Assembly: GCF_017469785.1 (NCBI RefSeq)
Contig: NZ_JAFUFU010000008.1
Source of the DNA: Treponema sp.
GTDB taxonomy: Bacteria > Spirochaetota > Spirochaetia > Treponematales > Treponemataceae
Length of the DNA stretch: 64,000 nucleotides
Strand: one strand, 5' to 3'
This document shows positions 1-64,000 of the stretch, piece after piece. The notes beneath the pieces are model-generated. The model was not told the DNA's origin. It made no database searches and saw only the letters and a list, made by a program, of their open reading frames with translations. Every line of letters starts with the position of its first letter. Within the stretch, counting starts at the first letter, position 1. Made by a program: the position numbers and the translations under genes.

Positions 1-501
1 AACGGAGAGCCAAAAGATGTCCTCGACGGAAATGGATCATCTGACTCAACGCTAAAAATGTATGTGCAAGTCCCTGTCACAATCAAGAATCTTAAGATTA
101 CCGGAGGAAGTGGACGTCCAAATAGTACAAACACTCGTGGAGGCGGAATCTATATCGATGGTGGCAAAACTCTTTCGCTTGGTGACGGAGCTTTGGTAAC
201 AGGCAATACTGCGGCTGAAGGCGGAGGAATTTACAATGCCGGATATCTTTACCTTTATGGAAGCAGCTGGTATATACCCACTGTTGCAGAACTTTGCATG
301 CTTTACCGTGCCGTAAAAGTAGAATCTTCTTTGATAAATGCAGCGCTTGAGGCTCTAGATGGAAGTCGATTTAACACTGCAACATATTTTTCGTCTAGTC
401 AGGGTGATTCTGTAACATACTGGAGAGTGAAGTTCGACGGCTATTTGGGCACGCTGTTCAGGGACGCCGATGCTTCGGTTTGCGCAGTTCGCGCTTTTTA
501 A
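1..501 (+). CDS. 3' part of a surface/secreted repeat protein (beta-helix-type GGGIY repeats plus a DUF1566/Lcl-C-like C-terminal domain). The 5' end lies outside the window.
   Basis: Frame 1 is open from nt 1 to the TAA at 499-501. The repeats GGGIYIDGG and EGGGIYNAG are followed by WYIPTVAEL...YWRVKFDGY...CAVRAF, the usual DUF1566 signature. Confidence 0.6.
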   Translation, partial: NGEPKDVLDGNGSSDSTLKMYVQVPVTIKNLKITGGSGRPNSTNTRGGGIYIDGGKTLSLGDGALVTGNTAAEGGGIYNAGYLYLYGSSWYIPTVAELCMLYRAVKVESSLINAALEALDGSRFNTATYFSSSQGDSVTYWRVKFDGYLGTLFRDADASVCAVRAF

Positions 502-525
502 CAAGGGAGCGGCCGCAAGCGACAG

Positions 526-553
526 TTGACAAATCAGCGGAATGTGATATAGT
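526..553 (+). promoter_or_regulatory. Near-consensus sigma70 promoter (TTGACA, 16 nt, TGaTATAGT) for sRNA candidate 1
   Basis: TTGACA is at 526-531 and TATAGT at 548-553, preceded by TG. It is embedded in the 20-nt box GCAAGCGACAGTTGACAAAT, which recurs at 740-759. Confidence 0.6.
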
Positions 554-559
554 AAATAA

Positions 560-654
560 AAGGAAGTGCACCACGACAGCGTGGCTGAACCTCCGTTTAG
601 CTTTTATTGGAAAAGCCTGCGCGGAAATTACAGGTTGCGTAGGCTTTCTTTTTA
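560..654 (+). ncRNA. Candidate small RNA 1 (about 95 nt, unknown family)
   Basis: The unit starts about 7 nt after the -10 box. It ends in the hairpin AAAGCCTGCGC(612-622)/GCGTAGGCTTT(637-647) followed by a T-run at 648-654. It is homologous to the unit at 785-870. Confidence 0.45.
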
Positions 655-750
655 TCTACTCACTTTTATCGTCTTTTTTGTCGGGAGCCTTGCATACAGC
701 AAAGACAAACGATGCAAGAGTGTCAATCCGAGAGTTCCAGCAAGCGACAG

Positions 751-778
751 TTGACAAATTAATAGAATATGATATAGT
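751..778 (+). promoter_or_regulatory. Near-consensus sigma70 promoter for sRNA candidate 2
   Basis: TTGACA at 751-756, a 16-nt spacer, and TGaTATAGT with TATAGT at 773-778. The geometry matches 526-553. Confidence 0.6.
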
Positions 779-784
779 AAAAGA

Positions 785-870
785 AAAGGGAACACCGCAC
801 TTAGTGGCTGTCTCCTTTAAGCAATGGTGAAAAGCCTACTCAGAGTTGCAGCCGGGTAGGCTTTATTTTT
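785..870 (+). ncRNA. Candidate small RNA 2 (about 86 nt, paralogue of 560-654)
   Basis: Hairpin AAAGCCTAC(831-839)/GTAGGCTTT(856-864) followed by ATTTTT. The body shares CACC..GTGGCTG..CTCC..TTA/TAGC with unit 1. Confidence 0.45.
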
Positions 871-1047
871 GCCCTACAAGAAATTCTTGAAGAGAGCGAG
901 TGCATCTATAAGCAAAGTAACAAGGGCAATGACAAGGAATCTAGCACGGAATGACTGCCATGCAAGGAGATTCCGAATCAAAACGACCGCAATAAGGCAA
1001 GCGGTCGAGTCCGGGGTGACGAGGGGGCGGGGTAATGTCAGTTCCTT

Positions 1048-1971
1048 TTATGCAGTTTTCAGCAGTTTGTCTATTACAATGTAGACATCCTCGATTCGCA
1101 GCTTGAGTTTCTTTTCTATCATTTGGATGATAAAGGCTTTCAGGTCTTCGCTGATTTGGGTAAGTTCTTTGCCCAAGGGAACATCCACCGTCATGATGAA
1201 TGTGTAGCCGTTCTTTTCGTTTTTGACCGTGAGTTTTTTGATTCGGACTTGTGAATTGAATTCCCCGATAAAGCTCATGGTCATCTGTGCCAGAACTGCG
1301 TGAGAGACATCCTTGCGCTCTGCCTGTGAGAAAGCGGGGCGAACCAGAGATTTTTCGAAGAGTTTGGTGTTCTGGGATGGCGAGTCTGAGATTGATTTTC
1401 CTAAGAATTTTGACAGCAGCTTGAAAAGGAATTTGTTCTTGGCCGTAGAAACCCTGATTGAGTCGTAGAAAATCTTTGAGTAAGACTGATTTTTGACCTC
1501 GTAGGCTCGGACAGGAATTACATGCTTTCCTTCGATTTGCCGGCTGCGGCGGGCTTCTTCCATTTGCTCAGGCGTGGAAATTTCTTCGATGCGGATGTAT
1601 TTTTCGGGCAGGGGAAGCTGCAAGCGGACGGCGATTTTATTTACCATCTTTTCGCTGGTGCCTAAGATGAGGATTTTTTTGATTCTGTTTTTTTGGATAG
1701 CGCGCGCAACTGAATCCCGGTGCTCTTTGTCGTCAAAAAGGGCTGTGCGGACGGCTCCCATGTAGTTTTTCTCAAGTTTAGCTGACTTTCCGGCCAAAAT
1801 TTCATCATCCTGGATAAGAAGACCGTCATCGATGATAGCCTTGATTCCATATTGCTGGGCGACTAGCTTTGCCCTGAAACTTTTGCCTGTGCCGCTGGGG
1901 CCGTGAAAAGCGAAGACAGTCGTTCCCTTTTTTTCTAGCCCGAACATTTCCTTGAGAGATTCCAGATTCAT
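1048..1971 (-). CDS. P-loop NTPase with an Asp23/Gls24-like C-terminal region
   Basis: Walker A GPSGTGKS lies near the N-terminus. By eye, the last ~100 aa (VSHAVLAQMTMSFIGEF...VKNEKNGYTFIMTVDVPLGKELTQISEDLKAF) resemble alkaline-shock-protein 23 family domains. Confidence 0.55.
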   Translation of the reverse strand: MNLESLKEMFGLEKKGTTVFAFHGPSGTGKSFRAKLVAQQYGIKAIIDDGLLIQDDEILAGKSAKLEKNYMGAVRTALFDDKEHRDSVARAIQKNRIKKILILGTSEKMVNKIAVRLQLPLPEKYIRIEEISTPEQMEEARRSRQIEGKHVIPVRAYEVKNQSYSKIFYDSIRVSTAKNKFLFKLLSKFLGKSISDSPSQNTKLFEKSLVRPAFSQAERKDVSHAVLAQMTMSFIGEFNSQVRIKKLTVKNEKNGYTFIMTVDVPLGKELTQISEDLKAFIIQMIEKKLKLRIEDVYIVIDKLLKTA

Positions 1972-2032
1972 ATTTTCAGTGTAATTTAATTATAAGGCGA
2001 TAATTTGAATTTTTCAATGATGGACGCGGATT

Positions 2033-3025
2033 TTATATGGAGTTTAAAATATTTTCAAAAGCTTTTGGTAAGGGGGCGGAAATTTTCTCTGGTAAGTTCA
2101 GGGGGTTGTCCGGGGAAAAGTGGAGTTCTGAGGCGTGGAGGAAAAAATCCTGTCCCCATTTCTTTGAGTCGATTTTGCCGGAGCCGTAAGCCGTGTCGCC
2201 CAAGAGAGGAAAGCCGTGAAAGCCCGCCTGAGCGCGAATCTGATGAGTCCGACCGGTTTTTATGAGAACGCGAGCCAGGGTGATGTCTTTCCCCCAAAAA
2301 AGCCCGTGGGAAAGGGGGGTAACTTCCGTATGCGCCATTTTCCCCTCATCAGAATTCACCGAAACTGTATGAAATCTCCCGGAATCCTTTCTCCTTGTTC
2401 CTTGCTCATTGCTAATTTCTGATTTATCAATTTTCTCTTCCCAAATCTGATTTTCCGTGAGACTGCCTTCAAGAAGGGCCAGGTAGACTTTTTGAATCTC
2501 GTGGCTTTTAATCTTTTCGGAAAACCATTGCGCTCCCTGCAAATTCTGTGAAAAGGCGAGAAGACCCGTGGTTTTGCGGTCAAGGCGGTGGAGTGGGCCT
2601 GTCTTAAAGGAAAGTGAAGCCATTTCGTGGGTAGCCTGATATTCGTTCTGAACGGTTTCTGCCAGGGATTTGCCTTTAAAAGAGCTGGTCGGATGAACAG
2701 GAATATCGTAGGGCTTATTGAGAATGAGAAGGAAGTCATTTTTAAAGATGACGAGAGAATTCAGGCTGGAATCTTGGCATTCATTAGAATCAGGGGCTTT
2801 TTGAGATTGAGAATCGGACTTCAGCAGGATGTTCGCAATCGCTATGGAGCTGCCTTCGCTTACACGGAAATTCCCGTCGCATTTTTTGCCATCGACTTTT
2901 ATCAGGCCTTTGCGTAGTGATTTATATATGGAAGAAAGATTCTCTTCGCTTAAAAATCTGCGTAGGAGGCGGTCAAGGCGCCTGCCGGAATCATCCCTTC
3001 CAGCCTTAAAGTGCGTGAAATCCAT
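2033..3025 (-). CDS. RluA-family (RluC/RluD-type) pseudouridine synthase with an N-terminal S4 domain
   Basis: RLDRLLRRFL...LIKVDGKK is S4-like. HRLDRKTTGLLAF is the catalytic Asp motif. GRTHQIRAQ is also present. Confidence 0.85.
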   Translation of the reverse strand: MDFTHFKAGRDDSGRRLDRLLRRFLSEENLSSIYKSLRKGLIKVDGKKCDGNFRVSEGSSIAIANILLKSDSQSQKAPDSNECQDSSLNSLVIFKNDFLLILNKPYDIPVHPTSSFKGKSLAETVQNEYQATHEMASLSFKTGPLHRLDRKTTGLLAFSQNLQGAQWFSEKIKSHEIQKVYLALLEGSLTENQIWEEKIDKSEISNEQGTRRKDSGRFHTVSVNSDEGKMAHTEVTPLSHGLFWGKDITLARVLIKTGRTHQIRAQAGFHGFPLLGDTAYGSGKIDSKKWGQDFFLHASELHFSPDNPLNLPEKISAPLPKAFENILNSI

Positions 3026-3057
3026 AGAAAGAGTATATCATTTTGTATATATCCGCG

Positions 3058-6000
3058 TCAAAATTTAATCGTTCCGCCAATGCTTGCAGTCGCGCTTAAG
3101 GTGGCGCTTTTTCCCCAGTTCGCGTGATATCCTGCACCGATGCCTGTGTTGAGTGAGACATATTTTGAAAGCTGGGTCTCTGTTTCGTGGCTGTAAGCGA
3201 CGGTGTATTTCCGCGTGACTTTTCCGTTGGAAGAAGATGGAGAAGCCGAGTTTATCGAGATATTTACGCTGTCTGTTTTGGTGATCTTTGTTATTTTCGT
3301 TATGATTTCCTCATTGAAGATTCCGGCAATGCCTTTTGCAAGAGATGAATCGGACTTCCTCTTCCAGACAAGGGTGTATTTTGCCTTCCAGTCCTCTTTC
3401 CCCTCTGCGCTCCCCTCGATTCCGTTTTTGATGTAATTGCCGGACGAAAAATAATAGGAAGCCTGAATGTAGCCTGAGACGAGGAAAGTGTAATTTGATG
3501 GTTCTCCGCGAGGAATTTTTACCGCTGCGCTCATGGACGAGGCGTATTCATCGCTTTCAAAGATTTTGAAGAGGGCGAGCGTTCCCCTTCGTCCGAAAAT
3601 GTTCAAGGCAGTGTAGTTCACTGTGTTTTTAATCTGGTAGAAGTCACTGGTGTTGCTTCCTGTGCGAATGTCCCGGCTTGCCTCAAGTTTTGCGCTTTGG
3701 GGAATGAAAAAGTCGTAGCTGTTGGCAAAAAAAGCGCGCTTCCATGTGAATGCATAGGCTCCGGTGTAGAAATTGGAATCCTGATCCGTGGCCATAACTT
3801 CTTTTGAAAGACTGGAGCTTGCCAAATCATAAACCGGAAGGGCTTTCAGAAAATATGATTTTTCATTCAGCCGCTTTGAGAGATTTTCGCAATCCTGTCC
3901 GTAGCCGCCGCCTTTTTCAGTTTCTGCCGTGCTTCCCGCGCTTTTTTTCCATGAGAAGGCAAAGTTGTTTTTTTGGAGCGAAAAGGGGACTTCAATGCCG
4001 GCTTTTGATGAATCTGTAAAGGTAACTTTTGAGGCGGATTTGTAGTTTCCCTCGCTTTCAAAGAAAATTGCGGGCTTGAGCTTTGCAGTCTCAAAGGAAC
4101 AGGTCACTTTGCCCTCTGTGCCGACCGTGCGTTTTGAGGCTTTTTCGTCTCCCGTATCGAAACTTAGGTTCGTGATTTCTATCCATGATGAGGCGTAGTT
4201 TTCGGTCTTGAATTTTTCTTTTCCCGCTTGGGAAGAGGATGCCGCGGAATCAGTGAGGATTTTTTGTCCTGCTTTCGCTTTTGCGCTGATTGAGAAGGGG
4301 CCGATTTTTGCTTCTGAAGAGGTTTTTGTCTCTTGGCTCAGACTCCATGAGTCGCTTCCGGCCTTTGTCTCTGCCTGAATCGAGACGGGAATGTTCAAGG
4401 CGGAGAAATCGATTTTCGCGCTGTTTGCCTTTTCCAGGGAGCCGTCTGACGCGCTGTAGGAATAATTTTCTGAAAGCGAAAGAATCGAGAAAAGGGGCCT
4501 TTCCGTCTCGATTGAGTGACCGGCTGAGGACAGGGCGTTTTTCTGGGTAGAGTCGCTGGCTTTTTCCTGCTTGAAGGCGTTTGAAAGGCTTGCGCTGGTG
4601 CTGATTTTCAGCTTTGTAAGGGTAAAGCCGAGGCTTCCTGTCGTCTGTAGCGTGTTTCCCTTGATTCCTTCATGATTCGTTTGGATTGATGTGGCTCCGT
4701 TTCCCGTGGCCGAGACTGAGAGGTTTTTCAGGATTTCATGGTTCTTAGTCTTCAGAACCGGGCCTGTGATTTTGTAATCCGCCCGGGCTGTATCCTGCAT
4801 TACGATGAAGGGCGTGTTCCCGCTTAAATAAAGCTCGTCGAATAAAAGACTGCCGCTTTTTTTTGTGTCAATGAGAATTACCAGCCTTGTGGGAAGGATG
4901 TCCCTGTCGAGGTAGGTGAGCATTGAATCACTTCCGCCGGTCAGGTCAATTGTGTATTCCTGCCAGCTTTCAGAGAGCTTTTCGTCTGGAATCCTGTAGA
5001 CGATGGCAGTCTCTTCTTTTCCGTTTGATTTTGGCCTCAGCAATTTGACTGTGACGCTTCTCTCTGAATCAGATTCACCGGACTTATTTTTATATTTCAT
5101 GAAGAAGGAAAGTTTTTTGTATTCTGACAAATCGACTTCCTGGAATGTGCGCGAGAAATTGATTTCTGCCTTTTCATCTGTGTCGGAAGAAAATTCCCAT
5201 TCAAAATTCTGCACCCTGTTGCTTGAGTTCCTGTTGAATTTCTTTATTTTTGATGAAGAAAGGCTTGGATCCGTGCTTTGGAAATTCGTTCCCGTGACTT
5301 CTTCTGAATCGCAGGAAAATGTGAAGGTGAGTTCTCCTGTCTCGTAGGGACCTATAAGAATCGTTCCGCTTGATGGAAGGGAAGAGGGGGCGCTTGATGT
5401 GAGGATGAGTCGGACATTCGTGTCGCCAAGGTATGAGATTTTGCTCCTGTCTTCATCTGAAAGCCTTACCGTGACGGTCTGCCAGGCGGATTCTGTAAAG
5501 TCGAAGGCTGATTTCACCTGATTGGCAGTGCTGTCAGAAATCTTCCATGTGGGGATTTTATCGGATTCTTCAACGGAAAAGTCATCGTCTGCCGAAACTC
5601 CCAGCTGTAGATAGAGGGCGCACTTATCACTGTTGAAAGTTTCGTCCGCCGCAGGATTTTTTATTGCGATTGAGAATGTGCCGGAGGAGGCCAATGTGGA
5701 AGAAAGACCTGGCGTGTAAATGGACAGGGCTGCCCAAGCCTGATCCTCCCCGCTCCCAGCAGTGATTCCTGAAAAATCCCAGTCAAGAGGAACAGCATAG
5801 CCTGAAATTTCTGAATCAGTGGAGCCGTCAGAAGCGTCAAGTGTTCCGTTTTTTTGTGATTTCAACTCGGTTGATTCGGTTGAAGTGATGTCAGAGGATG
5901 ATTTTTCATTTAATGTGGGGGCAAATCCGGAGGGCAAATCAATTCCTGCTTTTTTTGACAGATAGTAGGTTTCGCCGTCACTGTCGTCGTTTCCGAGAAT

Positions 6001-7797
6001 CCTGTAAAATCCCGTGGTGTTTGTGTTTTCATAGCTTGAGGCCATGGTGTTGCTGGCGGAAAAAAATTCTCCGCTGTAGCTCACCCTGCTTGCTGCTGTG
6101 GCAAAACCTGTCGAGAAGTAGGTAGAGTCCGCAAATTCCCTCTCCGGAGAATGGCTCCATCTGACTGAGGCTGAGATGTCGGCAGAAACTTTGTCCGTAA
6201 AATCGTATTTGAGGCCGCCTGCCGCCGCCACCGCTCCCGATTCGCTGTCTTCGCTTTCTTCATACCATCTTGCCGTAATATGGTCTGAATTGGCAATGGC
6301 GTCAGAGAGGGTAATTGTGCCTGACTCGCTGTCATAGGCGGCCGTCGGGTCGATTATCCCGTTTTTGTAGACTGTAATTGTTCCAGCCACCGCATCTGTT
6401 CCGATTTCAAGGCGGTTTACCGGCGTAAAAGAGCGGACCTGAAGGCACAAGTCTTCATTTTCACCTGTTCTAAGATAAATTTTGGGGTGTTCCCATGCCA
6501 GTGGAAATGATGAGTGAATCAATTTCTCTGTCTCGTCCGTAGTTTCCTCATCGTCTGAAAGTGAAATGTCTGCATAAAGGTGGTTCGGATAGAAGAAATC
6601 AGTGCTTGCGAAAGAGAGATTGTCCTCGTCAATGAGAGCCGAATAGCTTGAGTCTGCTTTTCCCGTGCTGGAATATGCAATCTGGGCATCGCTGGCCGAA
6701 GATGAGCCGCAGTCATAACGGCTGGCCACCGCGAAGGGTGAGAAGCCCGATGGATGCTGCAGAAAAAGACAGTCCTCTCCGTCAATCGAATGGTAGGGCT
6801 CCCCGATTGATTTTCCTGCCAGTCCTGAATCTCCGGCCGTCTCAACGAACATGGCGTAAAAATAATTCTCAATCTTCACATTCTCGCTTTGTCCGAACCA
6901 GTCCTTGAGCTTTGAGAAAAATGGTTCAAAATCACTTTTGCTTACAGCTGAATAAAAAGTGACGGCAACTGCAGGCAGGACTCCGCCCTGACGGTAGGCC
7001 TTTGCGTCCTTTGAGAGCAAAATCTGTTTCTGGCTTGAAAGGAGCAGATACTGGCTCTCATCGAGTTTTTTGTATTTCCGGCCTTTAGTGTCCCGGTAAG
7101 AGCCGGAAGAACTTTCCACATACACGGCCTTAACCTTCTGGATGAGCGAGGCTTTTGGAAGGATGTACTGGCTTCCCGTGTTGTAGGCTGAAAGGGAGAT
7201 TTCCTTTATGCTCACGGCGTTTTTCCCGTACCATGTTTTTTCGTGGGCTTCAAGCAGGTCATAGCGAAGGACTGCATCGGCCTGCCAGTTATATCCCTTC
7301 CAGCTGGCGGAAATCCCAGGAGCCTGATTCTCGCCGCCTCCGATTCCCCGGTTTACGTCGTCAACGGAATATATTGAAGGAAAGAGAATTTTTCTGTTTG
7401 AAATCCTCAGTGATTTCAGGTATCCTTCTCCGATATAGCCTGCCGCTAGGGTGTTTTTCGTGAATTCGTCGGAAAATGCGGCCTCAAAATACCAGTGATG
7501 GTTCAGCATGAAATAAAGGGAGAGGTCCACATTCTGCGCGAATACCGGCGAGGTCGTTGAAAGCGTCGGTGTCGTTCCGAAGCCGAAAGAATAGGTCATG
7601 CCGCCTGTAACCGTGCTTTTCCAATAGCCCTCTGCAAAGAATTCCACATTCTGCTCTCCGAAATCATGGTTGAAAAGAGAGACGAATTTTCCCGAGTCCG
7701 AAAGGGGAAGCCTTGAAGTGTCAAAGACGATTCCTGCCGCACCATCCGCTTCTTTTTCTGTCGATGAGCTTCTTTTTTCACTTGCGGAAAGATTCTC
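3058..7797 (-). other. Giant Ser/Thr-rich secreted module ending in a beta-barrel-like C-terminus
   Basis: The last ~400 aa alternate hydrophobic and polar residues, and the protein ends ...SATASIGGTIKF. A terminal Phe is the classical OMP C-terminal signature. Confidence 0.5.
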
Positions 7798-9015
7798 AGC
7801 TTTTGCGGATTGCAGCGGAAGCAAGGCAAGAAGCAGGGCAAGGGATGTGGATCCAAGAAGCCGGGCCTTCGTGATTTTGAGACGGGGGTCCTTTTCCTGG
7901 GCTTTTAGGATTGCGTTTTCAAGCCGGCGTTTTTTTTCTTCTCCGAAGTCGAAAAGTTCCTGCTGTCTGGGAGTGCTTTCGTCCTCGATGTTCTGAAGTC
8001 CCAGCCCTAAAAGCCTGATTCCAAGAGCCGTGTTCCGCTTTTTCCTTAGGAGACTTTTTGCCCTCTCAAAGAGGTCGTCCACGCTTGAGACATAACGCTC
8101 GCTGGTCTCCTGAACGCTGACTGTGGAAAAGTCTTCGTAGCGGATTTTCAGGGCCACTGTGCCGCTTCTCACTTTCTCCCTGAGGGAGCGGAACATGACC
8201 GTGTGTGAAAGGGAGAGAAGGGCCGTCTCGATGGCGTCCGTGTCGGTCAAATCGTATTCATAAGTGCTTTCCGCGCTGATTGAGCGGGATTTAGGCTCTG
8301 CATGGAAGTCAAGTCCCTCGTTTCCCCGCACCGCATTGTACAAAAATGAGCCGGCTGCATTTCCAAAAAGGCTCTGCAGAAGTTTTTCCGAGCGATTGTA
8401 GATGTCACGGGTACTTTTGATTCCGTAGTTTTCGAGTTTTTCCAGGGTCTTCTTTCCGGCTCCCCAGACTTTTGTAATAGGAAGGGAGAGCATGAATTCA
8501 CTTTCATGTCCTGGGGGCACGATTGTAAGTCCGTTTGGTTTTTCCAGCCCCGAGGCGATTTTTGCGCAGTATTTTGTGGAGGCAAGCCCCACCGAGACCG
8601 TGAGCCCTGTCTTTTCAAGCACTTCTTTTTTGAGCCGTCTCGCCGTCTCCTCTGGCGGGCCGAAAAGCTTTTCCGTTCCCGTAAGGTCTATGAAAGCCTC
8701 GTCAACGGAAATCTGCTGTATGTCAGGGGAATATTCCCTGAAAATCGCCATCACTTCCTCGCTCTTTTCGTGGTAGCGGCGCATGTCGGGACGCACATAG
8801 ATTCCATTGGGGCAGAGTTTTACCGCCTGAAAGGTTGGCATGGCTGAGTGCACTCCGAAGGCCCGCGCCTCATAGGAAGCCGTGGAGACGACTGATCTGC
8901 GGTCAGAAGGCAAGCCTCCCACAATGACAGGCTTTCCCCGGTAGTCAGGGTGGTCGAGCTGCTCGACAGAGGCGAAAAAAGCATCTAAATCCACATGGAG
9001 GAAAACCTTATTCAC
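3058..9015 (-). CDS. Single uninterrupted 1985-codon ORF: DNA polymerase IV module, internal signal peptide, and a ~1580-aa predicted outer-membrane protein
   Basis: There is no stop codon between the GTG at 9015 and the TAA at 3058-3060. See the sub-features and the finding. Confidence 0.7.
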   Translation of the reverse strand: MNKVFLHVDLDAFFASVEQLDHPDYRGKPVIVGGLPSDRRSVVSTASYEARAFGVHSAMPTFQAVKLCPNGIYVRPDMRRYHEKSEEVMAIFREYSPDIQQISVDEAFIDLTGTEKLFGPPEETARRLKKEVLEKTGLTVSVGLASTKYCAKIASGLEKPNGLTIVPPGHESEFMLSLPITKVWGAGKKTLEKLENYGIKSTRDIYNRSEKLLQSLFGNAAGSFLYNAVRGNEGLDFHAEPKSRSISAESTYEYDLTDTDAIETALLSLSHTVMFRSLREKVRSGTVALKIRYEDFSTVSVQETSERYVSSVDDLFERAKSLLRKKRNTALGIRLLGLGLQNIEDESTPRQQELFDFGEEKKRRLENAILKAQEKDPRLKITKARLLGSTSLALLLALLPLQSAKAENLSASEKRSSSTEKEADGAAGIVFDTSRLPLSDSGKFVSLFNHDFGEQNVEFFAEGYWKSTVTGGMTYSFGFGTTPTLSTTSPVFAQNVDLSLYFMLNHHWYFEAAFSDEFTKNTLAAGYIGEGYLKSLRISNRKILFPSIYSVDDVNRGIGGGENQAPGISASWKGYNWQADAVLRYDLLEAHEKTWYGKNAVSIKEISLSAYNTGSQYILPKASLIQKVKAVYVESSSGSYRDTKGRKYKKLDESQYLLLSSQKQILLSKDAKAYRQGGVLPAVAVTFYSAVSKSDFEPFFSKLKDWFGQSENVKIENYFYAMFVETAGDSGLAGKSIGEPYHSIDGEDCLFLQHPSGFSPFAVASRYDCGSSSASDAQIAYSSTGKADSSYSALIDEDNLSFASTDFFYPNHLYADISLSDDEETTDETEKLIHSSFPLAWEHPKIYLRTGENEDLCLQVRSFTPVNRLEIGTDAVAGTITVYKNGIIDPTAAYDSESGTITLSDAIANSDHITARWYEESEDSESGAVAAAGGLKYDFTDKVSADISASVRWSHSPEREFADSTYFSTGFATAASRVSYSGEFFSASNTMASSYENTNTTGFYRILGNDDSDGETYYLSKKAGIDLPSGFAPTLNEKSSSDITSTESTELKSQKNGTLDASDGSTDSEISGYAVPLDWDFSGITAGSGEDQAWAALSIYTPGLSSTLASSGTFSIAIKNPAADETFNSDKCALYLQLGVSADDDFSVEESDKIPTWKISDSTANQVKSAFDFTESAWQTVTVRLSDEDRSKISYLGDTNVRLILTSSAPSSLPSSGTILIGPYETGELTFTFSCDSEEVTGTNFQSTDPSLSSSKIKKFNRNSSNRVQNFEWEFSSDTDEKAEINFSRTFQEVDLSEYKKLSFFMKYKNKSGESDSERSVTVKLLRPKSNGKEETAIVYRIPDEKLSESWQEYTIDLTGGSDSMLTYLDRDILPTRLVILIDTKKSGSLLFDELYLSGNTPFIVMQDTARADYKITGPVLKTKNHEILKNLSVSATGNGATSIQTNHEGIKGNTLQTTGSLGFTLTKLKISTSASLSNAFKQEKASDSTQKNALSSAGHSIETERPLFSILSLSENYSYSASDGSLEKANSAKIDFSALNIPVSIQAETKAGSDSWSLSQETKTSSEAKIGPFSISAKAKAGQKILTDSAASSSQAGKEKFKTENYASSWIEITNLSFDTGDEKASKRTVGTEGKVTCSFETAKLKPAIFFESEGNYKSASKVTFTDSSKAGIEVPFSLQKNNFAFSWKKSAGSTAETEKGGGYGQDCENLSKRLNEKSYFLKALPVYDLASSSLSKEVMATDQDSNFYTGAYAFTWKRAFFANSYDFFIPQSAKLEASRDIRTGSNTSDFYQIKNTVNYTALNIFGRRGTLALFKIFESDEYASSMSAAVKIPRGEPSNYTFLVSGYIQASYYFSSGNYIKNGIEGSAEGKEDWKAKYTLVWKRKSDSSLAKGIAGIFNEEIITKITKITKTDSVNISINSASPSSSNGKVTRKYTVAYSHETETQLSKYVSLNTGIGAGYHANWGKSATLSATASIGGTIKF
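7798..7875 (-). other. Internal Sec-type signal peptide (aa 381-406)
   Basis: ITKARLLGSTSLALLLALLPLQSAKA|E has a basic n-region, a Leu/Ala h-region and an A-x-A cleavage motif. Confidence 0.6.
7891..9015 (-). other. dinB: DNA polymerase IV (Y-family) module, aa 1-375 of the long ORF
   Basis: VFLHVDLDAFFASVEQL, SVDEAFIDLTG, a little-finger-like C-terminal part, and normal DinB length. Confidence 0.9.
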
Positions 9016-11049
9016 TTATTCGACCTTCAGCTCCCGTTTTTCGCTTCGGAAAGTATTGGCTTCCTCTGTCCTGTAATAAGCCGTTATCTCAATTGAGGCG
9101 TTTGCTTTTGCCGGAGCCGCGTAGTCAATGGTAATCTGTCTCGGCGGATAGTCCGGAACGACGAACACATAGGAATCATTTCCCTGAGAGTCAGTGATGA
9201 GAGTGTATTTGTAGATTGAGTCATAAATCGGATGTGCCGTTTCTATTCCCCTGAGGGTAACTTCGTATCTGAGCGCATCTTCTTCTGAGCTGATGCTGAT
9301 GTGGTTCGTGTTCATGCCTGAAAACTCGTTTTTGCTGAGTTTTGCGGACAGGGTAAATTTTTCTTCACGTACAATTTTTGTCTCGATTTTTCCTGCTGCC
9401 CGCTCATAAGGACGGTAGATGAAGTGCGATATAAGGAAAATGACGAGAGAAATGAAGGCCAGAATTACGATGGTTGACAGAAAACCGTTCAGGATTATTT
9501 TTTTCATGGTGTAGCCTTTGATACCAGCCTGAACATTCAGCAATACGAGCATTCTCAGCCAGGTGATCTGGAATGGAAAAAGCCCCAGGGCAAGCATCAG
9601 GTTCCCGACTGGCGTGGCAAAGACCGTCCTCATCAGCTCTATGTCTTCCGCCTGCCTGATGATGATGAATCCGTGGGGCAGAAACGGAATGAACATGAGA
9701 AAAAAATAGACTATAAGGGATGGAAGGCGTTTCGCGCTCCTTGAGACATAAATTATGATATATTCAAGCGCAAAGATTACGAAAAGCGTCAGGTCCTGTG
9801 CCGAAAAAAGGAAGATGTTGAAGATGGCAACCACCAGAAGCAGATAGCCGTACATGAAGGCTGTGACCGAAATCTTCAGTATTCCCTGAACCGTAAAAAG
9901 CGCAGAGATGAAAATCATTGAGAATACTATTTTGATTCCATAAAGGACGATAGGATTCAGCTGGAAAAAAGAAGAGAGAATGGAGACGATGTGCTGTCCC
10001 AAAACAAGGGAAAGAAAAGACAGTGATACAGTGAAGGGAATCATGTAGCTTGATTTCTGGAATTCGTACTTGTGCCTTTCTCCGTTTTCTCCGATGAAAG
10101 AAAATGCACACAAAAGGAAAATCGTGAAAAGCCCCACTGACAGACAGGTGATGATGATTGTGCGCTCCGAGATGAAAACAGCCCGGAAAAGCGGCGAGCG
10201 GTTTATATAGAGATAGTGCTTGTCCCATTCACCGCTTCCGTCGGCGGTGTAGTTTTCGGAGAATTTCTTAAGGACAGACAAGCCCGTGTAATCTGAAAAA
10301 TGAATTTCTATTGAAGGGATATCATTGATGAAAAAATAGGAAAGCCTCTCCTGTCCCCGGACGATTCCCAGCCGGTAAATCGCGGAGACAATGTTTTCAA
10401 AGGAAAAGTCTCTCTTTTCGTCGTAGAAAGCGTCTGAAATTTGTTTCGTGAGCCACAGGGGCGTTGTGTTTTTGTAGCTTCCGGTGTATATCGAGGTCTC
10501 TGAATTTGGATCAAAGGAAAGCACAATGGCACAGCTTGAATCGGAGTCGTCAATGGATGCGGCGAAAACCTCGGTTCCGTTAACGGCTTTATGTGATATT
10601 TTGGGCGGGGTGTCAAGGGCCGAAAAAAGGATTCTTGCAGTCCACGTACGCTCCATTGCTTTAATGGAAGAAAGAAAATCGAGTATTCCCGGCTGGTATG
10701 CGATAAAATCTTCCTGAGTAAAGCAGAATATGACTTCCTTGCGACTTATGTCCTGAGAATCTGACTGTTCCGTCTCATTGCCTTTCAGCGACGGATCGAA
10801 TTCCACAATGATGTTGTATGCAAAATCATCCTGCCCTGTTGAGGTAAGCTGTTGCACATAAGCCGTGTATCCGTTTTTTTCAAGGGTAGCGGCGACTGAT
10901 TGAGAAAGTTTATTGCCAAAAATTGCCGTTTCTTCAGAAAATTTCTCCGGGAAAATTGAAAAATATGCCGAAAATAACAGAAGGGCAGAACTGATAATCT
11001 TGCGAAAAACCATTACAATAAGAATATAATTTGTCAGTTTACAATTCAA
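9016..11049 (-). CDS. Polytopic membrane protein with a ~290-aa extracytoplasmic N-domain, about 9 TM segments and a soluble C-domain
   Basis: N-terminal hydrophobic anchor, long hydrophobic core (aa ~300-540) and no recognisable catalytic motif. An alternative start at Met13 (11013) is possible. Confidence 0.6.
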   Translation of the reverse strand: MNCKLTNYILIVMVFRKIISSALLLFSAYFSIFPEKFSEETAIFGNKLSQSVAATLEKNGYTAYVQQLTSTGQDDFAYNIIVEFDPSLKGNETEQSDSQDISRKEVIFCFTQEDFIAYQPGILDFLSSIKAMERTWTARILFSALDTPPKISHKAVNGTEVFAASIDDSDSSCAIVLSFDPNSETSIYTGSYKNTTPLWLTKQISDAFYDEKRDFSFENIVSAIYRLGIVRGQERLSYFFINDIPSIEIHFSDYTGLSVLKKFSENYTADGSGEWDKHYLYINRSPLFRAVFISERTIIITCLSVGLFTIFLLCAFSFIGENGERHKYEFQKSSYMIPFTVSLSFLSLVLGQHIVSILSSFFQLNPIVLYGIKIVFSMIFISALFTVQGILKISVTAFMYGYLLLVVAIFNIFLFSAQDLTLFVIFALEYIIIYVSRSAKRLPSLIVYFFLMFIPFLPHGFIIIRQAEDIELMRTVFATPVGNLMLALGLFPFQITWLRMLVLLNVQAGIKGYTMKKIILNGFLSTIVILAFISLVIFLISHFIYRPYERAAGKIETKIVREEKFTLSAKLSKNEFSGMNTNHISISSEEDALRYEVTLRGIETAHPIYDSIYKYTLITDSQGNDSYVFVVPDYPPRQITIDYAAPAKANASIEITAYYRTEEANTFRSEKRELKVE

Positions 11050-11089
11050 GTGCCTTGGTGTATAATTCTAGTGAATAGGAGTGTGTTAA

Positions 11090-12256
11090 ATGCCTGCTGA
11101 AAAAAAGTTTATTTTGAACCTGCCGCTAAAGGTTATTCTTACTGAAGAAGGCACATCACACTTCATCAGCAACAAAAAAAAGCTTCTTCGCATTCGTCTT
11201 GCAGACAATCTTGAAGAATACGGCATTTCTCTCAATCCTTTCTCGCCCCAGTCGATTCAGAACATGATTATGGTCGATTACATTTCCAAAATCGAAATCT
11301 CCATGTCAGAATTCGTGTCTGTTCGTCAGGAAGTTATGGATTTGGCAAAAGTTGTCGTCTATTCAATTCTCTATAAGCAGTTTGACCGTCAGGTTTTTGC
11401 CGATGTCATCAAGTGCGACTGTGTGCGCAAGCATAACCGTGCCAATCCTAGCGAACTCATCGACGAGCGGACCAGAATCGAGGACAAGCAGCTTCGCGCA
11501 ATGATTTCTAAAAAAGAGAGCGTCATACGGCAGGCCAAAAAAGAAATCCTTGATCCTGTCTGGAAGTCTATCATGGAGAACAAAGAGTATTCTCTTGAAG
11601 AGCGCAATATCTATCTGCTCATGACAGAAAAATTCCTCAACAGGCTTTCTTTGATGAATTGGTACATCATCCTCAAATTTTTCAAAGATAAAGAGGGATT
11701 CTCTCAGATAAATATCGCAATCCGTCACCTTCTCCAGATTTATATGGAAAAGTCTCGTGTCGCTGAATACATTTCCATTCTTCTCATGGAACTTGCCCTC
11801 AATGCCGAAAACCAGAACCTCAAAAAAGAGGCAAAGGTCCTTTACAACGGCGTTGACGATTTGGATTCTCTGCTTTTTGACCCGGAAGTTCGCACCAAAA
11901 TCATAAATGAACTCAAACGCAAGCATGAGCTGGTGTCTCTTTCTTGGAAGCTCGGTGGCGGTTCTACGGCAATCGGCAAGCAGGGGCGCTTGCAGATTAT
12001 GGTCTTGAACAAAAGCGACGAAAATCAGGAAGCAAAGGCAAATATCGAAGACAAGATGGCTGCCGATACGAACAAGCGTTCCCTTATCGACTTCTACCGT
12101 GAGATTCCGGACGGTCAGGGAAGCACTGATTTGGGCCTCTATTACCTTTCATATCTTGACGATGCCTGTAAAAAACTGAACGTAAAATTCGAGTCTATCG
12201 TCAATCAGTTTGCAAATCAGGATTTGACAGTCATAAACTTGATTTTCAATTTCTAA
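11090..12256 (+). CDS. Hypothetical protein with a degenerate GHKL/SpoIIAB-like C-terminal domain
   Basis: An N-box-like LLMELALNAE and a G2-like GSTDLGLYYLSYL are present. The DxGxG box is not intact (MVLNKSDEN). Confidence 0.4.
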   Translation: MPAEKKFILNLPLKVILTEEGTSHFISNKKKLLRIRLADNLEEYGISLNPFSPQSIQNMIMVDYISKIEISMSEFVSVRQEVMDLAKVVVYSILYKQFDRQVFADVIKCDCVRKHNRANPSELIDERTRIEDKQLRAMISKKESVIRQAKKEILDPVWKSIMENKEYSLEERNIYLLMTEKFLNRLSLMNWYIILKFFKDKEGFSQINIAIRHLLQIYMEKSRVAEYISILLMELALNAENQNLKKEAKVLYNGVDDLDSLLFDPEVRTKIINELKRKHELVSLSWKLGGGSTAIGKQGRLQIMVLNKSDENQEAKANIEDKMAADTNKRSLIDFYREIPDGQGSTDLGLYYLSYLDDACKKLNVKFESIVNQFANQDLTVINLIFNF

Positions 12257-12913
12257 ATGCGTACAGTTTTATTTACTCTTTGCCTATCTTTTCTGGCTTT
12301 CTCTTTTTTTTCCTGTTCTGACAGCGAGGCGGATGTTGTTTCTGTTCAGGCTACGGCTGTTTTTGATTTTGAAGCCAATGACAAGCCTCCGGTGAGCAGA
12401 CTGGCTGTCTTTCTCCAAGTTACGAATGCACTTCAGCGCACGGATAGCTTTGCAGTGTCTCATGGAGAGTCCGGCTACTCATGGCTTGTATCTAAACCGG
12501 GGATTTTTACCGGCATGAATAAGAGCTATGCCTATTCTGTGAATCTCAAACCGCCAGAAAGCGAGGCAATTCCCACGGGAGCCTATTCAGTAACCTATTA
12601 TGATGCTGCCGGAAAGGAAGACTCAATGAATTTCGCCGTGAATTACGACAGCGGTCTCTTGCAGGCAACTCCTGAAAATTTCCGGGACTATCTTCCGAAC
12701 GCGGCTGAAAACGTTGCGATATACGATGAGGAAGGGGAGCTTCTGTTCATGGGAAAGGCCAAAAACTCATGGAAAACCCCCGCTGATATTCAAAAAGACT
12801 ATAAACTTGCTTTCTTGAAAAGAACCTGCTATGTAACGGCCGGTAATTCGGTGATATGCCTTATGCCGGGCGAAGTTCTAAAAGAAAGCGAAAAGGTGAA
12901 AATTGAAAACTGA
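12257..12913 (+). CDS. Lipoprotein, function unknown
   Basis: The signal peptide [20 protein letters not shown] contains a lipobox Cys. The ATG directly follows the upstream TAA. Confidence 0.7.
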
Positions 12914-13622
12914 AAACGAAACACTCGAAAGAAAATCTGACGGAATCCACCGTGAAATCCACACTTTCGTCCTGAGACAGGGGCATTTCACTGCATCGGA
13001 GCGTAAGGCCTACGAAGAAATGCACGATGTATTCTGCATTCCCTATTCAGAAGAAAAATTGGACTTCAAAAAAATCTTCGGGAACGAAAATCCGGTAGTA
13101 ATCGAAATCGGATTCGGCATGGGAAAGGCTACGGCAATCATCGCTTCCGAAAATCCACAGGTTAATTATCTGGGAATAGAGGTTCATAAGCCTGGGGTCG
13201 GTAAACTGCTCGGAGAAATCCGTGACCGCTCTTTAAAGAATCTGCGCATAATCGAGCATGACGCGATGGAAGTCCTTAAAAACCAGATTTCAGATTCTAG
13301 CGTCGCGGCTTTCCACATATTTTTCCCTGACCCATGGCAGAAAAAGCGGCACTTCAAGCGAAGGCTCGTGCAGCGTCCGCGCACCGACTTGATGACACAG
13401 AAACTCGCCGCTGGGGGCTACCTCTATTTTGTCACTGACTGGCTTCCCTATGCTGAATTCGGCTTGGAAGAGCTTTCGGCAACAGAGGGCTTGAAAAACC
13501 GCTACGATGGATTTGCACCTCATCAGGAATGGCGGCCGGAAACCCGTTTTGAGCAGAAGGGGCTTGACGCGAACCGCGTAATCAGCGAGCTTATGTTCGA
13601 GAAGATTTCAAAGGAAGCGTAA
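12903..13622 (+). CDS. trmB: tRNA (guanine46-N7)-methyltransferase
   Basis: [10 protein letters not shown] is the SAM motif, and [16 protein letters not shown] is a TrmB hallmark. The start codon is TTG. Confidence 0.9.
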
Positions 13623-13652
13623 AGGGGCAAAAGCTTCTTTCTTAATAATTCC

Positions 13653-13681
13653 TTGAAAATTTCAATATTTTGTGATATTCT
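13653..13681 (+). promoter_or_regulatory. Putative sigma70 promoter of the STAS operon
   Basis: TTGAAA at 13653-13658, a 17-nt spacer, then TGaTATTCT with the -10 at 13676-13681. Confidence 0.45.
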
Positions 13682-13692
13682 ATTAACTAGGA

Positions 13693-13720
13693 ATCTCTAA
13701 AAATTGCAATTTTTAGAGAT
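13693..13720. promoter_or_regulatory. Perfect 28-bp palindrome (operator or 5'-leader hairpin)
   Basis: ATCTCTAAAAATTG|CAATTTTTAGAGAT has 14-nt arms with no mismatch. It lies just downstream of the predicted -10 and 28 nt upstream of the ATG at 13749. Confidence 0.6.
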
Positions 13721-13748
13721 ACCCACTATCTTTTATTAGGAGCAAGCA

Positions 13749-14042
13749 ATGACTGTAACAAAAACACAGAGTGGAACTGAGGCAACTCTCAGCATTGAAG
13801 GCCGTCTTGATACTATCACCGCACCGGAATTAGAAAAGGAAATTACCGCTGTTAGCGATGCGTCTTCACTTGTAATTGATTTTTCCAGGCTTGATTACAT
13901 TTCTTCGGCGGGCCTCCGCGTTCTTCTTTCTGCACACAAAGCTTATGCTCGAAAAGGCGGGCTTACCATCACAAATGTAAATGATACTGTGCTTGATATT
14001 TTTGATGTTACCGGCTTCAAAGATATCCTCAACATAAAATAG
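13749..14042 (+). CDS. STAS-domain anti-sigma-factor antagonist (SpoIIAA-like)
   Basis: 97 aa. DFSRLDYISSAGLRVLL contains the conserved phosphorylatable Ser context. Confidence 0.85.
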   Translation: MTVTKTQSGTEATLSIEGRLDTITAPELEKEITAVSDASSLVIDFSRLDYISSAGLRVLLSAHKAYARKGGLTITNVNDTVLDIFDVTGFKDILNIK

Positions 14043-14050
14043 GAGTCCGC

Positions 14051-14647
14051 ATGAAATCTAATGTCTGTACTCTTCCGCGAGAGGCAAAGGATACTGCTTC
14101 TCTCTCGGATATTTTAAACGAAAGCGAAAAGGTTGCTTCTTACTGCGGCCTCGATAAAAAATCTTCCGGCAGGCTTCGGCTTCTCGCAGAGGAGCTTGTC
14201 GGTATGCTTCCTGAACTTTTGAGTTTTAGTTCCGGTGAATTTTGGATTGATTCAGAAGGCACAACTTTTGAGTTGCATACGGTTCTGACTCCGGACGAAA
14301 ACATGACATACGACCTGCGCGAAAAATTGCTGGCAGTCTCTTCAAATGGCAAAAATGAGGCTGCGAAAGGCATCATGTCAAAAATTCGTCTTGCTGCGGC
14401 CTTCATGCTTATTGACTATGAGGAAAATGCTTTCATAAACGAAGGATTTTATGCTGCTGGTCTTGACCCAAGTCAGGCTGTATATTCAGCCGTATGGAAC
14501 CTTGATACATATCGCCGAAAAGCAAAGGAAAAACAGGGCGAGGAATGGGACGAACTTGAGCGCTCAATTATTGCGAACATTGCGGATGACGTTTTGGTGG
14601 GCGTACAGGGAAAGCGGGTAGACATAATCGTAAAGAAAACATTCTGA
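14051..14647 (+). CDS. Hypothetical protein co-transcribed with the STAS gene
   Basis: AGGAG RBS and an 8-nt gap after the STAS stop. No Bergerat-fold or PP2C motif is recognisable. Confidence 0.5.
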   Translation: MKSNVCTLPREAKDTASLSDILNESEKVASYCGLDKKSSGRLRLLAEELVGMLPELLSFSSGEFWIDSEGTTFELHTVLTPDENMTYDLREKLLAVSSNGKNEAAKGIMSKIRLAAAFMLIDYEENAFINEGFYAAGLDPSQAVYSAVWNLDTYRRKAKEKQGEEWDELERSIIANIADDVLVGVQGKRVDIIVKKTF

Positions 14648-14662
14648 TTAAAAGCGCGAAAA

Positions 14663-16606
14663 ATGGCAGATTTATTTGACATTGAGCAATCGGCCCGTAT
14701 CAGCGAGCTTTCGACTTTAATCAAAAAATATCAGGACTCATATTACAACGGCGAGGGCGAAATCTCTGACGCCGAATTTGACAGGCTCTGGGATGAGCTG
14801 AAATCCCTTGACCCCGGGAATCCTCTTCTCCAGCGGGTGGGAGCCGACAGCGGAAACTTTGCAAAAATCCGCCACATCATGCCTATGGGAAGCCAGGAAA
14901 AGGCGGCCAATCCCGAACAATTTTTGGCATGGGCAAAAAATCACGCTTACGATGAATATCTGGTTGAGTACAAACTGGACGGAGCATCTTTGGAACTTCA
15001 ATATGTTCACGGCGAGCTTATGAGGGCTGTTACCCGCGGCGACGGAACGATTGGAGACGACATCACGGCCAACGCAAAAAAAATGCAGGGCGTTCAGGCG
15101 GCTCTCTTTGATTGTGAACACAAAAAAATCGATTTTACGGGCGGAATCCGAGGCGAAGTTATTATGAGCCACACCGTCCACGAAAAATTCTATTCCGACA
15201 AGGCAAACTGCCGTAATGCCGCCAACGGTCTCATGAAGCGAAAAGACGGAAGCGGAAGCGAAAATCTCCTTCTTATGACTTATGATGCCCTTGCCACGGA
15301 AGGGGAAAGTCCTTTTTCAGACGAAGAGGGAAAAATCAGCTGGCTTAAAAGCATGGGCTTTAAGACTTCTCCATTAAAAATCTGCAAAAGCGCGGAAGAT
15401 GTAATTTCTTACCGGGCAGAAGTAATGGAAGAGCGAAAAAGCCTTGACTACGATATCGACGGCCTTGTCATAAAAGAGCGGAGGATTGACCTTGCGGACG
15501 CAAGCCGCGCCCGCCCTGACCGGCAGATTGCATTTAAATTTTCCCTTGAAGAGGCAGTCTCTGTCTTGCGAGAGGTTGAGTGGAGCGAGTCGGGCGCGAC
15601 CTACACCCCGGTGGCAATTTTTGACGAAGTTCAGCTAAACGGAACCACTGTTCAGCGCGCTTCCCTTGCAAATCCCGACACCATGCGCTCTCTGGGAGTC
15701 AAAATCGGAAGCAGGGTTGTGGTCGTAAAGAGGGGAGAAATCATTCCAAAAATCGAAAGCGTTTTGCCTGAGGAAGAAGGGCAGAAAACAAGCGCTATTA
15801 TTTTCCCCAGTACCTGCGCTGTCTGCGGAACCGCACTTCGGGACGAGGGCAGCCGGCTTTTCTGCCCAAATAAATCCTGCGAGAAGAGAGTGCTGCACCA
15901 GCTTCAAAAATGGGTGGGCGTGGTAGACATCCGCGACTTTGGAGATACCCTTTTGCGCTCCCTTTTTAAAAATAAGGAAGTCACTTCAATTTCCGACATT
16001 TACTCCCTTACGACAGAAAGCCTTGTCCCTTATTTTTTAAACGAAGAGTCAATAGAAAGCCAGAAAGATTCCCTTGGCGCAAAAAAAGTTTACGAAAGCA
16101 TTCAGAATCACAGACGCATGTCACTTGCTGTCTTTATCGCGGGCTTTGACATCGAGGGAATGGGCGAAACCATGGTACAAAAACTCATTGACGCGGGCTT
16201 TACTACGCTGGAAAAACTCCTTTCTGCCAGCGAAGAAGAAATTGCCGCCGTCTATGGCTTTGCCGAAATCACAGCCAAAATCTTCGTGGAAGGTCTGGCT
16301 GAAAACGCCGAGGAAATGCGCTCCCTCGTGGCCAATGGCATTATTCAAATCGAGGAAATCGGTGGCGGAGCCCTGAGCGGAAAATCATTCTGCTTTACGG
16401 GCGAGCTTCGCACGATGAAAAGGGCTGACGCTGAGGCTATGGTCAAAAAAGCGGGAGGCAGCTGCAAATCCTCCGTTACAAAAGACCTGAGCTACTTGGT
16501 TACCAACGACACGGAAAGCGGCTCCAGCAAGAATGTTAAAGCCGCCAAATTCGGAATTCCTATTATCAATGAAGAGGAATTCCTTCGCTTAGTGAACGGA
16601 ATTTAA
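14663..16606 (+). CDS. ligA: NAD-dependent DNA ligase
   Basis: The adenylation motif EYKLDG, the Zn finger CAVCGTAL...CPNKSC, HhH repeats and a C-terminal BRCT (GKSFCFTGEL). Confidence 0.95.
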   Translation: MADLFDIEQSARISELSTLIKKYQDSYYNGEGEISDAEFDRLWDELKSLDPGNPLLQRVGADSGNFAKIRHIMPMGSQEKAANPEQFLAWAKNHAYDEYLVEYKLDGASLELQYVHGELMRAVTRGDGTIGDDITANAKKMQGVQAALFDCEHKKIDFTGGIRGEVIMSHTVHEKFYSDKANCRNAANGLMKRKDGSGSENLLLMTYDALATEGESPFSDEEGKISWLKSMGFKTSPLKICKSAEDVISYRAEVMEERKSLDYDIDGLVIKERRIDLADASRARPDRQIAFKFSLEEAVSVLREVEWSESGATYTPVAIFDEVQLNGTTVQRASLANPDTMRSLGVKIGSRVVVVKRGEIIPKIESVLPEEEGQKTSAIIFPSTCAVCGTALRDEGSRLFCPNKSCEKRVLHQLQKWVGVVDIRDFGDTLLRSLFKNKEVTSISDIYSLTTESLVPYFLNEESIESQKDSLGAKKVYESIQNHRRMSLAVFIAGFDIEGMGETMVQKLIDAGFTTLEKLLSASEEEIAAVYGFAEITAKIFVEGLAENAEEMRSLVANGIIQIEEIGGGALSGKSFCFTGELRTMKRADAEAMVKKAGGSCKSSVTKDLSYLVTNDTESGSSKNVKAAKFGIPIINEEEFLRLVNGI

Positions 16607-17622
16607 TTTTTCTTTTTGCCTGCCTCTTCTTTAAAGGCAAAATCACTTACGAAAAAGTCCGGGCTTACGGCTTCCATGTTTAATCTCATTTCCCAGTGCA
16701 GGTGAGGACCTGTGGCAAGCCCCGTCGCCCCTGAAAGCCCGATAAGTTCCCCTTGATTTACCATCTGCCCGACTTCGACTTTAAGCTCGCTCATGTGATA
16801 GTAAAGGGAATAAAGGCCGGGAAGATGCTCAATGCAGATGCTCCATCCTGTGGAAATTCTGTCTTCTGCCATAACGACCTTTCCGCCGGCGCAGGCACGG
16901 ACTTCGCTTCCCGTGGGAACTCCGTAGTCGATTCCGTAGTGAAGGCTTGTGGAAGATTTTCCGTTGTTGTATGCGTAAACACGGCGGTCCCCGAAGAAGG
17001 ATGTTCGCCGTGTAGCTGGATTCGGCGGATTGAAAGCGGCGTCAAAATATATTGCGTCTGCGTTTTTTGTGTCCAGAATCTTGTTGAGTCGGTTGATTTG
17101 ATCCATGCGCTCAGAAGAGACATTTGTTTTGATTGCCGTGTTTGAAGCGTTGAGGGGAATGGTCTCCGAGACGAATTCTTTTTCGATGATTTTTACAGGA
17201 AGGGATATTTTGTTTTCTTCCCCGAAGACCGAAAATGCGACTTCAGCGGAATAGTCGCCGGTTTTTGCGTATGTTGAAAGCGGCGCGCCTGAAAGCAGCA
17301 CCGAGCGAAGAAGTTTTTTTGTCTTGTTTTCTTCTATTTTGTAAAAAAGTGATTTTGAAGTCGCCTTTTCGTTAAGATTTCCGTCCTCTTTTACGCGGAA
17401 AATTTCAAGTCGGCCGGATTCTTTTGAGTCAGCGGGAAGAGATTTGATGAATTTTTTGTTTTTTGACTCAAAGCAAAGACGCACGAAGAGAGCATCCCCC
17501 GGCTGGACGCTTTCCGGATAGTAGGCCGTGAGCGTGTAATTCTTATAATCAAATGATTTTGAAAGGGAAAAAGCAGAGAACGCAAAAAGCGCGAGAAATA
17601 TAGAAAGAATATTTTTTTTCAT
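16603..17622 (-). CDS. M23-family metallopeptidase (secreted)
   Basis: HYGIDYGVPTGSEV and GPHLHWEM motifs. The start is moved to the ATG at 17622 (MKKNILSIFLALFAFSAFS signal peptide), because the longer ORF runs through an intergenic repeat. Confidence 0.85.
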   Translation of the reverse strand: MKKNILSIFLALFAFSAFSLSKSFDYKNYTLTAYYPESVQPGDALFVRLCFESKNKKFIKSLPADSKESGRLEIFRVKEDGNLNEKATSKSLFYKIEENKTKKLLRSVLLSGAPLSTYAKTGDYSAEVAFSVFGEENKISLPVKIIEKEFVSETIPLNASNTAIKTNVSSERMDQINRLNKILDTKNADAIYFDAAFNPPNPATRRTSFFGDRRVYAYNNGKSSTSLHYGIDYGVPTGSEVRACAGGKVVMAEDRISTGWSICIEHLPGLYSLYYHMSELKVEVGQMVNQGELIGLSGATGLATGPHLHWEMRLNMEAVSPDFFVSDFAFKEEAGKKKN

Positions 17623-17640
17623 GAGAGAAGTATAGCACAG

Positions 17641-17735
17641 AAAATTGAAAATGGAAAATTGAAAGTTGAAAATACTCACAGAGGCACGGAGGGCACGGAT
17701 CATCATGCGCTCTGTGTACTCCAGAGCTCTGTGAC
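17641..17735. repeat. Composite intergenic repeat: a GAAAAT/TGAAAG-type purine tract plus a CACAGAG/CACGGAG-type element
   Basis: AAAATTGAAAATGGAAAATTGAAAGTTGAAAAT, then CTCACAGAGGCACGGAGGGCACGGA...CTCTGTG...CTCTGTGAC. Related copies lie at 21744-21830 and 27128-27250. Confidence 0.6.
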
Positions 17736-17744
17736 TTTTCATTA

Positions 17745-18461
17745 TCATTTTACTATCATAACGGAAAGGTATGACGCTTTTATGTCTTCTTCCGTCATGG
17801 CTGCGATTTCTTTGCCTCGGAAGATTTTTTCGTCGGGAAGGCTGGCTTTTTGAATCAGCGTGGCATTTTGAATCATGCCCAGCTCATCTAAAATCGAGAT
17901 AATTTCCTTTAAGTGGCGGCCCATTTTCATTAAGACTTTTGTGCCCTCGTCTTCTAAGGCGGATTTTAGCTTTCCTTGGGAGAAAAACGCGTCTCCCGGA
18001 ATTACGGTGAGTTTTTCATCCCTGTCGCAAAGAGAAATTTTACTGGAAGCGGCGGCGGCAGAAAATGAGTTTACCCCGGAAATGAATTTGACTTCAAAAC
18101 CCTGATTTTTGATAAGGCGGGCAGTGCGGGCGGCAGTGGAGTAGAGGGTGACATCGCCGATGGAGAGCATGGCCACAGATTTTCCTTCCTGTACGAATTT
18201 CAGGCAGTCAGAAGCGACCTTCTGGTATTCTGCATCGGATTTTTCCTTGTCGCCCGTCATGGAAAAGCGGCAGGGAATGAGCGATTTTCGGGAAAGGTCT
18301 AGTCCTGCGATTTGGGAAATTGAGTGGAGGGCGATGGTGTTTTTTTCGCTTTCCGGGAAGAAAATCGCGTCACATTCACGCAGGACTCGAATGGCCTCAA
18401 ATGTAAGCTGTTCTGGATTTCCCGCTCCGGTGCTAACGGCATAAAAGATTCCTTTTTTCAT
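17745..18461 (-). CDS. Tetrapyrrole-methylase family protein (precorrin-2 C20-methyltransferase CbiL/CobI-like)
   Basis: The N-terminus GIFYAVSTGAGNPEQLTFEAIRVLRECDAIFFP matches the G-x-G-P-G-D-P-E-L-T type motif, and the length (238 aa) fits. No other cob/cbi genes are nearby. Confidence 0.6.
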   Translation of the reverse strand: MKKGIFYAVSTGAGNPEQLTFEAIRVLRECDAIFFPESEKNTIALHSISQIAGLDLSRKSLIPCRFSMTGDKEKSDAEYQKVASDCLKFVQEGKSVAMLSIGDVTLYSTAARTARLIKNQGFEVKFISGVNSFSAAAASSKISLCDRDEKLTVIPGDAFFSQGKLKSALEDEGTKVLMKMGRHLKEIISILDELGMIQNATLIQKASLPDEKIFRGKEIAAMTEEDIKASYLSVMIVK

Positions 18462-18684
18462 AATTTATAGTAGCATATTTCCTAAATTTCTGTTACATTC
18501 TTTGACATATTTAATCAGATGTTACGGTTTTGATGACTGATGACAGACTCGCTCTTTCTTTCGGAAGTTTTTGCGTACTGTCTAACGGGTTCACGAAGGC
18601 TCCTAAGTCTACATCAGAAGTGACTCAATGAAAAATCAACATTTTTTATTCTCTCACTAAGTTCTTTTTGAACAAGGAGTTCGT

Positions 18685-19752
18685 ATGAACAAGTATGTCA
18701 AGCGTTATCTTATTGACGCTCTCAGCGGTATGGCTCAGGGACTTTTTGCTTCCCTCTTAATCGGAACAATCATCAAGACTTTGGGGCAGCAGCTCCTTCG
18801 ACTGGGAACAAATCCTGTTTTTCAGTTTTTAGTCGATGCGGGAAACTTTGCCACGGACGGTCATGTTGTCGGTGCGGCAATGGCTGTGGGTATCGGTTTT
18901 GCAATGCAGCTTCCTGCCCTGGTTCTTTTTTCACTGGTCGCGGTCGGCAGTGCGGCAAATGTGACTGGCGGGGCGGGCGGTCCTTTGGCTGTCCTCGTGA
19001 TTGCGGTTGCGGCAGCAGAGCTTGGTAACTTGGTCAGCAAAAAAACAAAGGTTGACATCATCGTCACTCCTTTGGTGACTATTCTTTCAGGTGCTCTTCT
19101 CACGGTTCTTTTTGCCCGCTATATCGGTCTTGCGGCTTCCTCAATCGGAAATATCATCGTTTGGGCCACAAAACTTCATCCTTTCGTAATGGGAATCATC
19201 ATTTCTGTTCTCGTGGGAATCGTCCTCACTCTCCCTATTTCTTCTGCGGCAATCTGTGCGGCTCTCGGCTTGGTAGGCTTGGCGGGCGGGGCTGCTGTGG
19301 CCGGCTGTTCTGCCCAAATGGTGGGCTTTGCGGTCCTTTCATTCCGCGAAAACGGTTGGGGCGGCATTCTTTCTCAGGGCTTGGGGACGAGCATGCTCCA
19401 GATGCCGAATATTATCAAAAATCCGAAAATCTGGATTCCGCCCACGCTTGCCTCTGCGATTACCGGCCCGATTGCAACCTGCCTTTTCAAAATGGAAATG
19501 AACGGCGCGGCTGTCTCTAGCGGCATGGGAACCTGCGGCCTTGTAGGCCAGATTGGAGTGATTTCAGGCTGGTTCTCACCAAGTGAGGCTGCGATCAAGC
19601 ATGGGGCGGCTGCGATTTCTCCGACAGCATTTGACTGGCTGGGCCTTGTCCTTGTATGCTTTGTTTTGCCAGGCGTTTTGAGCTGGGCATTCGGTCTCGC
19701 ACTACGGAAATTAGGCTGGATAAAAGAAAACGATTTGCTTTTAGAGGGGTAG
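18685..19752 (+). CDS. PTS EIIC-like polytopic membrane protein (PTS_EIIC_2-type), without EIIA/EIIB partners
   Basis: Gly/Ala-rich protein with ~10 TM segments. YLIDALSGMAQGLFASLLIGTIIKTLG is typical of this family. Confidence 0.55.
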   Translation: MNKYVKRYLIDALSGMAQGLFASLLIGTIIKTLGQQLLRLGTNPVFQFLVDAGNFATDGHVVGAAMAVGIGFAMQLPALVLFSLVAVGSAANVTGGAGGPLAVLVIAVAAAELGNLVSKKTKVDIIVTPLVTILSGALLTVLFARYIGLAASSIGNIIVWATKLHPFVMGIIISVLVGIVLTLPISSAAICAALGLVGLAGGAAVAGCSAQMVGFAVLSFRENGWGGILSQGLGTSMLQMPNIIKNPKIWIPPTLASAITGPIATCLFKMEMNGAAVSSGMGTCGLVGQIGVISGWFSPSEAAIKHGAAAISPTAFDWLGLVLVCFVLPGVLSWAFGLALRKLGWIKENDLLLEG

Positions 19753-19927
19753 GTTGGATGCCCATGCGCCGAAGGCGCAAACATCAATAGCTTCCAATAG
19801 GCAAACGGCGGCTTGTCCGCCGTATTAAGGAAAATGATCTCCTTTTGGAGAATTAGTCTCAATACGAGTGCGCAAAAGAATAAATATCAATAATTTTCAG
19901 TTTTTTTATAAGCCATAAATAAAAAAA

Positions 19928-19973
19928 ACAGGGGGTACTTGAAGTGAAGTGAAGTGCACCCCCTGTTTTTTTT
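19928..19973. terminator. Bidirectional intrinsic terminator
   Basis: The stem ACAGGGGGT(928-936)/ACCCCCTGT(958-966) is flanked by an A8 run upstream and a T8 run downstream. The loop carries (GAAGT)x3. Confidence 0.75.
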
Positions 19974-20040
19974 ACAGTGACCTAAGGAAACACTGATTAA
20001 TCGCATTAAGTGTTAGTCAGCACTTACCTATAGCAGATTA

Positions 20041-20331
20041 CAGTTTTTTGTAAGTTAATTCATTTCCTTTAATAGTCATTTTTAATTCTTCTTTGTCTTC
20101 TGAGAATGTTCCGCTTTGCTCCCCGAGACCTGAGACTGTAAAAGTTACAGTATTTCCTGAAATAGTGTATGTAAAATCAGACTTTTCGCTTTCAGAAATA
20201 GTTTTCCCATCTGAAGAGATTGTAAAATCTAAATCACCTTCATCAGTTTTTAATGTGAGTTTAGAGCCGGAAAGTGAATAAGCTGCAGATTGAGAATGAA
20301 GCTCGTGGAAAAGATGCTGTAAAAAAATGAT
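20041..20331 (-). pseudogene. Start-less 97-codon open frame encoding a lipocalin-like beta-rich domain (probable gene remnant)
   Basis: My own translation of the minus strand gives ...AAYSLSGSKLTLKTDEGDLDFTISSDGKTISESEKSDFTYTISGNTVTFTVSGLGEQSGTFSEDKEELKMTIKGNELTYKKL*. There is no ATG/GTG/TTG before codon ~85 and no signal peptide. Confidence 0.4.
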
Positions 20332-20366
20332 TCACAAAATTATTGAGTATGTGTTATAATTATTTT

Positions 20367-20714
20367 ATGGCAAATGATACAACTATTGCAACAACCAGCC
20401 CTATCGGGCAGCATTTGGAAAAAGTTTCAGAGGGAGCTCCTGTTGCTTACCTCATGTTCAACCAAAAAAAAATCAATCTTGTAGCCAAAATGACGCTTGG
20501 ACGCTCTGTTGAGTGTTCGATTGTTATTGACAACAAACTGGCAAGCCGGCAGCACGCTACGATTCAGAAAATCCGTGATGCGTATTTTATTAAGGATGAA
20601 AAAAGCACAAATGGTACATTCCTTAACGGGCACCGCGTACCTCCTGATAAATATGTAAAACTCAACCCTGGCGATAAAATCACTATCGGTACGACAACGC
20701 TCGTAATGTCGTAA
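20367..20714 (+). CDS. FHA-domain protein
   Basis: LGRS..C.IVIDN.LASRQHATI...STNGTFLNG. The start at ATG 20367 is preferred, because the ORF-track start at 20343 lies upstream of the TATAAT box (20355-20360). Confidence 0.85.
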   Translation: MANDTTIATTSPIGQHLEKVSEGAPVAYLMFNQKKINLVAKMTLGRSVECSIVIDNKLASRQHATIQKIRDAYFIKDEKSTNGTFLNGHRVPPDKYVKLNPGDKITIGTTTLVMS

Positions 20715-20730
20715 AATTCGGGATTAATTT

Positions 20731-21744
20731 TTGTCTCAACTCAGAAATTTGCTGCAGTCTTATCTTGATTCTCCCGAGCTTCCGTCTCATGATGCTTTAC
20801 TTTCCCTTTTGGAAGGCGGAATTGCCGTGCTCGAAGGGGAAAGCTCTGATTACCGTCCTTTGGCCACTGATAAAAATGCGGGCGGACTTTTGGATTTTAC
20901 TTCTTCGCAGTTCAATTCTCTTCCTATAATAATCGTGCCTGACTTGCATGGACGGGGCAAATTCATTCTTGATATCATGGATTTTAAGATTGGCGGGCAC
21001 TCGGTTCTGGAGCTTTTGGAATCCGGTAAAATAATTGTCCTTTGTGTTGGCGACATTTTTCACTCCGAGAACCGCGGGCGCGCAAGATGGAAGCAGGCTT
21101 ATCTGGACTTTATGAACGGAAATCTTGTGAACGAGTCTTTGACCGCTGAGATGCGCGAGAACCTTTCTCTTCTGGAGATGATTCTTTCACTCAAATCGGC
21201 TTTTGCGAGCCATTTTCACATTTTAAAGGGCAATCACGAGAATATTCTGAACGAAGATATGCGGCAAAAGCACGGAAATGTTCCTTTCTGTAAATTCTGT
21301 GATGAAGGAAATATGGTGCGGGATTTTTTGCAGCACGCCTACGACGACCTGATTCTTCACGAGATTTATTGCTTTGAGAACTCTCTTCCGATTTGTGCGG
21401 CTTTCAAAAACTGCGTGGTAAGCCATGCCGAGCCTGCCACTTTCTTTAGCCGCGAGCAGATTATAAATTATCACGCTGAGCGTTCAATCGTAACTTTCGC
21501 TCTTACTTGGACAGCCAACGACGCGGCGGATAGTGGCACGGTGGAGCATCTTTTTAATGAGCTTTTGCCTGAGCCGAGCCGTAAGAGTGCCTGGTATTTT
21601 TCCGGGCACAGGCCTGTTCTTGGAAAATACGCTTTGAGGCAGGAAGACCGTTTGGTTCAGATTCACAATCCCGAAATTGAACAGGTAGCGGTCGTGATTC
21701 CAGGACGAAAATTTAATCCTGAAACAGATATTGTGGTTGTTTGA
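20731..21744 (+). CDS. PPP-family (calcineurin-like) metallophosphoesterase, a probable Ser/Thr protein phosphatase
   Basis: PDLHG (DxHG), GDIFHSENRG (GDxxxR) and LKGNHEN (GNHE). The start codon is TTG. Confidence 0.75.
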   Translation: MSQLRNLLQSYLDSPELPSHDALLSLLEGGIAVLEGESSDYRPLATDKNAGGLLDFTSSQFNSLPIIIVPDLHGRGKFILDIMDFKIGGHSVLELLESGKIIVLCVGDIFHSENRGRARWKQAYLDFMNGNLVNESLTAEMRENLSLLEMILSLKSAFASHFHILKGNHENILNEDMRQKHGNVPFCKFCDEGNMVRDFLQHAYDDLILHEIYCFENSLPICAAFKNCVVSHAEPATFFSREQIINYHAERSIVTFALTWTANDAADSGTVEHLFNELLPEPSRKSAWYFSGHRPVLGKYALRQEDRLVQIHNPEIEQVAVVIPGRKFNPETDIVVV

Positions 21745-21830
21745 AACGGAAAGTTGAAAACGGAAAACGGAAAGTGAATTTACTTCCTCTGTAATTTTCC
21801 ACTTTCCACTTTCAGTTTTCAGTTTAAAAA
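21744..21830. repeat. Intercistronic imperfect palindromic repeat of GAAA(A/C)GGAAAG units
   Basis: GAAACGGAAAGTTGAAAACGGAAAACGGAAAGTG ... CACTTTCCACTTTCAGTTTTCAGTTT lies between the phosphatase stop and the kinase RBS. Confidence 0.6.
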
Positions 21831-21838
21831 AGGAGAAT

Positions 21839-23515
21839 ATGATGGCAGAGAACCTTCCTCAGATGATTGGTAAGTATCGCATTATGGGTCTGGTCGCTAA
21901 GGGCGGAATGGGGGCTGTTTACAAGGCCGTTCATCCGACTCTTAAGCGCATGGTCATTCTCAAAAAACTTACGATTAAAGGGAACTCCACGATTCGGGAG
22001 CGGTTCAAGCGTGAGGCTCAGATTCTTTTGGACATGCAGAGCCCGTACATCGTGCATCTTTTTGATTATTTCGTTGAAGGAAACAGCCATTATATAGTAG
22101 AAGAATTCGTTGACGGTCTTTCCCTTGCCCAGGTTATTGAAAAACAGGTGTCGCTCGGAACGGAACTGTCGCTTCTCGTGTTTTTGGATGCCTGCTACGC
22201 GCTCAAATTCGCCCATGCAAGAGGAATCGTTCATCGTGACATCAAGCCCGGAAACATTTTGATTAGCCGCCGTGCCGAAGTTAAGCTGGCTGACTTCGGA
22301 ATCGCCGCCAGCGATGACATCGAGGAAATTGCGGTCACAAAATCAGAGCGGATTGTCACGAAGGTTGCGGGCGACGTTACCCAGACAGGCGTTACTCTTG
22401 GAACTCCTGCCTACATGAGTCCTGAGCAGATTATGGACTCGCGCTCCGTGGACAACCGGGCCGACATTTATTCCATGGGCGTCATGCTCTATGAAATGCT
22501 CACAGGCTCAAAACCCTTCGCTTCCACAATCAGCGCCGAGAATCTTGAGAAAATCAAAAAGGGCAAGTACATCAATCCCCGGAAGATTGATCCCTCGATT
22601 CCCCACGGAATTTGCCGCATGATTCGCAAAATGCTCAAGGCTAATCCAGAAAAACGCTATAAGTCCATCGATTCTGTCATCAAAATCGTAAAAAAATACC
22701 TGAGGGACTACGACACCCACGCAATAAGAATTTCCCTCGCACAGATAATTCTTGCAAAGAATCAGTTCGTAATCCCTGAATTTGAAAAAAAGAGCCGGCT
22801 GGGAGTGAAAATCGCAAGCTATGCCTTTTGCGCAGTGGCTCTTTTCTGCCTCGGAATGTACGCATGGTCTTCGGGAATTGTCCATGCCTCGGTTTTAAGC
22901 CCATGGTACAAGCCTGTGACTCTGAACCTCCTGACTCCAGTCGCCGGCGTCCAGAACAACATCTACGGTCTGGATATCCCGGTAAAAGCCTACTTCTTTG
23001 ATGAGACAAAAAACGATCTCCCGGAAGTGAAGGGAAGCCAGCGGGATTTCAAGCAGAGCGAGGGAATAATCTCACGGACAAAAAGCGGAAAGACTGTGTC
23101 ACAAAACTCCAGCAAGAACATAAAATATCTTTCGATTAAGCCAGTGTACTTGAAAGACGGATCCTACCGGGTCAAAATCCTCATTGGCTCATACGTGATG
23201 TGGTCCAGCTTCCAGGTGAATGGTGAGAGCGTGAACATGAATTTCGACAACTTGCAGAGGGTAGTGCGCCCAGTTTCTGTTCAGACCCGCGCCTTCGATG
23301 CGAAAACCGGCGACATCCTCACTGCGAAGACCCGATTCACTGTCCTTTACAACGGAAAATATCTCCCCTTCGATCAGGTTCCCCAACGGGAACTTGTAAG
23401 CGGTAAAATCATGAAAATCCACGCCGAATGTGAAGGTTATAAACTAAAAGAATTCAGCATGATTATAGACTGGTATCAGGATTCTTTATTCGTGAATGCT
23501 GGATTGGAAAAATAA
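21839..23515 (+). CDS. Hanks-type Ser/Thr protein kinase with one TM segment and a ~200-aa extracytoplasmic C-domain
   Basis: GKGGMGAVYKA, VILKKL, HRDIKPGNILI, DFGIA and GTPAYMSPEQ. The TM segment is VKIASYAFCAVALFCLGMYAW. Confidence 0.9.
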   Translation: MMAENLPQMIGKYRIMGLVAKGGMGAVYKAVHPTLKRMVILKKLTIKGNSTIRERFKREAQILLDMQSPYIVHLFDYFVEGNSHYIVEEFVDGLSLAQVIEKQVSLGTELSLLVFLDACYALKFAHARGIVHRDIKPGNILISRRAEVKLADFGIAASDDIEEIAVTKSERIVTKVAGDVTQTGVTLGTPAYMSPEQIMDSRSVDNRADIYSMGVMLYEMLTGSKPFASTISAENLEKIKKGKYINPRKIDPSIPHGICRMIRKMLKANPEKRYKSIDSVIKIVKKYLRDYDTHAIRISLAQIILAKNQFVIPEFEKKSRLGVKIASYAFCAVALFCLGMYAWSSGIVHASVLSPWYKPVTLNLLTPVAGVQNNIYGLDIPVKAYFFDETKNDLPEVKGSQRDFKQSEGIISRTKSGKTVSQNSSKNIKYLSIKPVYLKDGSYRVKILIGSYVMWSSFQVNGESVNMNFDNLQRVVRPVSVQTRAFDAKTGDILTAKTRFTVLYNGKYLPFDQVPQRELVSGKIMKIHAECEGYKLKEFSMIIDWYQDSLFVNAGLEK

Positions 23516-23575
23516 GCCGTTTCCCGCATGGAGGCGGGCTTGGAGAAGTAACGGCTTTCTGTTACACTTCATCTC

Positions 23576-24286
23576 ATGTCTCAGCCAAAATTATTCAGCA
23601 TTATCGACAAAGCTGTCTACGATTATAAAATGATTGAGCCGGGGGATAAAATCCTTGTGGGGGCTTCCGGCGGTAAGGATTCTACGGCTCTAATAGAATA
23701 TCTGGCCAATCGCTCTAAGAGGAAGGACGCTGATTTTTCTTTTACGGCCATTCATATCGAGACTGATTTTGAGGCCTGCACCATGAGCCCCCGGCTTAGA
23801 AAACAGCTTGAGGAATGGAATGTGGACACGTTGAATTATTTCGTGGATGTGGAAAACCGGGTAAAAGAAGGCTTTAAGATGAGCTGCTACTGGTGCTCGA
23901 ACCAGCGGCGAAACGAGCTTGTGCATTTTGCGGTCAAAAACGGCTACAACAAGCTGGCTCTGGGGCATCACCTTGATGACATTCTTGAGACCTTGCTAAT
24001 GAACATGCTCCGTAAAGGCGAGCTTTCCACCATGCCACCCAGATTGAACTATGAGAAATATCCTCTTTCAATCATCCGCCCTCTCTGTTACGCCGATGTT
24101 GAGACAATAAAAGAACATGCAAAAGAATCCGGCTATATCAGCACAACCTGCACCTGCATGTATCAGGACAATTCCGGCCGGAAGGACGCACGGGCGCGGC
24201 TTGAAGCCCTGACAAAAGGAGACCGTCGGGCAAAGGAGCGAATGCTTGCCTCTTTGAGAAACATCAACCGGGAGTATCTTCCATAA
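23576..24286 (+). CDS. ttcA: PP-loop ATPase, TtcA-like tRNA 2-thiocytidine synthetase
   Basis: The SGGKDS PP-loop, CYWCSNQRR and a C-terminal CTC Cys cluster. Confidence 0.75.
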   Translation: MSQPKLFSIIDKAVYDYKMIEPGDKILVGASGGKDSTALIEYLANRSKRKDADFSFTAIHIETDFEACTMSPRLRKQLEEWNVDTLNYFVDVENRVKEGFKMSCYWCSNQRRNELVHFAVKNGYNKLALGHHLDDILETLLMNMLRKGELSTMPPRLNYEKYPLSIIRPLCYADVETIKEHAKESGYISTTCTCMYQDNSGRKDARARLEALTKGDRRAKERMLASLRNINREYLP

Positions 24287-24364
24287 GCGCGGGGAAAACT
24301 TTCCCTTCTGCATAACGCCCCCTTTTTTCTTGCCGATAGCCCTTCTTTCTATTATATTTATAGT

Positions 24365-27127
24365 ATGAGCAAACACGATGATGATAAGAATTCAAACAAT
24401 GAAAATATAGATTTAGATGAAGTCAAAGGTGCTTTTAAGGATTTTATGAAAGACAATTTTGATGTGGACATAAACGTTGATGAACTGCCCGATGCGGTAG
24501 AAATTCCGATTGACGGTGAAAAGTCATCCGAAAAATCTTCTGATGTGCCTGCCGGAGAAAAGGACGACAAATCGGAGAGTTCAGGCGGAAATTCTTCTGA
24601 GAAGGAAGCCGAGCCTGCTCACAAAAAGGGCAAGCGCACTCGAAAAGTTTCCCTCAAAGACTTGGGCGAGGATGCCCAGATTATGCCCATCGAGGACTTT
24701 TTGCCTCCCAAACTGAACATAATTCCCGTGGCGGGCCGTCCCATGTTCCCGGGCATTTTCACGCCCATTATGATTAATTCTCCCGAAGACGCAAAAACCG
24801 TAGAGAGCGTCTACGAGGGTGACGGATTTATCGGTCTTGTTCTTTTAAAAGACGATGATTCAAAAGACGGCGACAAGACTCCCAATATCAAGGATTTGTA
24901 CACGGTGGGAACCGTGGCCCGTATCGTGCGAAAAATCAACCTTCCTGACGGCGGAATCAACATCTTCATTTCTACGATAAAACGTTTCAGAATCCGAAAG
25001 TCTTTAAGCGCGTCGAATCCGATTGTGGCCGCCGTTGAGTACCTTGAAGACGAAGAATTCGACACTTTTGAGGTCAAGGCACTCACCCGCGCCCTCATCA
25101 GCGAAATGAAGGAAATCAGCGAGAACAATCCTCTTTTCAGCGAGGAAATGCGCCTCAACATGGTCAACATCGACAATCCGGGCAAAATCGCTGACTTCGT
25201 GGCTTCTGTCCTCAATGTTGAGAAGGCTGACCAGCAGAAAGTCCTTGAAGAGACTAATGTCCGGGCCCGAATGGAGCAGGTTCTGGTCTACATCAAAAAA
25301 GATCAGGATCTGCTTAGAATCCAGAAAAAGATTCAGAACGAACTTAACGAGAATTTTGAAAAGAACCAGCGGGAATACTTCCTCCGTGAAGAAATGAAAA
25401 TGATTCAGGACGAGCTGGGAGTGGGCGAGGACGGCTCTGACTACCAGAAATTCAAGGCCAGAATCGCTGATTTTGAATTCGAGGGAGAAATCTTAGAAAC
25501 GGTTGAGAACGAACTTGAAAAATTCAAGCTCATGGATCCAAGTTCCAGCGAGTATTTTGTCTCACGGAATTATCTGGAGCTGGTCTGCTCCCTTCCCTGG
25601 CGGGACGAGTCAAAAGAAAACTACGATTTGGTAAAAGCCGCAAAGATTTTGGAGCGCGACCACTACGGCCTTGACGATGTTAAGAAGCGAATCATGGAAT
25701 ACCTTGCCGTGCGAAAGCTCAAGAACGACAACAAAGGCTCAATCATGATTCTCGTGGGGCCTCCGGGCGTGGGTAAAACTTCCATCGGTCACTCAATCGC
25801 CGAGGCCATGAACAAGCCTTTCTACCGCTTTTCTGTGGGCGGAATGCGTGACGAGGCTGAAATAAAAGGCCACCGCCGCACTTATGTTGGAGCCATGCCA
25901 GGAAAAATCCTTCAGGGGCTGAAAATCGCCAAAACCAAGTCTCCTGTCTTTTTGATTGACGAGGTTGACAAAATGGGAGCCAGCTATTCTGGCGGCGACC
26001 CGGCTTCTGCCTTGCTTGAAGTCCTTGACCCAGAGCAGAATGTTAGTTTCCGCGACTCATACTTGGATTTGCCTTTTGATGTTTCAAATGTTTTCTTCAT
26101 TCTTACGGCAAACACACTGGACAAAATCCCTGAGCCTCTTCTTGACCGTGCGGAAATCATCTCCCTTGCAGGCTACATCGATCAGGAAAAGCTTGAGATT
26201 GCAAAAAAATACCTTATTCCGAAGAATCTCGTTAAGAACGGCCTGGCGAAAAATCAGGTCAAATACACAAAAGAAGCCCTGCTCAGAATCGCCGAGGAGT
26301 ATGCCAGGGAGGCGGGTGTCCGTCACTATGAAAAGTGCGTTGACAAAATCCACCGCAAGCTTATCACCCAGATTCTCACGGGAATTCCTGCCGAAAGCAA
26401 AAAGCTTGGCTCTGTAACAAAGTCCATCACTGACGAGGAAATCGGCTCCCTCAAAAAAGAGACTTTTGTGATTGACGCTCCCGATTTGGACAAGTACCTT
26501 GGAAAGCCTGTCTTCGACGAAAGCGAAATCAAAAAAGCTGACAGACCTGGAACTGCAATCGGCTTGGCTTGGACCAGCATGGGAGGCGACACTCTCTTAA
26601 TCGAGTCAATCACTTTCCCCAGCGACAAGGGAGGCTTGCAGCTCACCGGTCAGATGGGAGATGTAATGAAGGAGTCAGCCCAGATTGCCATGAACTGGGT
26701 CAAGCAGTACGCCATCGAGCACAACATCAAAAAAGCCCAGTGGTTCGAGCGCAACACGATACACCTTCACATTCCTGAAGGAGCGACCCCGAAAGACGGA
26801 CCGAGCGCGGGAATCACCATGGCAACCACTCTCATGTCACTTTTGACAGGTCGGCCAATAAAGCCCAATGTTGCCATGACGGGCGAGCTTGACCTGACAG
26901 GGGCTGTCATGCCGATTGGGGGCTTGCGTGAAAAGACTGTGGCGGCTCGCCGCAACGGAATCAAGACGATTTTTATCCCCAAAGCCAATGAGCGGGACCT
27001 GGACGACATTCCTGACCATGTAAAGAAGGGAATCACTTTCATCCCGGTGCGACAGGCAATGGAAGTGATGAAACAGATTTTCCAGCCCGCCGTCAAAAAA
27101 AGCGAAGACGTGGAGTATGGCTTTTAA
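24365..27127 (+). CDS. lon: ATP-dependent Lon protease with a ~105-aa acidic N-terminal extension
   Basis: GPPGVGKTS Walker A and the protease motif DGPSAGITMATTL. The canonical Lon N-domain begins near Met107 (ATG 24683), which is an alternative start. Confidence 0.95.
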   Translation: MSKHDDDKNSNNENIDLDEVKGAFKDFMKDNFDVDINVDELPDAVEIPIDGEKSSEKSSDVPAGEKDDKSESSGGNSSEKEAEPAHKKGKRTRKVSLKDLGEDAQIMPIEDFLPPKLNIIPVAGRPMFPGIFTPIMINSPEDAKTVESVYEGDGFIGLVLLKDDDSKDGDKTPNIKDLYTVGTVARIVRKINLPDGGINIFISTIKRFRIRKSLSASNPIVAAVEYLEDEEFDTFEVKALTRALISEMKEISENNPLFSEEMRLNMVNIDNPGKIADFVASVLNVEKADQQKVLEETNVRARMEQVLVYIKKDQDLLRIQKKIQNELNENFEKNQREYFLREEMKMIQDELGVGEDGSDYQKFKARIADFEFEGEILETVENELEKFKLMDPSSSEYFVSRNYLELVCSLPWRDESKENYDLVKAAKILERDHYGLDDVKKRIMEYLAVRKLKNDNKGSIMILVGPPGVGKTSIGHSIAEAMNKPFYRFSVGGMRDEAEIKGHRRTYVGAMPGKILQGLKIAKTKSPVFLIDEVDKMGASYSGGDPASALLEVLDPEQNVSFRDSYLDLPFDVSNVFFILTANTLDKIPEPLLDRAEIISLAGYIDQEKLEIAKKYLIPKNLVKNGLAKNQVKYTKEALLRIAEEYAREAGVRHYEKCVDKIHRKLITQILTGIPAESKKLGSVTKSITDEEIGSLKKETFVIDAPDLDKYLGKPVFDESEIKKADRPGTAIGLAWTSMGGDTLLIESITFPSDKGGLQLTGQMGDVMKESAQIAMNWVKQYAIEHNIKKAQWFERNTIHLHIPEGATPKDGPSAGITMATTLMSLLTGRPIKPNVAMTGELDLTGAVMPIGGLREKTVAARRNGIKTIFIPKANERDLDDIPDHVKKGITFIPVRQAMEVMKQIFQPAVKKSEDVEYGF

Positions 27128-27250
27128 AATCTGACGCGGATAAACGCAGATGCACGCGGATTTTTGAACCACAGATTACACAGATGGCACAGAGTTTGGA
27201 GAAATTTCCTTTTACAAAAATCTCTCTGTGAACTCCGTGCCCTCTGTGAG
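27128..27250. repeat. REP-like intergenic element (ACGCGGAT x2, CACAGA x3 and its inverted partner)
   Basis: GACGCGGATAAACGCAGATGCACGCGGATT, then AACCACAGATTACACAGATGGCACAGAG ... CTCTCTGTGAACTCCGTGCCCTCTGTGAG. In 28 nt, 24 positions are shared with 32487-32515. Confidence 0.65.
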
Positions 27251-27271
27251 AAATTTACAATTGAGGTTTTT

Positions 27272-28528
27272 ATGTTTGCACGAGTTTTTTTGAATAAAAA
27301 GGAAGAAGAGGAAATCAAGCAGGGCTTTCCCTGGGTCTTTGACAATGAGATTTCCCACATCAAATATGATTCTGCTGAGGGCGTAAAGCAGGCCTCTTTG
27401 GCAGAATGTGCCGCATGTGACGATGTAAAAGACGGAAGCGTCGTTGAAGTATTTGCCAAGGGCGGAGCTTTTTTGGGAAGCGGCGTAATCAACAAAAAAT
27501 CAAAAATCACCGTCCGACTGATTGGAAGCGAGCACGCCGACCAGATTATGGCGGACGCACAGGCTTTCTATGACGAGAAGATTCAGGCTGCCTACGATTT
27601 GCGGAAACTGCATTATTCAATAAAGGATTCTTACCGCCTTGTTTACGGCGAGGCTGATTTTATCCCCGGCCTTATCGTCGAGCGATTCTATGACGTGAAC
27701 AAAAATGTCTATCTGGTCGTTCAGTTCTCAACTTTAAGCTGCGAGGTCTTCCGAAAGGAAATCATGCACGCCTTGCGAAAAATCATAAAGCCCTACGGAG
27801 TCTACGAGAAAAGCGATGCTCCCAGCCGCGAAAAGGAAGGCCTTAAATTGAGATGCTGCTGGGACGGCGAAGTTCGGGAAGAAAAAATCACTATCTGTGA
27901 GAACGATGTTTTAATTGAAGTTGACTTGGCAAACGGTCAGAAGACCGGCTACTTCCTTGACCAGAAAGACAACCGCCGCGTGGCAGGAAGTCTTTCTCAG
28001 GGAAAGCGTGTCTTGGATACCTTCACCCACACAGGAGCCTTCGGCTTGAACTGCGTGAAGGGCGGGGCAAAGGAAGTCATTTCCGTGGATATTTCCCCGG
28101 AAGCCGTTGAGCTGGTCAAGAAAAATATCGAAATGAACAAAGCCGGCTCTAAAATGAAGGCCGTCTGCGCCGATGTGTTTGATTTGCTAAAAGAATACGA
28201 AAAATCTGGCGAAAAATTCGATTTGATTATCCTCGATCCGCCGGCTTTTACCAAAAGTGCCAAGAATATCGAAAAGGCTTATGGCGGCTACAAGGAAATC
28301 AACCTCCGTGCCATGCGCCTCTTGAATCCAAAGGGAATCCTCGTCACCTGCTCATGCTCATATTTCTTCGATGCGGATCATTTCTACGGAATGCTCATGA
28401 AAGCCGCCGAAGACTCAAAAAAACGGGTGCAGATTCTCGCAAAATACGGAGCTGGCCCCGACCATCCTGTTTTGTTGGGCTACCCGAAATCAGAATACCT
28501 GAAGTGCGCGGTCTGCCGGGTAATTTAA
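27272..28528 (+). CDS. rlmI: PUA-domain class I SAM-dependent rRNA (cytosine-C5) methyltransferase, RlmI-like
   Basis: N-terminal KKEEEEIKQGFPWVFDNEI (PUA-like), then VLDTFTHTGAFG and ILDPPAF motifs. The start is moved to the ATG at 27272 (GAGG RBS), because the upstream part of the ORF is repeat sequence. Confidence 0.75.
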   Translation: MFARVFLNKKEEEEIKQGFPWVFDNEISHIKYDSAEGVKQASLAECAACDDVKDGSVVEVFAKGGAFLGSGVINKKSKITVRLIGSEHADQIMADAQAFYDEKIQAAYDLRKLHYSIKDSYRLVYGEADFIPGLIVERFYDVNKNVYLVVQFSTLSCEVFRKEIMHALRKIIKPYGVYEKSDAPSREKEGLKLRCCWDGEVREEKITICENDVLIEVDLANGQKTGYFLDQKDNRRVAGSLSQGKRVLDTFTHTGAFGLNCVKGGAKEVISVDISPEAVELVKKNIEMNKAGSKMKAVCADVFDLLKEYEKSGEKFDLIILDPPAFTKSAKNIEKAYGGYKEINLRAMRLLNPKGILVTCSCSYFFDADHFYGMLMKAAEDSKKRVQILAKYGAGPDHPVLLGYPKSEYLKCAVCRVI

Positions 28529-28590
28529 AATTGAAAGCAAAAGTTTTGGGTTTTCAAGGATTTCGGTCGCGCTTGTCCATCTGATTGCTG

Positions 28591-29611
28591 TTATTTATAA
28601 ATAAGCTTTGTCTCCAGGTTGATTGGTGTCTGGCAGTTTGAGGAAAGTTCATTGATGTCAAGCTGTGATTTTGTGACAATCGTTACTGTCACCATGCCAT
28701 TTTCATGGTTCCTTTGCTCATAAATCAAGCGTCCGCAATCGTCATATTCTCTGTAAACATTCTCTTCTTCTTCCTTGTCACCTTCATTTGGAAGCAAAGG
28801 CTTTATGCCACCGATTTCAAAAAAATCATATCCTTTCGTAAAGGTGTAGCAGCTTCCATGGGCGAGTTCTTTGTCAGAAAAATTATACTGGGTTGTCTTA
28901 TAAAGATTCTTATCTCTTGAATATGTATTGTCCATCTTCATCCAGCCGTTCATGTAAAAGCGACAGCACAGAGACTTGTCCTCATTCCAGATTCTGATTA
29001 TGTCAAAAATCCGTCCGTTTCCTTCAAGCTCATCAAACTCAATGTAGTTGTCCCCGTCCCATGCCGTAAAAGGAGAATAGTCGCTTTTTTCAGTTTTCCT
29101 TCTCTGGTAGAAGTATGTATTTTCGTCAATTTTTGTGATTTCAGTGGCGGGAACAGAAAGTCCTTGCTTTGATGTCTTAAGGCTGGCCGCTTCTGATAAC
29201 GAGTATTTTATTTTTTCCCCGCGTTTGTAGACTGTTACGCTTGAATCATTCCAGCGCACATGAATGTCCCAGTCAGGATGCTTTTCAGTCTTTTCCTCGA
29301 AATAATTCCAGTTTGAAATGTCGGTGAGCACGCCGTTTGAATACTCAAGACGCCTTACGGTGGCGGACTTCAAAATTTTTGACTTGTAATCAGTGTAATA
29401 AAGGCTGTAAATATAGTTATCGCTTGAAGTGTCGTAGTTGATGTTCCAGTCTGAATAATTCTGGTCAAGGTTTATCATAAGGTTGATGATTTTTCCATGC
29501 TCTTCGGAAATGGAAATTTCAGGGTTCTGGGGGGGGGATTTTTTTTTCGCATGAAAGGAAAAAAACAACCGAAAACAGCATGAAAAAAAATTTTGAGAGA
29601 ATTTTAGGCAT
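28591..29611 (-). CDS. Lipoprotein gene interrupted by a frameshift in a homopolymer pair (phase-variable or pseudogene)
   Basis: A GGAGGAG RBS precedes the ATG at 29611, which encodes MPKILSKFFFMLFSVVFFLSC (lipobox). This frame stops at 29519-29521. The 325-codon body (28591-29568) is in the frame reached by deleting 1 nt in the A9 or C9 tract. Confidence 0.65.
29529..29547. repeat. Homopolymer pair G9-A-T9 (C9/A9 on the coding strand)
   Basis: Counted directly: G at 29529-29537, A at 29538, T at 29539-29547. The tract lies immediately after the lipobox Cys codon. Confidence 0.9.
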
Positions 29612-29714
29612 GACTCCTCCGAAATAATGCAGAAAACTAATTATAATTGCAAGCCTTAACTTGAATCAAGTGTATTCTTTATCATATAATCAATTTTATA
29701 AGGGAGAATTGAAA

Positions 29715-30557
29715 ATGAAAAAAAGTTTGATGGCAATCTGCACGATTGTTTTTTTATCTGCGCTCTTCTATTCCTGCAATGAGAAAGAGACAGGCTCTGC
29801 CGGAGATGGCGGCGAAAAAACTGCTGCCGTAAAAATCCAGAAAACGGCTCCCAGCCTTATCATCTACACTGGATGGGATTTGTATGAGGAGCGCTCTGAT
29901 GGAAAAATGTACGCCGTGGGCGAGGCTGAGACGGGAGACGCTGTTAAAATCTACCTGAACGATGATGACTCAATCCAGCAGAAAAAGGCAGTCCGCCACT
30001 TGCAGAGCGGTAAGGAAGAAAGCCTTGATTTCGTGCGCGTTCAGTATGAGGGCAAGGATTTCTGGACGCGGGATATTTTTGTTAGCGGCCCCGGAGTTTA
30101 TCTTTCCTGGGTCATGACAGAAAATGCCTTTGCCTATTCTGCGCCTGACGGAGCTAGCATTACGGGCACTCAGATTGATGAGGGAACTTTTCTTGCCGCT
30201 GAGGACGGCCAGATAGACGGTGTTAACGGTTTTTACAAAGCCGTGATTTACAACGGCAGGCCTTTCGGAAAAGAAATCTATCTCCAGTCAGAAACTTTTA
30301 CCCATGAACCAATGCTAAAAGAAATCGCCCGCACCTTCTCAAAAATCGACGAAAAGACAAAACCCGAAGTCCGCGATGAGATTTTTTTGAAATTCTATCA
30401 TGAAGCGGCTGCCTTTGAGGAATGGGAGAGGTTCTATTTCGTCAAAAAACTCATAGAGGCCAATAAAAAATCCCTTGTCTCAGAAAAAGTCAAGGAAGTC
30501 CTTTCAGATACAATTTATCAGAATATATTCGATGAAGATTTTAAAATCGATGAATAG
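29715..30557 (+). CDS. Lipoprotein, function unknown
   Basis: An AGGGAG RBS is followed by MKKSLMAICTIVFLSALFYSC with a lipobox. Confidence 0.7.
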   Translation: MKKSLMAICTIVFLSALFYSCNEKETGSAGDGGEKTAAVKIQKTAPSLIIYTGWDLYEERSDGKMYAVGEAETGDAVKIYLNDDDSIQQKKAVRHLQSGKEESLDFVRVQYEGKDFWTRDIFVSGPGVYLSWVMTENAFAYSAPDGASITGTQIDEGTFLAAEDGQIDGVNGFYKAVIYNGRPFGKEIYLQSETFTHEPMLKEIARTFSKIDEKTKPEVRDEIFLKFYHEAAAFEEWERFYFVKKLIEANKKSLVSEKVKEVLSDTIYQNIFDEDFKIDE

Positions 30558-30575
30558 GAAAATTTGGAGACTAAA

Positions 30576-31541
30576 ATGAAAAAATTGATTGCATATATTT
30601 CACTTGCACTTTTGGCGGCTTCTGCTTTCGCCAAGACGACAGGCTTCATGCTCCGGCCCAACGGTCCCCTTCGTGAGGACAAGGGAAAGGGCGGGGTAGA
30701 GTGGGCGACCACAGTTCCAGAGGGAACAGAGCTTACCATTGAGGACGAAAATCCTGTCCTCCTCACGCTGATTACCGAAAAAGAACGCTTCGATAATATC
30801 AAATTCTACAAGGTGTCATACGATAAAAAGACCTATTATGCCCGGGAAAGCGAAGTTGCCCTGGGAAAAAGCGTCACCGTCATCCTCTCTGACACCACGC
30901 TCTTTTCTAAGCCCGCAATTTCATCTTTCTTGAACGCTCAGATTGAGAAAGCTTCCCTAGTGGTGGCGGGCGAGAAATCAAAAAATGCGGACATCGACTT
31001 CACCGAGATTCAGTATTGGTCTGGAAGTGCCAGCGAAATCCGCAAGCGCTATGTCTTTTCAGAGAAAGTGAGCGAAAACAAGAAGGATTTGGAAGCTGTC
31101 CGCGTGGTAGATACGGCCCTTGCCCTCAAAAACAAAGATGCCGAAAAAGAGCGGGCTATGAAGCAGGAGCTTTTCAAGAACGCGAAGAAGCTTAACACCA
31201 GCGATGAAATCACCGAGTACGTTCAGGCTGAATACGACAAGATTTTCGGCCGGGTGGACCTTGAATCTTTCCTGACGGGCAAAATCAAGAGCGCGGACGG
31301 CTCCAAAGTGAATGTCAGAAAAGCTCCTGTTGACGGCGAAATCGTGGCTCAGCGTGAGGACGGCGATGAAATCCCTGCCTTTTGCGCCCGCTCCGCATCA
31401 AAATCAAGCTACGACGGAATCACTGATTATTGGTATGTCTATGAATCAGGCGAGGACGGACTTTACTGGATTTTCGGCGGCTACATCGAATGGGAAAATG
31501 ACAAGCCCATAGAGCAAGAAGGGGAAAGTGAAAGATTTTAA
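30576..31541 (+). CDS. Secreted protein with a C-terminal SH3b-like domain
   Basis: MKKLIAYISLALLAASAFA is a type I signal peptide. GSKVNVRKAPVDGEIVAQRE is SH3b-like. Confidence 0.6.
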   Translation: MKKLIAYISLALLAASAFAKTTGFMLRPNGPLREDKGKGGVEWATTVPEGTELTIEDENPVLLTLITEKERFDNIKFYKVSYDKKTYYARESEVALGKSVTVILSDTTLFSKPAISSFLNAQIEKASLVVAGEKSKNADIDFTEIQYWSGSASEIRKRYVFSEKVSENKKDLEAVRVVDTALALKNKDAEKERAMKQELFKNAKKLNTSDEITEYVQAEYDKIFGRVDLESFLTGKIKSADGSKVNVRKAPVDGEIVAQREDGDEIPAFCARSASKSSYDGITDYWYVYESGEDGLYWIFGGYIEWENDKPIEQEGESERF

Positions 31542-32487
31542 CTGCATTTTTGTCATAGGCCCAACCGCCGTGGGGAAAACCGCCATCGGCGTGCGCCTGG
31601 CCGACCGCTTTGACGGCGAGATTATCAGCGCGGATTCAAGGCAGGTTTATAAAGGCTTAGACATCGGAAGCGGCAAGGACTTGGCGGACTACACCCTGAA
31701 CGGAAAGAAGATTCCCTATCATCTCATCGATGTATGCGATTTAAAGCGCGAGTACAATCTTTTTGACTTTCAGGAAGATTTTTACAAAGCCCTCGCCGAC
31801 ATCACGAGCCGGGGAAAACTCCCGATTTGCGTGGGCGGAACCGGCATGTATGTGGATTCAATTCTCCATCACTACGACATGATTCCATTCGTGGAAAGGG
31901 CAGGTGAGAGGGCCGAGCTTGAAAAAAAGAGCGAAAAAGAGCTTGAAGAAATCCTCACGCGGGAAAAAGAAAAGCTCCACAACACTTCCGAATTCGGCGA
32001 CAAAGAGCGCATGATAAAATCAATCCTCATAAACCGCTTCAACATCTCAGAAGAGTGCCGCCTTGAGCGGGAAAAACTCCGTGCATCCCGCCCGGCCTTA
32101 AAGCCCCTTGTCATCGGAACGACCCTTGACCGCTCCCTCGTGCGGGAGCGAATCGCAAAACGACTTTCCGACCGCATGGAAGAAGGCCTCATCGAGGAAG
32201 TTGAGGCTCTCCATGCCCGCAGAGAAGAAAACGGGGCAGAGTGGAGCCGCCTTGAAGCCCTGGGCCTTGAATACCGTTTCGTAAGCGATTATTTACAGGG
32301 AAAATACAAATCCAAAGAAGAAATGAAAAATCTCTTGCAGCTGGCTATCGGTCAGTTCGCAAAAAGGCAGGAAACCTGGTTCCGCTGCATGGAAAAAAAA
32401 GGCATAAAAATACATTGGCTCCCCCAGATTATGGATGTGGAGGAGCGTTTCAAGGCCGCCTGCAAAATCGTTGAAGAAGAAAAATAA
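31528..32487 (+). CDS. miaA: tRNA dimethylallyltransferase
   Basis: GPTAVGKTAIGVRLA P-loop and IISADSRQVYKGLDIGSGK. The start codon is GTG. Confidence 0.9.
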   Translation: MKDFNCIFVIGPTAVGKTAIGVRLADRFDGEIISADSRQVYKGLDIGSGKDLADYTLNGKKIPYHLIDVCDLKREYNLFDFQEDFYKALADITSRGKLPICVGGTGMYVDSILHHYDMIPFVERAGERAELEKKSEKELEEILTREKEKLHNTSEFGDKERMIKSILINRFNISEECRLEREKLRASRPALKPLVIGTTLDRSLVRERIAKRLSDRMEEGLIEEVEALHARREENGAEWSRLEALGLEYRFVSDYLQGKYKSKEEMKNLLQLAIGQFAKRQETWFRCMEKKGIKIHWLPQIMDVEERFKAACKIVEEEK

Positions 32488-32515
32488 ACCACAGGTTACG
32501 CAGATGCCACAGATG
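32487..32515. repeat. Short copy of the CACAGA-type REP-like element
   Basis: AACCACAGGTTACGCAGATGCCACAGATG overlaps the final base of the miaA stop codon. Confidence 0.55.
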
Positions 32516-32571
32516 AAAGGCGCAAAAAGCCCGAAAATGCAAAAAAGGCTGGCGTAGGTGTGGTTCTGACA

Positions 32572-32606
32572 AAAACTCGCTTGAACTTGTTCACCGCGAG
32601 TTTTTT
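32572..32606. terminator. Bidirectional intrinsic terminator
   Basis: The stem AAAACTCGC/GCGAGTTTT (32572-32580 / 32596-32604) has an A-run before it and a T-run after it. Confidence 0.65.
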
Positions 32607-32656
32607 GGCAGGTTCACACCGGGAGCCCGCTTTTTTTTGTATTATTACGAATAATC

Positions 32657-32875
32657 TTACGCGTTTACCGCGATTTTCTCGCTTTCCGCTACTTTCGTCA
32701 AATATCCGGTTCGGACGCAGCTCTCGAAGAGGGCCTTGCTTATGTAGTCAGTTGTCACGTCATCATATCCGTCTTTGTCACGGACGATACGAACGACATA
32801 GCCGTCATCCATTTCGCGGACAACTGTCATGTAATCTGAATTGCTTCCAATACTTTTAAGTGTATATGTTCCCAT
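32657..32875 (-). CDS. Small hypothetical protein (72 aa)
   Basis: A GGGAG RBS precedes the ATG at 32875. The composition is protein-like (MGTYTLKSIGSNSDYMTVVREMDDGYVVRIV...). Confidence 0.5.
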   Translation of the reverse strand: MGTYTLKSIGSNSDYMTVVREMDDGYVVRIVRDKDGYDDVTTDYISKALFESCVRTGYLTKVAESEKIAVNA

Positions 32876-33017
32876 AATGATCTCCCAGCCCAAAAATTGG
32901 ACAAACTTTTCAAATTTTATCGCAGGATTACTGTCCTACATTTATATTTTCGGTATACTAAAAAAAAGTTTTAGCACTTTTTGAATTTATCTTGAATTCT
33001 AGAGGTTTAGTGAACTT

Positions 33018-33881
33018 TTGACAAGATACTGCGACGCCCATATCCATCTTTCTCACTCCAAAAAGCCTGAATTCAGCCTTGGCGAGCAGTATTTCTGTGT
33101 CTCATCCTGTCATTCTCAGGAAGAATTTGAATTTTTGTCGGGCGCATCCCTCACTCGCGCACTCTCGTTGTCGTGCGCTTTTCCGTTCGGGTCGGGTGTT
33201 CCGCCGCTCGGTAGCCCTCGGTCGTCCGCTTCGCTTCCGACTGGCTCCGCCACAGCTACATACCCTTGCGCTTTTATTTCCTACGGCATTCATCCGCAGT
33301 CGCCATCACTTAAAGAGACTTCTTTTGTAAAAAGAGAGCTTGAATATCTTGAATCCCTGCTTGCTTCCAAAAAAATTGTGGCGGTAGGCGAGTGCGGATT
33401 TGATTTTTTCACGCAGGAATTCAAGGCTACGGCGCGGGAGCAGGAAAATGTTTTTGAAGCCCAGCTTGCCCTTGCCCAGAAATACAATGTGCCCTTGGTC
33501 CTGCATTTGCGGAAAGCCATCGAAAAAGTCTTCTCTTATTCCCGAGCTCTTAAGGATGTCAGGGCTGTAATATTCCATTCATTTCCTGGAACGCTCCGGG
33601 AAGCCAAGTCCCTCAGAAATCACGGAATCAACGCTTTCTTTTCCTTTGGAAAACCCGTTCTTAACGGCAAAAAAAGCGCGATTGACTGCCTTTCCAATCT
33701 TCCTTCGGAAAACCTGCTCCTTGAAACAGACGCTCCCTATCAGACATTGAAAGGCGAGCAGGAGACTTTTCCGTCCGAAATCAAACGGGTCTACGAAATG
33801 GCTTGTCAGCTTAGAAAATGCCCGGCAGGGGAGCTTTCTTCTATCATTTACGAAAATTTTTGCCGGGCATTTTGTATTTAA
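33018..33881 (+). CDS. tatD: TatD-family metal-dependent hydrolase carrying a ~44-aa GC-rich insertion
   Basis: CDAHIHL, GECGFDF, PLVLHLRKA and LLETDAPY. The start codon is TTG. The insertion lies at about 33139-33272. Confidence 0.8.
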   Translation: MTRYCDAHIHLSHSKKPEFSLGEQYFCVSSCHSQEEFEFLSGASLTRALSLSCAFPFGSGVPPLGSPRSSASLPTGSATATYPCAFISYGIHPQSPSLKETSFVKRELEYLESLLASKKIVAVGECGFDFFTQEFKATAREQENVFEAQLALAQKYNVPLVLHLRKAIEKVFSYSRALKDVRAVIFHSFPGTLREAKSLRNHGINAFFSFGKPVLNGKKSAIDCLSNLPSENLLLETDAPYQTLKGEQETFPSEIKRVYEMACQLRKCPAGELSSIIYENFCRAFCI

Positions 33882-33933
33882 ATTGAAGTGATGTTCAGCC
33901 CTTTACAGGGCTTTACCATGCTTTTATCTTGGA

Positions 33934-34467
33934 CTAGTTTCCCTGAGCCGGGAATTCTTCCTGAACGCTTGCGATGTCAGCCTCAGAGGCCTGGGTCCAG
34001 TACTGGAAGACTTTGATGGGGCCAACTGTACCAGCCATGGCAAGTGTAGGCTCTTTTGCTGTGTATCCCTTGTTTTTATCGCCGGAGGCAAGATATTTGA
34101 TTACGCATCCGTACATCTTTCCGCTGCCAGGATCAATGATGTTTCCCTTGCTCCAGTTGCCTTCTGATTCTTTTTTCATGTTGAAAATCCATGGTGTTCC
34201 TACGGTCTTCATTTCGTTTACGTTGCCTGCAAGCGGGAAGCCTTTGTAGCTTTTTTTGCATGCGCTGGCGATAACGTCCTGAGGATTGTCAACCACGGCC
34301 GCAATCGTTCCGTAGAGAGTGCCGCTTTCCTCATAGATTTTCCAGATGGCGGTGATTTTGCCTGTTTTGTCATCGACGCTTTTCCATAGTCCGCATGCCG
34401 GATCTGCGGCAAAAACGGAAAGACTGCTGACAAATAGGGCAGCGAGAAGTGCAAGTACTTTTTTCAT
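33934..34467 (-). CDS. Secreted DUF2147-family protein
   Basis: An AGGAGGAAT RBS is followed by the signal peptide MKKVLALLAALFVSSLSVFA. The GLWKSVDDKTGKITAIWKIYE...LYGTI signature is present. Confidence 0.7.
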   Translation of the reverse strand: MKKVLALLAALFVSSLSVFAADPACGLWKSVDDKTGKITAIWKIYEESGTLYGTIAAVVDNPQDVIASACKKSYKGFPLAGNVNEMKTVGTPWIFNMKKESEGNWSKGNIIDPGSGKMYGCVIKYLASGDKNKGYTAKEPTLAMAGTVGPIKVFQYWTQASEADIASVQEEFPAQGN

Positions 34468-34528
34468 ACGATTCCTCCTTGTTGAAAGTGATAGTACCAC
34501 TATCAGTATATATCACTTATATTATTTG

Positions 34529-34873
34529 TCAAGGATTTATTTTGAGCCTTGCGACTCCTTCTCCGTAGTCTTTCCACATTTCATCGACCAGACTCTGGGC
34601 GTCACCGCTGGTTTTTCCCCGGAGCAGGTCTTCAAGCTTCTGTCCTGAATTCTTGAGCTTTTCCATGCAGAGTTGTCTGGCGGCCCCTTTTGTCGCGTGG
34701 ACATAGCTCGCAGCCTCGCTCATATCCCCGCTTGAAATCATTTTTTCAAGGCTGCTCTTTTCAAATTTATTTTCCGTCAGAAAAGAATCAATCAGTATCG
34801 AAAGAAGTTCCTCGTCACCATCCAGAAGGTTAAGGGCCGCTTCTCTGTCAAAGACCGGCGCTTTATCGCTCAT
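34529..34873 (-). CDS. Stand-alone Hpt (histidine phosphotransfer) domain protein
   Basis: SYVHATKGAARQL carries the H-x-x-K-G phospho-His motif. The protein is 114 aa. Confidence 0.75.
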   Translation of the reverse strand: MSDKAPVFDREAALNLLDGDEELLSILIDSFLTENKFEKSSLEKMISSGDMSEAASYVHATKGAARQLCMEKLKNSGQKLEDLLRGKTSGDAQSLVDEMWKDYGEGVARLKINP

Positions 34874-36440
34874 AAAAATCTTCTCCGTCCTTGTTTGTGA
34901 TTACAAAACATGGAAGATTTCGCACTTCGACGAGACGCACGGCTTCCATTCCAAGATCCTCGTAGTCGAGGATTTCCTGACTTACGATATATTCGCTTGC
35001 TATGAGAGCGGCGATTCCTCCCGGGGTTCCAAGATAGAAGGCGCCGTATTTCCTGCAGGCGTTCGTCCAGCCCTTGCTCCTGTTGCCTTTTGCAAGGGTG
35101 ACCAGCGCCGCTCCCCGGCTCATGAGTGATTCTGCGTATACATCCATTCTGCCGGCCGTGGTGGGGCCGAAACTTCCGATGACTTTTCCGTTCGGTGTGC
35201 GGGCAGGGCCTGCGTAGCAGATTGGGTAGCGTGTGGTGTATTCCGGGAGCTCTTTTCCTGAATCAAGGAGTTTTTGCCAGCGTGCATGAGCCGCATCCCT
35301 GGCTACAAGAATTTTCCCGTTCAGTATGATTCTGTCGCCGGGTTTTGCCTTTGAAAGGGCGGAAAGGACTTTTGAAATGTCTCCTTTGCTTGTGACTTCT
35401 GTTTCTTTTGATTCGGATTTTTTTCCCGCAGATGAAACCGCCTTTTCAAATCCTTCAAGTTCACTTGGGTTTGCTACGGTCTTCTGCAGGTAAAGGCCTT
35501 CTTTCGTGATGACGGCTTTCAAGTTGCGGTGTGCGGAACATGAGACTCCGAAGGAAATGGGGCAGCTGGCTCCGTGCCGTGGAAGACGGATGACTGTGGC
35601 ACTCAGGGCGAATTTTTTCCCGCCGAACTGAGCTCCGTAACCTGATTCACGGGCGATTTTCATTGTTTCTTCCTCAAGCTCCCTGTCCCTGAATCCCCGG
35701 TCGTTTGGCTCGTAAGTCATGTCATCGTAAGCGCCCATTGTTGCCAGCTTCAATGCGAGAAGATTCTGCTCCGGGCTCAACCCTCCTGCGACCACGGCTA
35801 TGGTGTATGGGGGACATGCGCTGGTTCCGAAGTGCTCGATTTCTTCTCTCATGAGGGCCGAGAAACGCTCTTTTGTAAGATATGCTTTTGTGCCCTGAAT
35901 GAAACTGGTTTTGTTAGATGAGCCGCCGCCTTTTGCGCAGAAAATAAATGAAAGTGAATCTTCCCCGGCGGTTTTTACGAAGGATGGCGTGGGTGCGAGG
36001 GCGCAGTCTGCGTCAAAAATCGAAACCTGTGGAGGAAGATTGTTTTTCGGGTCTTTTTCATCGTAAAATGATATGGGAACGGTGGTTGAAAAGCGCAGTT
36101 TTTTTTCGTCGTAGACTTTTTTGACTCCGGCACTGAGTTTTTCATAGGCGTCCTTTGTGGGAAATGAGCCCTTCTTCCATGCGAAAATGTTTGCGATTCC
36201 AGTATCCTGACAAAGAGGAAATACTCCCCTGGAAGAGACTTCCGCATTTTTGAGCATGCAGGAAAGGACGTAGCGGTCGTTGTCCGTTGCGTCCTTGTCC
36301 AGGGCCGCCTCTATAATGCCCTCAAGATGCTCTTTTGTGAAAGTGAAGGAAAGGCGAGAGAATGCCTGTTCCGCTGCCTCGGAGAGTTCTGTTTCTCCCG
36401 GGAAAAAATCGAAATCGGAAAGACTGTTTTGTTCTTGCAT
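34863..36440 (-). CDS. Class I (Fe-S) fumarate hydratase / tartrate dehydratase family, fused alpha and beta domains
   Basis: LCQDTGIANIF and the Cys ligands. The C-terminal beta-domain is GPTTAGRMD...GKG. Confidence 0.85.
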   Translation of the reverse strand: MQEQNSLSDFDFFPGETELSEAAEQAFSRLSFTFTKEHLEGIIEAALDKDATDNDRYVLSCMLKNAEVSSRGVFPLCQDTGIANIFAWKKGSFPTKDAYEKLSAGVKKVYDEKKLRFSTTVPISFYDEKDPKNNLPPQVSIFDADCALAPTPSFVKTAGEDSLSFIFCAKGGGSSNKTSFIQGTKAYLTKERFSALMREEIEHFGTSACPPYTIAVVAGGLSPEQNLLALKLATMGAYDDMTYEPNDRGFRDRELEEETMKIARESGYGAQFGGKKFALSATVIRLPRHGASCPISFGVSCSAHRNLKAVITKEGLYLQKTVANPSELEGFEKAVSSAGKKSESKETEVTSKGDISKVLSALSKAKPGDRIILNGKILVARDAAHARWQKLLDSGKELPEYTTRYPICYAGPARTPNGKVIGSFGPTTAGRMDVYAESLMSRGAALVTLAKGNRSKGWTNACRKYGAFYLGTPGGIAALIASEYIVSQEILDYEDLGMEAVRLVEVRNLPCFVITNKDGEDFYER

Positions 36441-36493
36441 GGAAAGAAATATATCACAATGACAATTTTTTCTCTATCTGATATACTGTCTTT

Positions 36494-38257
36494 ATGAATA
36501 TAAAAAATCTTTCTGTGCTTTCCCGCGCATGCGTCATTGGGACTGCGCTTTTTTCACTTTCCCTGCTTTCATTTCACCCTGATATTTCCCTGATAGCTTT
36601 TCCTTTTTCACTCATTTTTACAGGCTGTCTTGCCTTCTTTTCATTAAAAAAACTTTTCGCTGATTCCGCTCTTGCTTTCATTGCCGTTTTCCGGGAGCTT
36701 CTGCAGTATCTGCCCTATGTTATGCTGGTGGCATTTGTGTTCCGCCGTGCCGGAAATTATGGCACTCCCTTTGCACTTGATGTTTTGTCCGTGCTCCTGT
36801 GGCTCTTCTCTTCGGCTCTTGCTCTCGTAATCCTTCATTATCTCAATCCAAAGCATATTTCTGGAGTCTCAAAAGAATGGTCTGATTTTCTAGAAAAACA
36901 GAAGGCTGGGCGCAAGAATCCGAAAAACAAGTCCTTCCTCAAGACTACTCTTCGCGAAATCTTGAGCTGGATTGACGCCCTTGTGCAGGCGGTTTTCATG
37001 GTTCTTTTGCTTAATATTTTCATCGTCCAGCTCTACGAGATTCCTTCTGAATCCATGGTTCCGGAATTCCTCATAAAAGACCGGGTTGTGGTGTTCAAGA
37101 CCTTGAGCGGGCCTAAATTTCCTCTCTCCGATGTGGGGCTTCCTTATCTCAAAAAATACAATCGCGGCGACATCGTGGTGTTCAGGAATCCACATTATGC
37201 CAATGACCGGAAATCAGAGGTCAGGACTTTCATATCCCAGTTGGTCTACATGTGTACCCTTACAAAAGTGAATCTCAATGTGGACGAGAACGGAAATCAA
37301 AAGGCAGATCCTCTGGTAAAGCGTGTCTGTGGCGTAGAGGGCGAGCAGCTTATGATGCAGGACGGCGTTCTCTATGCCAGGACCAAGGATTCCCCTGAAT
37401 TCAAGGCTGTGGAGCTTGATGCGCGCTGGGCGGCATGGAATTTGAACTCGGTGAAACCCAGCTTGAAAAAAGGAATTCATGATTTCCCTCTTTCTGAAAG
37501 TGATTATGCACAAATGCTTGAAACCGAGGAAGAGAGGCGCAATCTTAATCTTGAAGACCTGGCCTCTGAATGCAGAAAAATTGCCTCTGATTTTGAGGAA
37601 AATTACGATAAACTAAAGACTTCCAAAAAAACTACTGTTTCATTCACCGATGAGCAGCTCAATGTATATTCCCTGTTCATAAATTCAAATTATTTTGCCG
37701 CAAGCCTTCTGTCTTGTGAGAACGGGGCTTCCTGGTTCAGGGCTTTCATGACGGACTGGTGCGGAAAGGAAATTGATTTTGCCGGTGACTTGTATGCCGA
37801 GGCGAATTTCCGCCTGAATCTTATGATAAAAAGGATTGCGGGAAAAATCATCCTGCGTAATGCCCAGCTTTATCTTTCCGGCATATCTGACGAAAATTTT
37901 GCATCTGATGCGGTTCGTAATGAATTAATGGCTGAGGCTCAGCGCCTTTTTACTTATTGTATGCTGCTTGACCAGCGTAATATGCCGGTCTTTCCTTCCA
38001 ACGATGAGAATGGAAATCCCCGCTACATCCCGAAAAATTCGTATTTCATGATGGGCGACAATCGTTTCAATTCTCTCGACATGCGTCACTCATACGAAAG
38101 ATGGAATGTAAAACTAACTTCTGCCGATACTTATAGTGTCACTTACATGACAAATATGCAGCCGCAGTTCGTTAATCGAAGCCGCATGCTGGGTTCGACT
38201 TCCTATAGATTCTGGCCTGTTTCTCGCGCCGGCATTCCCGGAAAGCTGGGAAAGTAA
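36494..38257 (+). CDS. lepB: Signal peptidase I with a multi-TM N-terminal extension and a large internal insertion
   Basis: IPSESMVPEF holds the catalytic Ser, and GDNRFNSLDMRH is box E. The length of 587 aa compares with roughly 180-320 aa for typical enzymes. Confidence 0.85.
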   Translation: MNIKNLSVLSRACVIGTALFSLSLLSFHPDISLIAFPFSLIFTGCLAFFSLKKLFADSALAFIAVFRELLQYLPYVMLVAFVFRRAGNYGTPFALDVLSVLLWLFSSALALVILHYLNPKHISGVSKEWSDFLEKQKAGRKNPKNKSFLKTTLREILSWIDALVQAVFMVLLLNIFIVQLYEIPSESMVPEFLIKDRVVVFKTLSGPKFPLSDVGLPYLKKYNRGDIVVFRNPHYANDRKSEVRTFISQLVYMCTLTKVNLNVDENGNQKADPLVKRVCGVEGEQLMMQDGVLYARTKDSPEFKAVELDARWAAWNLNSVKPSLKKGIHDFPLSESDYAQMLETEEERRNLNLEDLASECRKIASDFEENYDKLKTSKKTTVSFTDEQLNVYSLFINSNYFAASLLSCENGASWFRAFMTDWCGKEIDFAGDLYAEANFRLNLMIKRIAGKIILRNAQLYLSGISDENFASDAVRNELMAEAQRLFTYCMLLDQRNMPVFPSNDENGNPRYIPKNSYFMMGDNRFNSLDMRHSYERWNVKLTSADTYSVTYMTNMQPQFVNRSRMLGSTSYRFWPVSRAGIPGKLGK

Positions 38258-38326
38258 TATGCGGGCCTTCTGGATGTGAGCTTTTCAGGCTCTTCAATCA
38301 GCCGGGCTTTTAAGGTGGTGTTGGTT

Positions 38327-39409
38327 ATGAATAAAAGATTTTTTCCGTTTTTTTTTCTTTTTTCTCTTAACGTGCTTTTTGCCCAGACAACGCAAAACGG
38401 TGAGGGGCTGGTCTCTGTCCGCAGCGAGGCTCCTTCGCTGTCTGAGGTGACGGCTCATATTGCTTTTGAAGAAGTTCCTTCGCTCTTGCAGGGCATCTGG
38501 CAGGGAAGTGACCGCCTGATTATGTTCTCGAATCAGAATGAATTTGCCCTTGTCCTGCGTGTCTTCTATCAATGGTACAATGACCGCGCTTCAGAGCCAG
38601 CCTCCTTTGCAGAACTGAAATCCAGAGACAGAAATAATACAACTGTTTCCCCTGCTGAAGATATTCAGATTCAGTATATCACGATTGTTGAGAATCCTTC
38701 AAAGACGGCCGGGGTATATGAGCTTTCCGTAAAGTATCCCCATGATAAAAATCCTGTACTTATTCCTGTATGCGTCATTGATGGAAAAATTTATCTTGAT
38801 TTCCTTATTAAAGATAGCGCTGAAATCACTGATACGCGTCTTCGACCGGATTCAGGCGGGGAGAAGTCTGCATCTGACGGTTTTTATCGGGCGGCATCCT
38901 CTGCTTCTGGAATCACGATTGCCCCCCCTGTCTTCAATAAGGAAGTCCTGTCTTATTTTGTGACCAGTGAAGGAAAGGAAATCTATAAAATCCGCTACTG
39001 GCTTTCTGAGATGGACTATTCTTATGCCAAGGCAACATTTTCCGATGGTGACAAAATCTTCTCCGTTGATAAATATCTGAGAATCGGCTCCTCTGTCTTT
39101 CAATGCACGACGGGAAGAAGCACCAAAATCCGAAACATACAGAAATCATCAAAATTTGATAAGACGACGATTTATGATTCAGACGGTGGAATCATCGCAT
39201 TTGGAAATCCCTATCTAGTAAAAGTGCCGGAAGGAAGCGAGCGCGAAACTCTATTTGAGCTTGTGTCAGAGAATAACAAGCGCAGAAAACCTGCTCCCAG
39301 ACATCTTTTTCCTCCTGATTTCCCGAAATTCCGCTGGAAGGAAATTACAGATTTGGAACTTTACAATCCCTCAACGTGGAATAAACGGAATCTTGACATC
39401 CATAAGTAA
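38327..39409 (+). CDS. Secreted hypothetical protein
   Basis: AAGGTGGTG RBS and the signal peptide MNKRFFPFFFLFSLNVLFAQ. Confidence 0.55.
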   Translation: MNKRFFPFFFLFSLNVLFAQTTQNGEGLVSVRSEAPSLSEVTAHIAFEEVPSLLQGIWQGSDRLIMFSNQNEFALVLRVFYQWYNDRASEPASFAELKSRDRNNTTVSPAEDIQIQYITIVENPSKTAGVYELSVKYPHDKNPVLIPVCVIDGKIYLDFLIKDSAEITDTRLRPDSGGEKSASDGFYRAASSASGITIAPPVFNKEVLSYFVTSEGKEIYKIRYWLSEMDYSYAKATFSDGDKIFSVDKYLRIGSSVFQCTTGRSTKIRNIQKSSKFDKTTIYDSDGGIIAFGNPYLVKVPEGSERETLFELVSENNKRRKPAPRHLFPPDFPKFRWKEITDLELYNPSTWNKRNLDIHK

Positions 39410-39439
39410 AAAAAAGTTTCAAAAAAATTAAAAAAACGA

Positions 39440-39468
39440 TTGACACTTTTTTCTGATTTTGCTAATAT
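39440..39468 (+). promoter_or_regulatory. Strong sigma70 promoter with an A-rich UP-like tract, driving 5S rRNA
   Basis: TTGACA at 39440-39445, a 17-nt spacer, and TAATAT at 39463-39468. An A-rich run lies at 39410-39437. Confidence 0.6.
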
Positions 39469-39475
39469 TATATTC

Positions 39476-39584
39476 GCTGGTGGTCATAGTGAGGTGGCAA
39501 TACCCGTTCCCGTTCCGAACACGGAAGTCAAGCACCTTTACGCCGATGATACTCCAATTCGGGGGAAAGTAGGAAATCGCCAGC
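39476..39584 (+). rRNA. rrf: 5S ribosomal RNA, isolated copy
   Basis: GCTGGTGG...CCGTTCCGAACACGGAAGTCAAGC...CGCCGATGATAC...AGTAGGAAATCGCCAGC. Helix I closes, loop motifs are conserved, and a T-run follows. Confidence 0.9.
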
Positions 39585-39625
39585 TTTTTTTATTTTAAAT
39601 TGACATTTATCCCTGAGAGGTTCCC

Positions 39626-41383
39626 ATGGCAAAATTGACCGGTTCACAGATTATCATCAATCTTTTACGGCAGAATGGAATCGATGTCGTTTTCGGACTT
39701 CCCGGCGGAATGATTCTTCCCCTTTACAACGAACTTTTTGTCTCAAATTTCAAGCATGTTCTTGTCCGTCAGGAGCAGGCGGCGGGCTTTATGGCTCAGG
39801 GAGTTGCCCGCGTCACGGGAAAGGCTGCTGTCTGTATGGCAACCAGCGGTCCCGGAGCCATGAACCTTCTTACGGCTGTTGCTGATGCCAGAAGCGACTC
39901 GATTCCTCTGGTGGCTTTCACCGGTCAGGTAAACACAAACCTTATCGGAACTGACGCTTTTCAGGAGGCTGACACTTTCGGTCTTTCTTTCCCAATAACA
40001 AAACACTCTGTCATGGTCAAAAGCGCAAAGGAATTGCTCACTGCCGTTCCTCTTGCCTTCGCAATCGCAGAGAGCGGCCGACCTGGGCCTGTTTTAATCG
40101 ATGTTCCCCGCAATGTTCAGACTGAGCTTTGTGAAGTTCCGTCAGATTTTGACACATCCTTCAAGCGCATTTATAACGAATATGTCTCTCATGCCCTGCG
40201 CAACAAAACAAAAGATTCAGAAATTCCTTCTGTCGTCGAGAATATTGTCGCTTCTCTTGCCAAGGCAAAAAATCCGATTTTGTATGTGGGAGGCGGCTGT
40301 AATTCTCCTGAGGCCGGCGAAAAAATCGCCGAATTCCTCAAGATTTACGATATTCCGGTAATTTCAAGTCTCATGGGCCTGGGTGTCGTTCCCCGTTCTT
40401 GTCCTTCTTTCCTCGGCATGGTGGGTATGCACGGCACATTCACCGCAGGAAAGGCCGCCTATGACTCTGACTTAGTTATTGCGGCAGGAAGCCGTTTTGA
40501 TGACCGTGCGGCTGGCGTTCCCGATGGATTTTGTCCAAAGGCAAAAATCATTCACATTGACATCGACGCGGCTGAAATCAATAAAATCCTTCCTTCTTAC
40601 ATCAATTTTGTGGGAAGCACCATCCACGCTTTCTCTCAGATAAATTCTTCCCTCAAAAAAGCTGATTTGTCAGAATTTAAGAATGAGCGGGCAAAATGGC
40701 TGTCTTCTTGCATTGAGCTTAAAAATCAGGAGAAAATCCAGCTTGAAATGTCTTGCGCTGCGGCAGATTGCTGCGGCGCGAAAACTTGCGGCAAGAAGGG
40801 CGGGGCAAATTACCGAAATCCGCGGGAATTTATCGCCTCCCTTCCGTCTGGAAATGATATTATCGTCACCACTGATGTGGGCCAGCACCAGATGTGGGCC
40901 GCCCAGTATTTTGACGTTCAGCGACCACGTCAGTTTTTGACGTCAGGCTCCCTGGGAACTATGGGCTTCGGCCTTCCTGCGGCTTTGGGAGCGGCTTTTG
41001 CCGAGCCAGACAAGCGAATCGTCTGTATCTCAGGTGACGGCTCAATCCTTATGAACATTCAGGAACTTGCCACAATGGCAGAGAATAATCTTAATGTCAC
41101 GGTTATCGTCCTTGAAAACGGAGCTTTGGGCATGGTTCGACAGCAGCAGGAATATCTCTTCGACAAGCACTATTCTGCAAGCACTTTTGCCTCAAATCCG
41201 GATTTGCTCAAAATTGCAGAGGGCTTCGGGATCAGGTCTGTTGACGCGGACGCGGATCCTGACTGGCAGAAAAAGGCCTTTGGCGTAAAAGGTCCTGTCT
41301 TCGTGCGGACGAAAATCGCCCGCTGTGAGAATGTCCTTCCTTTCGTTAAAGGCGGAAGCCTCAATATCGATTCCCTTAGGTAA
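39626..41383 (+). CDS. ilvB: Acetolactate synthase (ThDP-dependent) large subunit
   Basis: GIDVVFGLPGG at the N-terminus, GSLGTMGFGLPAALGA and ISGDGS...NLNV are ThDP motifs. No small-subunit gene follows. Confidence 0.8.
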   Translation: MAKLTGSQIIINLLRQNGIDVVFGLPGGMILPLYNELFVSNFKHVLVRQEQAAGFMAQGVARVTGKAAVCMATSGPGAMNLLTAVADARSDSIPLVAFTGQVNTNLIGTDAFQEADTFGLSFPITKHSVMVKSAKELLTAVPLAFAIAESGRPGPVLIDVPRNVQTELCEVPSDFDTSFKRIYNEYVSHALRNKTKDSEIPSVVENIVASLAKAKNPILYVGGGCNSPEAGEKIAEFLKIYDIPVISSLMGLGVVPRSCPSFLGMVGMHGTFTAGKAAYDSDLVIAAGSRFDDRAAGVPDGFCPKAKIIHIDIDAAEINKILPSYINFVGSTIHAFSQINSSLKKADLSEFKNERAKWLSSCIELKNQEKIQLEMSCAAADCCGAKTCGKKGGANYRNPREFIASLPSGNDIIVTTDVGQHQMWAAQYFDVQRPRQFLTSGSLGTMGFGLPAALGAAFAEPDKRIVCISGDGSILMNIQELATMAENNLNVTVIVLENGALGMVRQQQEYLFDKHYSASTFASNPDLLKIAEGFGIRSVDADADPDWQKKAFGVKGPVFVRTKIARCENVLPFVKGGSLNIDSLR

Positions 41384-41391
41384 AATAAAAA

Positions 41392-41415
41392 AAACTCAAG
41401 GCTGACCTTGAGTTT
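41392..41415. terminator. Perfect 10-bp hairpin, terminator for tRNA-Val (minus strand) and possibly ilvB
   Basis: AAACTCAAGG-ctga-CCTTGAGTTT. On the minus strand a T8 run follows it. Confidence 0.7.
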
Positions 41416-41420
41416 GCGAG

Positions 41421-41493
41421 TGGGCAGTGAGAGACTCGAACTCCCGACAACCTGGGTGTAAACCAGGGGCTCTACCAACTGAGCTAACTGCCC
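41421..41493 (-). tRNA. tRNA-Val (anticodon TAC)
   Basis: The reverse complement reads GGGCAGTTAGCTCAGTTGGTAGAGCCCCTGGTTTACACCCAGGTTGTCGGGAGTTCGAGTCTCTCACTGCCCA. It forms a cloverleaf with the anticodon loop TTTACAC. Confidence 0.9.
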
Positions 41494-41506
41494 GAAAAGA
41501 TGTTTG

Positions 41507-41554
41507 ATATCCTATCAGAGTTACAAAATTGTGTCAATAACTCTGATAGGATAT
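41507..41554 (-). terminator. 16-bp perfect hairpin after the ComFB-like gene. Its loop carries a TTGACA box facing tRNA-Val.
   Basis: ATATCCTATCAGAGTT (41507-41522) pairs with AACTCTGATAGGATAT (41539-41554). Confidence 0.5.
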
Positions 41555-41558
41555 TTTG

Positions 41559-42290
41559 CTATTTTCCTTCTGTTGGCTCACTTTCGTCGAAAACTTCCCG
41601 CTTGAAAAGCACGATGTCACGGATTTTGATTGAGCAGGCTGTGTTAAGTTCTGTTTTTGTCGTTGAATCGCTGATAATCGGCACGTCGAAGTAGTGGTAT
41701 GATTTTTCGTAGCCCTCGACTTCGATTTCTAGCTCGAATTCAAATTTGCGGCTTTCTCCTGCTTTTGCTGCTGGAATTGGTTTAGCCCAGAAAGTGAAAG
41801 CTCCCTTTGTGCTCTGGAATGTCTGGGTCGGATTTGCCCATGTCATATCCACCATGTCAACAGAGGCTCCATCAAGCTTGAGCGTTATTTTTGCTCCTGA
41901 AATTGGCTCGAAAGTGCTTCCGTCGAGAACCGTTCCGGAGAAAGTTGGGAAGTTGTAGCTTGGGTTTTCTTCTTTTTTTACTTCACATTCTTCTCTTGGA
42001 AGTGTATGGAAAGGTCGCTTGGTTGAAGATATTATCCTGAGACCGTCCATAGCGACGGCAGAAATATCCGCGATGAGCTGGTGGTCGGCAAAGATTTCAT
42101 TTGAATGAGTGACTCCGCGACCAGAAACTACATATTTCGGTGGAATTCGGTTGAGGACATAACTGATTGTATCAAGACGGCAGTTTTTGCAATCGCATGT
42201 GAGCCAGGGAGAGTTTGCTTTTTTTACCTGTTCGTAAAGGGCATTGACCTCTGCAGTGACTAAATCTTCCATCATGTTGTGTACGTTCAT
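41559..42290 (-). CDS. ComFB-domain protein with a carboxypeptidase-regulatory-like beta-sandwich C-domain
   Basis: A GGAGATAATT RBS precedes the ATG at 42290. NVHNMMEDLVTAEVNALY...CDCKNCRLDTISYVLNRIPPKY is ComFB-like. GTVLDGSTFEPISGAKITLKL is CarboxypepD_reg-like. Confidence 0.65.
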   Translation of the reverse strand: MNVHNMMEDLVTAEVNALYEQVKKANSPWLTCDCKNCRLDTISYVLNRIPPKYVVSGRGVTHSNEIFADHQLIADISAVAMDGLRIISSTKRPFHTLPREECEVKKEENPSYNFPTFSGTVLDGSTFEPISGAKITLKLDGASVDMVDMTWANPTQTFQSTKGAFTFWAKPIPAAKAGESRKFEFELEIEVEGYEKSYHYFDVPIISDSTTKTELNTACSIKIRDIVLFKREVFDESEPTEGK

Positions 42291-42378
42291 AATTATCTCC
42301 AGTAAAGCGTGCCATAAAGACACGCTTTTATTATAAGCGATATTCTTGCTTAAAGCAACCTTTATATTAGTGCCTTCC

Positions 42379-44406
42379 TTAGTTTCCGCCCTTGCGCGTG
42401 TAGGCCGCCAAACCGCCTGCCATGATGATTTTGGCTGAGCGCTCTGCGATGTCGTTCACGCACTCAATCTCGGTTTTGCCGTTGATGAGGACTTTGAAAG
42501 GCTTGCCGTTTTTAAGGGAATCGTCCAAATCCTTAAGCTCCAAGGTGTCTCCCTGAGCGATTTTGTCGTAGTCAGCGGGATTTTTGAAGGTCATGGGGAT
42601 GATTCCGTAGTTAATCAAGTTTGCCTTGTGGATTCGGGCAAATGATTTTGTGATTACGGCACGAACGCCCAGGTACATCGGTCCCAAAGCCGCATGCTCA
42701 CGGCTTGAGCCCTGACCGTAGTTTTCGCCGCCTACGACACAGCAGTCGGCGAATTTTGCCTCTTCGCTTCGGGTGTAGAAAGTCTCGTCCAAGCGGGCCA
42801 GGGTGAATTTTGAGATTTCAGGGATGTTGCTTCGTAATGGAAGAACTTTTGCTCCGGCCGGCATGATGTCGTCTGTGGAGACATTGTCGCTTGCCTTCAG
42901 TCTGACCGGGAGAGAAAGATTTGACTTGTACTCGCGGCAGGCCGGGCATGGCTTAATGTTAGGCCCGCGAAGGATTTCGACTTTTGAAGCCTCGCTCTCT
43001 GGCAGTGGCGGGATAACCATGGCACGGTTTGTGGCGCAGTTTAAGACCATTGGGCTAGACAATCGAGGATCGTTTCCGTCCAGCATGGAGATTCTGACAC
43101 CTGTCTTGTAAGCCGGGTCTTCGTAAGAAAGTGTCTCTGCCTCGGTGAAAACGCCTGTTACGGCGGCGGCCGCTGCTGTCTCCGGCGAGACGAGGTATAC
43201 ATTTGCGTCGGCGGTTCCGCTTCGTCCCTTGAAGTTTCGGTTGAAGGTGCGGAGGGTTACGCCCTCGCTGTTGGGAGCGAAGCCCTGGCCGATACAGGGA
43301 CCGCAGGCAGATTCCAGGATTCGGAAGCCGGCTTCGATTAAGTCCTCAAGGATTCCGGCCTTGCTTGCCATCAAGAGAGTAGTGCGGCTTCCCGGTGCGA
43401 TTCCGGCCTCTACTCCCGGAGCGATGTGCTTTCCTTTTACGATTGCGGCAACGCTTTCAAGGTCGTCCAAAGAAGAGTTCGTGCAGCTTCCGATTACGAC
43501 CTGAGTGACTTTTTTGCCGGAAAGATTTTTTACGCTGTCGATTACATCAGGATTGTGGGGGCAGGCTGCCAGCGCGTGAAGCTCGTCCAGGTTGATTTCG
43601 ATGAGCTTGTCATATTCAGCTCCCTCATCTGCCTTCTGCTCGCTCCAGTCTGAGCCGCGACCCATTGACTCAAGGAAGCGTTTCGTAGAGGCGTCTGACG
43701 GGAAGATAGAGCAGGTGGCTCCAAGCTCCGCGCCCATGTTTGTGATTGTGGCTCTCTGGGGAACGGTGAGTTTTTCAACGCCCTCACCGAAGTATTCGTA
43801 GATTGCGCCTGTTCCGCCCTTTACGGTTTCGCGGCGGAGAACTTCAAGGATGATGTCCTTTGCGCCGACGCCTTTTTTGAGTTTTCCAGTCAATTTTACG
43901 CCGAAGATTTTTGGCATGGGTGTGTGGAAGGCGCCTCCGCCCATAGCCACGGCTACGTCAAGACCGCCCGCACCGATTGCAATCATGCCGATTCCGCCGC
44001 CAGTCGGGGTGTGGCTGTCAGAGCCGAGAAGTGTTTTGCCCGGTTTTCCGAAAGACTCCAGGTGAACCTGATGGCAGATACCGTTGCCCGGTCGGGAGAA
44101 ATAAAGTCCGTATTTTGCCGCCACTGACTGCAAGTATCGGTGGTCGTCCATGTTCTTGAAGTCGGTCTGCAAGGTGTTGTGGTCGATGTATGAAACTGAA
44201 AGCTCTGTCTTTACGCGGGGAATTCCGATCGTCTCAAACTGAAGGTAGGCCATGGTGCCGGTGGCGTCCTGAGTGAGCGTCTGGTCAATGTGAATCGCGA
44301 TGTCCTCGCCTCGTTGGATTGGAGTGCCCTTTTTGAAATCGATATTGGGGCAGGCTTCTGGAACTATGTGTTCCTGCAAGATTTTTTCGGCAAGCGTAAG
44401 AGCCAT
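42379..44406 (-). CDS. Aconitate hydratase (aconitase superfamily, large and swivel domains fused)
   Basis: GSDSHTPTGG, IGSCTNSS and CGPCIG are the Fe-S ligands. GENYGQGSSREHAA marks the swivel domain. Confidence 0.85.
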   Translation of the reverse strand: MALTLAEKILQEHIVPEACPNIDFKKGTPIQRGEDIAIHIDQTLTQDATGTMAYLQFETIGIPRVKTELSVSYIDHNTLQTDFKNMDDHRYLQSVAAKYGLYFSRPGNGICHQVHLESFGKPGKTLLGSDSHTPTGGGIGMIAIGAGGLDVAVAMGGGAFHTPMPKIFGVKLTGKLKKGVGAKDIILEVLRRETVKGGTGAIYEYFGEGVEKLTVPQRATITNMGAELGATCSIFPSDASTKRFLESMGRGSDWSEQKADEGAEYDKLIEINLDELHALAACPHNPDVIDSVKNLSGKKVTQVVIGSCTNSSLDDLESVAAIVKGKHIAPGVEAGIAPGSRTTLLMASKAGILEDLIEAGFRILESACGPCIGQGFAPNSEGVTLRTFNRNFKGRSGTADANVYLVSPETAAAAAVTGVFTEAETLSYEDPAYKTGVRISMLDGNDPRLSSPMVLNCATNRAMVIPPLPESEASKVEILRGPNIKPCPACREYKSNLSLPVRLKASDNVSTDDIMPAGAKVLPLRSNIPEISKFTLARLDETFYTRSEEAKFADCCVVGGENYGQGSSREHAALGPMYLGVRAVITKSFARIHKANLINYGIIPMTFKNPADYDKIAQGDTLELKDLDDSLKNGKPFKVLINGKTEIECVNDIAERSAKIIMAGGLAAYTRKGGN

Positions 44407-44482
44407 TGTGTACCTCTTGAAAAAAAAATTTCAACTATTATATACCTTTCAATTTTCTTGTGCTATACTATAAATAGATTTT

Positions 44483-45199
44483 ATGGGAAATAAACTTCGT
44501 TCTGTTTTTTTCTGTCTCTTTCTCACGTTGCCCGTCCTGCAGTTTTTATCCTGCTCAAATTCGGCTCAGGATCTTGTCATCGAAGAAGATATTCCCACTC
44601 TCAGGTATACAGCCGATTCTTTATACAATTCTACTGTCTGGACCGAAGAGCTTGAAATTGACAGACTTACGTCAAAGGTGTCTTCTGTGGCAGGAGTCTC
44701 TTCAAAACTCAATCTTACGCCCCTCATACTTTTGGCCCAGAATCCTTCTTGTTTCACCCCGGTTTTTCCTGTGCTGGATTCCTTCGGTTCCCTTGACACG
44801 ACTCTGATTTCAAAATCGCTCCGGGAAATGCTTTCCTCTTTTGCTGAGTCTGTTTCTGTGAATTCTGATGCCGACTCATTCATGTCAAAAGACTGTCTCT
44901 ATTCCCTTTCATTGTTTTATTCCGATTTCACACGGATTTTCTCCGGATGTTTTGATTTTTCGGATCAGGCTGTCTCTTCTGCCGAAAGTGATGAGACCCA
45001 GTTTACGAAAAAGCATTTTTTCACTTCTTTTGTGCTCGGCCAGCCTTTTGTTGACGGCGTGAGCTATGAGGTGCCGCTGAAATTTTTCTGTGACAAGGCG
45101 ACAATGACGCTTTCTGTTTTTTGCGTCGAGCAGTCTGGCTCATGGAAGATTGAGCAGATTCAGATATGCGATTGGGAGATTATCAATGGAAAGGACTGA
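44483..45199 (+). CDS. Lipoprotein, function unknown
   Basis: MGNKLRSVFFCLFLTLPVLQFLSC contains a lipobox. Confidence 0.65.
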   Translation: MGNKLRSVFFCLFLTLPVLQFLSCSNSAQDLVIEEDIPTLRYTADSLYNSTVWTEELEIDRLTSKVSSVAGVSSKLNLTPLILLAQNPSCFTPVFPVLDSFGSLDTTLISKSLREMLSSFAESVSVNSDADSFMSKDCLYSLSLFYSDFTRIFSGCFDFSDQAVSSAESDETQFTKKHFFTSFVLGQPFVDGVSYEVPLKFFCDKATMTLSVFCVEQSGSWKIEQIQICDWEIINGKD

Positions 45200-46019
45200 A
45201 CTGACCGGCATCGAACGGCAGCTGGTCCTTGAGTATCTCATGGACGGAAATGCCGCCGTAACGCTCTCCTTTGCAAAAAACGCTGATGATTATGCAGGAG
45301 ATAAAAATGTTGTTTCCGCGGAATTTCCTGTCGCCCTCAGGGCGGAGCAGCTCAAGGTTCTGGAGCAGGGTGTCATTCTCTTAAAAAACGTTCCGGCGGC
45401 GGCTGCTGACTTTGAGGGTAAGACTGTAAAAGTTCAGTTTTATTTCAACAGGCTCTCACTGTTTTTTTTCTCAAAGGTCCAAAGAGTTTCCGCAGGGCTT
45501 GCCCTTGTCGTTCCTTCTGTCATTTCAAAATCCGAGGACAGGCAGGTGAGCGAACGGTCAGGCCTTTCGGTTACGGTCTACTATGAAACGGCTCTTCAAA
45601 AAAAATTGAATCAAAAAATAGATATTTCATGTGACTTTGACAGCCGTTTCCCGCTTTTTGTTCGCTCTGATTATAAGAAAATTGTCGATTCCTATCTTTC
45701 AGGGCCTGAAAACAGAAAAAAAGACGCAATCGAAAACCGTGCCTACGCTCCTCTTGTCATCTATCTTGATTCCGAGCGGATTTTGTTTGGGGCCAGGAAA
45801 TCTGATATGCCTTTTTCATCCGGCGTTGAGTATGCGGTTCTTGTTCGTTTCCCGATCGCGGGTCCGATAAAAGAGCGCAAGGTGTATTTCACCTGCCTGG
45901 TTGATGAGATGTTTGAGAACTATGAATGCAACCGTCTCTGTGCTTGTGCGCGAATTTCTTCTATCCGTGAGGAAGATAACCGCTTTATGAGCGATAAAGT
46001 GCTTGCTCGTTCCCTTTGA
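45186..46019 (+). CDS. Hypothetical cytoplasmic protein
   Basis: The ATG at 45186 overlaps the upstream stop by 14 nt. No motif is recognised. Confidence 0.5.
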   Translation: MERTELTGIERQLVLEYLMDGNAAVTLSFAKNADDYAGDKNVVSAEFPVALRAEQLKVLEQGVILLKNVPAAAADFEGKTVKVQFYFNRLSLFFFSKVQRVSAGLALVVPSVISKSEDRQVSERSGLSVTVYYETALQKKLNQKIDISCDFDSRFPLFVRSDYKKIVDSYLSGPENRKKDAIENRAYAPLVIYLDSERILFGARKSDMPFSSGVEYAVLVRFPIAGPIKERKVYFTCLVDEMFENYECNRLCACARISSIREEDNRFMSDKVLARSL

Positions 46020-46069
46020 TTTTTCTCCATTATGTAGACTAAATTCAGTCAGACTGATAAAATGGGAAT

Positions 46070-46552
46070 ATGTTATCGAATGCCGGCTTGCAGTTGCAGG
46101 CTTTGTTGAACAGTTCTGTTTTTTTAGCGTGCGTGTTCAGCTGGCTTTGCGCGCAGTTCATAAAAACAGTCATCAAGCTCTTTTCAGGAAATGTCCATAG
46201 TCTCAGCGAATTGTTCGAGCTTCTTTTTTGGGGTACAGGGAGTATGCCGTCAAGTCATTCTTCGATAACATCCTGCTTGTGCACGTCAATCGCATATCAT
46301 TCAGGTATTGATTCTGATATCTTTATCCTTTCGCTGGTGTTCTATCTTGTAACGATTCGTGATGCTGTCGGAGTCCGGCGCGCAAACGGTCGGCAGGCAC
46401 GGCGGCTCAATGAAATCGGTCAGATTCTCAAAGAAAAAGGTTTGTACGACGATTTCAAAAAACTGAAGGAAGTGAACGGTCATTCTCCCATGGAGGCTTT
46501 TGTCGGAAGTCTCCTTGGTTTTTTTATTGGAATCGCCTTCTGCGTCCTTTAA
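46070..46552 (+). CDS. DUF212 / divergent PAP2 (acid phosphatase / vanadium haloperoxidase-related) membrane protein
   Basis: GSMPSSHSS and DAVGVRRANGRQA...GHSPMEAFVG are family signatures. Confidence 0.75.
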   Translation: MLSNAGLQLQALLNSSVFLACVFSWLCAQFIKTVIKLFSGNVHSLSELFELLFWGTGSMPSSHSSITSCLCTSIAYHSGIDSDIFILSLVFYLVTIRDAVGVRRANGRQARRLNEIGQILKEKGLYDDFKKLKEVNGHSPMEAFVGSLLGFFIGIAFCVL

Positions 46553-46567
46553 AATGGTTGGTCGCGA

Positions 46568-47962
46568 ATGAATTTTAATGTAAAAATATTTCTGCCTGCT
46601 CTTGTGGCTTTTGTAATGTTCTTCTTGCTCTGTCAGTTCCGCTCGGTTCCAGTCAGTCAGTTCTGGAAAGGGTACAGAATGCTCTATGTATACAGCGAGC
46701 AACTTTCAGAGAATGAAATTCTTGCAGTCCTTGAGAAAAATGGCTGCTCTTCCATTGTCTCTTCCAGTGTTCAGAAACTTCCTGTGTCATCTCAGATTGC
46801 CCCTGTCCAGGCTCAGGATTCCCGCTCTTATCTTTTTCGACGTTCAGAATTCTTCACGGACAAAAATCATCGCGCAATGGTTTTCTATGTTCCTGACAGT
46901 CAGGTCTCGGCCATGGAGCGGGGAATGCGCGAGTTGGCCGCTTTTCAGGGAACGGCACTCGGTACTGACGGAAAAGCTTCTTTTCCCTGGATTGCTCCTA
47001 TAATCACTCTTCTGTTGTTTGCTCTCTTCATCGCTTTTTCAAAAAACAGGATTCTGTATCTGTTGGGCTCTTTTTTCTTTATATTGCTTGCTTTCTGCCG
47101 TCCTCTTTTCACTGTCGGCGCGGCTTCCATGCTGTATCTTTTCGCTTTCTTCCTCTTTCACCGTTTCTGGGCGAGAGCTTATTTCTTGAAAACGGCCATG
47201 AACAGTCCGTATGTGCTTTTGTTTTCCTTGTCGCCGCTTCTTGTGCTTCTCTTATCTTCTCCCTTGCTCTCGGTTTTTTATCTTCTTGCGTTTATCGGCT
47301 CTGCCAGCGTCCTTTATCTATATTTCCTTTTCCAGCAATGGGTTGAAAGCCGCTGTTCTTTTAAGCCTGTCTTTATCCGCAGCGCAAGGATGATTCCCGT
47401 ATTCGGCAGGCTCGGCATCCGTCTGCTTGCGGCTCTTTTTGCCTCACTTGTCGCGATTCTTCTCTGCTTCAAGCTTTCGGGAAGCGTTGCCTCGATTTCA
47501 GCTTCTGCGGCCATGCCTTCCTTGCCGGCTCCAGTATCCCGTGATTCCGGCGAGCTTGTGAATTTCTCAGATTTTATCAGCTGGACCTGGAATACCGTGA
47601 CTTTCCCATACAAGAAAATCACGGAAAATACCGGCTCAGAGCCTCGAGAAGGGGAGCGGGTTTCTATAAAGGACTATCAGGAGCAGGATGGTCGCATAGT
47701 AACCGTGGAAACTCAGGCTTACGTTTATAATTCTGATTTCCGGGATTCTGTCTATAAACTTGTCGAAAATCTTGATTATCCGGCCCTTGAGAAAATGATG
47801 CTAAGGCAGGGGAAAAATTCCGGCTACGCTTATACAAAAAAAGCGTCGGTTTCAACGTCAGAACGATTCGCCTCTCTCCTCATCATTGTTTTCTGCACTT
47901 TGACGGCTGCAATCGGAATCTATTATATTATAGGAAGAAAACGTTATGGTCTCAGCATCTAA
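46568..47962 (+). CDS. Polytopic membrane protein, unknown function, overlapping the rnfC-like start by 17 nt
   Basis: One N-terminal TM segment, about 7 central TM segments and a C-terminal TM anchor. No motif is recognised. Confidence 0.55.
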   Translation: MNFNVKIFLPALVAFVMFFLLCQFRSVPVSQFWKGYRMLYVYSEQLSENEILAVLEKNGCSSIVSSSVQKLPVSSQIAPVQAQDSRSYLFRRSEFFTDKNHRAMVFYVPDSQVSAMERGMRELAAFQGTALGTDGKASFPWIAPIITLLLFALFIAFSKNRILYLLGSFFFILLAFCRPLFTVGAASMLYLFAFFLFHRFWARAYFLKTAMNSPYVLLFSLSPLLVLLLSSPLLSVFYLLAFIGSASVLYLYFLFQQWVESRCSFKPVFIRSARMIPVFGRLGIRLLAALFASLVAILLCFKLSGSVASISASAAMPSLPAPVSRDSGELVNFSDFISWTWNTVTFPYKKITENTGSEPREGERVSIKDYQEQDGRIVTVETQAYVYNSDFRDSVYKLVENLDYPALEKMMLRQGKNSGYAYTKKASVSTSERFASLLIIVFCTLTAAIGIYYIIGRKRYGLSI

Positions 47963-49274
47963 TTTTATTTCTGCCGACAAAGATTTGCTTGTCTCTTCAG
48001 TGAATGCTTTCCTTCCTAAAACCGTATTTATTCCCCTCTGTGAGGATGATTCAGAAGATGTTGAAGTCACTGTTTCTGAAGGCTTGCGGGTAAAGGAAGG
48101 AGACGTCATCGCAAAAAACCGGAGTATGCACATTCATTCATCTGTTCCAGGCATCGTGCGTAAGATTGCCCAGATGCAGTACAGCAATGGAAAACAGGGA
48201 CTGTGCGCCGTAATTGATTTGAATGGGGCTTTTTCATATCTTGGACGCAAGTCTGTAAGGCAAGACTGGAAAAACTATGACAGCTCAACCATTCATTTTC
48301 TGCTCAAGGAAAACGGGGTAGTGAATACCTTCGATAAGGAAATTCCTATTTTCTCCCAAATAAAGAAATGCCTGGCGGCAAATGGCAGTATCCTTGTTCT
48401 GAGGCTTTTTGATTCTGATCCAAGCTATGTAACAGATTCTTTTATCGCAAAGCATCATCTTGCGGAGGTTCTTGAAGGGGCTGCTCTTGTTGCCCGTGCA
48501 GCTTCGGCAAAGAATATAGTAATCGCCTATTCGGTGAGCGACAAGGATTCCTTAAAATCAGAGCTGGATAATCTCCTTGCCCGTTCAAATGAGCTTTTAG
48601 GCCCAAATCTTGAGGCCTTTACTGTAGGCATGGACACAAAAAAATATCCTGCCGGAACCATGCATGACATCACCGCCGCTATTAAAAAAACATATAAAAG
48701 TGATTTGTTCTCAAAGCTCGGAAAAAAAGATTTGTTCATTGACAGCGTGTCGGCCTTTTCTTCCTATAATGCCGTGGTTCTCGGTCGGCCTGTGGTAAGC
48801 GATTTTGTGCATGTTACCGGGGAATGCTTGAATTCCGCCGCATTGCTGAATGTCAGAGTCGGAACGACCTTGAGCGATATCGTCAATCAGTGCGGTGGCT
48901 TTAAGCGGAAACTGTCAAAAATCATCATAAACGGAATCATTGCCGGAAAAGCCGTGAGCAGCCTTGACGTGCCGGTTAATCGTGGCGTAAAATCCGTTGA
49001 ATTTATTCCAGTCCACAAGGTCAAAATTCAGAATACGGAGAATTGCATTCGTTGCGGAAATTGCCGCAAAATCTGTCCGGTACATTTATGGCCCGGAAAT
49101 CTATATCGTGTCGCTCATCTCCAGACTCTCGAAACGGCATGTACGAGTGACAAAAATGCCCATGAGACTGTCGTTCTTTGCACTGAGTGTGGATTGTGCA
49201 ACGCAGTGTGTCCGTCCAGGCTGCCTCTCAGCCAGACAATATCTTTGCTCAAGGATTCATTCAATGAAAAATAA
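47946..49274 (+). CDS. RnfC-like subunit (divergent)
   Basis: The RnfC_N-like SEGLRVKEGDVIAKN...HIHSSVPGIV and two ferredoxin motifs (CIRCGNCRKICP, CTECGLCNAVCP). The GxGGAGFP nucleotide/FMN motif was not found. Confidence 0.6.
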   Translation: MVSASNFISADKDLLVSSVNAFLPKTVFIPLCEDDSEDVEVTVSEGLRVKEGDVIAKNRSMHIHSSVPGIVRKIAQMQYSNGKQGLCAVIDLNGAFSYLGRKSVRQDWKNYDSSTIHFLLKENGVVNTFDKEIPIFSQIKKCLAANGSILVLRLFDSDPSYVTDSFIAKHHLAEVLEGAALVARAASAKNIVIAYSVSDKDSLKSELDNLLARSNELLGPNLEAFTVGMDTKKYPAGTMHDITAAIKKTYKSDLFSKLGKKDLFIDSVSAFSSYNAVVLGRPVVSDFVHVTGECLNSAALLNVRVGTTLSDIVNQCGGFKRKLSKIIINGIIAGKAVSSLDVPVNRGVKSVEFIPVHKVKIQNTENCIRCGNCRKICPVHLWPGNLYRVAHLQTLETACTSDKNAHETVVLCTECGLCNAVCPSRLPLSQTISLLKDSFNEK

Positions 49275-50343
49275 GGAAAACGCATATAAATCTGTCTTTC
49301 TCAGTCCCTTTAAGTATCTCAGGCCTTCTGTCCGTGTCGAGTCTTATATCGTGCTGGTCTTGCTATGCCTGCAGGTACTCATGCTGATTCTCACGAAGTC
49401 TGTGGATTCCCTTTTAATTGTCCTTGCCACCCTGCTTGCTTCCTATGCGGCTGATTTCAGCAATGCCGAGCAGAACTACAAAAAGCCTTTCGTTGTAATC
49501 GCAAGCTCAATCCGGGCTCTTGTAATCGCTTTGCTTCTGCCAGCCGGATTTCCGCCCCTCGCGGTTTTTTTCATTTCCTTTGCGGTTCTTTTCATAAACA
49601 AGCATACTTTAGGCGGATTTGCTAATTCATGGATTAATCCCGCCGCCATCACGATTGCAATATGCTGGATTATTGGAATGAAATTCTTCCCGGAACTTAC
49701 AGTTTCTGACGCTGCCTTGCAGTCGAAGAATATCGCCCTTTCGCTTATCAGTGACGGAACTTTCCCGCAAAATTCCCTTGATGTTGCCGTCACGAATTTC
49801 CTCAACAGGCGTTTGTTCAGTTTATTCGGTGTTTCGATTCCTGAAGGCTATTTCTCTATTTTCTGGGATTCTCATTCAGCTATTCCTGCTTTCCGTTTTA
49901 ATCTACTGACTCTTGTTTCTTCTATCATATTGCTTTCTTGCGATGTGCTTAATCCCATCATTCCCTCGGTTTTCATATGTACCTATGCTGTGCTCGTGAA
50001 AGTTGCGGCACCTGTTTTTTATGGGGGTGTCATTTTTCAGGGAGATGTAATCCTTGCATTGCTTTCAAGCGGTACGCTTTTCTCGACTTTTTTCTTGCTT
50101 CAATGGCATGGAACAACTCCTTTCTCAAACCGTGGAAAATGGCTGTACGGTCTTTTTGCCGGGGTTCTGGCATTCTTTATTCTGGGAATCGGACTTTCCC
50201 CGGTGGGGTTTGCCTTCATCATTTTGATTTTGAATATTCTTTCGCTTTTCATACAGAGCGTTGAGAATCATTTCCTTAAAGATTATACCAACTCCGTGCT
50301 TTTGACTAAGAGTAAGGCTGTAAAGGAAGGAAACGATGCGTAG
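49264..50343 (+). CDS. RnfD/NqrB-like membrane subunit (divergent)
   Basis: GGFANSWINPAA aligns with GGLGQNPFNPAM of RsxD. LLSSGTLFSTFFLL...SNRGKWLYGLFAG aligns with LLSGATMLGAFFILTDP...TNRGRLIFGALAG. The start at ATG 49264 overlaps the rnfC-like stop. Confidence 0.6.
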   Translation: MKNKENAYKSVFLSPFKYLRPSVRVESYIVLVLLCLQVLMLILTKSVDSLLIVLATLLASYAADFSNAEQNYKKPFVVIASSIRALVIALLLPAGFPPLAVFFISFAVLFINKHTLGGFANSWINPAAITIAICWIIGMKFFPELTVSDAALQSKNIALSLISDGTFPQNSLDVAVTNFLNRRLFSLFGVSIPEGYFSIFWDSHSAIPAFRFNLLTLVSSIILLSCDVLNPIIPSVFICTYAVLVKVAAPVFYGGVIFQGDVILALLSSGTLFSTFFLLQWHGTTPFSNRGKWLYGLFAGVLAFFILGIGLSPVGFAFIILILNILSLFIQSVENHFLKDYTNSVLLTKSKAVKEGNDA

Positions 50344-50827
50344 GTTTTTAAATCTTGATAATAAATCCAAAAGAATACTGAAAAATTTTCTCATATTTTT
50401 CGGACTGATTTTCGGAATGGCTGCCATACTGGTCATTTTTTCTTTGGCGGCTGGAAATTCTTGGAAGATCGGGCTTGCGGTGGAAGTTCAGTCTGTCCTT
50501 GATTCATATCCGGACGGGCAGTATACGGTCGGGAAAAACCTTGAACTCAAGTCGGCTCTTAGTACCAGCTCGGCTGTTTATTCCCTGATAAAAAAAGACG
50601 AGCGCAAAAACGAAAAATATTACGGCATAATAGTGAGAATCCCCTCTGTTCTGGGGCCTCTTCCCGCGGTTTTCATTTACAACGATTCTAAGGGCGTATC
50701 TTTCGCCGGGTATGCTGTCGACAATGGTAAGGCGGAAGAGACTGTGGATATACGGATTGCAAACAGTATCATGAGTTATTGGGAAGAGATGATTCCTAAA
50801 ATTATTGAAAAGGCTGAGGCCAATTAA
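50336..50827 (+). CDS. RnfG-position single-TM protein, truncated relative to RnfG
   Basis: An N-terminal TM segment plus a small periplasmic domain. At 163 aa, it ends before the region that carries the S/TGAT flavinylation motif in RnfG. Confidence 0.4.
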   Translation: MRRFLNLDNKSKRILKNFLIFFGLIFGMAAILVIFSLAAGNSWKIGLAVEVQSVLDSYPDGQYTVGKNLELKSALSTSSAVYSLIKKDERKNEKYYGIIVRIPSVLGPLPAVFIYNDSKGVSFAGYAVDNGKAEETVDIRIANSIMSYWEEMIPKIIEKAEAN

Positions 50828-50838
50828 AGGAAAGGACT

Positions 50839-51477
50839 ATGAGCGACAGTAAAAAAATATATTTCTACATTGCGACTAATCTCGCTTTTCTAATTCCCGT
50901 GCCCGGGCGATTTGCCTATGCCGTGATTATGGCTCTGCTTTTTAATCTTCAGATGGCGACAGTCACGCTGTTTTTTCATGCGATTCATCGTCTTCATCTC
51001 GCGAATATGCAGAATGCGCTCCTTTCGCTTCTTATAATTTCCCTCTGTATATTCTACAAGCAGCTGCTGATTATTTTTTGTCCGGTTGTGGCCCTTACGC
51101 TCGGTTTTTGTATATATCTGCCGATGCTTGCATCTGTCATAATGGATTTCTTCTTCCTTGATTATGAACAGGGAGGCAAGGCTCATCTGCTGGAAAATAT
51201 CAAAAAATCAGGAATCATGAGCATATTTATGCTTGTTTTCTTCAGCATCCGGGATGTGTTCGGATACGGCACATTTACTTTGCCAGGGTGGAAAAGACTT
51301 GTAGTTTTTCATCTTCCGTATAATCCTGAAAGCACCAGTTCAAGTGTATTCCTTGCCACTATTCCCGGAAGTTTAGTGCTGATTGCATTGCTCTTGACTA
51401 CATATATCTTCCTGAGAAAAAAATTACGGATTGTCACGAATGCTTATGAAGCCTTGAGCGAAGGGGGAAATTCATGA
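50839..51477 (+). CDS. RnfE/NqrD-like membrane subunit (divergent)
   Basis: SIRDVFGYGTFTLPG aligns with SLREIIGNGTLF, and VFLATIPGSLVLIALLL with FLLAMLPPGAFIGLGLML. The LGLCP and TNC cysteines are absent. Confidence 0.5.
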   Translation: MSDSKKIYFYIATNLAFLIPVPGRFAYAVIMALLFNLQMATVTLFFHAIHRLHLANMQNALLSLLIISLCIFYKQLLIIFCPVVALTLGFCIYLPMLASVIMDFFFLDYEQGGKAHLLENIKKSGIMSIFMLVFFSIRDVFGYGTFTLPGWKRLVVFHLPYNPESTSSSVFLATIPGSLVLIALLLTTYIFLRKKLRIVTNAYEALSEGGNS

Positions 51478-52040
51478 TTTCTCTCATCGTATATTATCTT
51501 TTGTCTGCATGTGTCGTTCTGTTTTATGGGGTGGGAATCCATAAATCCTTTTCCCATAATGATACCCTCTCTACCTCCTTGCTTACCTGTTTCAAGTCGC
51601 TTTTTTCAGCAGGCTCTACGACTGCGGTTACTTATCTGATGATGAATTGGCTCCTTGTTCCCGCTCATCTGGAAGAATTTTTTCCCTTCCTTGCCGCCCT
51701 CCTGTTCATTTTATTCTCTACGCTTACAGAAATATTTATCGGAATAGGAATAAGGCAGTCACCGATTGATTTTTCCATTCCGCTTCTTGCCGTGTTTCTT
51801 GGTCTCAATGAAGGAGTGTCCATCGGCTATGCCGTTATGATTTCTTGCCTGTGCATAATTTCTTTTTATGTCATGCTTGTTGTTTTTCATTGCGTTCGCC
51901 AGCGCGTCAGTTTTTACACACTTGAAGGAGGACTCAAGACTTATTGTGTCCTGCTTATCTGCCTTGCGGTTGTCATGATTGCGATTTACGGCGTCAATGT
52001 CTCTTGGTTCTATCTATATCTTGGAGGGGGAGCAAAATGA
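51474..52040 (+). CDS. RnfA/NqrE-like membrane subunit (divergent)
   Basis: Six TM segments, appropriate length and position. The conserved Cys motifs are absent. Confidence 0.45.
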   Translation: MISLIVYYLLSACVVLFYGVGIHKSFSHNDTLSTSLLTCFKSLFSAGSTTAVTYLMMNWLLVPAHLEEFFPFLAALLFILFSTLTEIFIGIGIRQSPIDFSIPLLAVFLGLNEGVSIGYAVMISCLCIISFYVMLVVFHCVRQRVSFYTLEGGLKTYCVLLICLAVVMIAIYGVNVSWFYLYLGGGAK

Positions 52041-52570
52041 TTCTTTCTTTCGTATTCCTGTTTTTGATGCTTCTTCTGATTACAGCTGTTGTATTTTATC
52101 TGTTTTGTTTTTTTATTCCGGCCTTGAAACTTAAATATGACGGAATAAGCACGACTTTAGCGACGAAAATTCAGTTCTATGAGGATGATGTGGAGCCCTT
52201 TACCGGGGATAGGACAAAAATCGCTGCCATCGATGATTCAGCTGACTCTGATTTTGAAAAGCGGCTCCTGTATCAGGGGGATAAAAACTGCCGGCTTTTC
52301 CATAATATTTACAATTCTGAATACAAAAATCCCAAAATCTGCATAGGGTTTGGCGATTGTGTCAGGATTTGCCCTCAGGAAGCCATAAAAATCCGTTTCA
52401 ACCGTGCGGAGATTATGGGAACCTGTAATGGTTGCGGCAAGTGTATTGATTATTGTCCTGAACATATCATTTCTTTGGTTCCCCGCAGCAAAAAAGATTC
52501 AGAATCTTTCCCAAAAGGCTTTAAATTTTGGGCCGCTTGTTATAAACTTTTATCTTGGGTGTGGGGGTAG
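52037..52570 (+). CDS. RnfB-like subunit: N-terminal TM segment plus a ferredoxin domain
   Basis: The TM segment is MILSFVFLFLMLLLITAVVFYLFCFF. CIGFGDCVRICP has its second Cys replaced by Phe. CNGCGKCIDYCP is canonical. Confidence 0.5.
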   Translation: MILSFVFLFLMLLLITAVVFYLFCFFIPALKLKYDGISTTLATKIQFYEDDVEPFTGDRTKIAAIDDSADSDFEKRLLYQGDKNCRLFHNIYNSEYKNPKICIGFGDCVRICPQEAIKIRFNRAEIMGTCNGCGKCIDYCPEHIISLVPRSKKDSESFPKGFKFWAACYKLLSWVWG

Positions 52571-52588
52571 TAGTTTTTTTATTGCCCT

Positions 52589-54586
52589 ATGAAAGTTTTA
52601 AATATCTGTTTTTACATAACGGGAACAAGTTCACTCCTTTCCCGTCACGAAGAATTCGAAAAGAAATATCAAGATGTTTACAGGAATATTGTCTCTTTCT
52701 TGTTTGAGCAGAACGAAGGTTGTTTTTCCATATCTTTGTCTGGTTCCCTGCTTTCATGGATTGGCCGTGAGCATGCAGAATTTACCCAGCTGCTCTCAAA
52801 ACTCATAAGCCGTAAGCAGGCCGAGCTTCTTGGTGGCGGCTATTACAATCCTGTTTTTCCCCTTCTTTTTGCCCAGGACAGGACCGGCCAGATTGATTTG
52901 ATGACTTCAGAAGTCCGTCGTTTTGTCGGAAAAAGACCACATGGTATGACGGTTTTTCACTCAATCTGGGATAACAGTCTGGTTCCCTGCATTCAGTCAT
53001 GTGGCATGGATTATGTGCTTTTGGACAGTTCCCTGATTCCAAAAGAAAAGCAGTTTTATTTGCCGCTTTTGGTAACGGAGCAGGGCAAGAGCATTAATGT
53101 GCTTTCCGTCAGCCGGGAATTCATTCCAAACATGCTTATCGCTCCCAGGGAGTATCTGCGGAACCTTTTTGACACTGTAAATTATCTCACAAAGGATGAT
53201 TCTTATAATTCTCTCACTGATGAGCGTGTCGTTGCGATAAAAATCGAAGAGGGGCAGTTCAAAAAGCTCTATGAGTCAAAATGGCTCGACAAGCTTTTTG
53301 TGGCCGCGAAAGAATATTTTCCTGATTCTGTAAAAATCACGCTCCCAATCGAATATCTTCATCGTGAGCAGACTCGTGTTCCTTCATATATTCCGGCGGG
53401 AATCCAGTCGGATGTGGCAAAATGGGCCAAAAAGGCCTACGAGGAATCTAATTCAAGTGCCTGTCCGCCGACAATTTTTGACTTTCTCCTCACATATAAA
53501 CAAAACAAAGCCCTGTACAACCGTATGCTCTATATTTCCCTGCTGATAAACCAGTGCAAGGGTGACAAGACCCGCAAAAAGGTTGCCCGGGAAAAGCTGT
53601 GGATTGCTCAGAGCGGAGAAGGCTATGTATGCGATCCGGACGGTGTCTTTGCGAATAATGCGATGCGGCAGCTGGCTTACCGAAGCCTGACGGAAGCTGA
53701 GAAACTTGTCCGTGAGGCTCAGAACGGCTCTTTTAAAGAGATGGTTTCCTGCTATGATTACAACGGTGACGGTTTCAATGAATATATTTGCGCGATGAAA
53801 CAGTATAATGCCTGCGTGTCGCTGAAGGGTGCCCAGATTACGGAACTTGACATAATTCACAATACTGGAAATTATGCCGATTCTCCGAGACGCATAAAAC
53901 AATTCGATAAATATGAAGACAAGTATCATCGGGGTCTTTTTGTAGACCATCTTTTCTCAATCGATGAATTTTCTGACTACAAGAAAAACACCCCTACTGG
54001 AAACGGAATATTCTCTCAGGTCCTGTTCAGGCAGCTTGATTTTGACGCCCACCGCCATGAAATAAAGCTTTCCGGCTCAGGGACCTTTTCTCCGATTCAG
54101 GCCGGTGTTACGCTCATCAAGAAATATATCGCCAATTCAAATGGATTTGCCCTCCAGTACATCCTGAAAAATGAAAGTCCATTTGATTTGAAAGGCGTCT
54201 TCGTTGCGGAGTCCAACTACGCCCAGACTGATTTTTCTTCCGTAAAAGCCCATTCTTACAAGGTCGAGGTGATTTCCAACGATGAAAAATCTGAAATAGA
54301 TGCAAAAGAGGCTCCCCGGTCAAGCAAGAAAGTCTCCTACATGCAGATAACGGATATTTCAAATGATATTTCCTTTGTCTATGAGCCAAATGAATTGTGC
54401 GACATCGTGTGCATGCCTATTCTTTTCCGCCGCCCGTCTTCCTCAAGCGATGTCCCGACCATTTCAGGAAATGCTTTCGTCGCTTCCCTGTGCTGGAATG
54501 TGGAGCTTGAGGCCGGTAAAGAAATTGAAAAGACTATCAACTATTCGATTATCGTTCCGAAGAAGAACAAGAAAAAGAGAGTCTAG
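52589..54586 (+). CDS. GH57-like protein with non-canonical catalytic positions
   Basis: AELLGGGYYNPVFPLL resembles GH57 region II. The expected H-x-H-Q-P (here CFYITGTSS) and W-x-x-E nucleophile region (here VFHSIWDNS) are not conserved by eye. Confidence 0.45.
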   Translation: MKVLNICFYITGTSSLLSRHEEFEKKYQDVYRNIVSFLFEQNEGCFSISLSGSLLSWIGREHAEFTQLLSKLISRKQAELLGGGYYNPVFPLLFAQDRTGQIDLMTSEVRRFVGKRPHGMTVFHSIWDNSLVPCIQSCGMDYVLLDSSLIPKEKQFYLPLLVTEQGKSINVLSVSREFIPNMLIAPREYLRNLFDTVNYLTKDDSYNSLTDERVVAIKIEEGQFKKLYESKWLDKLFVAAKEYFPDSVKITLPIEYLHREQTRVPSYIPAGIQSDVAKWAKKAYEESNSSACPPTIFDFLLTYKQNKALYNRMLYISLLINQCKGDKTRKKVAREKLWIAQSGEGYVCDPDGVFANNAMRQLAYRSLTEAEKLVREAQNGSFKEMVSCYDYNGDGFNEYICAMKQYNACVSLKGAQITELDIIHNTGNYADSPRRIKQFDKYEDKYHRGLFVDHLFSIDEFSDYKKNTPTGNGIFSQVLFRQLDFDAHRHEIKLSGSGTFSPIQAGVTLIKKYIANSNGFALQYILKNESPFDLKGVFVAESNYAQTDFSSVKAHSYKVEVISNDEKSEIDAKEAPRSSKKVSYMQITDISNDISFVYEPNELCDIVCMPILFRRPSSSSDVPTISGNAFVASLCWNVELEAGKEIEKTINYSIIVPKKNKKKRV

Positions 54587-54611
54587 GGAAATCTGTTTTT
54601 AGCATCTGCTT

Positions 54612-55148
54612 TTAGGCTTTGATTTCGCCTTGTGAGAGCTGCAGGTACATCTGGTCTGCAAGGCCGAATCCTGCGTTTTTGGTCATCATCGTGGCGTATT
54701 CGTCGTATAACATATCCTCATACATGTTTTTTGCGTAGCTTGCCTGGGAATCTGCTTTCATTACGGTTTTTCGCATTGACGAAAGCATCATTTTGACCAC
54801 ATAAGACTCCATTTCAAGGGATTTTTCGTAGAGTTTTGATGTCCGGTCGATTTCCCGCGGAGCGACATGGGGATTTGCCTGGTTTGCGGCGGCTCCCTGG
54901 GGCAGGGCGTGCTTGTCGCTTTCTGCCATGAAACTTCCGGTAAAACCTGATGTCCAGTCACCGTTGATTCGGCCGTCATAAGAAGTTTGAGAAGAAGAAA
55001 GATTTTTACCGACTCCGGCATTTTCGTTTTTAGCGAGAGACCGGGCCTCGTTTACAAGCGCATCAAATTTTCCTTTCTCAGAAGTAATCTTAGCGCCAAG
55101 AGAAGCTCCTTCGCCTTTAGTAATAGCCGAAATTCCACCGATTGTCAT
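54612..55148 (-). CDS. flgJ: Flagellar rod-binding (FlgJ N-terminal-like) protein
   Basis: The C-terminal Rod_binding-like sequence YVVKMMLSSMRKTV...MYEDMLYDEYATMMTKNAGFGLADQMYLQL. Confidence 0.7.
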   Translation of the reverse strand: MTIGGISAITKGEGASLGAKITSEKGKFDALVNEARSLAKNENAGVGKNLSSSQTSYDGRINGDWTSGFTGSFMAESDKHALPQGAAANQANPHVAPREIDRTSKLYEKSLEMESYVVKMMLSSMRKTVMKADSQASYAKNMYEDMLYDEYATMMTKNAGFGLADQMYLQLSQGEIKA

Positions 55149-55240
55149 ATTTGCTCCAATTCATAATTTATAATGCAAAATGCATAATTATTTAGAAGTT
55201 ATTCTCCGTTCATTATACATTCAGCATTGTGCATTATACA

Positions 55241-56035
55241 TTATCTTTTAAGGTTTACTGCCGTTGAGAGCATTGAGTCTGTGGTCTGGATGGCTTTTGA
55301 GTTGAACTCGTAGGCTCTCTGGGCCACAATCATCTGAACCATTTCGTTTACTACGCTTACGTTCGACATCTCAACGAACTTGTGCTTGGTTACGCCGAAG
55401 CCCTCAAAGCCCGGGCGACCTGCGATTGCCTCGCCTGACGCGTTCGTCACTTTATAGAGATTGTCGCCTACAGCCTCAAGGCCTGCGTTGTTGGGGAAGC
55501 GGTAAAGCTCAATCTGAGCCACGTCAACAGGATCGTCCTGACCGAAGATTTTTACGGAAACCCGGCCGGTGTCATCGATTGTAAGTGTATGGATGTCAAA
55601 ACCTTCCGGCATGATTACTTCCGGCTGAACTCGAAGACCGTTAGAATTCACCAGCTGTCCGTTCATGTCGATTTTGAAGGAGCCGTCGCGGGTGTAGGCA
55701 TAGCTTCCGTCATATTGCATGACGCGGAAAAATCCGTCTCCGACTACAGCAACATCAGTGTCAACGCCTGTGTTCTGGAGTGAGCCTTGTGTGAAAACGC
55801 GCTGAGTTGCCGCAACCTTTGTACCGGCTCCCTGCTGGATTCCCACAGGTGTGACCGTGTCTTCTGTTGCCGGAGTGCCCGCCAGTTTCACGTTCTGATA
55901 GATAAGATCCTCGAACTCAACACGCTGTTGTTTGAATCCTGTTGTGTTGACATTTGAGAGGTTGTTTGAAATCGTGTCAAGGTTTTGCTGTTGACCGTTC
56001 ATACCTGTCGCTGCTGTCCAAAGACTTCTTACCAT
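55241..56035 (-). CDS. flgG: Flagellar basal-body rod protein FlgG
   Basis: MVRSLWTAATGMNGQQQNLDTISNNLSNVNTTGFK together with a conserved C-terminal rod motif. Confidence 0.9.
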   Translation of the reverse strand: MVRSLWTAATGMNGQQQNLDTISNNLSNVNTTGFKQQRVEFEDLIYQNVKLAGTPATEDTVTPVGIQQGAGTKVAATQRVFTQGSLQNTGVDTDVAVVGDGFFRVMQYDGSYAYTRDGSFKIDMNGQLVNSNGLRVQPEVIMPEGFDIHTLTIDDTGRVSVKIFGQDDPVDVAQIELYRFPNNAGLEAVGDNLYKVTNASGEAIAGRPGFEGFGVTKHKFVEMSNVSVVNEMVQMIVAQRAYEFNSKAIQTTDSMLSTAVNLKR

Positions 56036-56303
56036 ATTTTACTCCTAAACACTGAAAAGCGTTTCAATCTGATACTCTATTATCGGAATCTGATGGAGAA
56101 ATTTAACGGTGATTTTTTGAATTTTCGATTTTCTGGATATAACAGGACATTGGCAAGATATTGATAATGACCATCTTTCCGATGATTGTGTATATGCATT
56201 AGATTTGATTTCTGATAAAATGAACTCATCGGCTGAGCTTATCAGAAATCAAATTGATAACTTCCAGGTGTAATCTGTAGTTAAAAATTCAAGTAGGAAA
56301 AAA

Positions 56304-57773
56304 ATGGCAGAATATCAGTTTCCAAGTGAATTTTCAGGCTTTCATTTTCATTTTGTCGGAATCAAGGGCACGGGCATGGTGGCTCTTGTGGAGATTCTTC
56401 ATGCGCGGGGAGCGGTAATTACGGGAAGCGATGTCTCAGAGCGCTTCTACACAGATGAGATTCTTGAAAAACTGGGAATTTCAGCCCTTCCGTTCTCAGA
56501 AAAAAACATTACTGACTCGGTGCGATTCGTTATTTATTCAAGTGCCTATTCAGTCGATAAAAATCCAGACCTTATCGAAGCCAAAAAACGCGGTCTGCCA
56601 ATGATGCTCTACTCTGAGGCTCTGGGAGCTGTCAGCGGCACTTCCTATTCATGCGGTGTCTGCGGTGTTCACGGAAAAACCACCACCACCGGTCTTTGCG
56701 GAACTCTCCTGAAGGAACTTCCCCTTGATTCTCAGGTTCTGGCTGGTTCCATCATAAAATCTTTCGGCGATTCCTGCGTCATGACCAAGGGACACGAGTA
56801 TTTTGTAGCTGAAACCTGCGAGTATCAGCGCCATTTTATGGCCTTTGAGCCGAAAAAAATCATCCTCACCAGCGTTGAAAGCGATCATCAGGATTATTAT
56901 CCCACTTACGAGGACATTCTTCAGGCTTTTGTGGATTACATCTGCAAATTGCCGGAAGGAGGACAGGTCATTTACTGTGCCGATGAAAAGGGCGCCTGCC
57001 AGGCGGTGGAGAAAGCTCTTGCAAGGCGGAGTGACATTCAGGCAATTCCTTACGGAGAAAATGCTTCTGGTGACTATAAGCTGACTTTTGGCCGGGTCGA
57101 AAGCGGCGTTCACTACTTTACTGTCGCGGCTCTTGGGGAGTGTGCCCTGTGTGTTCCCGGCGACCACAACGTGCGAAACGCTGTTGCTGCACTGGCCCTT
57201 TCCTGTGAGCTTTTAAAGACTGCCGGGAAGAATCCCGGGGATTACAGCGAAGGCTTGAAAAATGGGCTCAGGAATTTTGCCGGCGGAAAGCGTCGCAGCG
57301 AAATTGTGGGGCGGGCAAAAACTCCCCTCGGACAGGACGTGATTTTCATCGATGATTACGGTCATCATCCCACGGCAATTAAGACCACTCTTGCGGGCTT
57401 TAAGGAATTCTACAGGAACCATAAAATCATCGTGGACTTCATGAGCCACACTTATACCCGAACAGCGGCTTTGCTTGAGGAATTTGCCTCCAGTTTTGAA
57501 TCCGCGGACAGGGTAATCATCAATAAAATTTACGGTAGCGCCCGTGAAAATGCGGATAGTGCAAGCGTGACCGGTGAAATTCTTGCCGACCATGCAAAAA
57601 AATATCACAAGGATGTCTCTTATGCGGGAGAATTCGGTGAGGCTGCGGAACTGGGCCTTTCCTTCCTGTCTGAGCCGAGCGGAAAAGATTTTCCTGACGG
57701 TTATGTTTTCGTGACCATGGGGGCTGGCGACAACTGGAAAGTAGGGGTGAAACTCATGGAAAAACTCTCTTGA
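56304..57773 (+). CDS. murC: UDP-N-acetylmuramate--L-alanine ligase
   Basis: FHFVGIKGTGMVALVEIL and GVHGKTTTT, the P-loop of Mur ligases. Confidence 0.9.
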   Translation: MAEYQFPSEFSGFHFHFVGIKGTGMVALVEILHARGAVITGSDVSERFYTDEILEKLGISALPFSEKNITDSVRFVIYSSAYSVDKNPDLIEAKKRGLPMMLYSEALGAVSGTSYSCGVCGVHGKTTTTGLCGTLLKELPLDSQVLAGSIIKSFGDSCVMTKGHEYFVAETCEYQRHFMAFEPKKIILTSVESDHQDYYPTYEDILQAFVDYICKLPEGGQVIYCADEKGACQAVEKALARRSDIQAIPYGENASGDYKLTFGRVESGVHYFTVAALGECALCVPGDHNVRNAVAALALSCELLKTAGKNPGDYSEGLKNGLRNFAGGKRRSEIVGRAKTPLGQDVIFIDDYGHHPTAIKTTLAGFKEFYRNHKIIVDFMSHTYTRTAALLEEFASSFESADRVIINKIYGSARENADSASVTGEILADHAKKYHKDVSYAGEFGEAAELGLSFLSEPSGKDFPDGYVFVTMGAGDNWKVGVKLMEKLS

Positions 57774-57875
57774 TTCTCTTTTGCGGCGAAGATTTTTCAT
57801 TGTGTAGAAGTCAAAACTGTGTCATAATGAGCCATGTCGGATTTTTTTCGGCATGGCTTTTTTATAGGAATCAAA

Positions 57876-59030
57876 ATGAAAAAAAATCAGAATACTTTCG
57901 TTTTTGCAGGTGGCGGAACCGGCGGACACATTTATCCGGGGCTGGCCGTTGCCGACGAGCTTCGCGCTCTGGCTTCAAAAAATAATCAAGAGATAAAAAT
58001 CATATGGCTCGGAAATTCCAGCGGAATGGACAGGAATTTGGTTGAAAAATCAGGAAGCGTAGACCTTTTTATCGGAGTCCCAAGCGGAAAGCTTCGGCGG
58101 AACTTTTCTTTCAGGAATTTTACGGATCTTTTCAAAATTTTTGCGGGTCTTGTAAAATCCTTTTTCGTGCTGGCCAAAATCCGTCCCTCGGTTCTCTTTT
58201 CAAAAGGAGGCTTTGTAAGCGTTCCTCCCTGCATGGCGGCTTCGTTTTTGAGAATTCCGGTCTTTACCCATGAATGTGACTTTACGCCAGGACTTGCGAC
58301 AAGGCTGAATTCGAGATTCGCCTCAAAAATCCTTGTGACATACGAGGAAACAAAATCTTATCTCCCGGCCGCAAAACGCAGTCTGGCAGTGGTCACTGGA
58401 AATCCGGTCCGGCCTGTCTTCTATGAGCCGAATCCCCAGAATGGAAAGAATTTTCTTTTTGAAAATCGCAGCGATTATGATGAGACCAAGCCTATTCTTC
58501 TCGTTTTAGGCGGAAGCCTTGGTGCCCATCAGATAAATACCCTTGTTGCTGAAAACCTTGACTGGCTCATTGAGCGCTTTAATGTGGTACACCAATGCGG
58601 CGCAAAGGACGCTGATTCAATGCCCAAAGACAAACCGGGCTATTTCCTGCATCCCTTCATCTATAAGGAAATGTGTGACGTGATTTCTTCCGCTGATATC
58701 ATCTTGAGCAGGGCGGGCGCAAACTCAATCTGGGAAGCCTCTGTCCTTGGAAAGCCCATGATTTTGATTCCCTTATGTGGAAGCGGTACGCGTGGTGATC
58801 AGGTTGACAACGCGCATTTCTTTGAGGAAAAGGGGGCCGCAATCGTCCTTTTGGGAGAATATGCTGAAAGCGCTTATCTGAAATCTGCCCTTGAAAGAAT
58901 GTCTGATTCCACCTTCCGCATGAATTCCTCGCTTGCATCTAAGAGCCTGTCAGAGGGAAAACGACCCGCACAGAAAATCGCCGAAATTGTCTGGGATGCA
59001 GCATTTTCAAAAAGGGGGAATGAAAAGTGA
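57876..59030 (+). CDS. murG: Undecaprenyl-PP-MurNAc-pentapeptide UDP-GlcNAc transferase
   Basis: FAGGGTGGHIYPGLAVADEL. The start at ATG 57876 (MKKNQNTF) is preferred. Confidence 0.9.
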   Translation: MKKNQNTFVFAGGGTGGHIYPGLAVADELRALASKNNQEIKIIWLGNSSGMDRNLVEKSGSVDLFIGVPSGKLRRNFSFRNFTDLFKIFAGLVKSFFVLAKIRPSVLFSKGGFVSVPPCMAASFLRIPVFTHECDFTPGLATRLNSRFASKILVTYEETKSYLPAAKRSLAVVTGNPVRPVFYEPNPQNGKNFLFENRSDYDETKPILLVLGGSLGAHQINTLVAENLDWLIERFNVVHQCGAKDADSMPKDKPGYFLHPFIYKEMCDVISSADIILSRAGANSIWEASVLGKPMILIPLCGSGTRGDQVDNAHFFEEKGAAIVLLGEYAESAYLKSALERMSDSTFRMNSSLASKSLSEGKRPAQKIAEIVWDAAFSKRGNEK

Positions 59031-59509
59031 CCTTTACCTTTGTTGACATCGTATTCTTGATTATCATCGCATTCTTTGCCCTTGTGGCGATGGTTCACGG
59101 CCTTATCAAGGAATTGTTCGGAAAGCTTGCCGTTATTGCAGGCATTGTCGCCGGATTCTATTTTTGTGGCATGCTTGCTCCCCATATCGAAAAAATCATT
59201 AAGATTCCGGCAGTGGACGTGGTTCTTGCATTCATACTCGTGTTCATCACGGCATTCCTCATCGTGAAAATTATTCAGATAATTGTTGGCGCTATTTTCT
59301 CAGGGGAAATCATGAAGAGCCTTGACCGTGTGCTTGGGCTGGCTTTCGGTGCCGTCGAAGGGCTTTTGATAGTCTCTTGTATCCTTATCCTGATGAAAGC
59401 CCAGATTTGGTTTGATTTTTCTTCTCTTCTTGACTCGAGCACGGTTGCCGGAGTCCTCATTCCTTATCTTGATACTCCGATTTCCTATATCCGGGGGATG
59501 CTTGCCTGA
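59027..59509 (+). CDS. cvpA: CvpA-family membrane protein
   Basis: Four TM segments with the N-terminus FVDIVFLIIIAFFALVAMVHGLIKELF. The GTG start overlaps the murG stop (GTGA). Confidence 0.7.
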   Translation: MTFTFVDIVFLIIIAFFALVAMVHGLIKELFGKLAVIAGIVAGFYFCGMLAPHIEKIIKIPAVDVVLAFILVFITAFLIVKIIQIIVGAIFSGEIMKSLDRVLGLAFGAVEGLLIVSCILILMKAQIWFDFSSLLDSSTVAGVLIPYLDTPISYIRGMLA

Positions 59510-60750
59510 TGTTTGACAATCTTCTTTACCAGAACGCTTCTTCTCTCCTGCGTGAGGATATTCTGACGAACAGGCTTCCCGGCGCGATTCTCTTGAGCGG
59601 GCCTTCTTCATCTGGAAAACTCACTTGCGCCCTTGAAATCGCCAGAATCCTTTCCTGTTCCGGTGAGAATCAGTACAGGCAGAGAGGGCACTGGCTTTGC
59701 GAATGTCCGTCCTGCAAAAAAAACAAGGAACTCTCAAACACGAACGTGCTTCTTGCCGGTCCCCGTGACTGTTCCCTTGAAATCCTTGCGGCAAAAAAAG
59801 CTTTTCTTCAGGCATCTTTTGACAACGCATCCTTCTTGCAGGCAACCAGATATCTTTTTATCCGCTCTGTGCGAAAACTTACCCTGCGCTTCTCTCAAGT
59901 TCTCTGGGAAGGAGACGACAAGCTCTCAAAACTGGCTCCTGTTGTTGCCTCAATCGACGAGCAGATGGAAAAACTCAATCCCGAAAAAAGTCTTCCTGAC
60001 TCAGACAAGCTTGAAAAAATTTGCGATGATATCGTGAAAAACTGCGACAAACTGAGCTCCTCTTTCATGTATGATTCCCTGCCCATAAACCAGATTCGTC
60101 GTGCCTCAACATGGGCGCATATGAAAAGCGTTTCTGGCAAAAAAATCTTCATTATCGAGAACGCGGAGCGAATGCTTGAGAGTGTCCGCAATGCCTTGCT
60201 GAAAATCCTTGAAGAGCCTCCAGAGGATATGGTATTTATCCTCACGACATCGAACAGGGGAGCGGTCATGCCGACGATTCTTTCCCGGGTGAGAACATAC
60301 AATTTTAGGGAACGGAGCGCAATCCAGCAGAAGGAAGTCGTGCAGCGCGTTTTCCATGCCCGGGGAAGTGAGGAAAATCTTCTAATAAGCGATTATCTCC
60401 AGCTTTTTCTCCCTGTTAAGCCTGCTGAAATCAAAAAATCCTCCTCCGCATATTTTTCTTACCTCATGAGCGGACAGATTCCTCTCTCAGATGTTATCGT
60501 AAAGGAATGTGCTTCCTTTGAGCCGCGTTTCCTGCTTAAAATTTTCCTCGTCGGAATAATGGAGGAGGCAAAAAAAGGGGGGCTTTCTCCCGTTAGGAAT
60601 GAAGTCTGCTCCAGAATCACGGAATTCTGCCGGGAAGCCTACAATTCGGTCTCCGTGTTCAATGTTTCTCCTGTTGCGGCTATTGAACGGCTTTCACGGG
60701 ATTTGTCCAGCGTCAAGCGACTCTGGGCGGAATCGGGGGGAGCGCAATGA
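59509..60750 (+). CDS. holB: DNA polymerase III delta-prime subunit-like AAA+ protein
   Basis: LPGAILLSGPSSSGK, a Zn-module-like C..CPSC, and IFIIENAERMLESVRNALLKILEEPP. Confidence 0.75.
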   Translation: MFDNLLYQNASSLLREDILTNRLPGAILLSGPSSSGKLTCALEIARILSCSGENQYRQRGHWLCECPSCKKNKELSNTNVLLAGPRDCSLEILAAKKAFLQASFDNASFLQATRYLFIRSVRKLTLRFSQVLWEGDDKLSKLAPVVASIDEQMEKLNPEKSLPDSDKLEKICDDIVKNCDKLSSSFMYDSLPINQIRRASTWAHMKSVSGKKIFIIENAERMLESVRNALLKILEEPPEDMVFILTTSNRGAVMPTILSRVRTYNFRERSAIQQKEVVQRVFHARGSEENLLISDYLQLFLPVKPAEIKKSSSAYFSYLMSGQIPLSDVIVKECASFEPRFLLKIFLVGIMEEAKKGGLSPVRNEVCSRITEFCREAYNSVSVFNVSPVAAIERLSRDLSSVKRLWAESGGAQ

Positions 60751-62003
60751 CAGAATTTTCACGCCGTGTCTCCAAAAAAATCGAAAAGCTTTCGCCGGCC
60801 CAGATTCAGTCCCTTGTAGAGGATGGCTATGCACAGATTGACATGTTCGACTCGATATTCCAGAGCCTTTCCACAGGCCTCATCATTGTTGACGATAATT
60901 TCTGTCTCTTAAAAGTCAACAAGAGTGCGGAGCGCTTCCTGCCGTTCTCAAGCAATCCCGAAGATTCCAAGGCTGAGAAGATTCCGGTATGGACTCTCAT
61001 TGATGACGAGGACATTTCCCGCTTCCTGAAAAATGCCTTTGAGGCCGACAAAACTAATATCTCCGATGAATTTACGGTTTCCACAAAGGGCGGCTCCGTT
61101 CGTTTCCTTGACCTTTATGTGAGTCCTCTTGTAGAAAACCTTAATCAGGAAAAAAATCTTATAGGAACCATTATCCGTATTGATGATGTGACTGAAAAGC
61201 GTAATCAGGAAGTGCTCCTTCACCGCATGGAAACACTTGCCGGACTTACGAATGTGGCGGCCAGCGTAGCCCACGAAATCAAAAATCCTCTTGGAGCAAT
61301 TTCGATTCACATTCAGCTCATGCAGAAGGCAATCCGGAAAAAAAGGGAGGGCGACGGTCTTCTTCCGCCTGAAAAATATGCCGAAGATTACCTTGAAGTC
61401 ATCACGCAGGAAATCGAGCGTCTGAACAAAATTGTCGTTGATTTCCTCATGGCTGTCCGCCCGATTTCGGCAAAACTGGAGCTGGTAAATCCTAACAAGA
61501 TTCTTTCAGAATTCATCTCCTTCTTCACGCCTGAATTTACCGAGAAGCACATCGAGCTTGAGTCAGAGCTTTGTGAATGTGATGTTAGGGTTCTTCTTGA
61601 TGCAAAACTTTTCAGGGAAGTCATCGTTAATCTTTCTCAGAATTCAATTTCGGCGATTCAGAAGAAATTTGACGATGACGAAAGCCGCATCCGCGGAAAA
61701 ATCAACATCACCAGCGGAATCGAAGGGGACAGGTATTTTCTTATTTTCAAGGACGACGGCATCGGCATGAACGATGAAACCCTTTCCCGGGTCTTTGAGC
61801 CTTATTTCACCACAAAATCCAACGGTACGGGGCTTGGCATGGCCATGAGCTATAAAATCATCAAAGAATTTTCCGGGGATATCACTGTGAATTCCGTTCT
61901 TGGTGACGGCACGGAGTTCATGATTTCACTTCCGATCCCCCAGATGGAAAGGAAACTCCTCACTTTTAAGGAAAATTGTCCTGATACTGGAGAAAAGGCA
62001 TGA
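60747..62003 (+). CDS. Cytoplasmic PAS-domain sensor histidine kinase
   Basis: The H-box SVAHEIKNPLGAI, an N-box, and the G-boxes DDGIGM and GTGLGMAM. No TM segment is present. Confidence 0.85.
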   Translation: MTEFSRRVSKKIEKLSPAQIQSLVEDGYAQIDMFDSIFQSLSTGLIIVDDNFCLLKVNKSAERFLPFSSNPEDSKAEKIPVWTLIDDEDISRFLKNAFEADKTNISDEFTVSTKGGSVRFLDLYVSPLVENLNQEKNLIGTIIRIDDVTEKRNQEVLLHRMETLAGLTNVAASVAHEIKNPLGAISIHIQLMQKAIRKKREGDGLLPPEKYAEDYLEVITQEIERLNKIVVDFLMAVRPISAKLELVNPNKILSEFISFFTPEFTEKHIELESELCECDVRVLLDAKLFREVIVNLSQNSISAIQKKFDDDESRIRGKINITSGIEGDRYFLIFKDDGIGMNDETLSRVFEPYFTTKSNGTGLGMAMSYKIIKEFSGDITVNSVLGDGTEFMISLPIPQMERKLLTFKENCPDTGEKA

Positions 62004-63376
62004 AATTCACGATCCTCATCATAGACGACGAAAAAAATATCCGCGAAGGCCTTGCCGCTGATTTTGAGATGGACGGCTACAACGTAAAGATTGCCGCCAA
62101 CGGTAAAGAAGGCCTTGATTTGATTGCGAACGGCGACATTGACCTTGTAATCACTGACCTTCGTATGCCAGGCTCCATTTCAGGCGAGCAGGTCCTGCGG
62201 GAAGTCACTACGAAGATGCCGGGAATTCCCGTTATCGTGCTTACCGGTCATGGCTCAATTGACGCGGCTGTAAGGGCCATGCAGGACGGAGCCTACGACT
62301 TTCTAACCAAGCCATTGAATCTGGAGCAGCTTGAGGTCATCGTAAGGCGTGCCCTTGAGGGCCGGGAGCTTTCGATTCAGCATGCCGAGCTTTTACGGCA
62401 GGTTGATACCAAGAAAAAAACGGATATGGTAATCGGAAAGAGCGCCGCAATGCAGAAGGTGATGAATCTTGTGAAAAAAGTCGCTGACGCCCGCATTTCC
62501 GTGCTGATTACCGGGGAAACCGGAGTAGGAAAGGAAGTCGTGGCCAATGCGATTCACAATCTCTCTTCCCGGAGCCAGAAGGCCTTTGTGCCAGTGGTCT
62601 GCTCTTCATTGAGCGAGACGCTTCTTGAAAGCGAGCTTTTCGGTCATGAAAAAGGGGCTTTTACCAATGCAGACAGCATGCACAAGGGAAAATTCGAGCT
62701 TGCTCACGGCGGAACGATTTTCCTTGATGAAATCGGTGAGATAAATATGAACGTTCAGGTAAAGCTTCTCCGGGTTCTGCAGGAGCGTAAATTCGAGCGG
62801 GTGGGCGGAGAGGTTCCCATTGAGGTCGATGTCCGTGTCATTGCCGCCACCAATAAAAATCTCGAGGAAGAAGTGAAAGCCGGCCGATTCCGAGAGGACT
62901 TGTATTTCCGTCTGAACGGAATCCATATCGAAGTGCCGCCTTTAAGGGAGCGCAAGGATGACCTGCCTTTGCTTTTGAATTCATTTCTTGAGCGATACAA
63001 CGGCGAGAACAATAAAAAAATCACCGGCTTTGACAGTCAGGCCAGAAGCGCAATTTACAAATACGATTGGCCTGGAAACATCCGTGAGTTGCAGCATTGC
63101 GTTGAGAGCTCGGTGGTTATGTCCAATGGCGATGAAATCACCCTTGAGGACTTGCCGCCTTCCGTGAGCCGGGCCAGCGGCGTGGAGAGCATTTCCGTTC
63201 CGGTTGGTATTACTCTGGATGAAGCCGAGAAAATCATTATTCAGGAAAATCTTGCAGCCAACAAGGGAAACAAGAGCCGTACTGCTGACATCCTTGGAAT
63301 AGGACGCAAGACCCTGCACCGGAAACTTCAGGAATACGGCATGGAGAGCGATGAAACGACTTCGGTCAATGATTAA
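62000..63376 (+). CDS. Sigma54-dependent response regulator (NtrC/Rrp2-like)
   Basis: Receiver domain (DLVITDLRMPG), AAA+ domain (GETGVGKE), ESELFGHEKGAFTNA (a GAFTGA variant) and a C-terminal Fis-type HTH. Confidence 0.9.
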   Translation: MKFTILIIDDEKNIREGLAADFEMDGYNVKIAANGKEGLDLIANGDIDLVITDLRMPGSISGEQVLREVTTKMPGIPVIVLTGHGSIDAAVRAMQDGAYDFLTKPLNLEQLEVIVRRALEGRELSIQHAELLRQVDTKKKTDMVIGKSAAMQKVMNLVKKVADARISVLITGETGVGKEVVANAIHNLSSRSQKAFVPVVCSSLSETLLESELFGHEKGAFTNADSMHKGKFELAHGGTIFLDEIGEINMNVQVKLLRVLQERKFERVGGEVPIEVDVRVIAATNKNLEEEVKAGRFREDLYFRLNGIHIEVPPLRERKDDLPLLLNSFLERYNGENNKKITGFDSQARSAIYKYDWPGNIRELQHCVESSVVMSNGDEITLEDLPPSVSRASGVESISVPVGITLDEAEKIIIQENLAANKGNKSRTADILGIGRKTLHRKLQEYGMESDETTSVND

Positions 63377-63411
63377 ATGAAAGTTTTTTTCATAAAAAAT
63401 GCTTTTTACTG

Positions 63412-63440
63412 TTGACTAAGTTTTTCATATTTGTTATAGT
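63412..63440 (+). promoter_or_regulatory. Sigma70 promoter of tRNA-Glu
   Basis: TTGACT at 63412-63417, a 17-nt spacer, then TGtTATAGT with the -10 at 63435-63440. Confidence 0.6.
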
Positions 63441-63473
63441 ATCAAAGTCAGCTCGCTACTGAGTTGCAATGAT

Positions 63474-63545
63474 GTCTCCTTCGTCTAGTGGTTAGGACAT
63501 CGGGTTTTCATCCCGACAACAGCAGTTCAATTCTGCTAGGAGATG
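63474..63545 (+). tRNA. tRNA-Glu (anticodon TTC)
   Basis: GTCTCCTTCGTCTAGTGGTTAGGACATCGGGTTTTCATCCCGACAACAGCAGTTCAATTCTGCTAGGAGATG. The anticodon loop is TTTTCAT. Confidence 0.9.
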
Positions 63546-63625
63546 AACTTATACCTTGCAACAAAAATCGTTTGCAAGGTTTTTTTATAATTTAGATTTG
63601 TAATTAATTTGGGAGATTTTTCTTT

Positions 63626-63904
63626 ATGGCAAGAAATCAGACATCTGCACAAAAAAGATTCCGTCAGAGTGAAGTTCGTCGCATGCACAACAAGGCTATC
63701 AAGAGCGAATGCCGTACTTACATACGTCAGTTCGTTGAGGCTGTTCAGGCAAAAGACTCAAAACTTGCACAGGAAAAGCTTGTTCTTTTGACTTCTAAAC
63801 TTGACTCTGCTCGCAGTAAGGGTGTCCTTAAGCGCAACGCTGTTTCACGCAAAAAGTCAAGAATGCAGAAACTCTACAATGTGACTTTTGCTGCTGCAAA
63901 CTAA
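63626..63904 (+). CDS. rpsT: 30S ribosomal protein S20
   Basis: MARNQTSAQKRFRQSEVRRMHNKAIKS. The protein is basic and 92 aa, with a GGGAG RBS. Confidence 0.9.
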   Translation: MARNQTSAQKRFRQSEVRRMHNKAIKSECRTYIRQFVEAVQAKDSKLAQEKLVLLTSKLDSARSKGVLKRNAVSRKKSRMQKLYNVTFAAAN

Positions 63905-63930
63905 GTTTTTCTGTATATTTTTAATATTAG

Positions 63931-63979
63931 GCTATCTGATTGTATGATACGTATGTACACTTCAGATAGCATTTTTTTT
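63931..63979 (+). terminator. Intrinsic terminator after rpsT
   Basis: GCTATCTGA (63931-63939) pairs with TCAGATAGC (63962-63970), followed by a T8 run. Confidence 0.7.
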
Positions 63980-64000
63980 AAGCAGGGTGTTATGTCTGTA

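Follow-up and report, generated by a model that had tools for sequence, protein, structure and literature searches.

A DNA polymerase IV gene of Treponema that continues in frame through a signal-peptide-like segment into a giant SprA-like envelope protein

In the window, a stretch of 64,000 nucleotides from a Treponema sp. contig (NZ_JAFUFU010000008.1), the minus strand carries one uninterrupted open reading frame of 1985 codons (3058..9015), which encodes a full DinB/DNA polymerase IV, followed by a signal-peptide-like segment (aa 381-406) and by a 1579-aa all-beta protein with the predicted fold of a giant SprA-like outer-membrane protein. The ORF begins with GTG at 9015 and has no internal stop codon. 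An earlier note on this DNA had described such an unbroken frame, which is confirmed on re-translation, but the terminator is the TGA at 3058-3060 (aaa ttt tga) and not TAA as given there. The arrangement is a true gene fusion of ancient origin, shared by a large clade of Treponema. We think that a single chain is probably synthesized and then divided, at the inner membrane, into the cytoplasmic enzyme and the envelope protein. Specifically, we propose a polyprotein with an internal Sec signal that is cut by signal peptidase, whereby DinB is left membrane-tethered or is later released, and we put the probability of this reading at about 0.6. Of the three readings offered earlier, the evidence most favours a single polypeptide in which an internal signal is followed by a secreted giant domain, except that the signal looks cleavable and not like a signal-anchor.

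Occurrence of the fusion among relatives

Of about 47 loci from related species, 36 carry the same in-frame fusion; the junction was thereby compared between orthologues, as had been proposed before. Among the 36 are two complete genomes of cultured isolates, T. ruminis RU1 and T. parvum ATCC 700773, and also T. porcinum. The architecture is shared by 106 of 120 homologues among the matches listed, and by 75 of the best 150 representatives of the envelope family (clusters at 50% identity), where it reaches down to 26% identity; altogether the fusion is kept down to 26-32% identity, and single fused proteins recur with identical length in up to nine independent assemblies. As more than 100 divergent homologues possess the same architecture, it is far beyond what chance would produce. 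The frame is also preserved through many indels in the linker, which is expected only if selection acts on read-through. The window taken by itself would be compatible with a sequencing, assembly or gene-calling artefact that erased a stop and a start codon, and the relative L015 indeed differs by a single base. However, the more than 100 fused sequences are divergent, stem from independent projects and include two finished isolate genomes, and we therefore reject this third of the earlier readings, the probability of which is practically nil.

Other relatives have a separate or inverted dinB, or none at all. Their barrel gene starts with a Met of its own, and a regular signal peptide stands at the N-terminus of the product (MKRHFLKK-ILAFSLFSSC is one example). 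In the split relatives DinB ends 5-10 residues past KARLL. The fused state has been lost at least three times, namely in the clade of the loci L017, L016 and L043, in L015, and in a clade without dinB. In a neighbor-joining tree the fused state occupies all deep ingroup branches, with the split states nested within, a polarity that is provisional because the tree is midpoint-rooted. The repeated loss may indicate that the fusion is tolerated rather than advantageous.

Immediately upstream of dinB lies a gene for a polytopic membrane protein of 677 aa (9016..11049, minus strand), whose TAA stop codon directly abuts the GTG of dinB. A homologue of this gene is located upstream of dinB or of the barrel gene in every arrangement examined, and the gene that immediately precedes the standalone barrel gene in L001 encodes a protein to which the 677-aa protein is 38% identical. 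Searches in Pfam, NCBIfam and PDB gave no match that would assign the 677-aa protein to a family. The fused genes themselves are annotated merely as a "DNA polymerase IV" of ~2000 aa, a label that masks the envelope protein. The envelope proteins make up a large family of SprA-like giant barrels of spirochaetes, so far without annotation, which comprises 421 clusters at 50% identity and is paired with the 677-aa membrane protein. With the fold taken from models, the barrel and its partner hint at an outer-membrane transport machine outside Bacteroidota.

The polymerase and the envelope module

The polymerase module (aa 1-380; 7876..9015, minus strand) is a full-length Y-family DNA polymerase IV, as had been recognized before, and all its family scores exceed the curated cut-offs: Pfam IMS (PF00817) covers aa 8-155 with 1.1e-52 and 178 bits (cut-off 23.2), IMS_C (PF11799) covers aa 244-354 with 5.1e-21 and 75.6 bits (cut-off 20.7), and the NCBIfam Pol IV equivalog PRK02406 (NF002677) reaches 335 bits against a cut-off of 256. 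In a family profile search, solved Pol IV structures were matched at 7e-110. The catalytic acidic residues are present in the window as the D-x-D of DLDAFFASVE (motif VDLDAFFASVE) and the D-E of SVDEAF, and according to strict regular expressions the catalytic motifs are retained in 92-101 of 106 fused homologues. Within the ORF, conservation is highest in DinB, with 85% identity to T. ruminis DinB, whereas the barrel part shows 66%. The sequence QQELF (aa 351-355; 7951..7965, minus strand) is of the type Q-x-x-L-F, which we take to be a beta-clamp-binding motif from the known consensus QL[SD]LF, so that clamp binding is predicted. It is placed 35 residues before the hydrophobic core, and 146 of 158 fused homologues contain such a motif at a median distance of 37 residues from the core. 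We propose that DinB would be made complete and catalytically competent.

Pol IV models align up to aa 385-391, and KITKARLL is thus DinB's own C-terminal tail. The boundaries given earlier therefore stand in part: the signal does start at aa 381, but DinB does not end at aa 375. The tail also serves as the basic n-region of the signal peptide, with no spacer in between. The module thus has everything found in a stand-alone DinB/Pol IV, that is palm, fingers, thumb, little finger, catalytic acidic residues, clamp-type motif and basic C-terminal tail; unlike the stand-alone enzyme, it lacks a stop codon, and the tail leads into the hydrophobic segment and 1579 further residues. While a free-standing DinB of ~350-420 aa would end soon after the tail, 1600 more codons follow here.

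The mature giant envelope protein (aa 407-1985; 3061..7797, minus strand) begins with a disordered N-terminus, rich in Ser, Thr and Glu, that extends to about aa 432. It is followed by ~35-40 long beta strands with inserted beta-sandwich domains, as predicted by AF2 in two half-models (pLDDT 82 and 78). Foldseek returned the SprA chains 8gl8_A, 8gl6_A and 6h3i_A as top matches of both half-models (E 2.9e-24 and 4.2e-15), with a TM score of 0.31 over the query for the match at 2.9e-24, and the next best unrelated folds followed at E values of at least 2e-7 and 3e-3 for the two halves. LptD, ushers and porins appear as weaker matches. An identity as a TamB/AsmA-like protein or LptD was considered and discarded, since SprA is the sole strong fold match and LptD and ushers are found at E values of at least 7e-5. 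At the sequence level, no match of the envelope module was obtained in Pfam (E<=10), NCBIfam or with phmmer against PDB, and a family HMM of 54 sequences detected nothing among the PDB sequences at E<=10. A profile that still included DinB returned Y-family polymerases alone.

The last strand of the AF2 model is formed by the C-terminal sequence ...ATASIGGTIKF (3061..3090, minus strand), which ends with Phe in the manner of an OMP beta-signal. All 62 homologues compared share this Phe and the Gly five residues earlier (F1199 and G1194 of the segment), in agreement with such a signal. The half-models thus combine antiparallel strands with a C-terminal aromatic beta-signal, as found in outer-membrane barrels. 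The earlier description as a beta-barrel-type envelope protein with an OMP-style ...GGTIKF end agrees with the two AF2 half-models and with the invariant Phe, and it can be narrowed to a SprA-like giant barrel fold. Like SprA/Sov, the outer-membrane translocon of the T9SS (6h3i, 8gl6, 8gl8), the protein would be a very large single-chain barrel with long strands and beta-sandwich inserts. In contrast to SprA, however, it has ~1580 aa and not ~2400, and its host is a spirochaete and not a member of the Bacteroidota; the similarity is one of fold, without sequence similarity or sequence-level membership in the SprA/Sov family. Also, T9SS families are absent among the immediate neighbour genes, and the conserved neighbour at the giant barrel locus is the unrelated 677-aa membrane protein.

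The junction and its signal-peptide-like segment

At the junction, the signal-peptide-like segment runs from aa 381 (nt 7875), the first residue of ITKARLLG, to aa 406 (nt 7798), the last residue of A-K-A, exactly as read before, and both other frames are interrupted by stops. This segment (aa 381-406; 7798..7875, minus strand) resembles an internal Sec-type signal peptide, KITKAR / LLGSTSLALLLALLPL / QSAKA, with a predicted cut after A-K-A and before E. This assignment follows from homologues and from our own rule-based scoring, which asks for a basic n-region, an h-region of ~10-20 residues and small residues at -3/-1, the last of these being a permissive rule. By this scoring the tripartite pattern is present in 106 of 106 fused and in 11 of 11 standalone homologues, in support of the Sec signal peptide that had been proposed for these residues. 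In the window it starts at aa 381, and an N-terminal position is found only in the standalone homologues. The latter open with Met and a signal peptide of the classical kind, so that aa 381-406 corresponds by homology to a functional N-terminal signal. Conserved at the junction are, at the amino-acid level, the DinB tail, the basic residues, ~16 uncharged residues and the small -3/-1 residues. The nucleotides are not conserved, and synonymous sites vary freely in a codon-level alignment.

If the segment were a signal-anchor that is not cleaved, the product would remain a single bitopic protein that spans the envelope, its giant beta domain lying in the periplasm or the outer membrane and its DinB polymerase on the cytoplasmic side. 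Type II anchors with large cytoplasmic N-terminal domains are common in bacteria, and the continuous and conserved ORF as well as the permissiveness of the -3/-1 rule are in line with this. However, the uncharged stretch of the fused forms has a median of 16 aa and is not longer than that of the standalone N-terminal signal peptides (18 aa); it is even slightly shorter (MWU p=0.03). The hydrophobicity of the segment is 2.75 in fused and 2.63 in standalone forms (MWU p=0.29), and the n-region charge of +2 to +3 and the small -3/-1 residues are not meaningfully different between the two. The idea that the hydrophobic segment was lengthened or made more hydrophobic as an anchor in the fused forms was consequently dropped, as no shift in the expected direction was seen. 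The c-region also keeps its pattern, a Pro ~6-7 residues upstream and small -3/-1 residues, although the residues themselves change within the close clade (AKA, ARA, SYA, AGA, TQA, VHS). Moreover, the downstream module is modelled as an outer-membrane barrel with a conserved terminal Phe, and such a barrel must leave the inner membrane. Between the predicted cleavage site and the first strands of the barrel there are only ~26 disordered residues, and by inference from the models such a linker would be too short to span the periplasm if the protein stayed uncut. We consider an uncleaved signal-anchor unlikely; the features of the hydrophobic segment are more like those of a signal peptide that can be cleaved than those of a stable anchor.

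Another possibility is that two independent proteins are made, in that the barrel starts at a non-canonical codon of the junction, for example the ATC at 7873-7875, and that ribosomes translating DinB either read through wastefully or stop in another way. Indeed, a weak AAGGA ends 13 nt upstream of this ATC (aa 381), as noted before, and apart from the ATC of aa 369 this ATC is the only in-frame near-start codon within aa 344-393. The Ile/Val at this position is widely conserved and encoded by ATC, ATT, ATA, GTA or GTG across the fused loci, most of which (ATC, ATT, ATA, GTG) are near-cognate starts, and in 7 of 36 fused loci a canonical start in frame lies close to an SD-like motif. However, the Ile belongs to an ordinary DinB tail that is aligned by Pol IV models from other bacteria, and the AAGGA is not conserved because E-K-D/N-P turns into E-K-K-H-P and other variants. 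Codon-level alignment and counting over the 36 fused loci revealed no conserved internal start or SD at the junction: synonymous sites are free, the start positions differ, and 16 of the 36 loci have no ATG, GTG or TTG ahead of the hydrophobic core, which makes a separate initiation unlikely. For the window itself, the earlier statement that no in-frame ATG, GTG or TTG precedes the signal peptide is correct, but a TTG (aa 398) occurs within the hydrophobic core, as do the CTG codons of aa 394 and 401. Also, ribosomes on a DinB without stop codon must run into the signal peptide anyway, and the frame is held across the many linker indels. The first of the earlier readings, a non-canonical start behind a stop-less DinB, is hence not supported, and we regard it as very improbable.

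A further alternative, which is compatible with the proposed polyprotein, concerns a run of eight A in the codons of E360-K361-K362 (GAA GAA AAA AAA; 7930..7937, minus strand). Some ribosomes or RNA polymerases might slip on this A_AAA_AAA heptamer, situated right after the clamp motif, and thereby produce free DinB beside the full fusion, as both other frames stop within 6-15 codons. Such a product would keep the clamp motif and would lack the tail and the membrane segment. Most close relatives have A8 or A9 at the same spot, and T. zioleckii possesses a 1-nt insertion beside the run that splits the ORF. However, the run is missing or interrupted in L007 (A6), L009, L031, L036, L037 and L047, and equally long A runs are present at other Lys-Lys codons of the same genes. 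The run is explained by a preference for AAA codons in the conserved EEKKR peptide, and as it is not specifically conserved, a programmed frameshift was rejected; slippage is kept as a minor and rather doubtful alternative, and the same holds for its truncated product. Also rejected was a 2A-like "NPG" peptide in the DinB tail, as suggested by EKNPGLKI in relatives, since the window has EKDPRL and the following Pro is absent. Moreover, 2A peptides are not known to act on bacterial ribosomes.

Proposed maturation and comparison with known systems

In the proposed polyprotein pathway, translation would start at the GTG at 9015, coupled to the upstream membrane-protein gene, and would first produce a complete cytoplasmic DinB. 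The basic DinB tail KITKARLL, the hydrophobic core and the A-x-A site would then act as an internal Sec signal peptide. Once this signal leaves the ribosome, the nascent chain would be brought to SecYEG, probably co-translationally and with its N-terminus inside and its C-terminus outside, and the remaining 1579 residues would be exported. Signal peptidase I would cleave after Ala406 and set free the giant protein, which BAM would put into the outer membrane as a SprA-like barrel by means of the C-terminal Phe signal. DinB would keep the signal peptide as a C-terminal membrane anchor, and it would be either sequestered at the membrane or freed by an SppA- or RseP-type degradation of the signal-peptide remnant. 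A signal peptide behind a folded domain of 380 aa is unusual in bacteria. If the pathway is correct, a Sec signal peptide can work even when ~380 residues and a folded domain precede it, and a mutagenic polymerase could possibly be controlled by membrane tethering.

A more far-reaching and tentative idea, to which we give little weight, is that DinB is a secretion-coupled, membrane-tethered pro-enzyme that reaches the replisome only after its release by an intramembrane protease of the RseP or SppA type. Under the same tentative idea, the signal-peptide remnant would anchor the polymerase once the barrel has been cut off, and the clamp-binding motif might be only ~35 residues away from the membrane. 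If it applied, mutagenic translesion synthesis would be tied directly to envelope biogenesis or envelope stress.

As a single ORF with two functional modules parted by a signal-peptide-like segment, the fusion is organized like a polyprotein of the FbcH type. The cytochrome b/c1 polyprotein FbcH of Bradyrhizobium japonicum reportedly yields two mature proteins from one ORF, and its halves are said to be parted at an internal signal-peptide-like sequence that serves for export of the downstream half, with cleavage on the periplasmic side. However, both parts of FbcH reportedly belong to a single membrane complex, the upstream one being a polytopic membrane protein. In Treponema the upstream half is instead a DNA polymerase, soluble and cytoplasmic, for which no link to the downstream barrel is known, and its cleavage from the barrel is a prediction. 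In the polyproteins of flaviviruses and hepaciviruses, the capsid or core protein is followed by an internal signal for prM or E1. Signal peptidase cuts on the far side of this signal, and capsid or core remains membrane-anchored by the signal peptide until SPP or NS2B-3 releases it by a second cut, within the membrane or in the cytoplasm. There too, a cytoplasmic nucleic-acid-binding protein precedes an internal signal sequence, but these are virus-encoded systems of the eukaryotic ER, whereas the Treponema fusion would depend on bacterial Sec and BAM, and any second cut would be hypothetical there. Should the chain be produced and processed in the proposed manner, we know of no earlier bacterial case in which one precursor contains both a soluble enzyme of the cytoplasm and an outer-membrane protein and is divided by the general secretion machinery.

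The literature searches found no description of a DinB-barrel fusion, in agreement with the earlier impression that it is undescribed for DinB, and surveys of bacterial Y-family polymerases, including PMC6511836, do not mention a DinB-signal-barrel architecture. A parallel on the side of the polymerase is UmuC (Pol V) of E. coli, a Y-family polymerase that is retained at the inner membrane, a form of spatial control that precedes its access to DNA (PMC6511836). Treponema DinB would likewise be a Y-family polymerase at the inner membrane, but UmuC is neither covalently anchored nor part of a secreted precursor. If the tethered pro-enzyme existed, it would match the sequestration of UmuC but with a covalent anchor, and the maturation of HCV core would have a parallel in bacteria.

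The fused reading frame and its polymerase module

The open reading frame at 3058-9015 on the minus strand, described in the earlier note as unbroken, indeed comprises 1985 codons from a GTG start with zero internal stops on direct reading; its terminator, given there as TAA, reads TGA (aaa ttt tga, 3058-3060). The claimed position of the junction is exact, with ITKARLLG beginning at aa 381 (nt 7875) and A-K-A extending to aa 406 (nt 7798). Read at codon level, the DinB tail continues directly into LLGSTSLALLLALLPLQSAKA, followed by the Glu after the candidate cleavage site. Both alternative frames are closed near the junction, two ATC codons are the sole in-frame near-start codons between aa 344 and 393, and one TTG and two CTG lie in frame, all of them within the hydrophobic core. 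The next gene, for an RluA-type pseudouridine synthase (2033-3025), begins 33 nt downstream of the fused ORF.

The N-terminal module contains the IMS domain (aa 8-155; Pfam, 1.1e-52) and the IMS_C little-finger domain (aa 244-354; Pfam, 5.1e-21), both encoded on the minus strand, and reaches 335 bits with the NCBIfam Pol IV equivalog PRK02406, for which the cut-off is 256. As alignments to other Pol IV models reach aa 385-391, KITKARLL represents the normal C-terminal tail of DinB and not a linker. The catalytic motifs are kept in 92-101 of 106 fused proteins under strict patterns, and a clamp-type motif, Q-x-x-[LMF]-F, is found in 146 of 158, at a median of 37 residues ahead of the hydrophobic core; in the window it reads QQELF (aa 351-355, minus strand). 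Within the operon, conservation is highest in DinB, which is 85% identical to its T. ruminis counterpart (barrel 66%, 677-aa protein 61%), and judged by its sequence the module looks functional.

Distribution and probable reversal of the fusion

A lost or miscalled stop and start, as considered in the earlier note, is contradicted by the relatives. A search with aa 361-1985 against 5.8 billion proteins gave 155 scored homologues; among the matches listed, 106 of 120 are 1854-2076 aa long and carry DinB Pfam domains, at identities down to 32%. The fused homologues bear the source label 'DNA polymerase IV [Treponema sp.]', and one of them comes from the finished T. parvum genome. In an exhaustive phmmer search (1.84 billion 50%-identity representatives, E<=1e-3) the barrel family has 421 members, and the best 150 of these include 75 with an N-terminal extension of about 400 aa and 51 full-length standalone proteins. 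The junction comparison across orthologues proposed in the earlier note was made on one-genome-per-species contigs, from which 46 loci were recovered: DinB and the barrel share one stop-free frame in 35 of them, or 36 loci counting the window, including those of T. ruminis RU1 and T. parvum ATCC 700773 (both complete genomes) and T. porcinum ATCC BAA-908. Single fused proteins also reappear with identical length in many independent assemblies. Divergent homologues, finished genomes and these identical lengths rule out an assembly or sequencing artefact, and the fusion is almost certainly genomic and conserved. In the 90%-identity cluster of one fused homologue (P0172), otherwise made up of fused proteins of 1975-1993 aa, a 333-aa and a 1634-aa member lie on one 20,013-base JGI contig, which may be a strain-level split or a frameshift error.

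The gene directly upstream (9016-11049, minus strand) encodes a 677-aa polytopic membrane protein without a match in Pfam, NCBIfam or PDB. Its TAA stop abuts the dinB GTG, which suggests that the two genes are translationally coupled. In all arrangements examined, save for the remote standalone locus L048, this gene precedes either the barrel gene or dinB, and its product is 38% identical to the counterpart in L001, a locus without dinB. The window, L001 and L048 show synteny between the barrel gene and the divergent neighbourhood (11090-16606, plus strand), which comprises a DUF8084-like 388-aa gene, a 218-aa gene, a TrmB-type methyltransferase gene and the gene for the NAD-dependent DNA ligase LigA; the synteny persists even around a standalone homologue of 27% identity that has neither dinB nor the 677-aa gene.

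Examination of the unfused loci by tblastn and direct reading distinguished five arrangements. The 677-aa gene is followed by the dinB-barrel ORF in the fused state and by the barrel gene, without dinB, in four loci (L001, L019, L021, L030), in which the synteny with LigA, TrmB and the DUF8084 gene is otherwise identical. In three loci dinB and the barrel gene are split but adjacent. In one of these, L017, the barrel ATG shares bases with the dinB stop at about 6185-6200 (GTATGA; ATGA), the classic layout of translational coupling, and this shows that co-expression outlasts the loss of the fusion; in the other two (L042, L044) DinB ends in ...KKARLLTKDHR, and a spacer of about 100 nt precedes the barrel start MLKKAL.... 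In L016 and L043 the 677-aa gene and dinB lie on one strand and the barrel gene is convergent on the other. Finally, T. zioleckii kT3 (L015, about 6070-6100) has one extra base beside the A8 run, reading GGTGATAGAAAAAAAACGC where GGTGATGAAAAAAAACGC is expected, which splits the fusion: DinB terminates 22 codons on, and the barrel ORF then opens at a GTG, with the former DinB tail serving as its long n-region. This split is either real and recent or a homopolymer-adjacent sequencing error.

Since the two modules occur apart in unfused loci, they can work separately. In a neighbor-joining tree of the barrel part, every deep ingroup branch carries the fused state, the unfused loci are nested inside and the spacer-split L042 is the outgroup; with its provisional midpoint rooting, the tree suggests that a single old fusion was reversed several times. 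Such repeated loss shows that the fusion is dispensable, and it may be nearly neutral.

The junction and its signal-like segment

All standalone barrel proteins start at a Met that is followed by a few basic residues, then by a hydrophobic core and by a small-x-small site; together these make up an ordinary signal peptide, and aa 381-406 are therefore the homologue of a working N-terminal signal peptide. Fused homologues share the tail Q-x-E-L-F-D-F-G-E-E-K-K-R-K-x-E-x-A-I-L...K-I-x-K-A-R-L-L, after which come 0-15 residues, mostly basic or polar (median net charge ahead of the core +3), a hydrophobic core in an uncharged stretch of median 16-17 aa, and a c-region; by rule-based scoring, candidate -3/-1 sites are present in 106 of 106 fused proteins. 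Within the close clade, the c-region retains a Gln at about -5 and, some 6-7 residues ahead of the predicted cleavage site, a Pro, and the -3/-1 residues differ yet stay small (AKA, ARA, SYA, AGA, TQA, VHS). Conversion of the segment into a longer membrane anchor was rejected, as in 158 fused and 55 standalone proteins the median uncharged stretch is 16 and 18 aa, respectively (p=0.03), with a median core hydrophobicity of 2.75 and 2.63 (p=0.29).

It had also been proposed that the envelope protein initiates separately at a non-canonical codon. No nucleotide-level conservation of the junction was found across the fused loci: synonymous positions change freely, the codon for the conserved Ile is ATC, ATT or ATA and sometimes a Val codon (GTA or GTG), and the AAGGA of the window is not kept in relatives. 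ATG, GTG and TTG are absent from the 30 codons ahead of the core in 16 of 36 fused loci, and a canonical start with an SD-like motif occurs in only 7 of 36, at differing positions. These observations argue against a separate conserved initiation site; selection appears to keep the in-frame continuity itself. Slippage at the A8 run (nt 7930-7937, minus strand; GAA GAA AAA AAA) is a minor possibility, compatible with the other readings: the run contains an A_AAA_AAA heptamer, soon followed by stops in both other frames. Although many relatives have A8 or A9 at this position, at least six lack the run or have it interrupted, and equally long A runs occur at other Lys-Lys codons, so that a conserved slippery site was rejected; the run is explained by codon preference in the conserved EEKKR peptide.

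The envelope barrel and a proposed cut of the chain at the membrane

The envelope module has no sequence match in Pfam (E<=10), NCBIfam or, by phmmer, PDB, nor does its 54-sequence family HMM against PDB. Two confident AlphaFold2 models from a 62-sequence alignment, which cover overlapping segments (aa 331-1150, mean pLDDT 78; aa 787-1985, mean pLDDT 82), place a DinB-tail helix, a helix of low confidence at the hydrophobic segment and disorder to about aa 432 ahead of long antiparallel strands with beta-sandwich domains between them. The C-terminal part consists of about 26 successive long strands and finishes with ...GGTIKF, in which the terminal Phe and the Gly five residues ahead of it are invariant. 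For both halves, the top four Foldseek matches in PDB are to the Flavobacterium johnsoniae type 9 secretion translocon SprA (best E-values 2.9e-24 and 4.2e-15), and we therefore regard the module as a SprA-like giant outer-membrane barrel by its modeled fold, in agreement with the beta-barrel suggested earlier. The next unrelated matches are orders of magnitude weaker, with LptD, ushers and porins only at E>=7e-5; the TM-scores to SprA are low (0.24-0.31), as half-barrels unable to close would be expected to give. The likeness is one of fold: we do not assign the module to type 9 secretion, as sequence membership is lacking, the host phylum is wrong and the conserved neighbor is the unrelated 677-aa membrane protein. 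A Brachyspira outer-membrane protein preprint names SprA only in another context. The beta-sandwich domains between barrel strands at aa ~1004-1386 (about 4850-6000, minus strand) separately match carbohydrate-binding modules (CBM11, CBM16, CBM30) and reelin repeats, which suggests that the barrel carries an inserted binding domain exposed at the surface or in the periplasm.

Our computations show one conserved frame with an intact polymerase, a signal-peptide-like segment and a downstream outer-membrane barrel. Translation of this ORF as a single chain is likely, and to the full model, in which that chain is cut at the membrane, we give a probability of roughly 0.6. DinB and barrel would be synthesized as one polypeptide, whose internal signal engages SecYEG while DinB stays inside; signal peptidase I would then cleave after Ala406 and the barrel would be handed to BAM. 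DinB would keep the signal peptide as a C-terminal anchor and could either be sequestered at the membrane or be released once the signal remnant is degraded. A permanent anchor in place of cleavage is less favored, because the core is short and signal-peptide-like, the c-region is maintained, and the roughly 26 disordered residues from the site to the first barrel strands seem too short to span the periplasm.

The earlier note knew of no such arrangement for DinB, and no account of a DinB-envelope fusion came up in full-text literature searches; nor is one mentioned in surveys that deal with bacterial DNA polymerases of the Y family and others (including PMC6511836). The database annotation of the fused proteins is 'DNA polymerase IV'. 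Bacterial polyproteins with internal signal peptides are known already; for the broadly conserved pairing of DinB with a barrel, no description was found. The FbcH cytochrome b/c1 precursor of B. japonicum is reportedly split at an internal signal sequence, as the DinB-barrel chain would be. In the polyproteins of flaviviruses and HCV, the cytoplasmic capsid is anchored by the signal peptide of the next protein until a second cut, and DinB may likewise be anchored by the signal peptide of the downstream barrel. Spatial control of a Y-family polymerase has a precedent in UmuC, which is transiently sequestered at the E. coli inner membrane (PMC6511836).

Follow-up and report, generated by a model that had tools for sequence, protein, structure and literature searches.

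Here, we describe a Treponema lipoprotein gene that is split by one additional C in a poly-C tract and that is probably a contingency (phase-variable) locus, switched ON and OFF at the level of translation and OFF in the DNA analyzed in this study (a stretch of 64 kb, hereafter the window). The indel is real and is nearly the sole difference in 21 kb between the window and a strain with an open gene; of the two homopolymers lying side by side at this site, the C tract alone varies. This kind of mechanism is well known, and what is new is its instance in an uncultured ruminant Treponema, the gene being OFF in one animal while other animals carry it in the ON state.

The features of the locus are given in Table 1. 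As sequenced, the window splits the gene into an ORF of 30 aa (29519..29611) and an out-of-frame body, which is open for 325 codons (28591..29568) from an internal TTG. The reading frame is set by the simple-sequence tract inside the ORF: with C8 the codons ATC CCC CCC CAG (Ile-Pro-Pro-Gln) are in frame and the ORF is open for 339 codons, and with C9 it is out of frame and stops after 30. The mature part (319 codons) is intact in the frame gained by losing one base, and translation of the repaired frame gave ...LSCEKKIPPQNPEIS... when one C was deleted and ...LSCEKKSPPQNPEIS... when one A was deleted. The GGAGG core of the ribosome-binding site lies 4 nt from the ATG, and the candidate promoter overlaps a divergent candidate for the neighboring gene. 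All positions in the first-pass annotation for the ribosome-binding site, start codon, cysteine codon, tracts, stop and body ORF proved exact when re-read from the sequence. Its description of the two neighbors as secreted was also confirmed, since the product of 29715-30557 is a lipoprotein that begins with MKKSLMAICTIVFLSALFYSC and has a lipobox, and that of 30573-31541 is a signal-peptide protein that begins with MKKLIAYISLALLAASAFA. Neither neighbor matched a Pfam or NCBIfam family above the cut-off. The gene order was the same in all close loci, and no conserved neighbors were found in the distant ones. Within the 64-kb window the lipoprotein gene is single copy with no paralog, and searches for repeats, tRNAs and Rfam families around it gave nothing of relevance.

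Table 1. Features of the split lipoprotein gene, its surroundings and the deletions found at the same locus in other strains (window coordinates).
Feature	Position	Strand	Basis or remark
Whole lipoprotein gene, 339 aa if the tract is C8	28591..29611	-	Translation and intact 339-aa alleles
Ribosome-binding site GGAGGAG	29620-29614	-	Direct reading; kept in all intact alleles
Start codon ATG	29611-29609	-	Direct reading
Lipoprotein signal peptide MPKILSKFFFMLFSVVFFLSC	29549..29611	-	Ends in the lipobox Cys, codon 29551-29549
G between the Cys codon and A9	29548	-	Direct reading
A9 (plus strand T9)	29547-29539	-	Part of GAA AAA AAA A (Glu-Lys-Lys)
T between the tracts	29538	-	Direct reading
C9 (plus strand G9), the variable element	29537-29529	-	Tract-length comparison across loci and runs
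Premature TGA that ends the signal-peptide frame of the C9 form	29521-29519	-	Direct reading
Mature-protein coding sequence (QNPEIS...LIYK), intact, stop 28593-28591	28591..29528	-	Frame restored by removal of one base
Candidate sigma-70-like promoter TTGATT-18 nt-TATAAT	29640..29669	-	10/12 consensus matches; consensus match alone
Two divergent neighbors, context and not part of the switch	29715..31541	+	ORF translation
117-nt deletion in null alleles of other strains	29479..29595	-	X15, L026, L028
439-nt deletion in decayed alleles of other strains	28755..29193	-	L026, L027, X24

The repaired protein was 99% identical, over 100% of the query, to an intact protein of 339 aa (P0001). The 90% cluster of this protein contains six distinct intact 339-aa alleles (P0001, P0006, P0008, P0009, P0015 and P0016; 98-99% identity), one of which is MBP3771862.1 from an NCBI genome labelled Treponema sp., and all six read CEKKIPPQNPE, that is, A9-T-C8. 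The same cluster also holds a 295-aa gene call that starts from an internal Met (P0007, MINLDQ...), which is what gene callers make of C9 contigs. The ON gene belongs to a conserved family, although a tiny one with 13 representatives at E ≤ 1e-3 among 1.84 billion proteins. Searches of GTDB species genomes and JGI metagenomes gave distant homologs only (29-43% identity) and no close relatives, namely one locus in the former (Treponema sp. UBA3813, 37% identity) and six in the latter.

All full-length members of this family start with a signal peptide ending in Cys, and it is therefore considered a lipoprotein family. The Cys column is conserved at 90% or more in 12 members, with endings such as LAGC, LCSC and IVSC. 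MPKILSKFFFMLFSVVFFLSC has the charged n-region, the hydrophobic h-region and the lipobox Cys of a lipoprotein signal, and the homologs include the canonical LAGC. The product is thus read as a small beta-rich lipoprotein and a predicted SPII substrate. It had no Pfam or NCBIfam match above the cut-off, and a profile search of PDB returned one weak match alone (E 0.01). A confident AlphaFold model built from 12 sequences (pLDDT 85, pTM 0.82) has a single N-terminal helix followed almost entirely by antiparallel beta strands, for which Foldseek found no match with E < 1e-3 in PDB (best E 2e-3, TM scores ≤ 0.23). The family is thus an orphan lipoprotein family, possibly with a new fold. The homologs at 29-58% identity are lipoproteins without a run after the Cys; for example, P0002 (57% identity) reads TGC AAT AAA ATC CCA CAG CAA AAC and is tract-free, and L016, L017 and L019 also lack a run at this position. 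Judged from these coding sequences, the tract is a derived feature of the allele of this species.

Among the assembled loci, A9-T-C9 was found in the window, in L002 (the depositors' 282-kb scaffold, a 100% match to the window) and in L003, and A9-T-C8 in 15 loci (L001, L004-L014 and L023-L025). The tract flanks were otherwise identical or nearly so across the loci of cluster members. A9-T-C8 is kept even in four loci (L011-L014) whose divergence from the window reaches 2-3.5% over 3-6 kb. Since C8 is constant across lineages differing by 3.5%, either the tract is not wildly unstable or the ON state is strongly selected.

Tract lengths in individual sequencing runs were taken from Logan contigs, which give one length per run at the tract and drop minority variants. 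C9 (OFF) was present in three runs, X1, X2 and X3, at word depths of 24, 11 and 8.5, respectively. At least 13 runs from several studies (gut, sheep gut and bioreactor) had C8 (ON), namely X4-X8, X10-X14, X16, X26 and X27. Two further runs (X9 and X28) had A9-TT-C7, which is in frame, the run being shortened by a synonymous change of ATC to ATT. A C7 tract, which would be OFF, was seen in X25 in one weak 151-nt contig of depth 2.5. In five runs, all of low depth (X17, X18, X19, X20 and X29), the contig ended within about 25 nt of the tract, which could reflect either a graph bubble or merely poor coverage. In a word search on 29470-29600, X1-X3 alone held every sampled word, which implies that C9 is confined to those runs.

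The two states occur in nearly identical strains. Across 21,021 nt, a single substitution (at 33242) and the tract indel separated an ON locus, L023, from the window, and all other homopolymers, including runs of A8, T8 and T9, were the same in both. Similarly, L004 and L007-L010 (all ON) matched the window over 1.5-6 kb apart from the indel, and the gene body of the window was 100% identical to ON alleles. One event at the tract against at most one in 21,000 other sites indicates that the tract is a mutational hotspot. The three OFF runs were identical to the window over 20 kb. X4 (Rumen-5) and L024 had no SNPs relative to the window in 19600-32000 and about 19 in 33032-39303, and these represent a close but not identical strain.

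The host in the sequencing study of Xie et al. (2021) is roe deer (supplementary table S2 of PMC8199421). The OFF locus L003 comes from roe deer Omasum-4 (SRR12529338), and ON loci come from Rumen-2 (SRR12529324, L009), Rumen-5 (SRR12529321, L010) and Reticulum-2 (SRR12529329, L008). The sizes of X1, X2 and X3 (569, 399 and 467 million letters) parallel those of the Rumen-4, Reticulum-4 and Omasum-4 assemblies (656, 453 and 507 Mb), and because they track the assembly sizes of animal 4 in this way, the three OFF runs probably come from a single roe deer, of which they would represent the three forestomach sites (rumen, reticulum and omasum). Thus, different roe deer carry different tract states, and the length differs between otherwise near-identical strains.

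The first-pass annotation had described the switch as a pair of homopolymers, A9 and C9, and the two were found to behave differently. G9 (plus strand) is the sole G/C run of at least 8 in the 64 kb. Such runs are depleted in the window generally: under a first-order Markov model about 16 runs of at least 6 were expected and five were present (6, 6, 6, 7 and 9), and the expectation for a run of at least 9 was 0.22 per window. A/T runs of 9 are common, with four others in the window. An A/T run of at least 9 abutting such a G/C run would be expected roughly 1e-4 times per window, as estimated from the run frequencies of the window. Based on codon usage in 30 long ORFs of the window, the probability of GAA-AAA-AAA was approximately 0.24 and that of ATC-CCC-CCC approximately 0.035, and none of 20 Pro-Pro pairs used CCC-CCC. 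The C tract is therefore longer than composition and codon usage predict and is the true outlier, whereas A9 by itself is unremarkable. A9 was present in all 14 loci examined, without change in intact alleles, and A8 occurred only in one decayed allele (L027). It is most likely that the A9 beside the C tract is an incidental Glu-Lys-Lys coding run, so that the proposed pair probably consists of one switch and an incidental Lys-Lys run. The repair by shortening of A9 to A8, which had been offered as an example, is not the route seen. On the other hand, the comparison of tract lengths in related strains that the same annotation had proposed gave both states, C8 in most samples and C9 here on an almost identical background. 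Neither of the two outcomes that it had named as refuting was seen, since some loci carry an out-of-frame tract and the window allele shows no second disabling change.

In the reading that we favor, the poly-C tract in the first codons of the mature part (in frame as C8) would serve as a hotspot for slipped-strand mutation. A C added at replication would turn C8 into C9 and shift the frame directly behind the lipobox cysteine, so that translation would end 9 codons later and the beta-rich mature domain would not be made (OFF); loss of one C would restore the frame (ON). The window would represent the OFF state as the consensus of three runs, nearly the same strain being ON in other animals. 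Slipped-strand mispairing is most likely the cause of the indel. The change in the C tract would be reversible and would occur at an elevated rate, and switching might be useful to the bacterium, such as for escape from phage or from host antibody that targets the lipoprotein.

The main rival to phase variation is a one-off frameshift that starts gene loss, in which C9 would be an effectively permanent loss in the lineage colonizing one animal and the first step in pseudogenization of a dispensable gene. We regard this as possible but rather unlikely. C9 is limited to three runs of one study that are mutually identical over 20 kb and probably come from one animal, so that a single mutational event may possibly account for it, and C8 is otherwise invariant across diverged lineages. 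Moreover, other strains have destroyed the gene irreversibly by the two deletions listed in Table 1. The 117-nt deletion takes away both tracts together with the lipobox and the larger part of the signal peptide, what remains being out of frame, and L027 has, in addition to the 439-nt deletion, lost the ATG and has tracts decayed to A8 and CCCGCCC. Such recurrent inactivation by different routes means that either the protein is dispensable or its loss is sometimes favored.

However, decayed pseudogenes are found in other strains (L026, L027 and L028), whereas the one-base indel is the sole lesion of the window allele and its body is the same as in ON alleles. The indel also fell in the only long G/C run of the 64 kb, against one substitution in the rest of 21 kb, which suggests that the site is mutationally special, and a one-base change there would reverse C9. 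In addition, dN/dS between intact alleles is about 0.36 (on only 10 differences), and metatranscriptome contigs cover 28557-28782 and 29249-29476 of the region, so that some populations at least transcribe a functional gene. Finally, instability of tracts this long has been demonstrated in another Treponema (PMC7864442).

An extended form of the phase-variation reading, which we consider unlikely, is a switch on two timescales, in which heritable slippage of the C tract would be combined with a non-heritable partial rescue or loss through RNA-polymerase slippage on A9 or +1 ribosomal slippage on CCC-C. If this were true, an 'OFF' population would still show a little lipoprotein. The recurrent independent knock-outs (C9 and the deletions of 117 nt and 439 nt) could also mark the lipoprotein as being under strong fluctuating selection in the rumen, for instance as a phage receptor.

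That the real tract is C8 and the extra C a homopolymer miscall, the trivial alternative named in the first-pass annotation, appears very unlikely. Homopolymers of 9 are error-prone, and the contig ends near the tract in the five low-depth runs suggest that the region is hard to assemble. However, C9 was called by two pipelines, that of the depositors (L002, a differently assembled scaffold) and that of Logan (three separate runs, 8-24x), and the same Logan pipeline gave C8 in 13 further runs, some of which share the study, library type and instrument of the C9 runs. The libraries in question were TruSeq PCR-free and were sequenced as 150-bp NovaSeq reads (Xie et al., 2021; PMC8199421), and a systematic miscall would not sort by animal or sample, which is the reason why we give this explanation so little weight. 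Assembly error was thus rejected as the main explanation, and the split is taken as real and heritable.

Finally, the C9 allele might still be expressed by recoding, if RNA polymerase slips on A9 or the ribosome makes a +1 shift at CCC-C in the Pro-Pro-Pro stretch, but we see only a slight chance of this. One A fewer in the mRNA would give CEKKSPPQ..., and A9 is conserved in all intact alleles. In several bacteria, RNA polymerase slips on A/T runs of at least 9, and +1 slippage of ribosomes is known at CCC-C. However, programmed genes keep the out-of-frame arrangement in relatives, whereas here the relatives are C8 and in frame and the distant homologs are tract-free, so that a conserved programmed frameshift was rejected; codon usage accounts for A9, none of the RNA contigs at the locus spans the tract, and recoding would at best add a low-level leak over the OFF allele.

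Contingency loci of the slipped-strand type are textbook examples in pathogens, and few have been described from gut commensals that are uncultured. Here, near-identical strains with ON and OFF lipoprotein alleles in different animals were revealed from public metagenomes alone. Together with the deletions elsewhere, these alleles may mark this orphan family of lipoproteins as a target of selection that fluctuates or is host-specific, and the locus offers a cheap and concrete test case for phase variation in metagenome-assembled genomes. For annotation, both ORFs should be joined as one frameshifted, phase-variable lipoprotein gene; calling a protein of 295 or 325 aa without a signal peptide, as is done in the public gene call P0007, should be avoided.

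Several known systems resemble this locus to different degrees. Transcriptional slippage on poly(A) rescues frameshifted genes in endosymbionts and is also known for Shigella mxiE and Thermus dnaX. As in those genes, A9 here adjoins the frameshift and an mRNA lacking one A would be back in frame; unlike in those genes, relatives do not share the out-of-frame state and A9 is explained by codon usage. In Mycoplasma, phase-variable lipoproteins (such as Vlp and P78) are controlled by poly-A tracts or by short repeats, located either in the promoter or in the ORF, and usually belong to variable multigene families. Lipoprotein expression toggled by homopolymer length is common to both cases, although the base and the position of the tract differ and the gene described here is single copy, with no paralog in the window.

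A further case is Treponema pallidum, in which poly-G tracts of at least 8 vary from 7 to 11 within isolates and poly-G phase variation involves tprE/G/J, tp0126 and tprL (PMC7864442). The two cases share the genus, G/C tracts of at least 8 and putative envelope proteins as the affected products. However, the tracts studied in T. pallidum lie in promoters and tune transcription, whereas the tract here lies within the ORF, 61 nt from the start, and exerts its effect by way of the frame, and the T. pallidum genes have no sequence relationship to this gene. Promoter phase variation of the T. pallidum type was therefore rejected, given the location of the tract in the ORF and of the promoter-like hexamers at 29669-29640.

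Poly-G/C tracts in the 5' part of ORFs for surface proteins cause translational phase variation in Neisseria (pilC, with the tract in the signal-peptide region, the hpuA lipoprotein and the lgt genes), Campylobacter and Helicobacter. Coding regions associated with homopolymers have been listed for H. canadensis (PMC2823697). Unlike those organisms, the bacterium here is a commensal, uncultured ruminant-gut spirochaete; only one OFF length is well supported, and no second long G/C tract in the 64 kb points to a wider set of phase-variable genes. On the other hand, the locus has in common with them a G/C homopolymer of approximately 8-9 near the 5' end of an ORF for an envelope protein, a frame that is set by the length of the tract, and the occurrence of both ON and OFF alleles in near-identical strains.

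In the OFF state (C9), the short ORF of the lipoprotein gene encodes the full lipoprotein signal peptide followed by Cys and nine mature residues (EKKIPPPEP); since the complete signal peptide is kept, a tiny lipopeptide could conceivably be made from this ORF. Public gene calls on C9 contigs (P0007) start at an internal Met (MINLDQ...) and give 295 aa, so that the lipoprotein is annotated without its signal peptide. The contigs of five low-depth sequencing runs (X17, X18, X19, X20 and X29) stop within ~25 nt of the tract (window 29508-29554). These ends could represent a de Bruijn bubble arising from mixed tract lengths, or could reflect just thin coverage.

Null alleles of the lipoprotein gene were found in other strains, in assembled loci L026, L027 and L028 and in runs X15 and X24. 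A 117-nt deletion (window 29479-29595) takes out both tracts together with the signal peptide and is an irreversible null, and a second irreversible null is a 439-nt deletion internal to the gene (window 28755-29193). In L027, the ATG is also gone and the tracts have decayed to A8 and CCCGCCC.

Among 1.84 billion proteins, the lipoprotein family (members P0001-P0005 and P0017-P0026) has just 13 representatives. AlphaFold gives a confident all-beta model (pLDDT 85), and no fold match to it was found in the PDB (TM 0.23 or less). Because residues 53-128 were matched five times within the large protein P0025 (1265 aa), the N-terminal module of the lipoprotein is also found there as a repeat.

Short ORFs and gene calls in the window
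Feature	Coordinates	Strand	Annotation
OFF-state short ORF	29519-29611	-	
325-codon ORF holding the 295-aa public gene call P0007	28591-29568	-	
78-aa ORF	32657-32893	-	Pfam TP_0927 (PF27440), by the precomputed annotation of its counterpart in L023, an ON locus

TP_0927 is a small protein family named from a T. pallidum locus. Word depth is raised ~2-fold at 32273-32939 and 38943-39599, which may be due to short dispersed repeats. Stretches of 35-40 nt at 27223-27257, 32560-32601 and 39496-39533 are common to unrelated contigs of the same runs, and a repeat search inside 19600-39600 returned nothing corresponding to them.

The ON strain represented by X4 (a roe deer run, Rumen-5) and L024 shows 0 SNPs relative to the window across 19600-32000, versus ~19 SNPs across 33032-39303. 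Beyond these, single-base indels fall within an A8 and an A7 run, at 39415 and 39421. The stretch 33032-39421 thus resembles a block exchanged by recombination between two strains that are otherwise identical.

Follow-up and report, generated by a model that had tools for sequence, protein, structure and literature searches.

Species throughout Treponema appear to carry a membrane complex derived from Rnf that has lost the ligand motifs of most of its redox stations and is no longer a canonical Rnf; we put the probability of this reading at roughly 55%. The window, that is, the whole stretch of 64,000 nucleotides of Treponema sp. DNA that was analyzed, contains nine genes in one direction (46070-54586). 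A DUF212/PAP2-like gene and the gene for a 464-aa membrane protein are followed by six Rnf-like genes in the order C-D-G-E-A-B and by a GH57-like gene:

46070..46552, + strand: DUF212/divergent PAP2-family membrane protein, 160 aa, first gene of the block (Pfam PF02681, E=1.8e-37)
46568..47962, + strand: orphan 464-aa polytopic membrane protein, hereafter M464 (17-nt overlap with the C-like gene)
47946..49274, + strand: RnfC-like subunit, 442 aa, with RnfC_N, a degenerate 51K/FMN domain, SLBB and a C-terminal 2x[4Fe-4S] domain (match to 7zc6_C)
49264..50343, + strand: RnfD-like subunit, 359 aa, start ATG 49264 (PF03116)
50336..50827, + strand: bitopic protein in the RnfG position, 163 aa, predicted to have one TM helix and a small domain with a five-stranded sheet (position; AF2 model)
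50839..51477, + strand: RnfE/NqrD-like subunit, 212 aa (AF2 fold match)
51474..52040, + strand: RnfA-like subunit, 188 aa, starting at an ATGA overlap with the E-like gene
52037..52570, + strand: RnfB-like subunit, 177 aa, start ATG 52037, with a TM anchor, one two-cluster ferredoxin-like domain and an amphipathic tail
52589..54586, + strand: GH57-like protein, 665 aa, last gene of the block (PF03065, E=1.4e-19, plus AmyA-gluTrfs_C)

Conservation of the gene block

The order of the block is kept in about 65-70 of 80 Treponema species loci, all from one family-level lineage (Treponema/Spirochaetaceae), and inside the block it holds at C-like identities as low as 36%. Synteny is lost right outside the block at both ends: the upstream neighbour is divergent, lying on the opposite strand in about 50 loci and thereby marking a block boundary, and the downstream neighbours are variable. 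Intact ORFs of the same length are found in some 70 species at 36-74% identity, and all nine genes are under purifying selection, with dN/dS values of 0.02-0.29. Several genes interlock, through ATGA overlaps at 51474 and 52037 and through overlaps of 17 nt between the 464-aa and C-like genes, 11 nt between C and D (D starting at ATG 49264) and 8 nt between D and G.

A first-pass annotation of this DNA had already described this gene order, these sizes and these junctions, as well as the overlapping polytopic gene upstream and the GH57-like gene downstream, and our analysis agrees on all of these points. However, it delimited a unit of six genes, whereas the conserved unit comprises nine, of which B is optional. 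The DUF212 gene had not been recognized as a member of the block.

Homology to Rnf is detected by sequence or family profile for C, D, A and B and by predicted fold for E. Together with the canonical C-D-G-E-A-B order and the translational coupling, these matches support descent from Rnf.

Iron-sulfur subunits

RnfC of C. tetanomorphum (7zc6_C) and the C-like protein can be aligned along their entire length (E=3e-38), in keeping with the homology recognized at first reading; against TIGR01945 the C-like protein scores 183.8 bits, under the cut-off of 245.95. Where solved RnfCs carry G(M/L)GGATFP it has NTFDKEIP, and DSDP stands in place of ECEP. The suspicion that the FMN/NADH motifs are missing here extends to the whole family: GxGGAxFP and ECEP occur in none of 120 database homologues and none of 77 locus orthologues (0/197 in total), and 'GvxNTF' and 'RlfDxDPs' are conserved at these positions. 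Each of 78 sequences has all eight Fe-S cysteines, and the two [4Fe-4S] motifs of this subunit are the sole redox sites that are universally kept.

The B-like family profile retrieves RnfB chains 9eri_B (E=1e-29) and 7zc6_B (2e-25) over chain residues 96-195 only; it does not include the N-terminal single-[4Fe-4S] domain, which in RnfB feeds the mid-membrane [2Fe-2S] cluster. Eight cysteines (C85, C102, C108, C112, C130, C133, C136 and C140) are 90-100% conserved. The motif CIGFGDC, previously interpreted as a ferredoxin motif with Phe replacing its second Cys, is in fact a normal RnfB signature, clostridial proteins having Tyr or Leu there (GCLGYGTC in 9eri_B, GCLGLGSC in 7zc6_B). Four residues upstream, the protein of the window does lack a Cys, carrying Asn98 where 38% of the family has Cys. 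A full B gene occurs in 41 loci, about 11 have a stub lacking Fe-S motifs and about 13 have no B at all; on the C-like tree, the losses are scattered over at least six clades. B has repeatedly lost its Fe-S domain, and the gene is dispensable in many lineages, an aspect that had gone unnoticed.

Membrane subunits

The D-like protein scores 114.5 bits against PF03116 (cut-off 27.7), which bears out its earlier recognition as an RnfD homologue. Its family profile matches RnfD 9eri_D (E=2e-16) at profile positions 10-131 and 218-338 only: the N- and C-terminal thirds are homologous to RnfD, and the central part, 132-217, is conserved sequence specific to the family. It is in the segment matching this central part that the covalent FMN of canonical RnfD sits. 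D173, T177, N181 and IPAFRFN are invariant in the D-like family, and a strict pattern for the flavinylation motif finds it in none of 68 sequences.

The protein in the RnfG position, whose AF2 model has a pLDDT of 80.8, has no family match; none of 117 relatives matches FMN_bind, and the family profile retrieves nothing from the PDB. A Foldseek search with the model ranks RnfG chains 3rd, 8th and 18th, weakly (E 0.3-0.8). The S/TGAT flavinylation motif, sought with a strict pattern, occurs in none of 60 G-like sequences and none of 179 database G-like sequences. Relatives comprise 289 cluster representatives in the library, and the best 150 are mostly about 150-200 aa long. The protein had been described as an RnfG that stops before its flavinylated region; the length of 163 aa and the lack of S/TGAT stand, but descent from RnfG is unproven given the FMN_bind and Foldseek results.

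At the sequence level the E-like protein has no Pfam or NCBIfam match, no PDB chain is retrieved by a profile of 52 sequences, and comparison with the A-like family by hhalign gives nothing; the alignment with Rsx/Rnf proteins formerly put forward for it is therefore not recovered, and the relationship is seen in predicted structure. Its AF2 model (pLDDT 87.2, pTM 0.79) shows helix breaks at 19-24 and 89-92, and the best 11 Foldseek matches are all NqrD or RnfE chains (probability 0.97-1.00, TM 0.47-0.70, E 1.6e-3 to 7e-2). We assign the protein to RnfE/NqrD by this predicted structure, the Foldseek E-values being modest. The broken-helix architecture is retained, with an invariant Arg24 ('PxPGR') at the first helix break, and neither LG.CP nor TNC is found in any of 84 E-like homologues.

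Homology of the A-like protein is detectable only with its family profile, which matches RnfA 9eri_A (E=5e-6), 7zc6_A (5.8e-6) and 8ahx_A (1.1e-4) over nearly the full length. In the alignment, 'YGiGlnr' stands opposite 'LGICP', and a gap takes the place of the TTNC segment. The former cluster region is now polar or charged, with Arg24 on the E-like side and Asn-Arg on the A-like side (His23-Lys24 in this window). In D, G, E and A, cysteine stays below 90% in every alignment column, the most divergent lineages included. Consistent with the original observation that the LGLCP and TNC cysteines are lacking, the four RnfA/E cysteines that hold the mid-membrane [2Fe-2S] cluster in Rnf are absent from every family member examined.

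Flanking genes

The DUF212 gene (dN/dS 0.02-0.06) has the 464-aa gene as its immediate 3' neighbour in 71 of the 80 Treponema loci. M464 itself, found in 78 of 80 loci (dN/dS 0.05-0.20), has no match in Pfam, NCBIfam or PDB, even with a 50-sequence profile. Its hydropathy suggests one TM helix at either end and, between them, a soluble domain of about 110 aa, approximately five further TM helices and a second soluble domain of about 130 aa, in that order.

The GH57-like gene is present in 67 of 80 loci (dN/dS 0.03-0.14). Its product resembles the 4-alpha-glucanotransferase of Thermococcus litoralis (1K1W) in its GH57 N-terminal domain (E=5e-20), in region II (QxExxGGGYY) and in the C-terminal AmyA-gluTrfs_C domain. 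It differs in the loss of the region I HQP and in the replacement of the nucleophile Glu123 by His124 and of the acid/base Asp214 by Arg213; across the family these two columns hold G/N/S/A and R/P/S/T. With both catalytic residues missing in the window and in the family, the protein is predicted to be catalytically dead, a feature overlooked in the first-pass annotation, and it is probably neither a glycoside hydrolase nor a transferase. That it is strongly constrained in spite of this loss suggests a non-enzymatic, possibly structural role.

Possible function and alternative explanations

Profile and family-wide alignments, which the first-pass annotation had named as able to refute its claim if they revealed the ligands, show that the FMN/NADH, flavinylation and A/E cysteine ligands are truly absent. 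This favours repurposing over the other alternative considered at the outset, a divergent Rnf whose motifs are hard to align by eye; descent from Rnf and the missing motifs are upheld, and from these we infer repurposing itself, for which ion or substrate translocation or envelope assembly had been suggested. The absence of cofactors is deduced from motifs, and non-covalent flavins or unconventional ligands are possible. In a repurposed complex there would be no transmembrane electron path, and oxidation of ferredoxin or flavodoxin would not be coupled to NAD+ reduction. Most likely, a non-redox membrane device would persist, formed by the D core and by the E/A pair with its alternating access; our best guess at its role is ion or small-solute conduction, or signalling. 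The C-like Fe-S subunit may act as a structural cap, or as a cytoplasmic redox sensor or gate, and the Treponema-specific partners (the 464-aa, G-position, dead GH57-like and DUF212 proteins) may supply the new function. A continuing role for some redox chemistry or sensing is suggested by the invariant Fe-S cysteines of C and by those that B has in two-thirds of species.

In a different view the complex, though divergent, would still pump ions by redox chemistry, working as a ferredoxin- or flavodoxin:NAD+ oxidoreductase with non-covalent flavins and unconventional ligands. Such a function was proposed for the "noncanonical Rnf" of T. pallidum by Deka et al. (PMC4436053; PMC7512555), who cite archaeal Rnf without the RnfD flavinylation motif as a precedent. 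It would fit with the full six-subunit scaffold and its translational coupling, with the invariant Fe-S motifs of C and the two-cluster domain present in B of most species, and with the acidic residues and proline of the ECEP region, which persist as DxDP. However, five stations would need unrecognizable replacements: the FMN/NADH site of C, the FMNs of D and G, the [2Fe-2S] cluster of A/E and the proximal cluster of B. No lineage has the four A/E cysteines, and the cluster they hold is described as the only route across the membrane (PMC12174285); the Fe-S domain of B, the electron-input subunit, has repeatedly been deleted while the remaining cluster is under selection; and the glycine-rich FMN loop is replaced by a bulky Phe129 and a conserved Asn-Thr. 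We regard a working pump as unlikely.

Decay of a non-functional rnf remnant, which the disappearance of most canonical cofactor motifs and the ongoing loss of B in several lineages might evoke, is far less credible still. It is effectively refuted by the selection acting on every gene, and it sits poorly with the intact same-length ORFs across so many species, with new family-specific motifs that are invariant (NTF in C, IPAFRFN in D, PGR in E) and with retention of the cluster in the 1.1-Mb genome of T. pallidum known from the literature. We may also hypothesize that the Rnf-like genes form one functional unit to which the DUF212, 464-aa and GH57-like genes are unrelated neighbours, held adjacent by inherited synteny in a single genus. 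Since all loci come from one family-level lineage, shared ancestry alone could explain the adjacency, and GH57 and PAP2-like proteins have no known tie to Rnf. This is doubtful, however, as synteny breaks directly outside the block on either side whereas order within it is stable down to 36% C-like identity; the 464-aa gene overlaps the start codon of the C-like gene by 17 nt; the GH57-like protein is constrained though its catalytic residues are gone; and the co-transcription of seven genes reported by Deka et al. (tp0147-tp0153) fits a B-less set of 464-aa, C, D, G, E, A and GH57. For the repurposed complex, we infer solely from conserved adjacency that the 464-aa, DUF212 and GH57-like proteins may be physically associated with the Rnf-like core.

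Comparison with known systems

As judged from the literature description, the block is very probably the counterpart of the "noncanonical Rnf" of T. pallidum, tp0147-tp0153, a set of seven co-transcribed genes (Deka et al. 2015, PMC4436053; PMC7512555). That the cluster had been flagged in T. pallidum in 2015 was missed by the first-pass annotation. The two share the genus, an RnfC (TP0152) and an RnfD (TP0151) followed by three unassignable TM proteins (TP0150-0148), and a negative search for the flavinylation motif (PMC4436053); the seven genes match the B-less form of the block (464-aa, C, D, G, E, A, GH57), seen in T. socranskii (L066). The two accounts differ in that PMC4436053 takes the T. 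pallidum cluster for a flavin-based pump that works, and in that it contains no account of losses at the RnfC NADH/FMN site or of the A/E cysteines, of a variable B or of a dead GH57. That an Rnf-derived complex kept under strong selection probably does something other than its ancestor bears on views of how the syphilis bacterium makes its energy.

With Rnf proper (RnfCDGEAB; C. tetanomorphum 7ZC6, A. vinelandii 8AHX, A. woodii 9ERI) the block shares the C-D-G-E-A-B order with overlapping start and stop codons, the full RnfC domain order including 2x[4Fe-4S], sequence or profile homology in D, A and B, and the RnfE/NqrD fold with its interrupted helices in E. It lacks the FMN/NADH loops of C, the flavinylation motif in D and in the G position, a recognizable FMN_bind domain in the latter and the four A/E cysteines; its B, which is optional, has no proximal single-cluster domain, and the block includes three conserved genes beyond the Rnf set. 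A 2025 review of RNF and NQR describes the cofactors of the four membrane subunits as "strictly conserved" and as the energy-conserving core (PMC12174285).

Two-subunit Nqr/Rnf-like complexes (PMC11334425) are another offshoot of Rnf/Nqr with an RnfD-like subunit lacking the flavinylation site. These consist only of this subunit, fused to an NAD-binding domain, and of a flavinylated RnfG-like protein, and are proposed to carry electrons outward, whereas the Treponema cluster has neither a flavinylated subunit nor an NAD-binding module. Na+-NQR (NqrA-F) has a homologous membrane core, NqrB, NqrD and NqrE corresponding to D, E and A here, and NqrD chains are the best structural matches of the E-like protein. 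NQR retains all membrane cofactors ([2Fe-2S], two covalent FMNs and riboflavin) and has gained the input module NqrF; the Treponema complex, in contrast, lacks the membrane cofactor sites and has gained no recognizable input module. NQR nevertheless provides a precedent for the C-like subunit: NqrA, its RnfC homologue, has lost all cofactors and still remains in the complex as a scaffold (PMC12174285).

Organization and distribution of the block

The genes with Rnf-like order belong to a unit of nine genes packed tightly on the + strand of the window, between positions 46070 and 54586.

Genes of the block (window coordinates)
46070-46552, +, DUF212 / divergent PAP2 protein, 160 aa
46568-47962, +, orphan polytopic membrane protein, 464 aa
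47946-49274, +, RnfC-like protein, 442 aa
49264-50343, +, RnfD-like protein, 359 aa; true start ATG 49264
50336-50827, +, RnfG-position protein, 163 aa
50839-51477, +, RnfE-position protein, 212 aa
51474-52040, +, RnfA-position protein, 188 aa
52037-52570, +, RnfB-like protein, 177 aa; true start ATG 52037
52589-54586, +, GH57-like protein, 665 aa

Most gene starts in the block are preceded by Shine-Dalgarno-like AGGA or GGAG sequences. A mechanical ORF list opens the D-like gene at TTG 48997 (448 aa) and the B-like gene at TTG 51944 (208 aa); orthologue alignments and the Shine-Dalgarno-like sequences place the real starts at the two ATG codons. Two of the junctions, at 51474 and 52037, are ATGA overlaps; at three others the genes overlap by 17 nt (464-aa gene and C-like), 11 nt (C-like and D-like) and 8 nt (D-like and G-position). 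A scan for promoters and terminators returned sites no more numerous than in shuffled sequence.

We scanned one genome per species, obtaining 137 confirmed loci, and analyzed the best 80, from which orthologues of every gene were extracted. All 80 come from Treponema or Spirochaetaceae. T. saccharophilum, T. socranskii and T. zioleckii are represented by isolates and T. berlinense by a MAG; T. pallidum is not among these best 80 of 137. The first-pass annotation had described six genes with start/stop overlaps in the order rnfC-D-G-E-A-B. The overlaps are confirmed and fit translational coupling, and the order recurs in about 70 loci of the best 80 of 137. The size has to be revised: the unit comprises nine conserved genes, of which B is optional, and the full order DUF212, 464-aa, C, D, G, E, A, (B), GH57 is kept in about 65-70 of the 80 loci. 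Three contigs with the Treponema-type cluster bear the labels Parabacteroides distasonis, Collinsella sp. and "bacterium" (loci L026, L028 and L010); mis-binning in public MAGs is the most likely cause.

Upstream of DUF212, a divergently transcribed gene directly adjoins the block in most genomes; downstream of GH57, neighbours vary between genomes. In the window, two extra co-directional genes lie just upstream: one (44483-45199) encodes 238 aa, resembles a lipoprotein and has an LSC lipobox, the other is a 289-aa ORF (45150-46019), and neither has a Pfam match. Among the best 80 of 137 loci this pair is present only in the window's three closest relatives (L001, L003 and L063), so it is a lineage-specific insertion. 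The genes flanking all these are on the - strand. Those on the upstream side (41559-44406) encode a protein with a ComFB domain and a 675-aa member of the aconitase family; those on the downstream side (54612-56035) encode FlgG, a flagellar rod protein, and a FlgJ-like rod-binding protein. We found no canonical Rnf signature elsewhere in the 64-kb window.

The C-like and D-like subunits

The first-pass annotation considered the D, E and C proteins recognizably alignable with Rnf. This holds for D and C; the E-position protein fails by sequence and appears as a homologue through its predicted structure only. Alignments with solved RnfC structures cover the C-like protein from end to end: those of C. 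tetanomorphum (7zc6_C, E=3e-38), A. woodii (9eri_C, 3e-28) and A. vinelandii (8ahx_C, 4e-22). The fold and the RnfC domain order are present, with Pfam RnfC_N, SLBB and Fer4 all above their cut-offs; scores fall under the cut-offs for the NCBIfam RnfC model TIGR01945 (183.8 vs 245.95 bits) and for Pfam Complex1_51K (29.3 vs 31.2). The closest match is a "Treponema sp." MAG protein with 99% identity, and NCBI pipeline names for C-like proteins are limited to "SLBB" or "4Fe-4S dicluster domain-containing protein".

The suspected loss of the FMN/NADH motifs from the C-like protein stands. The window protein reads NTFDKEIP and RLFDSDP at the positions of G(M/L)GGATFP and N(A/G)AECEP in solved RnfC proteins, and GxGGAxFP and ECEP are both absent from all 120 database homologues and all 77 locus orthologues. 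Another sequence is conserved at the loop site, with G124, N127, T128, F129, R153, D158 and P159 near-invariant. Both CxxCxxCxxxCP motifs, by contrast, retain their eight cysteines (C367/370/373/377 and C412/415/418/422) in 100% of 78 sequences, whatever the state of the B gene.

The D-like protein passes Pfam PF03116 (114.5 bits vs a cut-off of 27.7) and stays under the cut-off for TIGR01946 (63.5 vs 207). Its family profile matches RnfD 9eri_D at E=2e-16, through the N- and C-terminal thirds only. The central segment, residues about 132-217, corresponds to the FMN region of RnfD and has no alignment to RnfD; it is one of the family's best-conserved stretches, in which D173, T177, N181, P193, G195, D202 and IPAFRFN are invariant. 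Dxx[ST]xA[TS], the motif that ApbE targets and that carries the covalent FMN threonine, is found in none of 68 D-like orthologues, and a weak single-sequence alignment puts LQSKN at the expected FMN site.

The E-, A- and G-position proteins and the 464-aa orphan

No link between the E-position protein and RnfE emerged from Pfam, NCBIfam, a 52-sequence profile searched against the PDB or hhalign against the A-like family, and a per-member Pfam scan yielded a match to PF02508 for one of the 52 sequences, at E=0.18 only. The AlphaFold2 model, whose input alignments were built from database matches, has a pLDDT of 87.2, a pTM of 0.79 and two interrupted transmembrane helices. A Foldseek search with this model against the PDB returned eleven best hits that are all NqrD or RnfE (probability 0.97-1.00, TM 0.47-0.70, E from 1.6e-3 to 7e-2), followed by RnfA. 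The A-position protein alone matches no family; a 56-sequence profile aligns nearly end to end with three solved RnfA chains (E=5e-6 to 1e-4).

In canonical Rnf, RnfA and RnfE are paralogous six-TM subunits that each contribute two cysteines as ligands of an intramembrane [2Fe-2S] cluster. These four cysteines, which the first-pass annotation had reported missing, are indeed missing: no cysteine column reaches 90% in either family (C81 of E-like proteins stands at 55%, C127 of A-like proteins at 71%). LG.CP and TNC are found in none of 84 E-like homologues, and the cysteines are missing in the most divergent lineages too. At the helix break where the canonical RnfE 'LGLCP' cysteine sits, the E-like family has an invariant 'PxPGR' (Arg24). 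In A, the RnfA 'LGICP' is aligned to 'YGiGlnr' of the A-like profile and the TTNC segment falls in a gap; the family motif at this break is 'YGIGxNR', with a consensus Asn-Arg that is His23-Lys24 in the window protein.

The G-position protein is predicted to be bitopic, with one transmembrane helix and a small domain built on a five-stranded sheet (pLDDT 80.8). It had been regarded as a truncated RnfG. The flavinylation motif is truly lacking, since Dxx[ST]xA[TS] occurs in 0 of 60 orthologues and 0 of 179 database G-like proteins; homology to RnfG is unproven. Profiles of 52 and 117 sequences had no match in the PDB, FMN_bind was detected in none of the 117 members scanned against Pfam, and 289 relatives retrieved from 1.84 billion representatives form no visible bridge to RnfG. 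In Foldseek, RnfG chains ranked 3, 8 and 18, weakly (E 0.3-0.8). Given this outcome of the profile, Pfam, database and structure searches, we call the protein "RnfG-position" rather than RnfG. Finally, the 464-aa protein has no match for a 50-sequence profile against the PDB or in per-member Pfam scans and is thus an orphan.

A dispensable B-like subunit

The B-like family profile matches RnfB (A. woodii 9eri_B, E=1e-29; C. tetanomorphum 7zc6_B, 2e-25). The protein has a transmembrane anchor and one two-cluster domain, the profile covering residues 96-195 of 9eri_B; since the alignment begins at RnfB residue 96, the flexible N-terminal single-[4Fe-4S] domain is missing. CIGFGDC had been read as an eroded ferredoxin motif with Phe replacing the second Cys. 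This was a misreading, as canonical RnfB shows the same pattern (GCLGYGTC or GCLGLGSC) within the motif Cx3Cx5Cx3C(P). At the first Cys of this motif the window protein has Asn98, and 38% of the family have Cys; conservation is 90-100% at C85, C102, C108, C112, C130, C133, C136 and C140.

We scored the state of the B gene in 65 loci and the window. It is full in 41 loci, and only a stub of 80-125 aa is left in about 11 (L046, L047, L049, L050, L057, L061, L070, L072, L033, L078 and L015). All stubs retain the transmembrane anchor 'F(I/L)PSLK' and none has the Fe-S domain; most end in a C-terminal 'FxFWxKCY' tail, absent from L015, L033 and L078. In about 13 further loci the gene is gone, leaving 4-166 bp between the A-like and GH57-like genes (257-375 bp in two of them). 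The Fe-S domain is thus lost in about 24 of 66 loci in total, and repeatedly so, since in a neighbour-joining tree of the C-like protein the B states are spread across six clades or more. The B subunit is dispensable.

The GH57-like protein

The last gene of the block encodes a GH57 fold, as indicated by PF03065 (E=1.4e-19) and by an alignment with 1k1w, the T. litoralis 4-alpha-glucanotransferase, over residues 5-283 (E=5e-20). Glu123 (nucleophile, region III) and Asp214 (acid/base, region IV) of 1k1w, which we take to be its catalytic pair, correspond to His124 and Arg213 in the window protein. Across the family, these columns hold G/N/S/A and R/P/S/T. The HQP motif of region I is lost and the QxExxGGGYY motif of region II is kept. 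With a dN/dS of 0.03-0.14, the gene is under strong purifying selection. On these substitutions, the protein looks like a pseudo-enzyme.

An Rnf-derived scaffold, probably repurposed

Judged from sequence, the block has a scaffold descended from Rnf that lacks the ligand motifs of most redox stations. Only cytoplasmic [4Fe-4S] modules are kept, in C without exception and in B in some lineages. Because the motifs for the A/E cluster, the G and D flavins and the RnfC FMN are all absent, the complex would be unable to run the Rnf electron loop. The idea of a repurposed Rnf-derived machine, put forward in the first-pass annotation, is therefore supported in part: the motifs are truly absent, while E is related by structure only, G is unproven and the B motif had been misread. 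We estimate the probability that the block is repurposed, and is not a canonical Rnf, at roughly 0.55; for any specific function our confidence is much lower.

Our best guess is that the D core and an alternating-access E/A pair would form a membrane device with no redox role that conducts ions or solutes or takes part in signalling, and in which Arg and Asn residues may occupy the former [2Fe-2S] cluster region. The Fe-S-bearing C-like subunit could act as a structural cap, or as a redox sensor or gate, and the lineage-specific proteins might supply the new role of the block. More tentatively, one may picture an Rnf-derived machine that has lost every site for transmembrane electrons and that, together with the orphan polytopic, PAP2-like and dead GH57-like proteins, does a task with no need for transmembrane electron transfer. 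Candidates for such a task are the conduction of ions or solutes, signalling under redox control, or a role connected with the envelope or with glucans.

Other readings should be weighed too. The main rival to repurposing is a working pump that uses unconventional, non-covalent cofactors. We think this improbable. A separate point bears on the partners: the flanking DUF212, 464-aa and GH57-like genes may not be functionally tied to the Rnf-like core, a view to be set beside the gene order kept across most loci, and one that we likewise consider unlikely. A decaying pseudogene cluster is effectively excluded. Pairwise Nei-Gojobori estimates of dN/dS over six species pairs are 0.02-0.29 in all nine genes, and the GH57-like gene and the supposedly "eroded" G, E and A genes are no exception; with values so low, the block is not decaying. 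Repurposing of a maintained complex stays our preferred reading.

Relation to the Treponema pallidum cluster

The treponemal block is partly foreshadowed by the T. pallidum literature. Deka et al. described a "noncanonical Rnf" in this species in 2015 (PMC4436053): seven co-transcribed genes, tp0147-tp0153, in which TP0152 was assigned as RnfC and TP0151 as RnfD, TP0150, TP0149 and TP0148 were transmembrane proteins with no assignment, and a flavinylation motif was not found. As far as this description alone allows one to tell, the order and features match the B-less form of the block, as in T. socranskii (locus L066). Our literature search on TP0147-TP0154 found only this article. In subsequent work this group has continued to see in the cluster a chemiosmotic pump that is driven by flavodoxin and central to T. 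pallidum energy conservation (PMC7512555, PMC10194888). A canonical pump of the Nqr/Rnf type, whose NqrC (TDE0836) is flavinylatable, is present in addition in T. denticola. In the literature searched, we saw no report of a lost RnfC NADH/FMN site or of missing A/E cysteines in the treponemal cluster, nor of a variable B gene, a dead GH57-like gene or a nine-gene block.

Since 2015, the energy model of T. pallidum has been built on this "noncanonical RNF", with flavodoxin oxidation, NAD+ reduction and ion pumping (PMC4436053, PMC7512555, PMC10194888). If tp0147-tp0153 is orthologous to the block, as the gene order in the literature suggests, our sequence data argue against a flavodoxin:NAD+ pump, since there would be no NADH/FMN site, no transmembrane route and an optional input subunit. 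Should this be true, the syphilis spirochete would be left with no Rnf-type redox-driven ion pump, and the flavin-based chemiosmotic model would need revision. The block would thus challenge a current model of treponemal bioenergetics in a way that is directly testable, T. denticola being genetically tractable.

Comparison with canonical Rnf and Nqr

In Rnf and Nqr, the cofactors of the four membrane subunits are considered "strictly conserved" (PMC12174285). The flexible single-[4Fe-4S] domain of RnfB passes electrons to RnfA/E, whose [2Fe-2S] cluster is the sole transmembrane path for electrons; these return by way of the G and D flavins, and RnfC-FMN reduces NAD+ (PMC12174285). Canonical Rnf has ligand motifs at the FMN/NADH, D- and G-FMN and A/E [2Fe-2S] sites, whereas the block has none of them. 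The block presents an Rnf scaffold deprived of these core cofactors. As this form is genus-wide, strongly selected and devoid of all membrane ligand sites, the scaffold appears to be reusable beyond the known electron loop, and the block offers a natural "cofactor knock-out" for studying the D and A/E membrane modules alone. The two-subunit "Nqr/Rnf-like" complexes (PMC11334425) are a different system. For the C-like subunit a precedent exists in NQR, where NqrA, an RnfC homologue with no cofactors, has been retained as a scaffold.
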